Under the pieces are notes generated by a model that did no database searches, was not told where the DNA came from, and saw nothing but the letters and a program-made list of their open reading frames with translations. Shown piece after piece: positions 1-30,264 of a stretch of DNA of 30,264 nucleotides; the first letter of the stretch is position 1, and each line of letters opens with the position of its first letter. Made by a program: the position numbers and the translations under genes. This DNA comes from a virus (lineage: Duplodnaviria > Heunggongvirae > Uroviricota > Caudoviricetes), in IMG/VR virus record IMGVR_UViG_2571042445_000006; one strand, written 5' to 3'.

Positions 1-459
1 ATGGGGAACGAAAAGAGCTTAGCGCACACCCGATGGAACTGTAAATATCACATAGTTTTTGCGCCAAAATACCGAAGACAGGTGTTCTACAGAGAGAAGC
101 GTAGAGCAATAGGCAGTATTTTGAGAAAGCTGTGTGAGTGGAAAAGCGTACGGATTCTGGAAGCTGAATGCTGTGCAGATCATATCCATATGCTTGTGGA
201 GATCCCGCCCAAAATGAGCGTATCCGGGTTTATGGGATATCTGAAAGGGAAAAGCAGTCTGATGCTTTACGAGCAGTTTGGTGATTTGAAATTCAAATAC
301 AGGAACAGGGAGTTCTGGTGCAGAGGGTACTACGTCGATACAGTGGGTAAGAACACGGCGAAGATACAGGATTACATAAAGCACCAGCTTGAAGAGGATA
401 AAATGGGAGAGCAGTTATCGATTCCCTATCCGGGCAGCCCGTTTACGGGCCGTAAGTAA
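1..459 (+). CDS. tnpA: IS200/IS605-family HUH (Y1) transposase TnpA
   Basis: 152-aa ORF starting exactly at window position 1; contains the HUH motif (HIHMLVE) and a C-terminal catalytic tyrosine region (RGYYVDTVG); I recognise the overall sequence as IS200 TnpA. Confidence 0.9.
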   Translation: MGNEKSLAHTRWNCKYHIVFAPKYRRQVFYREKRRAIGSILRKLCEWKSVRILEAECCADHIHMLVEIPPKMSVSGFMGYLKGKSSLMLYEQFGDLKFKYRNREFWCRGYYVDTVGKNTAKIQDYIKHQLEEDKMGEQLSIPYPGSPFTGRK

Positions 460-568
460 CGAAGTTGGATGCAAATGTCAGATCGTGTGCGCCTGTTAGG
501 GCGCGGCTGGTAAGAGAGCCTTATAGGCGCATTTGAAAAACCTCCGGCTATGCCGGAGGATATTTATT
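1..568 (+). mobile_element. IS200-family insertion sequence, partial (left end lies outside the window); right end marked by a perfect 8-bp-stem hairpin at 541-559
   Basis: Contains a complete 152-aa IS200/IS605-type TnpA ORF followed by about 110 bp ending in the palindrome cctccggc-tat-gccggagg and an AT-rich tail, the typical IS200 right-end architecture. Element boundaries are inferred, not aligned. Confidence 0.75.
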
Positions 569-819
569 ATGCAGAGGGTACTACGTCGATACAGTGGGTA
601 AGAACACGGCGAAGATACAGGATTACATAAAGCACCAGCTTGAAGAGGATAAAATGGGAGAGCAGTTATCGATTCCCTATCCGGGCAGCCCGTTTACGGG
701 CCGTAAGTAACGAAGTTGGATGCAAATGTCAGATCGTGTGCGCCTGTTAGGGCGCGGCTGGTAAGAGAGCCTTATAGGCGCATTTGAAAAACCTCCGGCT
801 ATGCCGGAGGATATTTATT
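319..819 (+). repeat. Tandem direct duplication: two identical 250-bp units (319-568 and 570-819) covering the last 141 nt of tnpA plus the IS200 right-end hairpin
   Basis: Read directly: the sequence from cagagggtactacgtcgatacagtgggtaag through ggaggatatttatt occurs twice at a 251-bp offset; the second copy has no 5-prime part of tnpA. Confidence 0.9.
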
Positions 820-876
820 TATCTGCTTTAAATATATTATTAAAATATAAAAAATACTTGTTACTAATAAAATCAA

Positions 877-1047
877 TCAGGCTACAGCTTTAAGATTTGT
901 CTGGAATACTTTGTTGCAATGAGGGCAGATCAAAAGGGCACCTTTTTGTACTCTTGAAAAACTGTGTTCTGACTCTTGGGTGCAGTTTGGGCAGGAACAT
1001 TTAACGAGATAATTACGGCGTGATTTTGAGTTTTTACGTTCTGACAT
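877..1047 (-). CDS. Small zinc-ribbon protein (56 aa, CxxC...CPHC); alternative upstream start at 1098 would give 73 aa
   Basis: ORF with two Cys pairs (CSCPNC and CPHC); AGGA Shine-Dalgarno about 8 nt upstream of the ATG at 1047. Length and zinc-binding character are reminiscent of the Qin prophage protein YnfU, but I cannot verify that identity. Confidence 0.4.
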   Translation of the reverse strand: MSERKNSKSRRNYLVKCSCPNCTQESEHSFSRVQKGALLICPHCNKVFQTNLKAVA

Positions 1048-1266
1048 AGGCTTTTCCTGTATAAATGGCCGTATACAGTACACTAAATATGAAAACATTT
1101 CTCGTATTATTATTTTATATATGACTTTCTTTCAAAATAATTACCCACATTTTTAATGTGTATGTTTTTTTAGCGCCGTTGAGAACAACGTGTGCTGTCA
1201 AAACTACCCCGTAGACTCCGATCTTTTCAAACATATTGCACCATCCGTGTACATCGGGGTGAGGAT

Positions 1267-1482
1267 ATGAAATCAATGGATAAGTTAACAACAGGTGTTG
1301 CCTATGGCACATCGGCGGGTAATGCTGGTTTCTGGGCATTGCAGTTACTCGATAAAGTAACTCCGTCACAGTGGGCTGCAATCGGTGTGCTGGGTAGCCT
1401 GGTTTTTGGCCTGCTGACGTATCTGACAAATCTTTATTTCAAGATTAAAGAAGACAGGCGTAAGGCTGCGAGAGGAGAGTAA
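1267..1482 (+). CDS. Class II holin, phage 21 S-type pinholin with dual-start motif (Met1-Lys-Ser-Met4)
   Basis: 71-aa product [26 protein letters not shown]...[10 protein letters not shown] with two transmembrane segments, recognised as S21/EssD-like; GGAGG-like RBS (gtgagga) upstream; second in-frame ATG at 1276 gives the 68-aa holin form. Confidence 0.9.
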
Positions 1483-1486
1483 TCCA

Positions 1487-1794
1487 ATGACTCAAGACTA
1501 TGAACTGGTTGTGAAAGGAGTCCGTAATTTTGAGAATAAAGTTACGGTAACTGTAGCCTTACAGGACAAAGAACGCTTTGACGGTGAAATTTTTGACCTG
1601 GATGTCGCCATGGACCGTGTTGAAGGAGCTGCGCTGGAGTTTTATGAGGCAGCAGCCAGAAGGAGCGTCCGGCAAGTCTTCCTGGAAGTAGCAGAAAAAT
1701 TGTCAGAAAAAGTTGAGTCTTATCTGCAGCATCAGTACTCCTTTAAGATTGAAAATCCTGCCAATAAGCACGAGCGTCCTCATCATAAATATCT

Positions 1795-1798
<4 letters not shown>
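1487..1798 (+). CDS. DUF1327-family protein (YdfR-like) encoded between holin and endolysin
   Basis: 103-aa ORF with RBS (gagaggaga) and ATGA start/stop overlap with the endolysin gene; resembles YdfR of the K-12 Qin prophage, which occupies the same position. Confidence 0.7.
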
Positions 1799-2822
<1,024 letters not shown>

Positions 2823-3184
2823 GGTAATATTAAATCGGAACATTTACATCGCGGAATGTAAAATTTAAATAAAAAGGACTCTTCCATGAGCCAAAATTCC
2901 TGAAATCTTAAGGGTAAGATAAAAGGTCTTAATCAGAATGACACGTTTTATTAATAAATAAAGCTATTCTTTCATTGCTGTGTTTTTCTTTACAAAAGTA
3001 ATCCTTGCTATGGGTGGTTAATCATGCGTTAATGGTGTTCTGGTTTGTTACAAATTTATCTGAAGCAGTCATTGTTATAATTTTATTATTTGTACCTCTT
3101 GAGATTTCCTTGTTGGTTTTTCTCTCTGATATTTTTTTTCGGACCATTCTGCCCAAGGGCTAATTTCTTCAAAAGGTAATAATT

Positions 3185-3397
3185 ATGTCTAACAAAATGA
3201 CTGGTTTAGTGAAATGGTTTAACCCTGAAAAAGGTTTTGGTTTCATCACGCCGAAAGATGGCAGCAAAGATGTGTTTGTCCATTTCTCAGCAATTCAGAG
3301 CAACGATTTCAAAACATTAACTGAGAATCAGGAAGTTGAATTTGGTATTGAGAACGGACCTAAAGGTCCTGCCGCTGTTCATGTAGTGGCGCTTTGA
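3185..3397 (+). CDS. cspI: CspA-family cold-shock protein, CspI-like
   Basis: 70-aa product [38 protein letters not shown]... with RNP1 (KGFGFI) and RNP2 (VFVHF) motifs; preceded by a long AT-rich untranslated leader (2823-3184), as in cspA-family genes. Confidence 0.9.
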
Positions 3398-3603
3398 GGT
3401 AGACAATATTACAAACCATATTCACTTTAGATGCCCGTGTTGTCATGGTTCCCAGTATAGAACATCATCTTTTGATGTTTCTGACATGAATCCTTTCGGG
3501 GCAAAATGTATCTTTTGTAAATCAATGATGATTACATTTGATAATATTTCACAATACTTAAATGCCAGCCGTCTGTCGTTGGATTTAAAAAAGTGAAAAT
3601 GAA

Positions 3604-3626
3604 GGCTCCTTCGGGAGCTTTTTTGC
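3604..3626 (+). terminator. Rho-independent terminator (GCUCC-UUCG-GGAGC hairpin with U-tract)
   Basis: Read directly: ggctcc ttcg ggagc followed by tttttt; UUCG tetraloop. Confidence 0.7.
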
Positions 3627-3668
3627 TTGGTGTCTATTCGATGGATACTCACATACTACGGTAACATC

Positions 3669-3899
3669 ATGAAAAAAATCATAGTTTTTTTTAACTCTGA
3701 ACCAGCAGTGGTAGTGCCAGCGATGACTGGAGTTAACACCATCATGCGTGAATATCCAAATGGCGAAAAAACACACCTTACTGTAATGGCCGCAGGGTTT
3801 CCATCTCTGACCGGAGATCATAAAGTCATTTATGTAGCCGCGGATCGACATGTTACTTCAGAAGAAATTCTGGAAGCAGCAATAAGGCTCTTGAGTTGA
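3669..3899 (+). CDS. Hypothetical small protein (76 aa) of the cold-shock moron cluster
   Basis: ORF starting MKKIIVFFNSEPAVVV...; ATG at 3669. Function not recognised. Confidence 0.5.
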   Translation: MKKIIVFFNSEPAVVVPAMTGVNTIMREYPNGEKTHLTVMAAGFPSLTGDHKVIYVAADRHVTSEEILEAAIRLLS

Positions 3900-3989
3900 T
3901 TTGATGCTATTGCATTGATAATTCAGGAAAATTCTCTTTGTCTGTTTGTGTAAAATTTAGACTATCGTATGTTGATTATTGCGATGTTT

Positions 3990-4030
3990 CATCTTATCTT
4001 TTACACGTTTGCACCATATAATCGACTTAC
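3990..4030 (+). promoter_or_regulatory. Candidate sigma70 promoter for the GnsB-like gene (perfect -10 TATAAT at 4017-4022)
   Basis: TATAAT hexamer 45 nt upstream of the gnsB-like ATG; the -35 is weak (TTATCT), so this is tentative. Confidence 0.3.
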
Positions 4031-4067
4031 TGTGTAACTGGAAAGTCATAACAGACTAAAAGAGGAA

Positions 4068-4244
4068 ATGATGAATATTGAAAACTTAAAAACAAAAGCA
4101 GAAGCAGATATTTCTGAATATATAACAAAAAAAATTATTGAACTTAAGAAAAAGACCGGGAAAGAAGTTACCAGTATTCAGTTTACCGCACGGGAAAAAA
4201 TGACGGGTCTTGAAAGCTATGATGTCAAGATTAATTTAATCTGA
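4068..4244 (+). CDS. gnsB: GnsA/GnsB-family protein
   Basis: 58-aa ORF (below the ORF-track cutoff) that I translated by hand: MMNIENLKTKAEADISEYITKKIIELKKKTGKEVTSIQFTAREKMTGLESYDVKINLI; AGAGGA RBS upstream; resembles GnsB of the Qin prophage. Confidence 0.75.
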   Translation: MMNIENLKTKAEADISEYITKKIIELKKKTGKEVTSIQFTAREKMTGLESYDVKINLI

Positions 4245-4395
4245 TGTATTCAATAATAAAATTTATCCATAAACCTCGTTTTTACGGGGTTTTGTTATAT
4301 TTGAATGGTTCCGAATATCTAAATCACAATTGTTGATGGTTTTTATTAAACCAATGCAGTCCGGCTCAGGAGTGAGAGAAGCCGGACGTTATGGT

Positions 4396-4806
4396 TTAGC
4401 GTGGTAAGATCTGTGTAGTTTTCTGGATGCTTTCAGTAAATAGTAATGAATTATCAAAGGTATAGTAATATCTTTTTTGTTCGTGGATATTTGTAACCCA
4501 CCGAAAAACTCCTGCTTTAGCAAGGTTTCTTCTGTATTCCTGAAATGTGATCTCTCTGGATTTCAGCTTATTAGAGGTCGTTTCTATAAGATGCCTATCC
4601 TTTGAAAATTTGACAGACACAATGTTTTTTAGGCCCTTTAATAACACTGTATTATCATTTTTTAATACAATATGAACATTCTCTGTGGCTAAATAGTAAA
4701 TGTAATGTGAGACATTGTGACGTTTTAGCTCAGAATAAAACCATTGATAGTTTAAATCGTTTCGAACTTTATCAAATATTTGTTTAAAAATGACTACCTG
4801 ATCCAT
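4396..4806 (-). CDS. ydfO: DUF1398-family protein (YdfO/YbcV-like)
   Basis: ORF translating [30 protein letters not shown]..., which I recognise as YdfO-like; alternative start 15 nt upstream at 4821. Confidence 0.8.
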
Positions 4807-4863
4807 AGATAAACCTTCCATGTGATATGAGGGGGCGTAGTCTGCACGATTATCTAAATTGCT

Positions 4864-5097
4864 TCAATCTGGTCTGACCTGTTTTCTGAGCAATTCAGTA
4901 ATGTCACTCTTTTCTTTGTTTGCTTCAGAAGAAACTCTTTTTTCTGAGCACAGTCTCCGGCGGCAGGCTTCAATGACCCAGGCTGAGAAATTCCCGGACC
5001 CTTTTTGCTCAAGAGCGATGTTAATTTGTTCAATCATTTGGTTAGGAAAGCGGATGTTGCGGGTTGTTGTTCTGCGGGTTCTGTTCTTCGTTGACAT
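4864..5097 (-). CDS. DUF3950-family small basic protein (YnfO/YlcI-like), possible ribbon-helix-helix DNA-binding protein
   Basis: 77-aa ORF MSTKNRTRRTTTRNIRFPNQMIEQINIALEQKG...; N-terminal Arg/Thr-rich segment. Identity to YnfO is from memory. Confidence 0.65.
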   Translation of the reverse strand: MSTKNRTRRTTTRNIRFPNQMIEQINIALEQKGSGNFSAWVIEACRRRLCSEKRVSSEANKEKSDITELLRKQVRPD

Positions 5098-5269
5098 GAG
5101 GTTGCCCCGTATTCAGTGTCGCTGATTTGTATTGTCTGAAGTTGTTTTTACGTTAAGTTGATGCAGATCAATTAATACGATACCTGCGTCATAATTGATT
5201 ATTTGACGTGGTTTGATGGCCTCCACGCACGTTGTGATATGTAGATGATAATCATTATCACTTTACGGG

Positions 5270-5485
5270 TCCTTTCCGGTGATCCGACAGGTTACGGGGC
5301 GGCGACCTCGCGGGTTTTCGCTATTTATGAAAATTTTCCGGTTTAAGGCGTTTCCGTTCTTCTTCGTCGTAACTTAATGTTTTTATTTAAAATACCCCCT
5401 GAAAAGAAAGGAAACGACAGGTGCTGAAAACGAACTTTTGGGCCTCTGTCGTTTCCTTTCTCTGTTTTTGGCCGTGGAATGAACA
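5270..5485. other. cos: Lambda-type cos site (cosQ/cosN/cosB region); the 12-nt cohesive-end sequence gggcggcgacct lies at 5297-5308
   Basis: Read directly: gttacg-gggcggcgacct-cgcgggttttcgctatttatgaaaattttccggtttaaggcg..., which matches the junction of the lambda right and left genome ends as I remember them, immediately upstream of Nu1. Confidence 0.9.
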
Positions 5486-6005
5486 ATGGAAGTCAACAAA
5501 AAGCAGCTGGCTGACATTTTCGGTGCGAGTATCCGTACCATTCAGAACTGGCAGGAACAGGGAATGCCCGTTCTGCGAGGCGGTGGCAAGGGTAATGAGG
5601 TGCTTTATGACTCTGCCGCCGTTATAAAATGGTATGCCGAAAGGGATGCTGAAATTGAGAACGAAAAGCTGCGCCGGGAAGTTGAAGAACTGCGGCAGGC
5701 CAGCGAGACAGATCTCCAGCCAGGGACTATTGAGTACGAACGCCACCGACTTACGCGTGCACAGGCCGACGCACAGGAGCTGAAAAATGCCAGAGACTCC
5801 GCTGAAGTGGTGGAAACCGCATTCTGTACTTTCGTGCTGTCGCGGATCGCAGGTGAAATTGCCAGTATTCTCGACGGGATCCCCCTGTCGGTGCAGCGGC
5901 GTTTTCCGGAACTGGAAAACCGACATGTTGATTTCCTGAAACGGGATATCATCAAAGCCATGAACAAAGCAGCCGCGCTGGATGAACTGATACCGGGGTT
6001 GCTGA

Positions 6006-6031
<26 letters not shown>
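5486..6031 (+). CDS. nu1: Terminase small subunit Nu1
   Basis: 181-aa product MEVNKKQLADIFGASIRTIQNWQEQGMPVLRGGGKGNEVLYD..., near-identical to lambda gpNu1 as I recall it (winged HTH N-terminus). Confidence 0.97.
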
Positions 6032-9712
<3,681 letters not shown>

Positions 9713-9732
<20 letters not shown>

Positions 9733-11032
9733 TCTCCCGCATATTGCCAGCATGGCTTTTAATGAGCCGCTGATGCTTGAACCCGCCTATGCGCGGGTTT
9801 TCTTTTGTGCGCTTGCAGGCCAGCTTGGGATCAGCCGCCTGACGGATGCAGTATCCGGCGACAGCCTGATTGCCGGAGAGGCACCCGCGGCGCTGGCGTT
9901 ATCCGGTGATGATGACGGACCACGACAGGCCCGCAGTTATCAGGTCATGAACGGCATCGCCGTGCTGCCGGTGTCCGGTACGCTGGTCAGCCGGACGCGG
10001 GCGCTGCAGCCGTATTCGGGAATGACCGGTTACAACGGCATTATCGCCCGTCTGCAACAGGCTGCCAGCGATCCGATGGTGGACGGCATTCTGCTGGATA
10101 TGGACACACCGGGCGGGATGGTGGCGGGAGCATTTGACTGTGCTGACATCATCGCCCGTGTGCGAGACATAAAACCGGTATGGGCGCTGGCCAACGACAT
10201 GAACTGCAGTGCAGGTCAGCTGCTTGCCAGCGCCGCCTCCCGGCGTCTGGTCACGCAGACCGCCCGGACAGGCTCCATCGGCGTCATGATGGCTCACAGT
10301 AATTACGGTGCTGCGCTGGAGAAACAGGGCGTGGAAATCACGCTGATTTACAGCGGCAGCCATAAGGTGGATGGCAACCCCTACAGCCATCTACCGGATG
10401 ATGTCCGGGAAACACTGCAGTCCCGGATGGATGCAACCCGCCGGATGTTTGCACAGAAGGTGTCGGCATATACCGGCCTGTACGTGCAGGCTGTGCTGGA
10501 TACCGAGGCTGCAGTGTACAGCGGTCAGGAGGCCATTGATGCCGGACTGGCTGATGAACTTGTGAACAGTACCGATGCGATCACCGTCATGCGTGATGCA
10601 CTGGATGCACGTAAATCCCGTCTCTCAGGAGGGCGAATGACCAAAGAGACTCAATCAACAACTGTTTCAGCCACTGCTTCGCAGGCTGACGTTACTGGCG
10701 TGGTGCAAGCGACGGAGGGCGAGAACGCCAGCGCTGCGCAGCCGGACGTGAACGCGCAGATCACCGCAGCGGTTGCGGCAGAAAACAGTCGCATTATGGG
10801 GATCCTCAACTGTGAGGAGGCTCACGGACGCGAAGAACAGGCATGCGTGCTGGCCGAAACCCCTGGTATGACCGTGGAAACGGCCCGCCGTATTCTGGCC
10901 GCAGCACCACAGAGTGCACAGACGCGCAGTGACACTGCGCTGGATCGTCTGATGCAGGGGGCACCGGCACCGCTGGCTGCAGGTAACCCGGCATCTGATG
11001 CCGTTAACGATTTGCTGAACACACCAGTGTAA
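9713..11032 (+). CDS. C: Capsid assembly protease C (GTG start overlapping the end of B)
   Basis: Product begins (M)TAELRNLPHIASMAFNEPLML..., matching lambda gpC; GAGGAGG RBS upstream of the GTG at 9713; 439 codons as in lambda. The ORF-track start at 9578 is an upstream in-frame extension. Confidence 0.9.
10637..11032 (+). CDS. nu3: Scaffolding protein Nu3, in-frame internal start within C
   Basis: ATG at 10637 preceded by GGAGGG RBS, in the same frame as C; product MTKETQSTTVSATASQ... matches lambda gpNu3. Confidence 0.85.
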   Translation: MTKETQSTTVSATASQADVTGVVQATEGENASAAQPDVNAQITAAVAAENSRIMGILNCEEAHGREEQACVLAETPGMTVETARRILAAAPQSAQTRSDTALDRLMQGAPAPLAAGNPASDAVNDLLNTPV

Positions 11033-11041
11033 GGGATGTTT

Positions 11042-11374
11042 ATGACGAGCAAAGAAACCTTTACCCATTACCAGCCGCTGGGCAACAGTGACCCGGCTCA
11101 TACCGCAACCGCGCCCGGCGGATTGAGTGCGAAAGCGCCTGCAATGACCCCGCTGATGCTGGACACCTCCACCCGTAAGCTGGTTGCGTGGGATGGCACC
11201 ACCGACGGTGCTGCCGTTGGCATTCTTGCAGTTGCTGCTGACCAGACCAGCACCACACTGACGTTCTACAAGTCCGGCTCGTTCCGTTATGAGGATGTGC
11301 TCTGGCCGGAGGCTGCCAGCGACGAGACGAAAAAACGGACCGCGTTTGCCGGAACGGCAATCAGCATCGTTTAA
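11042..11374 (+). CDS. D: Head decoration protein D
   Basis: 110-aa product [27 protein letters not shown]... matching lambda gpD. Confidence 0.95.
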
Positions 11375-11428
11375 CTTTACCCTTCATCACTAAAGGCCGC
11401 CTGTGCGGCTTTTTTACGGGATTTTTTT

Positions 11429-12454
11429 ATGTCGATGTACACAACCGCCCAGCTGCTGGCGGCAAATGAGCAGAAATTTAAGTTTGATCCGCTGTTTCTG
11501 CGTCTCTTTTTCCGTGAGAGCTATCCCTTCACTACGGAGAAAGTCTATCTCTCACAAATTCCGGGACTGGTAAACATGGCGCTGTACGTTTCGCCGATTG
11601 TTTCCGGTGAGGTTATCCGTTCCCGTGGCGGCTCCACCTCTGAATTTACGCCGGGATATGTCAAGCCGAAGCATGAAGTGAATCCGCAGATGACCCTGCG
11701 TCGCCTGCCGGATGAAGATCCGCAGAATCTGGCGGACCCGGCTTACCGCCGCCGTCGCATCATCATGCAGAACATGCGTGACGAAGAGCTGGCCATTGCT
11801 CAGGTCGAAGAGATGCAGGCAGTTTCTGCCGTGCTTAAGGGCAAATACACCATGACCGGTGAAGCCTTCGATCCGGTTGAGGTGGATATGGGCCGCAGTG
11901 AGGAGAATAACATCACGCAGTCCGGCGGCACGGAGTGGAGCAAGCGTGACAAGTCCACGTATGACCCGACCGACGATATCGAAGCCTACGCGCTGAACGC
12001 CAGCGGTGTGGTGAATATCATCGTGTTCGATCCGAAAGGCTGGGCGCTGTTCCGTTCCTTCAAAGCCGTCAAGGAGAAGCTGGATACTCGTCGCGGCTCT
12101 CATTCCGAGCTGGAGACAGCGGTGAAAGACCTAGGTAAAGCGGTGTCCTATAAGGGGATGTATGGCGATGTGGCCATCGTCGTGTATTCCGGACAGTACG
12201 TGGAAAACGGCGTCAAAAAGAACTTCCTGCCGGACAACACGATGGTGCTGGGGAACACTCAGGCACGCGGTCTGCGCACCTATGGCTGCATTCAGGATGC
12301 GGACGCACAGCGCGAAGGCATTAACGCCTCTGCCCGTTACCCGAAAAACTGGGTGACCACCGGCGATCCGGCGCGTGAGTTCACCATGATTCAGTCAGCA
12401 CCGCTGATGCTGCTGGCTGACCCTGATGAGTTCGTGTCCGTACAACTGGCGTAA
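11429..12454 (+). CDS. E: Major capsid protein E
   Basis: 341-aa product matching lambda gpE. Confidence 0.97.
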   Translation: MSMYTTAQLLAANEQKFKFDPLFLRLFFRESYPFTTEKVYLSQIPGLVNMALYVSPIVSGEVIRSRGGSTSEFTPGYVKPKHEVNPQMTLRRLPDEDPQNLADPAYRRRRIIMQNMRDEELAIAQVEEMQAVSAVLKGKYTMTGEAFDPVEVDMGRSEENNITQSGGTEWSKRDKSTYDPTDDIEAYALNASGVVNIIVFDPKGWALFRSFKAVKEKLDTRRGSHSELETAVKDLGKAVSYKGMYGDVAIVVYSGQYVENGVKKNFLPDNTMVLGNTQARGLRTYGCIQDADAQREGINASARYPKNWVTTGDPAREFTMIQSAPLMLLADPDEFVSVQLA

Positions 12455-12495
12455 TCATGGCCCTTCGGGGCCATTGTTTCTCTGTGGAGGAGTCC

Positions 12496-12894
12496 ATGAC
12501 GAAAGATGAACTGATTGCCCGTCTCCGCTCGCTGGGTGAACAACTGAACCGTGATGTCAGCCTGACGGGGACGAAAGAAGAACTGGCGCTCCGTGTGGCA
12601 GAGCTGGAAGAGGAGCTTGATGACACGGATGAAACTGCCGGTCAGGACACCCCTCTCAGCCGGGAAAATGTGCTGACCGGACATGAAAATGAGGTGGGAT
12701 CAGCGCAGCCGGATACCGTGATTCTGGATACGTCTGAACTGGTCACGGTCGTGGCACTGGTGAAGCTGCATACTGATGCACTTCACGCCACGCGGGATGA
12801 GGCTGTGGCATTTGTGCTGCCGGGAACGGCGTTTCGTGTCTCTGCCGGTGTGGCAGCCGAAATGACAGAGCGCGGCCTGGCCAGAATGCAATAA
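12496..12894 (+). CDS. FI: DNA packaging protein FI
   Basis: 132-aa product MTKDELIARLRSLGEQLN... matching lambda gpFI; the ORF-track start at 12457 is an upstream extension. Confidence 0.93.
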   Translation: MTKDELIARLRSLGEQLNRDVSLTGTKEELALRVAELEEELDDTDETAGQDTPLSRENVLTGHENEVGSAQPDTVILDTSELVTVVALVKLHTDALHATRDEAVAFVLPGTAFRVSAGVAAEMTERGLARMQ

Positions 12895-12905
12895 CGGGAG
12901 GCGCT

Positions 12906-13259
12906 GTGGCTGATTTCGATAACCTGTTCGATGCTGCCATTGCCCGCGCCGATGAAACGATACGCGGGTACATGGGAACGTCAGCCACCATTACATCCGG
13001 TGAGCAGTCCGGTGCGGTGATACGTGGTGTTTTTGATGACCCTGAAAATATCAGCTATGCCGGACAGGGCGTGCGCGTTGAAGGCTCCAGCCCGTCCCTG
13101 TTTGTCCGGACTGATGAGGTGCGGCAGCTGCGGCGTGGAGACACGCTGACCATCGGTGAGGAAAATTTCTGGGTAGATCGGGTTTCGCCGGATGATGGCG
13201 GAAGCTGTCATCTCTGGCTTGGACGGGGCGTGCCGCCTGCCGTTAACCGTCGCCGCTGA
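12906..13259 (+). CDS. FII: Head-tail joining protein FII (GTG start)
   Basis: 117-aa product MADFDNLFDAAIARADE... matching lambda gpFII. Confidence 0.93.
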   Translation: MADFDNLFDAAIARADETIRGYMGTSATITSGEQSGAVIRGVFDDPENISYAGQGVRVEGSSPSLFVRTDEVRQLRRGDTLTIGEENFWVDRVSPDDGGSCHLWLGRGVPPAVNRRR

Positions 13260-13270
13260 AAGGGGGATGT

Positions 13271-13849
13271 ATGGCCATAAAAGGTCTTGAGCAGGCCGTT
13301 GAAAACCTCAGCCGTATCAGCAAAACGGCGGTGCCCGGTGCCGCCGCAATGGCCATTAACCGCGTTGCTTCATCCGCGATATCGCAGTCGGCGTCACAGG
13401 TTGCCCGTGAGACAAAGGTACGCCGGAAACTGGTAAAGGAAAGGGCCAGGCTGAAAAGGGCCACGGTCAAAAACCCGCAGGCCAGAATCAAAGTTAACCG
13501 GGGGGATTTGCCCGTAATCAAGCTGGGTAATGCGCGGGTTGTCCTGTCCCGCCGCAGGCGTCGTAAAAAGGGGCAGCGTTCATCCCTGAAAGGTGGCGGC
13601 AGCGTGCTTGTGGTGGGTAACCGTCGTATTCCCGGCGCGTTTATTCAGCAACTGAAAAATGGGCGGTGGCATGTCATGCAGCGTGTGGCCGGGAAAAACC
13701 GTTACCCCATTGATGTGGTGAAAATCCCGATGGCGGTGCCGCTTACCACGGCGTTTAAACAGAATATTGAACGGATACGGCGTGAACGTCTTCCGAAAGA
13801 GCTGGGCTATGCGCTGCAGCATCAACTGAGAATGGTAATAAAGCGATGA
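13271..13849 (+). CDS. Z: Tail completion protein Z
   Basis: 192-aa product matching lambda gpZ. Confidence 0.95.
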   Translation: MAIKGLEQAVENLSRISKTAVPGAAAMAINRVASSAISQSASQVARETKVRRKLVKERARLKRATVKNPQARIKVNRGDLPVIKLGNARVVLSRRRRRKKGQRSSLKGGGSVLVVGNRRIPGAFIQQLKNGRWHVMQRVAGKNRYPIDVVKIPMAVPLTTAFKQNIERIRRERLPKELGYALQHQLRMVIKR

Positions 13850-14241
13850 AACATACTGAACTCCGTGCAGCCGTACTGGATGCACTGGAGAAGCATGACA
13901 CCGGGGCGACGCTTTTTGATGGTCGCCCCGCTGTTTTTGATGAGGCGGATTTTCCGGCAATTGCCGTTTATCTCACCGGCGCTGAATACACGGGCGAAGA
14001 GCTGGACAGCGATACCTGGCAGGCGGAGCTGCATATTGAAGTTTTCCTGCCTGCTCAGGTGCCGGATTCAGAGCTGGATTCGTGGATGGAGTCCCGGATT
14101 TATCCGGTGATGAGCGATATCCCGGCACTGTCAGATTTGATCACCAGTATGGTGGCCAGTGGCTATGACTACCGGCGCGACGATGATGCGGGCCTGTGGA
14201 GTTCAGCCGATCTGACTTATGTCATTACCTATGAAATGTGA
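13846..14241 (+). CDS. U: Tail terminator protein U
   Basis: 131-aa product matching lambda gpU. Confidence 0.95.
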
Positions 14242-14248
14242 GGACGCT

Positions 14249-14989
14249 ATGCCTGTACCAAATCCAACAATGCCGGTGAAAGGTGCCGGGACCACACTGT
14301 GGGTTTATAAGGGGAGCGGTGACCCTTATGCGAATCCGCTTTCAGACGTTGACTGGTCGCGTCTGGCAAAAGTTAAAGACCTGACGCCCGGCGAACTGAC
14401 CGCTGAGTCCTATGACGACAGCTATCTCGATGATGAAGATGCAGACTGGACTGCGACCGGGCAGGGGCAGAAATCTGCCGGAGATACCAGCTTCACGCTG
14501 GCGTGGATGCCCGGAGAGCAGGGGCAGCAGGCGCTGCTGGCGTGGTTTAATGAAGGCGATACCCGTGCCTATAAAATCCGCTTCCCGAACGGCACGGTCG
14601 ATGTGTTCCGTGGCTGGGTCAGCAGTATCGGTAAGGCGGTGACGGCGAAGGAAGTGATCACCCGCACGGTGAAAGTCACCAATGTGGGACGTCCGTCGAT
14701 GGCAGAAGATCGCAGCACGGTAACAGCGGCAACCGGCATGACCGTGACGCCTGCCAGCACCTCGGTGGTGAAAGGGCAGAGCACCACGCTGACCGTGGCC
14801 TTCCAGCCGGAGGGCGTAACCGACAAGAGCTTTCGTGCGGTGTCTGCGGATAAAACAAAAGCCACCGTGTCGGTCAGTGGTATGACCATCACCGTGAACG
14901 GCGTTGCTGCAGGCAAGGTCAACATTCCGGTTGTATCCGGTAATGGTGAGTTTGCTGCGGTTGCAGAAATTACCGTCACCGCCAGTTAA
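14249..14989 (+). CDS. V: Major tail tube protein V (with C-terminal Ig-like domain)
   Basis: 246-aa product [22 protein letters not shown]... matching lambda gpV. Confidence 0.95.
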
Positions 14990-15004
14990 TCCGGAGAGTC
15001 AGCG

Positions 15005-15427
15005 ATGTTCCTGAAAACCGAATCATTTGAACATAACGGTGTGACCGTCACGCTTTCTGAACTGTCAGCCCTGCAGCGCATTGAGCATCTCGCCCTGATG
15101 AAACGGCAGGCAGAACAGGCGGAGTCAGACAGCAACCGGAAGTTTACTGTGGAAGACGCCATCAGAACCGGCGCGTTTCTGGTGGCGATGTCCCTGTGGC
15201 ATAACCATCCGCAGAAGACGCAGATGCCGTCCATGAATGAAGCCGTTAAACAGATTGAGCAGGAAGTGCTTACCACCTGGCCCACGGAGGCAATTTCTCA
15301 TGCTGAAAACGTGGTGTACCGGCTGTCTGGTATGTATGAGTTTGTGGTGAATAATGCCCCTGAACAGACAGAGGACGCCGGGCCCGCAGAGCCTGTTTCT
15401 GCGGGAAAGTGTTCGACGGTGAGCTGA
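15005..15427 (+). CDS. G: Tail assembly chaperone G
   Basis: 140-aa product matching lambda gpG. Confidence 0.95.
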   Translation: MFLKTESFEHNGVTVTLSELSALQRIEHLALMKRQAEQAESDSNRKFTVEDAIRTGAFLVAMSLWHNHPQKTQMPSMNEAVKQIEQEVLTTWPTEAISHAENVVYRLSGMYEFVVNNAPEQTEDAGPAEPVSAGKCSTVS

Positions 15428-15843
15428 GTTTTGCCCTGAAACTGGCGCGTGAGATGGGGCGACCCGACTGGCGTGCCATGCTTGCCGGGATGTCATCCAC
15501 GGAGTATGCCGACTGGCACCGCTTTTACAGTACCCATTATTTTCATGATGTTCTGCTGGATATGCACTTTTCCGGGCTGACGTACACCGTGCTCAGCCTG
15601 TTTTTCAGCGATCCGGATATGCATCCGCTGGATTTCAGTCTGCTGAACCGGCGTGAGGCTGACGAAGAGCCTGAAGATGATGTGCTGATGCAGAAAGCGG
15701 CAGGGCTTGCCGGAGGTGTCCGCTTTGGCCCGGACGGGAATGAAGTTATCCCCGCTTCCCCGGATGTGGCGGACATGACGGAGGATGACGTAATGCTGAT
15801 GACAGTATCAGAAGGGATCGCAGGAGGAGTCCGGTATGGCTGA
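15005..15843 (+). CDS. T: Tail assembly chaperone G-T fusion, made by programmed -1 ribosomal frameshift at slippery heptamer G GGA AAG (15403-15409)
   Basis: Slippery sequence gggaaag in the correct X XXY YYZ phase relative to the G frame; the -1 frame ORF (15409-15843) encodes the lambda gpT sequence. Confidence 0.9.
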
Positions 15844-18397
15844 ACCGGTAGGCGATCTGGTCGTTGATTTAAGTCTGGATGCGGCCAGATTTGACGAGCA
15901 GATGGCCAGAGTCAGGCGTCATTTTTCCGGTACGGAAAGTGATGCGAAAAAAACAGCGGCAGTCGTTGAACAGTCGCTGAGCCGACAGGCGCTGGCTGCA
16001 CAGAAAGCGGGGATTTCCGTCGGGCAGTATAAAGCCGCCATGCGTATGCTGCCTGCACAGTTCACCGACGTGGCCACGCAGCTTGCAGGCGGGCAAAGTC
16101 CGTGGCTGATCCTGCTGCAACAGGGGGGGCAGGTGAAGGACTCCTTCGGCGGGATGATCCCCATGTTCCGGGGGCTTGCCGGTGCGATCACCCTGCCGAT
16201 GGTCGGGGCCACCTCGCTGGCGGTGGCGACCGGTGCGCTGGCGTATGCCTGGTATCAGGGCAACTCAACCCTGTCCGATTTCAACAAAACGCTGGTCCTT
16301 TCCGGCAATCAGTCGGGTCTGACGGCAGATCGTATGCTGGTCCTGTCCAGAGCCGGGCAGGCGGCAGGGCTGACGTTTAACCAGACCAGCGAGTCACTCA
16401 GCGCACTGGTTAAGGCGGGAGTAAGCGGTGAGGCTCAGATTGCGTCCATCAGCCAGAGTGTGGCGCGTTTCTCCTCTGCATCCGGCGTGGAGGTGGACAA
16501 GGTCGCTGAAGCCTTCGGGAAGCTGACCACAGACCCGACGTCGGGGCTGACGGCGATGGCGCGCCAGTTCCATAACGTGACGGCGGAGCAGATTGCGTAT
16601 GTTGCTCAGTTGCAGCGTTCCGGCGATGAGGCCGGGGCATTGCAGGCAGCGAACGAGGCCGCAACGAAAGGGTTTGATGACCAGACCCGCCGCCTGAAAG
16701 AGAACATGGGCACGCTGGAGACCTGGGCAGACAGGACTGCACGGGCATTCAAATCCATGTGGGATGCGGTGCTGGATATTGGTCGTCCTGATACCGCGCA
16801 GGAGATGCTGATTAAGGCAGAGGCTGCGTTTAAGAAAGCAGACGACATCTGGAATCTGCGCAAGGATGATTATTTTGTTAACGATGAAGCGCGGGCGCGT
16901 TACTGGGATGATCGTGAAAAGGCCCGTCTTGCGCTTGAAGCCGCCCGAAAGAAGGCTGAGCAGCAGACTCAACAGGACAAAAATGCGCAGCAGCAGAGCG
17001 ATACCGAAGCGTCACGGCTGAAATATACCGAAGAGGCGCAGAAGGCTTACGAACGGCTGCAGACGCCGCTGGAGAAATATACCGCCCGTCAGGAAGAACT
17101 GAACAAGGCACTGAAAGACGGGAAAATCCTGCAGGCGGATTACAACACGCTGATGGCGGCGGCGAAAAAGGATTATGAAGCGACGCTGAAAAAGCCGAAA
17201 CAGTCCGGCGTGAAGGTGTCTGCGGGCGATCGTCAGGAAGACAGTGCTCATGCTGCCCTGCTGACGCTTCAGGCAGAACTCCGGACGCTGGAGAAGCATG
17301 CCGGAGCGAATGAGAAAATCAGCCAGCAGCGCCGGGATTTGTGGAAGGCGGAGAGTCAGTTCGCGGTACTGGAGGAGGCGGCGCAACGTCGCCAGCTGTC
17401 TGCACAGGAGAAATCCCTGCTGGCGCATAAAGATGAGACGCTGGAGTACAAACGCCAGCTGGCTGCACTTGGCGACAAGGTTACGTATCAGGAGCGCCTG
17501 AACGCGCTGGCGCAGCAGGCGGATAAATTCGCACAGCAGCAACGGGCAAAACGGGCCGCCATTGATGCGAAAAGCCGGGGGCTGACTGACCGGCAGGCAG
17601 AACGGGAAGCCACGGAACAGCGCCTGAAGGAACAGTATGGCGATAATCCGCTGGCGCTGAATAACGTCATGTCAGAGCAGAAAAAGACCTGGGCGGCTGA
17701 AGACCTGCTTCGCGGGAACTGGATGGCAGGCCTCAGGTCCGGCTGGAGTGAGTGGGAAGAGAGTGCCACGGACAGTATGTCGCAGGTAAAAAGTGCTGCC
17801 ACGCAGACCTTTGATGGTATTGCACAGAATATGGCGGCGATGCTGACCGGCAGTGAGCAGAACTGGCGCAGCTTCACCCGCTCCGTGCTGTCCATGATGA
17901 CAGAAATTCTGCTTAAGCAGGCAATGGTGGGGATTGTCGGGAGTATCGGCAGCGCTATTGGCGGGGCTGTTGGTGGTGGCGCATCCGCGTCAGGCGGTAC
18001 AGCCATTCAGGCAGCTGCGGCGAAATTCCATTTTGCGACCGGAGGATTTACGGGAACCGGCGGCAAATATGAGCCAGCGGGGATTGTCCACCGCGGGGAG
18101 TTTGTCTTCACGAAGGAGGCAACCAGCCGGATTGGTGTCGGGAACCTGTACCGCCTGATGCGGGGCTATGCGGAAGGGGGGTATGTGGGTGCTGCCGGAA
18201 GTCCGGCGCAGATGCGGCGGGCCGAAGGCATTAATTTTAATCAGAACAATCACGTGGTGATTCAGAACGACGGTATCAACGGACAGGCCGGGCCGCAGCT
18301 GATGAAAGCGGTGTATGAGATGGCCCGTAAAGGTGCGCAGGATGAGCTCCGGCTGCAGTTGCGTGATGGCGGTCTGTTATCGGGGAGCGGGCGATGA
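15836..18397 (+). CDS. H: Tail tape measure protein H
   Basis: 853-aa product matching lambda gpH in length and sequence. Confidence 0.97.
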   Translation: MAEPVGDLVVDLSLDAARFDEQMARVRRHFSGTESDAKKTAAVVEQSLSRQALAAQKAGISVGQYKAAMRMLPAQFTDVATQLAGGQSPWLILLQQGGQVKDSFGGMIPMFRGLAGAITLPMVGATSLAVATGALAYAWYQGNSTLSDFNKTLVLSGNQSGLTADRMLVLSRAGQAAGLTFNQTSESLSALVKAGVSGEAQIASISQSVARFSSASGVEVDKVAEAFGKLTTDPTSGLTAMARQFHNVTAEQIAYVAQLQRSGDEAGALQAANEAATKGFDDQTRRLKENMGTLETWADRTARAFKSMWDAVLDIGRPDTAQEMLIKAEAAFKKADDIWNLRKDDYFVNDEARARYWDDREKARLALEAARKKAEQQTQQDKNAQQQSDTEASRLKYTEEAQKAYERLQTPLEKYTARQEELNKALKDGKILQADYNTLMAAAKKDYEATLKKPKQSGVKVSAGDRQEDSAHAALLTLQAELRTLEKHAGANEKISQQRRDLWKAESQFAVLEEAAQRRQLSAQEKSLLAHKDETLEYKRQLAALGDKVTYQERLNALAQQADKFAQQQRAKRAAIDAKSRGLTDRQAEREATEQRLKEQYGDNPLALNNVMSEQKKTWAAEDLLRGNWMAGLRSGWSEWEESATDSMSQVKSAATQTFDGIAQNMAAMLTGSEQNWRSFTRSVLSMMTEILLKQAMVGIVGSIGSAIGGAVGGGASASGGTAIQAAAAKFHFATGGFTGTGGKYEPAGIVHRGEFVFTKEATSRIGVGNLYRLMRGYAEGGYVGAAGSPAQMRRAEGINFNQNNHVVIQNDGINGQAGPQLMKAVYEMARKGAQDELRLQLRDGGLLSGSGR

Positions 18398-18723
18398 AAA
18401 CATTTCGCTGGAAAGTGAAGCCGGATATGGAGGTGAACTCGCAGCCATCGGTGCGTGAAGTGCGTTTTGGTGACGGGTACTCACAGCGTATGGCGGCAGG
18501 GCTGAATGCTGACCTGAAAACATACAGGGTGACGCTTTCCGTGACCCGGGAGGAGGCCCGGCATCTGGAAGCGTTCCTGGCAGAGCACGGTGGCTGGAAG
18601 GCATTTTTGTGGAAGCCACCCTATGCATACCGGCAGATAAAGGTGACCTGTGCCGGGTGGTCTGCGCGGGTCGGGATGTTGCGCGTTGAGTTCAGCGCGG
18701 AGTTTAAGCAGGTGGTGAACTGA
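18394..18723 (+). CDS. M: Tail tip protein M
   Basis: 109-aa product matching lambda gpM. Confidence 0.95.
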   Translation: MKTFRWKVKPDMEVNSQPSVREVRFGDGYSQRMAAGLNADLKTYRVTLSVTREEARHLEAFLAEHGGWKAFLWKPPYAYRQIKVTCAGWSARVGMLRVEFSAEFKQVVN

Positions 18724-19421
18724 TGCAGGATATTCGCGAAGAAAGTCTGAACGAGTCGGTTAAGTCAGAGCAGTCACCGCGGGTGGTACTCTGGGAAATC
18801 GACCTGACGGTACAGGGCGGTGAGCGGTATTTTTTCTGTAATGAGCTGAATGAAAAAGGGGAGCCGGTCACCTGGCAGGGGCGGCAATATCAGGCATACC
18901 CGATTGACGGCAGCGGTTTTGAGATGAGCGGGAAGGGCAGCAGTGCCAGACCGTCGCTGACGGTGTCCAATCTGTTCGGTCTGGTCACCGGGATGGCGGA
19001 AGACCTGCAGAGTCTGGTGGGGGCCACGGTGGTCCGCCGCCGGGTGTATGCCCGTTTTCTGGATGCGGTGAATTTCGTTGCGGGCAATCCGGCGGCGGAC
19101 CCGGAGCAGGAGCTGAGTGACCGCTGGGTGGTGGAGCAGATGTCGCAGCTGACAGCCATGACGGCCTCGTTTGTGCTGGCCACACCGACCGAGACGGACG
19201 GGGCGCTGTTTCCCGGTCGTATCATGCTGGCGAACACCTGTATGTGGACCTACCGCTCTGATGAGTGTGGTTACACGGGCGGGGCTGTGGCGGATGAGTT
19301 CGATAAACCCACCACGGATATCCGTAAGGACAGATGCAGCAAGTGCATGCGCGGGTGTGAACTGCGCAGGAATGTCGGCAATTTTGGCGGTTTCCTTTCC
19401 ATTAATAAACTTTCGCAGTAA
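18723..19421 (+). CDS. L: Tail tip protein L
   Basis: 232-aa product matching lambda gpL. Confidence 0.95.
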   Translation: MQDIREESLNESVKSEQSPRVVLWEIDLTVQGGERYFFCNELNEKGEPVTWQGRQYQAYPIDGSGFEMSGKGSSARPSLTVSNLFGLVTGMAEDLQSLVGATVVRRRVYARFLDAVNFVAGNPAADPEQELSDRWVVEQMSQLTAMTASFVLATPTETDGALFPGRIMLANTCMWTYRSDECGYTGGAVADEFDKPTTDIRKDRCSKCMRGCELRRNVGNFGGFLSINKLSQ

Positions 19422-19431
19422 ATCCCGGTTT

Positions 19432-20175
19432 ATGACACAGACTGAATCAGCGATTCTGGCACATGCCCGGCGGTGTGCGCCTGCGGAGTCGTGCGGCTTC
19501 GTGATAAGCACGCCGGAGGGGGAGTGGTATATCCCTTGTGTGAATATTTCCGCGGAGCCGGAGGCGTATTTTCGTATCGCACCGGAAGACTGGCTGCGGG
19601 CAGAGATGCAGGGGGAGATTGTGGCACTGGTCCACAGTCATCCCGGTGGGCTGCCCTGGCTGAGCGAGGCTGACCGGCGGCTGCAGATAAAAAGCGCACT
19701 GCCCTGGTGGCTGGTCTGCCGGGGTGACATTCACAAATTCCGCTGTGTGCCACATCTGACGGGACGGCGCTTTGAGCACGGGGTGACGGACTGTTACACG
19801 CTGTTCCGGGATGCTTATCATCTGGCGGGGACTGAAATGCCGGATTTTCATCGCGAGGATGACTGGTGGCGCAACGGCCAGAACCTTTACCTGGACAATA
19901 TGGCGGTCACCGGCTTTTACCGGGTGCCCCTGTCCTCTGCACAGGCGGGCGATATTCTGCTGTGCTGCTTTGGTGCTTCGGTACCGAACCATGCCGCCAT
20001 TTACTGCGGTAACGGTGAGCTGCTTCACCATCTGCCTGAACAACTGAGTAAACGGGAGAGGTATTCCGAAAAATGGCAACGACGAACGCATTCTGTCTGG
20101 CGTCACCGCCACTGGCACGCATCTGCCTTCACGGGGATTTACAACGATTTGGCCGCCGCCTCAGCCTGTATGTGA
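19432..20175 (+). CDS. K: Tail tip assembly protein K (JAMM/MPN metalloprotease-like plus NlpC/P60-like domains)
   Basis: ORF from ATG 19432 (MTQTESAILAHARR...); JAMM-type motif HSHPGG...SEAD present. My recollection of the lambda reference annotation is that it starts at an internal Met (here 19576) to give 199 aa; the longer ORF starts 11 nt after L. Confidence 0.85.
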   Translation: MTQTESAILAHARRCAPAESCGFVISTPEGEWYIPCVNISAEPEAYFRIAPEDWLRAEMQGEIVALVHSHPGGLPWLSEADRRLQIKSALPWWLVCRGDIHKFRCVPHLTGRRFEHGVTDCYTLFRDAYHLAGTEMPDFHREDDWWRNGQNLYLDNMAVTGFYRVPLSSAQAGDILLCCFGASVPNHAAIYCGNGELLHHLPEQLSKRERYSEKWQRRTHSVWRHRHWHASAFTGIYNDLAAASACM

Positions 20176-20753
20176 ACACGGCAGCGGAAGCCATTCGCGC
20201 CCTGTCGATGCAGATGCCGGGCTTTCGCCGTCAGATGAACGAAGGCTGGTACCAGATACGTATTGCCGGTGATGACACGGCACCGGAGGCGGTGTACGCC
20301 CGTCTTCACGAACAGCTGGGTGAGGGAACGGTCATCCACATTGTGCCGCGACTGGCCGGGGCCGGAAAGGGTGGACTGCAGATTGTGCTGGGGGCGGCAG
20401 CCATCGTGGGCTCTTTCTTCACGGCCGGAGGCTCGATGGCGTTATGGGGTACAGCCCTGAGTGCCGGTGGTTTTTCTGCCACCACGATGCTGTTTTCACT
20501 GGGTGCCAGCATGATACTGGGCGGAGTGGCCCAGATGCTGGCCCCGAAGGCAAAAACACCGGATTACCGCGCAACGGATAACGGCAGACAGAACACGTAC
20601 TTTTCCTCGCTGGATAACATGATTGCCCAGGGGAACCCGATGCCGGTGCCTTACGGGGAAATGCTGGTTGGCTCCCGCCGTATATCCCAGGACATCAGCA
20701 CCCGTGATGAAGGCGGGGGCGGAAAGGTCGTGGTTATCGGGCGGCAGGGGTAA
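20073..20753 (+). CDS. I: Tail tip assembly protein I
   Basis: 226-aa product resembling lambda gpI (ubiquitin-like N-terminus, Gly/Ala-rich C-terminus); overlaps K by 103 nt as in lambda. Confidence 0.93.
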   Translation: MATTNAFCLASPPLARICLHGDLQRFGRRLSLYVNTAAEAIRALSMQMPGFRRQMNEGWYQIRIAGDDTAPEAVYARLHEQLGEGTVIHIVPRLAGAGKGGLQIVLGAAAIVGSFFTAGGSMALWGTALSAGGFSATTMLFSLGASMILGGVAQMLAPKAKTPDYRATDNGRQNTYFSSLDNMIAQGNPMPVPYGEMLVGSRRISQDISTRDEGGGGKVVVIGRQG

Positions 20754-20760
20754 AAAGAAT

Positions 20761-20799
20761 AAAAAAATCCCGCAGTGATCGCGGACAGGAACTGCGGGA
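20761..20799 (-). terminator. Rho-independent terminator on the minus strand (8-bp stem tcccgcag/ctgcggga, followed on the minus strand by a U7 tract)
   Basis: Read directly: aaaaaaa-tcccgcag-tgatcgcggacaggaa-ctgcggga on the plus strand; the loop is long (16 nt), so folding stability should be checked. Confidence 0.5.
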
Positions 20800-20963
20800 G
20801 AGTTACGAAGATTAAGTGTAAGGAATTATTCTTATATCACGACAAAAAAATTAACGCAGAGAAATTATACGCGCCACAGTCAGTGTGTGAAAATGTGAAG
20901 ATATTCAGAATTTTTATGCCATTACCGGTTTTAACCAACAGGATTATCGGTGGGCATGAAAGA

Positions 20964-20993
20964 AAACCCCGGTATCTGCTGATACCGGGGTTT
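20964..20993. terminator. Strong GC-rich hairpin (13-bp stem aaaccccggtatc/gataccggggttt, 4-nt loop), possible bidirectional terminator
   Basis: Read directly; flanked by U-rich sequence on both strands (tctcttt on plus; ucuuuc on minus). Confidence 0.6.
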
Positions 20994-21096
20994 CTCTTTA
21001 GCATGGCAGAAATGTGTTTCATGCTTTTCGGGCGAAGGATATCCGACTTCTGTACGGAATGGCAAGTGGCGGTTAATTTATTCAGGGGAAGGCTGT

Positions 21097-24000
21097 ATGG
21101 GAAAAGGTGGCGGTAAGGCACACACGCCTCGTGAGGCGAAGGATAATCTCAAATCCACGCAGATGATGAGTGTGATTGATGCGATTGGTGAGGGACCGAT
21201 AGAAGGTCCGGTGAAGGGACTGCAGAGTATTCTGGTGAACAAAACCCCGCTGACGGACACGGACGGTAATCCCGTGATACACGGTGTGACCGCGGTCTGG
21301 CGTGCCGGGGAGCAGGAGCAGACACCACCGGAAGGCTTTGAGTCCTCCGGAGCTGAAACCGGACTGGGCGTGGAAGTGACGAAGGCAAAACCGGTGACGC
21401 GCACCATTACGTCCGCGAACATTGACCGCCTGCGGGTTACCTTCGGGGTGCAGTCACTGGTGGAGACCACCTCAAAGGGTGACCGTAACCCGGCAACCGT
21501 CCGCCTGCTGATTCAGTTACAGCGTAACGGTAACTGGGTGACAGAAAAGGACGTCACCATTAACGGCAAGACCACCTCACAGTTCCTGGCCTCGGTGATT
21601 CTGGATAATCTGCCTCCCCGGCCCTTTAACATCCGGATGGTCAGGGAGACGGCGGACAGCACCACGGACCAGCTGCAGAATAAGACGCTGTGGTCGTCAT
21701 ACACCGAAATCATCGATGTGAAACAGTGCTACCCGAACACGGCCATTGTGGGGCTGCAGGTGGATGCGGAGCAGTTCGGCGGCCAGCAGATGACGGTGAA
21801 CTACCATATCCGCGGTCGTATCATCCAGGTGCCGTCAAACTATGACCCGGAAAAACGCACGTACAGTGGTATCTGGGACGGCAGTCTGAAACCGGCATAC
21901 AGCAACAACCCGGCCTGGTGCCTGTGGGACATGCTGACTCACCCGCGCTACGGCATGGGAAAACGTCTGGGGGCGGCGGATGTGGACAAGTGGGCGCTGT
22001 ATGCCATCGGGCAGTACTGCGATCAGACGGTCCCGGATGGTTTCGGGGGGACCGAGCCGCGGATGACCTTTAATGCGTACCTGGCACAACAGCGTAAGGC
22101 GTGGGACGTTCTCAGTGATTTCTGCTCTGCGATGCGCTGTATGCCGGTATGGAACGGTCAGACGCTGACGTTCGTTCAGGACCGCCCGTCGGATGTGGTG
22201 TGGCCGTACACCAACAGCGATGTGGTGGTGGATGATAACGGCGTGGGATTCCGCTACAGCTTCAGTGCCCTGAAGGACCGGCACACGGCGGTGGAGGTGA
22301 ATTACACCGACCCGCAGAACGGCTGGCAGACCTCCACGGAACTGGTGGAAGACCCGGAAGCCATACTGCGCTACGGACGCAACCTGCTGAAGATGGACGC
22401 GTTCGGCTGTACCAGCCGCGGTCAGGCCCACCGTGCCGGACTGTGGGTGATAAAGACCGAACTGCTGGAAACGCAGACGGTGGATTTCACGCTCGGGTCT
22501 CAGGGGCTGCGGCACACACCCGGTGACATCATTGAAATCTGTGATAACGACTATGCCGGGACCCTGACCGGCGGACGTGTCCTGTCCATTGATGCTGCCA
22601 CCCGCACCCTGACGCTGGACCGTGAAGTGACACTTCCGGAGACCGGTGCCGCCACGGTGAACCTGATTAACGGCAGCGGTAAGCCAGTGAGTGTGGACAT
22701 CACCGAACACCCCGCGCCGGACCGGATACAGGTCAGTACCCTGCCTGATGGTGTGGAGACATACGGGGTGTGGGGACTCTCCCTGCCGTCACTGCGCCGT
22801 CGCCTGTTCCGCTGTGTCTCCGTCCGGGAAAACACGGACGGCACCTTTGCCATCACGGCGGTGCAGCACGTACCGGAAAAAGAAGCCATCGTGGATAACG
22901 GTGCCCGCTTTGAGCCGCAGTCAGGTTCCCTGAACAGCGTCATCCCACCGGCAGTGCAGCACCTGACGGTGGAGGTGAGCGCAGCTGACGGCCAGTATCT
23001 GGCGCAGGCGAAATGGGACACGCCGCGGGTGGTGAAGGGTGTGCGCTTCAGTCTGCGCCTGACCAGTGGTAAGGGAACGGATGCCAGACTGGTGACCACC
23101 GCCATCACCGCAGACACGGAGCACCGTTTCAGCGGCCTGCCACTGGGGGAATACACCCTGACGGTGCGGGCCATTAACAGCTACGGCCAGCAGGGCGAAC
23201 CTGCGACCACCACCTTCCGGATTAACGCGCCTGCAAAACCCGCCACCATTGAGCTGACGCCGGGGTATTTTCAGATAACGGCGGTCCCGCGTCTTGCGGT
23301 GTATGACCCGACGGTACAGTTTGAATTCTGGTTCTCAGAAAAACGCATCACGAACACGGCACAGGTGGAAAAATCTGCCCGTTATCTGGGGACCGGCAGT
23401 CAGTGGACTGTCCAGGGGAGCCGGATTAAGCCGGGGACGGATTTCTGGTTTTACGTGCGAAGCGTCAACCTGGTGGGAAAATCTGCTTTTGTGGAAGCCA
23501 GCGGGCAGCCCAGCAATGATGGTGAAGGGTATCTGGAAATTTTCCGGGGGCTGATAGATGAGACGCTTCTGGGCCAGGCACTGAAAGAGCGCATTGATGC
23601 TTCAGCGCTGCGTACGGAGGTCACGCAACTGGAAGAAGACATCCGTCAGCGGATGGACACGGATATCGCAGAAGTGACCCGGAAAATCGGGAAGGCGGAA
23701 AACAGCCTCACGCAGCTGGTTGCGAAAAAGAATGAGGACCAGACACTGGCCATCGCGCAGGTGAGCCAGAAAGTGGACCGGGTGAGCAGTGAAATCTCAC
23801 AGACTGTCAGCCAGGGGCAGTCAGAAAACGCCCGACAGATAGCACAGGTCCGCCAGTACGTGGATAAAAAAGGGAGTGAAATTACCTCGACCACGGATAA
23901 AAAGCTGGGTGACCAGGCCGTGACCATACAGCAAATCCAGCGGGTTCAGTCAGACACGCGCAATGAGCTGAATGCCATGTATATGCTGAAGGTGCAGAAA

Positions 24001-24789
24001 ACAAAAAACGGTATTCCCTATGTGGCCGGGATTGGTGCGGGGATTGAGGATGTTGATGGTCAGACGCTGAGCAGTATTCTGCTGCAGGCGGACCGTATCG
24101 CGATGATTACCCCGGAGAATGGCAACACCACGCCGCTGTTTGTGGCGCAGGGGAATCAGCTGTTCATGAACGACGTGTTCCTGAAGCGACTGTTTGCGGT
24201 GAGCATCACGTCATCCGGCAATCCTCCTACGTTTTCCCTGACGCCGGATGGCAGGCTGACAGCCCGCAATGCGGATATCAGTGGAGCCATCACGGCGAAT
24301 ACCGGCACGCTCAATAATGTCACCATTAACGAGAACTGTGTCATCAGAGGGAAACTGTCTGCAAACCAGATTGAAGGCGATCTCGTTAAAACAGTGGGTA
24401 AGGCTTTCCCCCGTGACTCCCGTGCACCGGAGCGTTGGCCATCAGGAACCATTACCGTCAGGGTTTATGACGATCAGCCGTTTAACCGGCAGATTGTTAT
24501 TCCGGCGGTGGCTTTCAGCGGTGCCAGACATGAGCGGGAGAACAGCGATACTTATTCGTCATGCCGCCTGATAGTACGGAAAAACGGTGCTGAAATTTAT
24601 AACCGTACCGCGCTGGATAATACGCTGATTTACAGTGGTGTTATTGATATGCCTGCTGGTCGCGGCCACATGACGCTGGAGTTTTCTGTATCAGCATGGT
24701 GGGTAAATGGCTGGTATCCCACAGCAAGTATCAGCGATTTGCTGGTTGTTGTGATGAAGAAAGCCACTGCAGGCATCACGATTAGCTGA
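21097..24789 (+). CDS. J: Tail tip central fibre / host specificity protein J (1230 aa)
   Basis: N-terminal and central regions match lambda gpJ; contains an extended coiled-coil segment and a C-terminal domain that differ from lambda J as I remember it (lambda J is 1132 aa). Confidence 0.95.
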
Positions 24790-24807
24790 ATTTTATAACC
24801 CCAATAC

Positions 24808-24832
24808 GGGCGCCAGAAATGGCGCCTTTTTT
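24808..24832 (+). terminator. Rho-independent terminator downstream of J (stem gggcgcc/ggcgcc, loop agaaat, U6 tract)
   Basis: Read directly: gggcgccagaaatggcgcctttttt, 19 nt after the J stop. Confidence 0.8.
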
Positions 24833-24856
24833 ATTGCAGAAAAGCGAGAGGTAATT

Positions 24857-25456
24857 ATGCGTAAAGTTTGTGCAGCCATTTTGTCCGCAGCCATCTGTCT
24901 GTCCGTATCCGGTGCGCCTGCATGGGCGTCTGAACATCAGCCCACACTGAGCGCGGGGTATCTTCATGCCCGTACGAACGCTCCCGGCAGCGATAATCTG
25001 AACGGGATTAACGTGAAATACCGTTATGAGTTTACGGACGCGCTGGGGCTGATTACGTCCTTCAGTTATGCCAATGCTGAGGATGAGCAAAAAACGCACT
25101 ACAGCGATACCCGCTGGCATGAAGATTCCGTGCGTAACCGCTGGTTCAGCGTGATGGCGGGGCCGTCTGTACGCGTGAATGAATGGTTCAGCGCGTATGC
25201 GATGGTGGGTGTGGCTTACAGCCGTGTGTCGACTTTCTCCGGGGATTATCTCCGCGTAACTGACAACAAGGGGAAAACGCACGATGTGCTGACCGGAAGT
25301 GATGACGGTCGCCACAGCAACACGTCTCTGGCGTGGGGGGCTGGCGTGCAGTTTAACCCGACCGAATCCGTAACCATTGACCTTGCTTATGAAGGTTCCG
25401 GTAGTGGCGACTGGCGAACGGATGCATTTATTGTTGGTATCGGATACCGTTTCTGA
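24857..25456 (+). CDS. lom: Lom outer-membrane beta-barrel protein (Ail/Lom/PagC family)
   Basis: 199-aa product with signal peptide (MRKVCAAILSAAICLSVSGAPAWA) and C-terminal GYRF beta-barrel signature; matches lambda Lom. Confidence 0.95.
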   Translation: MRKVCAAILSAAICLSVSGAPAWASEHQPTLSAGYLHARTNAPGSDNLNGINVKYRYEFTDALGLITSFSYANAEDEQKTHYSDTRWHEDSVRNRWFSVMAGPSVRVNEWFSAYAMVGVAYSRVSTFSGDYLRVTDNKGKTHDVLTGSDDGRHSNTSLAWGAGVQFNPTESVTIDLAYEGSGSGDWRTDAFIVGIGYRF

Positions 25457-25561
25457 CAACAGACGCCGATTTATCTTCTGTAAATATTGTTATGATACGC
25501 AGGTTCATCCACCTTATGGGGTGAACTGCGTTTGAGGAAACGTAAAGTTACACTGTCCTGA

Positions 25562-25593
25562 AGCCCGTGGCGTCACTGCTGCGGGCTTTTTTT
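25562..25593 (+). terminator. Rho-independent terminator between lom and stf (stem agcccg.../...cgggct, U7 tract)
   Basis: Read directly: aagcccgtggcgtcactgctgcgggcttttttt, 15 nt upstream of the stf start. Confidence 0.75.
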
Positions 25594-25607
25594 ATTGGTG
25601 GAAAAGT

Positions 25608-28600
25608 ATGACAGTAAAAATTTCTGGCGTGCTTAAAGATGGCACAGGAAAACCAGTACAGAACTGCACCATTGTGCTGAAGGCCAGACGAACCAGCAGC
25701 ACGGTGGTGGTGAACACGGTGGCCTCTGAAAATCCGGATGAAGCCGGACGTTACAGCATGGATGTTGAGCATGGCCAGTACAGCGTCACCCTGCTGGTTG
25801 AAGGTTTTCCGCCTTCACATGCCGGGACCATTACCGTCTATGAAGGTTCCAGACCAGGTACGCTGAATGATTTTCTCGGTGCCATGACGGAGGATGATGT
25901 CCGACCGGAGGCACTGCGCCGCTTTGAGCAGATGGTGGAAGAGGTGTCACGTAACGCCTCCGCGGTTGCACAGAATACGGCAGCCGCGAAAAAATCAGCC
26001 AGCGATGCCAGTGCATCAGCCAGCGAGGCGGCAACTCATGCAACCGATGCTGCAGCCTCAGCACGTGCCGCCAGCACGTCAGCCGGACAGGCCGCGTCGT
26101 CGGCTCAGTCAGCGTCTTCCAGCGCAGGAACGGCATCGACAAAGGCCCGTGAAGCAGCAAAAAGTGCTGCTGCTGCAGAGTCATCAAAAAGCGCGGCAGC
26201 TACCAGCGCCAGTGCCGCGAAAACGTCAGAAACGAATGCCGCAGCATCACAAAAATCGGCAGCCACTTCTGCATCCACAGCGACCATGAAGGCGTCAGAA
26301 GCTGCCACCTCGGCACGGGGTGCGGCGGCCTCAAAAGAGGCAGCGAAATCTTCAGAAACGAATGCATCATCAAGTGCCAGTAGTGCAGCTTCCTCGGCAA
26401 CGGCGGCAGGAAATTCCGCGAAGGCGGCAAAAACGTCCGAGACGAACGCTAAGTCTTCTGAAACAGCAGCGGGACAGAGCGCCTCAGCTGCGGCAGGTTC
26501 AAAAACAGCGGCTGCATTATCTGCCAGTGCCGCGTCAACAAGTGCCGGGCAGGCCTCAGCCAGTGCCACCGCCGCCGGAAAATCGGCAGAAAGCGCCGCA
26601 TCATCCGCTTCAACAGCCACAACGAAGGCTGGCAAAGCCACTGAGCAAGCCACTGCAGCAGCGAGGTCTGCTTCTGCAGCAAAAACCTCTGAAACAAATG
26701 CAAAGACTTCAGCAGACAATGCTGCTTCCTCTAAGGCGGCAGCCGCATCGTCAGCCAGTTCAGCGGCGTCATCGGCATCATCTGCGTCTGCTTCAAAAGA
26801 TGAGGCGACCAGACAAGCGTCAGCAGCGAAAGGTAGTGCCACGACAGCAACAACGAAAGCATCAGAGGCGGCAGGCAGTGCGACGGCTGCATCTCAGAGC
26901 AAAGTTGCTGCTGAATCCGCGGCAACGCGCGCCGAGACAGCAGCAAAACGGGCAGAGGATATTGCATCCGCCGTGGCGCTGGAGGATGCGAGCACGACGA
27001 AAAAGGGGATAGTACAGCTCAGCAGTGCAACAAACAGCACCAGTGAAAAGCTGGCGGCAACGCCAAAGGCAGTTAAAACTGTTAAAGATAGTTCAGTTCA
27101 AAAAACTGGCGACACAATGGGAGGGCAGTTAAAAATCAGCACGATAAATGCTCTTCGAATATTCAACCAAGCCTTTGGCCTTATTTTTAGGCGTTCCGAA
27201 GATCATCTTCATCTTATTCCGACTAATGAAGGGGAGGGGGAAAATGGAGACATCGGTTCATTAAGACCATTCTCTATAAACTTAAGATCAGGGTTGGTGT
27301 CCATCGGTAATGGACTAAAAGTTGGTGGTAGTGTTACTGGTAATTTGACCGGAAACGCAGATACTGCGACCAAGATCAAGACAGCACGTAAGATTGGGGG
27401 CGTGGCATTTGATGGATCGGCAGATATCAACTTGCCTGGAGTCAACGCTACCGGTAATCAAAACACTACAGGTAATGCTGCGACCGCCACGAAACTTCAG
27501 GCAGCCAGAACGATTAACGGTGTGTCATTTGATGGTAGTGCAAATATCACATTGACCCCTTCAAATATTGGGGCATTGGCATTAACTGGAGGGACTCTTT
27601 CAGGTGGTTTAACTGCTGCTGGTGAGGTTATTTCAAGGTCAGCAAATGGTCTGCGTATTGCCTATGGCAACTATGGATTCTTTATCCGAAATGATGGATC
27701 AAACACATATTTTATGTTGACAGATTCGGGTAACAGTCTTGGTACGCACAATAGCTTAAGGCCGTTTATAATTAGTAACCATACTGGCAATGTTACAATT
27801 GCAACTAAATTAAACGCGAGTGGTGGTATCACTGGATCTTTATCGGGTAATGCAAGCACAGCAACCAAATTGCAAACTGCAAGGACAATTAACGGCGTAA
27901 AATTTGACGGCTCGGCAAATATTGAAGCGTTTCCGCCAGGTGTTCCGCTGCCGTGGCCATCAGATACACCACCTGCAGGTTATGCGATCATGCAGGGGCA
28001 GACGTTTGATAAGGCAGCATATCCGAAACTGGCTATTGCCTATCCTTCAGGTGTTATTCCAGATATGCGCGGCTGGACAATCAAGGGCAAACCCGCCAGT
28101 GGCCGGGCCGTATTGTCTCAGGAACAGGACGGCATAAAATCGCACACCCACAGCGCCAGCGCATCCAGTACGGATTTGGGGACGAAAACCACATCGTCGT
28201 TTGATTACGGCACTAAATCCACGAATAACACCGGGGCGCATACGCACAGTCTGAGTGGCTCTACGGGGTCTGCCGGTGTTCATACTCATGGTAATGGTAT
28301 TCGTTGGCCAGGAGGCGGCGGTTCTGCGTTAGCATTTTATGATGGCGGTGGGTTCACTTATGTCCAGAATTCACAGTATCAAGTAAGCCCGGAGACTTCT
28401 TCCTATAGATCGTATTATCAACGTATTCAGACACAGTCAGCAGGTGCTCATACCCACTCGCTGTCTGGTACTGCAGCAAGTTCTGGCGCACATGCACATA
28501 CTGTAGGTATTGGTGCGCATACGCACTCCGTTGCGATTGGTTCACATGGACACACCATCACCGTTAACGCTGCGGGTAACGCGGAAAACACCGTCAAAAA

Positions 28601-28634
28601 CATCGCATTTAACTATATTGTGAGGCTTGCATAA
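25608..28634 (+). CDS. stf: Side tail fibre protein Stf (1008 aa) with Ala/Ser-rich low-complexity region, phage tail-fibre repeats and C-terminal His-rich HxH motifs
   Basis: N-terminus [28 protein letters not shown]... and C-terminus ...[16 protein letters not shown] match lambda Stf; the central region has three copies of the motif TATKLQ(T)ARTINGV(S/K)FDGSANI. Confidence 0.95.
27343..27915 (+). repeat. Three tandem coding repeats inside stf (phage tail-fibre repeat motif), in an AT-richer segment than the surrounding gene
   Basis: Protein-level repeats [28 protein letters not shown] / [28 protein letters not shown] / [28 protein letters not shown]. Confidence 0.8.
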
Positions 28635-29218
28635 TGGCATTCAGAATGAGTGAACAAGCACGGACCATAAAAATTTATAATCTGCTGGCCGGAACTAATG
28701 AATTTATTGGTGAAGGTGACGCATATATTCCGCCTCATACAGGTCTGCCAGCAAACAGTACCGATATTGCACCACCAGATATTCCTGCTGGCTTTGTGGC
28801 TGTTTTCAACAGTGATGAGGCATCGTGGCATCTCGTTGAAGACCATCGGGGGAAAACGGTTTATGACGTAGCGTCAGGGGACGAGTTATTTATTTCTGAA
28901 CTCGGTCCGTTACCGGAAAATGTTACCTGGTTATCGCCGGAAGGGGAGTTTCAGAAGTGGAACGGCACAGCCTGGGTGAAGGATACGGAAGCAGAAAAAC
29001 TGTTCCGGATCCGGGAGGCGGAAGAAACAAAAAACAACCTGATGCAGGTAGCCAGTGAGCATATTGCGCCGCTTCAGGATGCTGCAGATCTGGAAATTGC
29101 AACGGAGGAAGAAACCTCATTGCTGGAAGCCTGGAAAAAGTATCGGGTGTTGCTGAACCGTGTTGATACATCAACTGCACCTGATATTGAGTGGCCTACG
29201 AACCCTGTCAGGGAGTAA
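28634..29218 (+). CDS. tfa: Tail fibre assembly protein Tfa
   Basis: 194-aa product [39 protein letters not shown]... matching lambda Tfa; start overlaps the stf stop (TAATG). Confidence 0.95.
29054..29218 (+). repeat. Direct repeat copy 1 (tfa 3-prime end, about 165 bp)
   Basis: About 85 percent identical to 30103-30264, including a perfectly conserved 38-nt core cgtgttgatacatcaactgcacctgatattgagtggcc. Confidence 0.85.
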
Positions 29219-29232
29219 TCATTGGGATTATG

Positions 29233-29265
29233 CCGCAGCACGTCTTAAGCAAGAACGTGCTGCGG
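29233..29265. terminator. Hairpin between convergent tfa and methyltransferase genes (11-bp stem ccgcagcacgt/acgtgctgcgg), possible bidirectional terminator
   Basis: Read directly; the U-tract on the plus strand is 9 nt away from the stem, so assignment is tentative. Confidence 0.4.
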
Positions 29266-29272
29266 TTGGATG

Positions 29273-29941
29273 CTATTTTTTCCCTGAAGCGGAAAACATT
29301 ACTACAGTACCTTGAACCTTGGTTTTAACATTCTCGAAATGCTCTGAGAGTATATGTGTTAAGCCTTCTTCGGAATCTTTTGTGTTTGAAAAGATGCCTT
29401 TCTGATTGTAAATGCGCATCAGTTTTTGACCGAAGCTATTGTGCACAACTCCATCGCCAAGAATTGTGGCTCCGTATAGAGTTCCATCGTCAGTTAAGGC
29501 CTGCGCCGCATTGCGTATTACACAGCTTTTTGTAGATATATTTCCAGGCAGGCAGTGAAGAAGGTAAAACATGGAAATGGAATCAAATTGACCATGTAAC
29601 GCCGCGGGATAAGGTTCAAAAACATCATGGCTAATTTTATGTTTAATTTTTGATTCCCCAGCCCTTGTAGATGCCGCGTTCAGGCTAGCTTCGTTCAAAT
29701 CCATTAAAGATATCAGACTACTCTCAGGTACGTGAGTAAGGTAAAACCCAGTTCCAACACCAATATCCAGATGGTTGTTACCTACATGTTCCAGAAAGTG
29801 TGGAAGAAGGTGTTCCTTTGTAGGACATCCCCATGCAAGCCGATTTGATACTCCCAAAACCCACCAGTCATAAAGCTTTAGGGTAAGTGGTGTGTAAATT
29901 TTAGCCCCATCATCTGTGTTTTTTTTCATTGATTTCACCAT
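29273..29941 (-). CDS. Class I SAM-dependent methyltransferase (Rossmann fold, motif I LDIGVGTGF); substrate unknown
   Basis: 222-aa minus-strand ORF in an AT-rich segment; glycine-rich SAM-binding motif I (LDIGVGTGFYL) and a downstream acidic residue (LMD); no DPPY or PCQ DNA-methyltransferase motifs seen. Alternative start at the Met 12 nt downstream of 29941. Confidence 0.75.
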   Translation of the reverse strand: MVKSMKKNTDDGAKIYTPLTLKLYDWWVLGVSNRLAWGCPTKEHLLPHFLEHVGNNHLDIGVGTGFYLTHVPESSLISLMDLNEASLNAASTRAGESKIKHKISHDVFEPYPAALHGQFDSISMFYLLHCLPGNISTKSCVIRNAAQALTDDGTLYGATILGDGVVHNSFGQKLMRIYNQKGIFSNTKDSEEGLTHILSEHFENVKTKVQGTVVMFSASGKK

Positions 29942-29997
29942 GTTATAGTTTTATTTGTGAATTAAATCAATTATGGCGATGAATTACAAGGGGTTAA

Positions 29998-30264
29998 ATG
30001 CTGCCGCAGCATAGCGATATTGAAATAGCCTGGTATGCTTCGATACAGCAGGAGCCGAATGACTGGAAGACCGTCACCACACAGTTCCACATCCAGGAAT
30101 TCAGTGAGTATATTGCGCCACTGCAGGATGCTGTAGATCTGGAAATCGCAACGGCGGAAGAAAGATCGTTGCTGGAGGCATGGAATAAATATCGGGTATT
30201 GTTGAATCGTGTTGATACATCAACTGCACCTGATATTGAGTGGCCGACTTCACCTGCAGAGTAA
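29998..30264 (+). CDS. Tfa-like tail fibre assembly protein paralogue (88 aa) with a divergent N-terminus and conserved Tfa C-terminal domain
   Basis: C-terminal 51 aa ([51 protein letters not shown]) parallels the Tfa C-terminus; AAGGGG RBS upstream; the stop codon is the last triplet of the window. Confidence 0.75.
30103..30264 (+). repeat. Direct repeat copy 2 (tfa-like 3-prime end)
   Basis: See copy 1 at 29054-29218. Confidence 0.85.

Follow-up and report, generated by a model that had tools for sequence, protein, structure and literature searches.

An IS200C copy with an apparently doubled right end upstream of the lysis genes of a Qin-type prophage

Introduction

What has happened to an insertion sequence that appears with two right ends directly in front of the lysis genes of a lambdoid prophage, and what would it mean for the expression of the late genes behind it? 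The question is raised by the first 820 bases of the window, which is the whole stretch of tailed-phage DNA analysed here (30,264 nucleotides, IMG/VR record IMGVR_UViG_2571042445_000006). Our answer has four parts: the element is IS200C, the site is of the Qin type, the insertion is probably near-neutral and the duplication may be an artefact. Held together as one statement, these four parts have in our judgement an even chance of being correct, and the parts are graded separately below. A private tandem repeat in a multicopy insertion sequence should be checked against the reads before it is interpreted. In the literature search no report was found of this insertion, of partial tandem duplications of IS200, or of IS200 targeting terminators.

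Identity of the Element and Its Insertion Site

The open reading frame at 1..459 on the plus strand is tnpA and encodes an intact Y1 (HUH) transposase of IS200C with 152 amino acids. The Pfam family PF01797 matches residues 11-129 of the product (E=3.8e-38), and the HUH motif H61-I62-H63 and Tyr125 are seen directly in the translation. The DNA is 100% identical to the tnpA of strain 7/2 annotated by PGAP as IS200C (WP_000526135.1, locus CRT46_RS08910). The first-pass annotation had described a complete IS200-type tnpA; the gene is indeed intact, but the element is not complete, as the window starts at the ATG of tnpA, which is nucleotide 144 of the IS, and the left end of 143 nt falls outside it. 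In strain 7/2 the missing part occupies L001 7858-8000 and holds the left-end hairpin (L001 7868-7890, outside the window) together with the STnc490/art200 5′UTR (Rfam RF01405, 146 bits, L001 7868-7991). What follows in the window, 1..569 on the plus strand, is IS200C nt 144-712 as in the single-copy relatives, 1-568 being 100% identical to L001 8001-8568 of strain 7/2.

The bounds of the 712-bp element (GTGCACAG…GATATTTATTT, L001 7858-8569) were obtained by comparing the occupied site of strain 7/2 with the empty site of the phage PhiR42_1 (L002). With a stroke marking the boundary, the empty site reads TTTTTTATT/ATCTGC and the occupied one TTTTTTATT/GTGCAC…TATTTATTT/ATCTGC, and the boundary is ambiguous by 0-2 nt. 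The insertion lies directly 3′ of the intrinsic terminator of cspB (…GCGGGTTTTTTATT/GTGCACAG…) and has no target duplication; in PhiR42_1 the empty site (…AAACCCGCTCAGGCGGGTTTTTTATT/ATCTGC…) comes after a terminator-like hairpin and a T-run. The left and right hairpins of the element are near-identical and fold stably as single-stranded DNA, as expected of TnpA binding sites. For the right-end hairpin the fold was calculated as −10 kcal/mol (single-strand DNA), and it is predicted to be terminator-like on both strands.

A single Y1 HUH open reading frame, subterminal hairpins (the left one in the relatives) and the lack of a target duplication all agree with the IS200 group. The length does not: elements of this group have about 707-712 bp with one left and one right end, whereas the copy in the window, with its two right ends, would measure 963 bp, against 712 bp in the relatives. 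This deviation is the finding itself and may be an artefact. For the identity and the context taken by themselves, i.e., that window 1-820 is the known IS200C minus its first 143 nt in a Qin-type prophage, our confidence is high. IS200C and this insertion site are already known and have been annotated in dozens of genomes, so no new kind of system is involved.

The Repeat and Its Junction

The first-pass annotation reported two identical 250-bp units at 319-568 and 570-819 and a right-end hairpin that occurs twice, and both observations were confirmed. In the self-comparison of the window, bases 319-568 equal 570-819 as an exact direct repeat of 250 nt with 100% identity, and Tandem Repeats Finder reports 319-819 with period 251, 2.0 copies and 100% matches. 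An exact repeat of this length cannot be due to chance. Copy 1 (319..568, plus strand) is IS200C nt 462-711 and comprises the final 47 codons of tnpA and the right end. Copy 2 (570..819, plus strand) consists of a 5′-truncated tnpA fragment and the right end; according to the ORF list, the only reading frame left in its tnpA fragment is a GTG-initiated one of 38 amino acids at 594-710. The hairpin CCTCCGGCTATGCCGGAGG followed by ATATTTATT is present at 541..559 in copy 1, where it is terminator-like on both strands and close to the left-end hairpin, and again at 792..810 in copy 2; both are on the plus strand. The real boundary between IS and flank follows the second one at 820/821, and the alignment of IS-free phage sequence to the window begins at 814 and continues downstream. 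In the window, no ORF of at least 30 amino acids crosses the junction, and an Rfam scan of the duplicated region gave no match.

Between the two copies stands a single base, the ‘a’ at 569 (569..569, plus strand), which differs from both 318 (g) and 820 (t) and, from comparison with strain 7/2, is templated by neither copy. Together with copy 2 it makes up the extra 251 bases of the window, and the junction reads GGATATTTATTATGCAGAGG. It can be described in three ways. In the first (a), 250 nt were copied and an ‘a’ without a template was added; in the second (b), a duplication of 252 bp is perfect and takes in the two flank bases ‘at’, but one T has gone from a TTT run; in the third (c), IS nt 461-711 (251 bp) are perfectly duplicated and the first base has changed from G to A. 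The three are equally parsimonious with one extra change each, and none of them joins seamlessly at a TnpA cleavage site.

Distribution of the Insertion and Search for the Junction

The window was compared by megablast with 5,426 complete E. coli genomes (28 Gb). IS200C is found at exactly this site in 59 of them (99.4-100% identity), where PGAP annotates ‘IS200/IS605-like element IS200C family transposase’, ynfU and essD in succession, and the site is empty in about 1,580. By these numbers the insertion is a minority, derived and lineage-specific state. The occupied genomes carry IS200C in 18-35 places each. All 59 align to window 1-1300 over 1,049 bp and not 1,300, which corresponds to a single right end; one IMG/VR contig with the same insertion also has a single right end.

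A 40-nt probe with the junction at its centre had no match in the 5,426 complete E. coli genomes. As a control of seeding, 54-mer probes for a right end joined to a left end (RE/LE), which run over the same AT-rich motif, do match in these genomes. The junction 33-mer was absent from the IMG/VR viral, GTDB-representative and JGI metagenome collections, and when the 38-aa ORF of copy 2 was looked up exactly, the matches were all IS200 copies of the ordinary, gapped or interrupted kind. Each protein of the window encoded within 10 kb of the IS is present on 1,000 contigs or more. If the duplication is set aside, only a single synonymous SNP (2226) and an IS1 that is missing in the window distinguish window 1-17,103 from strain 7/2. 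As the remainder of the window is without an indel against its relatives, the junction is the only anomaly. By these searches the duplication is private, and hence either very recent or not real.

The SNP at 2226 is a synonymous A/G difference in the endolysin gene; over the first 17 kb there is no other base substitution relative to strain 7/2. The IS1 of strain 7/2 lies beside gnsB with a 9-10-bp alignment overlap at its flanks, and window 4234-4243 is the uninterrupted site.

Origin of the Duplication

The three origins named in the first-pass annotation (a partial second copy, slippage and an artefact of assembly) each keep a share of the probability. Slightly favoured is the reading that the extra 251 bases are not biological, to which we give about half of the total probability. 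Here, an unmerged overlap or a gap-closing join during assembly of the IS200C repeat, which has roughly 20 copies, would have doubled the right end. This is favoured because copy 1 comes to an end precisely where the sequence shared by all IS200C copies does (…TATTTATT), after which the base differs among the copies (T, G or A), because copy 2 extends from the unique flank inward over 250-251 nt of the IS, and because the base at the junction is untemplated. Such a length is common for MiSeq reads. In one draft assembly a contig breaks off near window 822, as estimated from the coordinates of locus and record, and in another a scaffold is interrupted by an N gap within IS200. The assembly reading rests on coincidences, namely the period of 251 and the end of copy 1 at the last shared base, and three things speak against it. 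Copy 2 starts with TGCA, which lies within the GTGCA at IS nt 461, the same pentamer with which the left end opens; a perfect overlap of 250 nt would as a rule be merged during assembly; and head-to-tail dimers of IS200C exist in the lineage.

The dimers bring in a two-step origin, which we consider possible yet rather unlikely. In the first step a second IS200C would insert right after the TTATT of a resident right end, whose hairpin and TTTATT mimic the preferred target. In the second step the downstream copy would lose its left end and two-thirds of tnpA by a deletion between two occurrences of the 5-nt repeat GTGCA, at its nt 1-5 and nt 461-465. Joined ends of this kind are common: the RE/LE 54-mers match perfectly (single matches of 54/54 nt) in 216 (TTATT/GTGCAC) and 103 (TTATTT/GTGCAC) of the 5,426 complete E. 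coli genomes, dimers being present in over 300, and at two loci, in strains that also have the Qin insertion, pairs of complete tnpA genes lie 711 and 712 bp apart. Moreover, GTGCA occurs only at IS nt 1, 316 and 461, and a deletion to nt 461 yields the 251-bp period with no appeal to read length. The scheme predicts TTATT-G-TGCAGAGG, however, while TTATT-A-TGCAGAGG is observed, so that an extra G-to-A at the junction is needed; none of the 59 genomes has a dimer at this locus; and three private events would be required in one genome. The broader claim, that the duplication is real and records self-targeting by IS200C whose copies land adjacent to each other and then decay, is put forward tentatively and at a similarly low probability. 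If it were true, elements with one left and two right ends and solo right-end hairpins would be expected, the latter possibly as mobile bidirectional terminators in phage operons.

A simple tandem duplication of about 251 bp in situ, made after insertion by slippage or template switching near the right-end hairpin, seems unlikely to us. The hairpin is a strong one as single-stranded DNA, as noted above, and the 100% identity of the copies would make the event recent. When the junction is read as a 252-bp duplication of IS nt 463-712 and the flank ‘at’, with loss of one T from the TTT run, the flank bases place the event in situ. Breakpoint microhomology is at most 1 nt, though, no reading does without a further change, be it a filler base, the deletion of a T or a substitution, and the duplication is absent from 60 of 60 related sequences.

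Two further candidates were rejected. Y1 transposases of the IS200/IS605 family recognise where to cleave by the sequence on the 5′ side of the cut, as established for IS608. A junction made by the transposase itself, with a cleaved right end joined to a pseudo-left-end inside tnpA, could appeal to the internal GTGCAGAG, which resembles the left terminus GTGCACAG. Immediately 5′ of the breakpoint within tnpA stands TTCTGG and not TTATT, and strand transfer is seamless, yet an untemplated ‘a’ is present; with the wrong 5′ context and this base we regard such a junction as extremely improbable. Unequal crossing-over between distant IS copies was discarded since it would duplicate the intervening genome and not 251 bp. 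What probability remains goes to transposase chemistry or to something not considered.

If the duplication is real after all, tnpA is intact and the element would combine one left end with two right ends that can both be used, and would carry a further terminator-like hairpin. It could then move as a unit of 712 bp or of 963 bp, or leave a solo right end upon excision.

Prophage Context and Late Gene Expression

The 446 bp between the true right end of the IS (820) and the start of the holin gene (1267) hold ynfU (877..1047, minus strand), which encodes a small zinc-ribbon protein (PF23499, E=6.4e-31; PGAP in strain 7/2) and is a usual resident of this intergenic region. The lysis genes follow on the plus strand: a class II holin of the phage-21 type (essD/essQ, 1267..1482; PF04971, E=4.4e-34, and annotation), ydfR (DUF1327, 1487..1798; Pfam and annotation), the endolysin gene rrrQ (1795..2328; phage lysozyme, PF00959, and annotation), whose hydrophobic N-terminus suggests that the enzyme may be of the SAR type, and the Rz-like rzpQ (DUF2514, PF10721, 2325..2822; Pfam and annotation). 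The families PF04971, PF00959 and PF10721 thus stand consecutively in 1267-2822 with ydfR (DUF1327) interposed, as in a phage-21-type cassette. Embedded in rzpQ in the +1 frame is a lipoprotein ORF (2500-2772) with a lipobox-like LTSC motif, presumably the Rz1-type spanin partner (rzoQ). A thermoregulator 5′UTR of the cspA type (Rfam RF01766, 112.8 bits) is found at window 3039-3424 upstream of cspI (3185-3397), and a second one lies upstream of cspB in the relatives (L001 7174-7566).

In strain 7/2 the order of genes is ydfU, ydfT, a small ORF (minus strand), cspF (minus), cspB (plus), IS200C, ynfU (minus), essD, ydfR, rrrQ, rzpQ and cspI, followed by the terminase and then the morphogenesis genes. 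The ydfT of the relatives belongs to the family of lambda Q (PF03589, E=3.6e-54; PDB 7UBM, lambda Q, E=4.6e-36). Immediately behind the stop codon of ydfT stands a promoter-like TTTGCA-18-TAAAAT, and the alignment with lambda reveals a conserved TCAACGATGGG just 3′ of the −10 element and then a hairpin terminator. By this likeness the promoter, the pause-region motif TCAACGATGGG and the hairpin after ydfT would form a pR′/tR′-like module, and it is identical in the IS-bearing chromosome of strain 7/2 and in the IS-free phage PhiR42_1. In the relatives, ydfT, pR′ and the tR′-like hairpin lie about 1.4 kb upstream of the IS.

With this arrangement the claims of the first-pass annotation about the context can be sorted. 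It placed an IS200-family element immediately upstream of the lysis cassette, and this holds, the element being IS200C by Pfam and PGAP and the cassette being of the phage-21 type. Likewise, there is no Q gene between IS and holin, and from the gene order of strain 7/2 the IS does separate Q/pR′ from the late genes in position in the relatives. The site is not, as it had supposed, the usual place of Q, pR′ and tR′: in IS-free relatives the Q-pR′-tR′ block precedes the holin by about 1.9 kb, a distance that the IS, where present, lengthens to 2.6 kb. In IS-free phages including PhiR42_1 the gap between Q and holin is filled by cspF (minus strand), cspB (plus) and ynfU (minus), which means that the IS displaced nothing. 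Comparison with the relatives thus indicates that the lack of Q beside the holin is normal for Qin-type phages, and that the IS, having displaced no Q, lies within the late transcript of the relatives in the orientation of late transcription.

Does the insertion then impair the late genes? It could be argued that the IS with its partly doubled terminators uncouples Q/pR′ from the late operon and leaves a prophage that makes neither lysis nor particles although its genes are intact. The position of the IS between pR′ and holin in the relatives is in favour of this, and so are the two terminator-like right-end hairpins of the window. Furthermore, the left-end hairpin of IS200 is a bidirectional rho-independent terminator that blocks impinging transcription (PMC4513863). 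Against uncoupling stand several observations. On the path from pR′ to holin, the IS-free phage already has a tR′-like hairpin and the cspB terminator. In the deposited genomes of two lambdoid phages, PhiR63_2 and Lambda_ev058, a sense-orientation IS200 stands directly after a tR2-like terminator between ren and ninB, which is inside the antiterminated pR operon. The downstream late genes are intact and identical across the IS-bearing genomes compared. It is also established that Q of the lambda family turns RNA polymerase terminator-resistant. The IS would add terminator hairpins that the Q-modified polymerase should pass as it does tR′ and the cspB terminator. Because this polymerase already passes two terminators, and because IS200 is found in pR operons of phages, we infer that the IS is probably near-neutral for induced lysis and morphogenesis, and uncoupling is considered quite improbable. 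Even so, the additional terminators may reduce the expression of the late genes or basal read-through.

Recombinant Origin of the Prophage

The window as a whole is an exact recombinant of two prophages that are co-resident in the same lineage, with the crossover at 16742-17103 in the tape-measure gene (15836-18397). Window 1-17,103 is the Qin-type prophage of strain 7/2, and window 16,742-30,264 is a second lambdoid prophage that lies beside pot/pepT genes in strain 103. The look-up of gpJ matched this second parental prophage. The hybrid tape-measure protein was found on only 7 contigs, and none of the 4 displayed ones is identical to that of the window. Strain 103 carries the two prophages about 0.5 Mb from each other and oppositely oriented, an arrangement suggestive of an inversion of the chromosome in the source lineage.

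Insertion Next to Terminators

In all inspected copies of IS200 and IS200C, the element is directly 3′ of a terminator-like hairpin and a T-rich tail (…TTTTTATT/, …TTTTTGTT/ or …TTTTTT/). The independent sites with this pattern number more than 13 and come from E. coli, Salmonella and lambdoid phages; among them are L001 7832-7857, L018 2830-2857, L019, L004 ~865-894, L006 ~2835-2863, L031 and L032, and further the left flanks of L003 and L007-L012. The right end of IS200C appears to mimic its own target. Dimers of IS200C were seen between yfeY and yfeX in WCHEC040047 (L031 817-2238) and between yedP and yodD in EC190329 (L032 816-2238). In Salmonella, an IS200 copy interrupted by an IS3-family element has a right end …GATATTTATT followed by GTCTATG (L003, L005 and L011 ~3226-3233); GTCTATG is the first 7 nt of the left end of Salmonella IS200 and may be a remnant of a tandem copy or a circle junction. 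Landing directly after intrinsic terminators and the occurrence of head-to-tail dimers in hundreds of genomes could be useful to bear in mind when IS200 insertions and their polar effects are annotated.

Comparison with Known Systems

The prophage belongs with Qin of E. coli K-12 and the phages PhiR42_1, HannyBb, Tritos and 2H10, with which it shares the order ydfU, Q (ydfT/quuQ), cspF, cspB, ynfU, essQ/essD, ydfR, rrrQ, rzpQ and cspI. The Qin-type phage relatives checked have no IS at the site, and the window prophage differs from the Qin group in keeping a full lambda-like set of head and tail genes. The late module of the relatives is like that of lambda in having a Q of the lambda family followed by a promoter with TCAACGATGGG and a hairpin terminator. 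In lambda it lies about 0.7 kb from the holin, whereas in the relatives, outside the window, the distance is about 1.9 kb (2.6 kb with the IS), and the transcript to the hairpin is much shorter than the lambda 6S RNA.

With the annotated IS200C of strain 7/2 the window shares the same tnpA, right end and cspB-ynfU/essD site, as well as subterminal hairpins with neither inverted repeats nor a target duplication, and among the copies searched the window alone has the extra 251 bases that repeat IS nt 462-711. The nearest likeness to these bases is found in the dimers of WCHEC040047 and EC190329, in which, as in the window, a second stretch of IS200C comes directly after the TTATT of a resident right end. 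In the dimers this second copy is complete from nucleotide 1 of the left end, whereas in the window it begins at nt 462 after the odd ‘a’.

Follow-up and report, generated by a model that had tools for sequence, protein, structure and literature searches.

A common, undescribed allele of the PasB/EcOnc22 small RNA family predicted between tail genes I and J of a lambda-like prophage

The DNA examined here, referred to as the window, is a 30,264-nucleotide virus record (IMGVR_UViG_2571042445_000006) in which the gap between tail genes I and J contains, on the strand opposite to the tail genes, a predicted small RNA (sRNA) gene. Judged by its sequence, the predicted RNA is a diverged member of the family to which PasB of EPEC and EcOnc22 of EHEC belong. 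The family is already known, and the allele found in the window is common but undescribed. We infer with considerable confidence that this allele, like PasB, is an sRNA expressed from its own promoter that depends on Hfq and acts in trans.

The window corresponds to the late region of a prophage resembling lambda. An open reading frame listing combined with Pfam searches placed the I–J gap at 20754–21096 (343 bp), and the I ORF ends with a TAA stop codon at 20751–20753. In lambda (J02459), the end of I at 15444 and the start of J at 15505 leave a gap of 60 bp (15445–15504), which agrees with the spacing that a preliminary description of the window, made without database searches, had given for lambda in comparison with the 343 bp found here. 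The G+C content is 0.34–0.37 across 20750–20949 compared to 0.55–0.63 in the genes on both sides, which confirmed the AT-rich core noted earlier between two hairpins in the gap. The whole 343 bp was present in 1669 of 5426 complete E. coli genomes, and because it recurs in this way the gap is not a chance feature. Among the 30 matches listed from complete E. coli genomes, there was no annotated feature under the match. The gap had been read as a single insertion of about 280 bp. The presence of extra DNA was upheld, but it is not a single unit and is made up of an sRNA module of approximately 155 bp adjacent to I and a long J-proximal spacer. The features of the gap and the flanking genes are listed in Table 1.

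Table 1. Features predicted in the I–J gap of the window and the genes flanking it
Feature	Position	Strand	Basis and details
Tail assembly protein I gene	20073..20753	+	Pfam Lambda_tail_I, E 1.8e-16; upstream flank
Intrinsic terminator	20761..20799	-	Stem CCCGCAG/CUGCGGG at 20798-20792/20775-20769, then A and U7 at 20767-20761
Predicted PasB-family small RNA, window-type allele 'B'	20761..20857	-	Covariance model R1 and alignment to PasB
Conserved motif UUAAUCUUC	20806..20814	-	Between UCCUU and the terminator; near-invariant columns in the variant alignment A2
Single-stranded core: A-R-N tract AAGAAUAAU followed by UCCUU (anti-Shine-Dalgarno-like)	20820..20833	-	Conserved in the variant alignment
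Sigma-70 promoter	20864..20891	-	-35 TTCACA at 20891-20886, 16-nt spacer, -10 TATAAT at 20869-20864
CRP-like palindrome AAATGTGAAGATATTCAGAATT	20891..20912	.	Adjoins the -35 on its upstream side; conserved more strongly than any other block of the sRNA module
Long J-proximal spacer, 186-bp variant	20913..21096	+	Outside the sRNA; holds the 13-bp hairpin 20964-20993, then TTTCTCTTT
Tip attachment / host specificity protein J gene	21097..24789	+	Six J-specific Pfam domains; downstream flank

The promoter in the window (TTCACA-16-TATAAT) matches the consensus at 11 of 12 positions, and a promoter of this form was also called upstream of PasB in E2348/69. Because this near-consensus promoter is placed at 20891–20864, transcription is predicted to start near G20857 and to produce a primary transcript of approximately 97 nt ending at 20761. 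The 7-bp terminator stem can be extended to 9 bp (arms 20768–20776 and 20791–20799, an exact inverted repeat with 14 nt between the arms). The A7 at 20761–20767 on the plus strand corresponds to a U7 on the minus strand only and the terminator scan called only the minus strand, consistent with the hairpin, the strand-specific U7 tract and the RNA 3' end at 20761 that had been described earlier. With a promoter and a terminator in place, and a match to a profile of the PasB family (see below), the proposal of a minus-strand sRNA gene in the gap was borne out. Its length was not, as the transcript had been put at about 150 nt whereas the promoter predicts about 97 nt and the homologues are 83 nt and approximately 85 nt long. 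The position of the 5' end can be given only to within about 15 nt, as the RNA-seq-based 5' end of PasB is 14 nt downstream of the start predicted from its promoter. If the window RNA began at the same place as the coverage-mapped PasB of E2348/69, its 5' end would be near 20843, and the RNA would be about 97 nt as a primary transcript and perhaps about 84 nt when mature.

The preliminary description had also drawn attention to a CA-rich stretch within the RNA. This stretch (20880–20900) comprises the -35 hexamer together with the bases immediately upstream, which is promoter DNA outside the predicted sRNA and would not be transcribed into it, and therefore the likeness to a GcvB target mimic is lost. 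As the sRNA gene has its own promoter and its own intrinsic terminator, the sRNA could be expressed from a repressed prophage.

The relationship to PasB was examined using a covariance model (R1) built from 18 variants of the family, with every window-type allele excluded. R1 matched the window from 20857 to 20761 end to end (model positions 1–98, 69.4 bits, E 2.5e-11), and the next-best match in the window had an E-value of 0.89. PasB (pathogenicity-associated sRNA B) is an 83-nt RNA encoded on the minus strand in prophage PP6 of EPEC O127:H6 strain E2348/69 (NC_011601.1, bases 1466343..1466261; Pearl Mizrahi et al. 2021, PMC8550237, Table S6). This locus was found to be the I–J gap of PP6, with the I homologue ending at 1466255 and gpJ starting at 1466496. 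As in the window, PasB is just after the I stop codon, on the opposite strand, and has the terminator and the U7. The I stop codon and the RNA 3' end are at 20751–20753 and 20761, respectively, in the window, and the corresponding positions in E2348/69 are 1466255 and 1466261. The block extending from the -10 to about 40 bp upstream of the -35 is almost identical in the two sequences, and bases 20766–20785 of the window are identical to the first 20 nt of the probe used to detect PasB in northern blots (AATCCCGCAGTGATCGCGGAGCT; PMC8550237 Table S6). The order of elements within the RNA is also common to both, with a U-run, then the A-R-N tract, then UCCUU and finally a motif of the UU(A/G)AUCUUC type, which is UUGAUCUUC in E2348/69. 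The differences are found in the body, which is only about 65% identical to PasB upstream of the terminator (about 73% over the whole RNA), and in the terminator loop, which is 5 nt longer in the window. A match to the IS009 RNA was found 8 kb downstream in the window, and IS009 has been reported as a typical neighbour of PasB.

PasB has been detected by northern blotting and is abundant and Hfq-dependent, with log2 fold changes of -6.8 and -2.4 when an hfq deletion was compared to the wild type (PMC8550237 Table S2). It was recovered in 37 RIL-seq interactions, mostly as the second RNA in the chimeras (PMC8550237). Among the partners listed are ftsZ, ler, perB, bfpB, bfpI and galE under activating conditions and yhhX, ygeV, yibT and ydbJ under non-activating conditions.

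A second set of homologues was found in EHEC O157:H7 Sakai, where EcOnc22, EcOnc23 and EcOnc24 are located in Sp15, Sp14 and Sp11, respectively, and are homologous to one another (Tree et al. 2014, PMC4104026, Table S2). EcOnc22 is approximately 85 nt on a northern blot and is destabilised in the absence of hfq (PMC4104026), and no target is given for it in a 2021 review. In NC_002695.2, the published peaks of EcOnc22 and EcOnc23 fall in the I–J gaps of Sp15 and Sp14, and a 91-nt RNA, here called allele C, is predicted at 2902836–2902926 in Sp15 and 2676767–2676857 in Sp14. This mapping relies on a coordinate offset, as the published peaks are about 122–152 nt lower than the predicted RNAs. 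For AgvB1, the coordinates in the published table and those of the Rfam match to the current record differ by a similar amount (137–146 nt), and the offset is attributed to a change in genome version. In both Sp15 and Sp14, the end of the predicted RNA is 5 nt before the boundary of the I stop codon. EcOnc22 has its position in the I–J gap, strand, terminator and conserved motifs in common with the window, but differs from it in having a degenerate -35 and a short J-proximal spacer. From these sequence comparisons, PasB (2021) and EcOnc22/23/24 (2014) appear to be alleles of one I–J sRNA gene. No statement of this equivalence was found in the papers on PasB and EcOnc22 that were consulted. The kinship to sRNAs of prophages in pathogenic E. 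coli, which had been suggested earlier from the architecture of the gap, is therefore supported by homologues at the same locus in both EPEC and EHEC.

Members of the family have the elements 5' GCGUUA, U-run, A-R-N tract, UCCUU (UCCAU in allele C), UUAAUCUUC and terminator stem with U7 in that order, and in the variant alignment these short motifs are kept while their surroundings diverge. Three or more A-R-N repeats in a row were present in 22 of 23 variants and stood directly before UCCUU or UCCAU in 21 of the 23. The exceptions (2/23) were one variant in which the A-R-N run is followed by UACCAU and one with no run. The window has three A-R-N repeats (AAGAAUAAU), a number matched in 14 of 500 shuffles of the window allele. 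The UUAAUCUUC motif is likely to be part of the target-pairing region. Both the 7-bp terminator stem and the U7 are invariant in the 23 variants. No compensatory changes were found in the stem among these variants and, as the stem never varies, covariation is uninformative. There was also no conserved structure in the body of the RNA, with the consensus fold of the 23 variants showing the terminator only, and the single-sequence folds of the AU-rich body differ among the alleles. A small hairpin that presents UUAAUCUUC in its loop was considered and dropped, as it needs a different register in each allele.

The sRNA gene would form a self-contained 'moron' opposite the tail operon, transcribed from the repressed prophage by its own promoter, and expression of the window allele may be expected from the promoter that it has in common with PasB. 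On the model of PasB, the RNA would most likely bind Hfq via its U-tail and possibly also via the A-R-N tract, and both the tract and the U7 tail, as predicted Hfq contacts, are found in the window RNA. The CU-rich unstructured region (UCCUU...UUAAUCUUC) would then pair in trans with host and accessory mRNAs. For PasB, a duplex with a predicted energy of -36.3 kcal/mol was found between nt ~33–64, which covers all of the single-stranded RNA between UCCUU and the terminator, UCCUU included, and the RIL-seq fragment of yhhX, the strongest partner among those listed. The background had a mean of -16.9 (sd 4.7), and only 0.08% of 6044 background windows reach -34. As the yhhX fragment is about 30 windows wide, the chance expectation is estimated at approximately 0.02–0.03. 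This predicted duplex lends support to the seed position that Zhu et al. had put forward. At the same yhhX site, the predicted energy was -25.1 for the window allele and -18.2 for allele C, which suggests that the alleles may have different targets. In unrestricted duplex predictions with the ftsZ, ler and galE fragments, the energies were no better than those of shuffled sRNAs, which left yhhX as the one site that stood out. With identity to PasB of only about 65% in its pairing region, the window allele probably has a target set that differs from that of PasB.

Two other roles for the RNA, an effect in cis and an anti-sRNA role, are less likely than that of a trans-acting, Hfq-dependent sRNA. 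The RNA had been described as antisense, and this applies only to the untranslated I–J junction of the late transcript, with which the sRNA gene is convergent and to which it is fully complementary; none of the ORFs is overlapped. The main partner could be the late tail-operon transcript, with pairing or convergent transcription modulating the expression or processing of J or, conversely, with the late transcript titrating the sRNA on induction, and in every homologue examined the gene does sit immediately after the I stop codon. However, the RNA ends 8 nt past the I stop codon while the ribosome-binding site of J is more than 240 nt away, and I and J of lambda work without the module. In addition, the RIL-seq partners in EPEC are mainly unlinked core and virulence mRNAs, with no tail-gene partner among those listed. 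We consider regulation in cis to be unlikely. A sponge that attaches to Hfq on the distal face by means of its A-R-N motifs and sequesters a core sRNA, rather than regulating mRNAs, appears more doubtful again. The models for this are AgvB and AsxR, which are short Hfq-binding prophage RNAs with a conserved 3' part, a variable 5' part and A-R-N motifs, as is predicted here. Tree et al. tie the A-R-N motifs of AgvB and AsxR to distal-face binding, the A-R-N tract is conserved across the alleles of the I–J sRNA, and one RIL-seq pair joins PasB and the pasA region. However, nearly all of the PasB partners, among those listed, are CDS or 5'UTR fragments, the CA-rich 'GcvB-target-like' stretch sits in the promoter and not in the RNA, and a target mimic of a core sRNA (e.g. 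CACAACA for GcvB R1, or an FnrS mimic) was absent from the transcribed part. AgvB and AsxR are also 51–60 nt long and are found downstream of PR' near the lysis/stx region, whereas the window sRNA is among the tail genes. No match to the Rfam families of AgvB and AsxR (RF02702, RF02703) was found in the window at the gathering threshold, or in 20600–21250 at E-values up to 10, and the same scan recovered AgvB in Sakai with 96.5 bits. Identity with AgvB, which the CA-rich stretch had suggested, was rejected because of the locus, the length, the lack of an Rfam match and the finding that the stretch is promoter DNA.

Two further readings were given even less weight. The hairpins could merely terminate or insulate transcription of the tail operon, with the RNA as a by-product without function, as a plus-strand hairpin with a T-run is found before J in lambda and in all of the variants, and the terminator stem shows no covariation. 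However, this is very improbable given a near-consensus promoter that faces the minus-strand terminator, homologues that are abundant Hfq-bound RNAs with reproducible partners, and short motifs that are conserved in the RNA amid diverging surroundings. It is scarcely credible that the gap encodes a small protein instead. A 113-aa ORF on the plus strand and a 94-aa ORF on the minus strand do exist, and one phage record has a hypothetical protein annotated over the region. However, neither ORF matches a Pfam family, and both extend across the promoter and the terminator as well as the hairpin. The homologous gaps include indels of 1, 2, 5 and 47 bp as well as the swap of a 186-bp for an 84-bp spacer, and the reading frames are not conserved. 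The earlier view that the gap contains no convincing protein ORF was therefore retained, and a trans-acting, Hfq-dependent sRNA remains the preferred interpretation.

The second hairpin in the gap is in the J-proximal spacer. Its GC-rich 13-bp stem (arms 20964–20976 and 20981–20993, 100% complementary) was found as previously described, as an exact inverted repeat with a 4-nt loop. It had also been taken as one boundary of the sRNA, and this was abandoned as the hairpin is about 70 bp upstream of the promoter and the spacer is swapped independently of the sRNA allele. The long spacer matched 1446 of 5426 complete E. coli genomes and was at least 99% identical in 1442 records. Related prophages have either this long spacer or a short one of 84 bp, in which the tail-gene strand bears another hairpin with a T-run. 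Allele A was found with the long spacer in 39 cases and with the short spacer in 29, allele B in 42 and 5 cases, respectively, and allele C with the short spacer in 20, and the sRNA module and the spacer thus assort independently in related prophages. In two loci, the 13-bp hairpin has been lost due to a 47-bp deletion. No plus-strand promoter that uses this hairpin as its terminator was found. In lambda (J02459, bases 15445–15504), a G+C-rich hairpin with a T-rich run after it (CCGCCtgcgGGCGG TTTTGTCATTT) is found on the tail-gene strand just before J. This lambda hairpin, which was not called by a simple terminator scan, is the positional counterpart of 20964–20993 in the window and of the spacer hairpins in E2348/69 and Sakai, but the lambda I–J region has no sequence similarity to the window and is without the sRNA module. 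Because lambda too has a hairpin with a T-rich run in this position, the structure preceding J seems to be ancestral, and the real addition relative to lambda seems to be the sRNA module of about 155 bp.

The palindrome that adjoins the promoter resembles a binding site for CRP. AAATGTGAAGATATTCAGAATT has two mismatches to AAATGTGA-N6-TCACATTT, and no other site of this kind occurs in the 30-kb window, against an expectation of 0.16. Its left half, AAATGTGAAG, does not change across 46 unique variants, among them alleles in which the -35 has diverged. The site is also kept in allele C, in which the -35 has decayed and no consensus promoter was called, and EcOnc22 is detectable nonetheless. The centre of the palindrome (20901.5) is at approximately -44.5 relative to a start at 20857 that is predicted, as 7 nt after the -10, rather than mapped, and the half-sites match well while the spacing departs from the -41.5 that is canonical for class II CRP sites. 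PasB is reportedly present at higher levels in overnight static LB cultures than in DMEM. This would fit with catabolite control, and possible control by CRP is treated as a lead only.

To survey the variants of the locus, IMG/VR was scanned with patterns for the promoter block and for the terminator. The approximately 170 loci found include 34 distinct RNA sequences and at least five body alleles (A, PasB; B, the window; C, EcOnc22; D; and F) that are about 65% identical to each other. The conserved promoter, CRP-like site, A-R-N tract and terminator, together with the diverging pairing region, point to shared regulation and allele-specific targets. A tentative extension, which we regard as possible rather than probable, is that the I–J sRNA locus is a swappable 'specificity cassette' in which the promoter, the regulator site and the terminator are invariant and the pairing region is exchangeable and recombines independently of the spacer. 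If so, the regulon that each allele gives its lysogen at the post-transcriptional level would be a different one, while the control, possibly CRP-dependent, would be the same, and allele B, including where it is found in extraintestinal lineages, would be an uncharacterised regulator that published censuses have missed.

The 97-nt window-type RNA was found in 800 of 5426 complete E. coli genomes (about 15%, or about 1 in 7), with 613 records at 99% identity or above, and the canonical E2348/69-type RNA in 956 of 5426. There was no annotated feature under the sRNA match among the 12 matches listed for each of the A-type and B-type alleles. The PasB census of Zhu, Shabalina and Storz 2026 (bioRxiv 10.64898/2026.05.13.724894) used BLAST with a word size of 28 and query coverage above 75%. 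When PasB was used as the query against the window, there was no match at a word size of 28, and at a word size of 11 only 25 nt were matched, a coverage of 30%. According to its methods, the published census would therefore not have counted the window allele, though this cut-off is a criterion of the census and not one of homology. The BLAST census probably underestimates the size of the PasB family. A literature search found no paper with the exact sequence of the window allele, and no Rfam family matched the I–J locus at the gathering threshold. At E-values up to 10 in 20600–21250, there were only sub-threshold Rfam matches (STnc310, CopA-like and others, E 0.05–10), which were rejected, as they align only to the generic GC hairpin. 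A covariance model of the R1 type would annotate all of the alleles. When species representatives outside E. coli were scanned for the promoter block, it was found in Escherichia albertii only. The block is also present on a short contig labelled Streptomyces, which looks like contamination.

A CRP-like palindrome adjoins the −35 element of the predicted promoter of the PasB-family sRNA and is the most conserved block of the sRNA locus; the window contains no second palindrome of this kind. Its centre lies at approximately −44.5 from the predicted sRNA start, compared with the canonical −41.5. Higher levels of PasB in LB than in DMEM, as reported, would fit with a site of this type. Two RNAs of the Sakai strain listed by Tree et al. 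(2014), EcOnc22 and EcOnc23, appear to be PasB alleles. Their tabulated coordinates fall about 122–152 nt below those in the current record, and the equivalent offset for AgvB1 is 137–146 nt. In E2348/69, nucleotides 33–64 of PasB were predicted to form a duplex of −36 kcal/mol with the coding region of yhhX, the top RIL-seq partner of PasB among the entries examined. The predicted duplex was far weaker with the window allele and with the EcOnc22-type allele.

Features of the I–J region and of PasB relatives and RIL-seq partners
Feature	Record	Position	Strand	Remark
CRP-like palindrome AAATGTGAAGATATTCAGAATT	window	20891-20912		adjoins −35 of sRNA promoter
Weak promoter-like site TTGCCA-18-TATCCT	window	21065-21036	−	faces 13-bp hairpin
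Pre-J hairpin	lambda J02459	15445-15504		746-805 in L181
Pre-J hairpin	L001 (related I–J locus)	1431-1454
Pre-J hairpin	L178 (Sakai)	742-765
EcOnc22	Sakai NC_002695.2	2902836-2902926		L178
EcOnc23	Sakai NC_002695.2	2676767-2676857		L179
Predicted yhhX duplex site	NC_011601.1	about 3832006-3832050		mRNA positions 251-295 in L182

Immediately 5′ of J, lambda and all spacer variants retained a G+C-rich hairpin and, after it, a run rich in T, both on the strand of the tail genes. The hairpins of lambda and of the spacer variants are unrelated in sequence, and retention despite this suggests a conserved role at the I–J junction of the late transcript. To our knowledge, no such role has been described. 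The 13-bp hairpin in the J-proximal spacer has been lost from two IMG/VR loci (L027 and L089) via a 47-bp deletion lying between the near-repeats CATGAAAGAAA and CATGGCAGAAA, and is thus dispensable, at least in those prophages. Read on the minus strand, this hairpin is followed by UUUUCUUUC, and together with the weak promoter-like site it could specify another RNA on that strand, about 70 nt long (within 20954–21065), the sole evidence for which was sub-threshold Rfam matches to generic terminator-bearing sRNAs. The same E. coli prophage I–J gap was also found in a 3.4-kb contig labelled Streptomyces flavalbus (accession number NZ_JBHTEB010000006.1), almost certainly a contaminant of that assembly.

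Elsewhere in the window, a full-length Rfam match to IS009 (28977–29175, 225 bits), reported as the commonest structured-RNA neighbour of PasB (Zhu et al., bioRxiv 10.64898/2026.05.13.724894), sits within the tail fibre assembly gene (28634–29218). An Rfam match to the cspA thermoregulator (3039–3424, 112.8 bits; gathering score 78) was also detected; upstream of its packaging genes, the prophage thus appears to encode a cold-shock protein whose gene is preceded by its own 5′ leader. The PasB family model, from which window-type alleles were left out, gave a weak match at 11342–11428 on the plus strand (13.5 bits, E 0.89); the score comes from a hairpin with a U7 tract after a structural gene, probably a mere intrinsic terminator. 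Downstream of the tail fibre genes, on the opposite strand, a 222-aa SAM-methyltransferase-like ORF (29273–29941, minus strand) resembles a cargo gene located at the end of the prophage.
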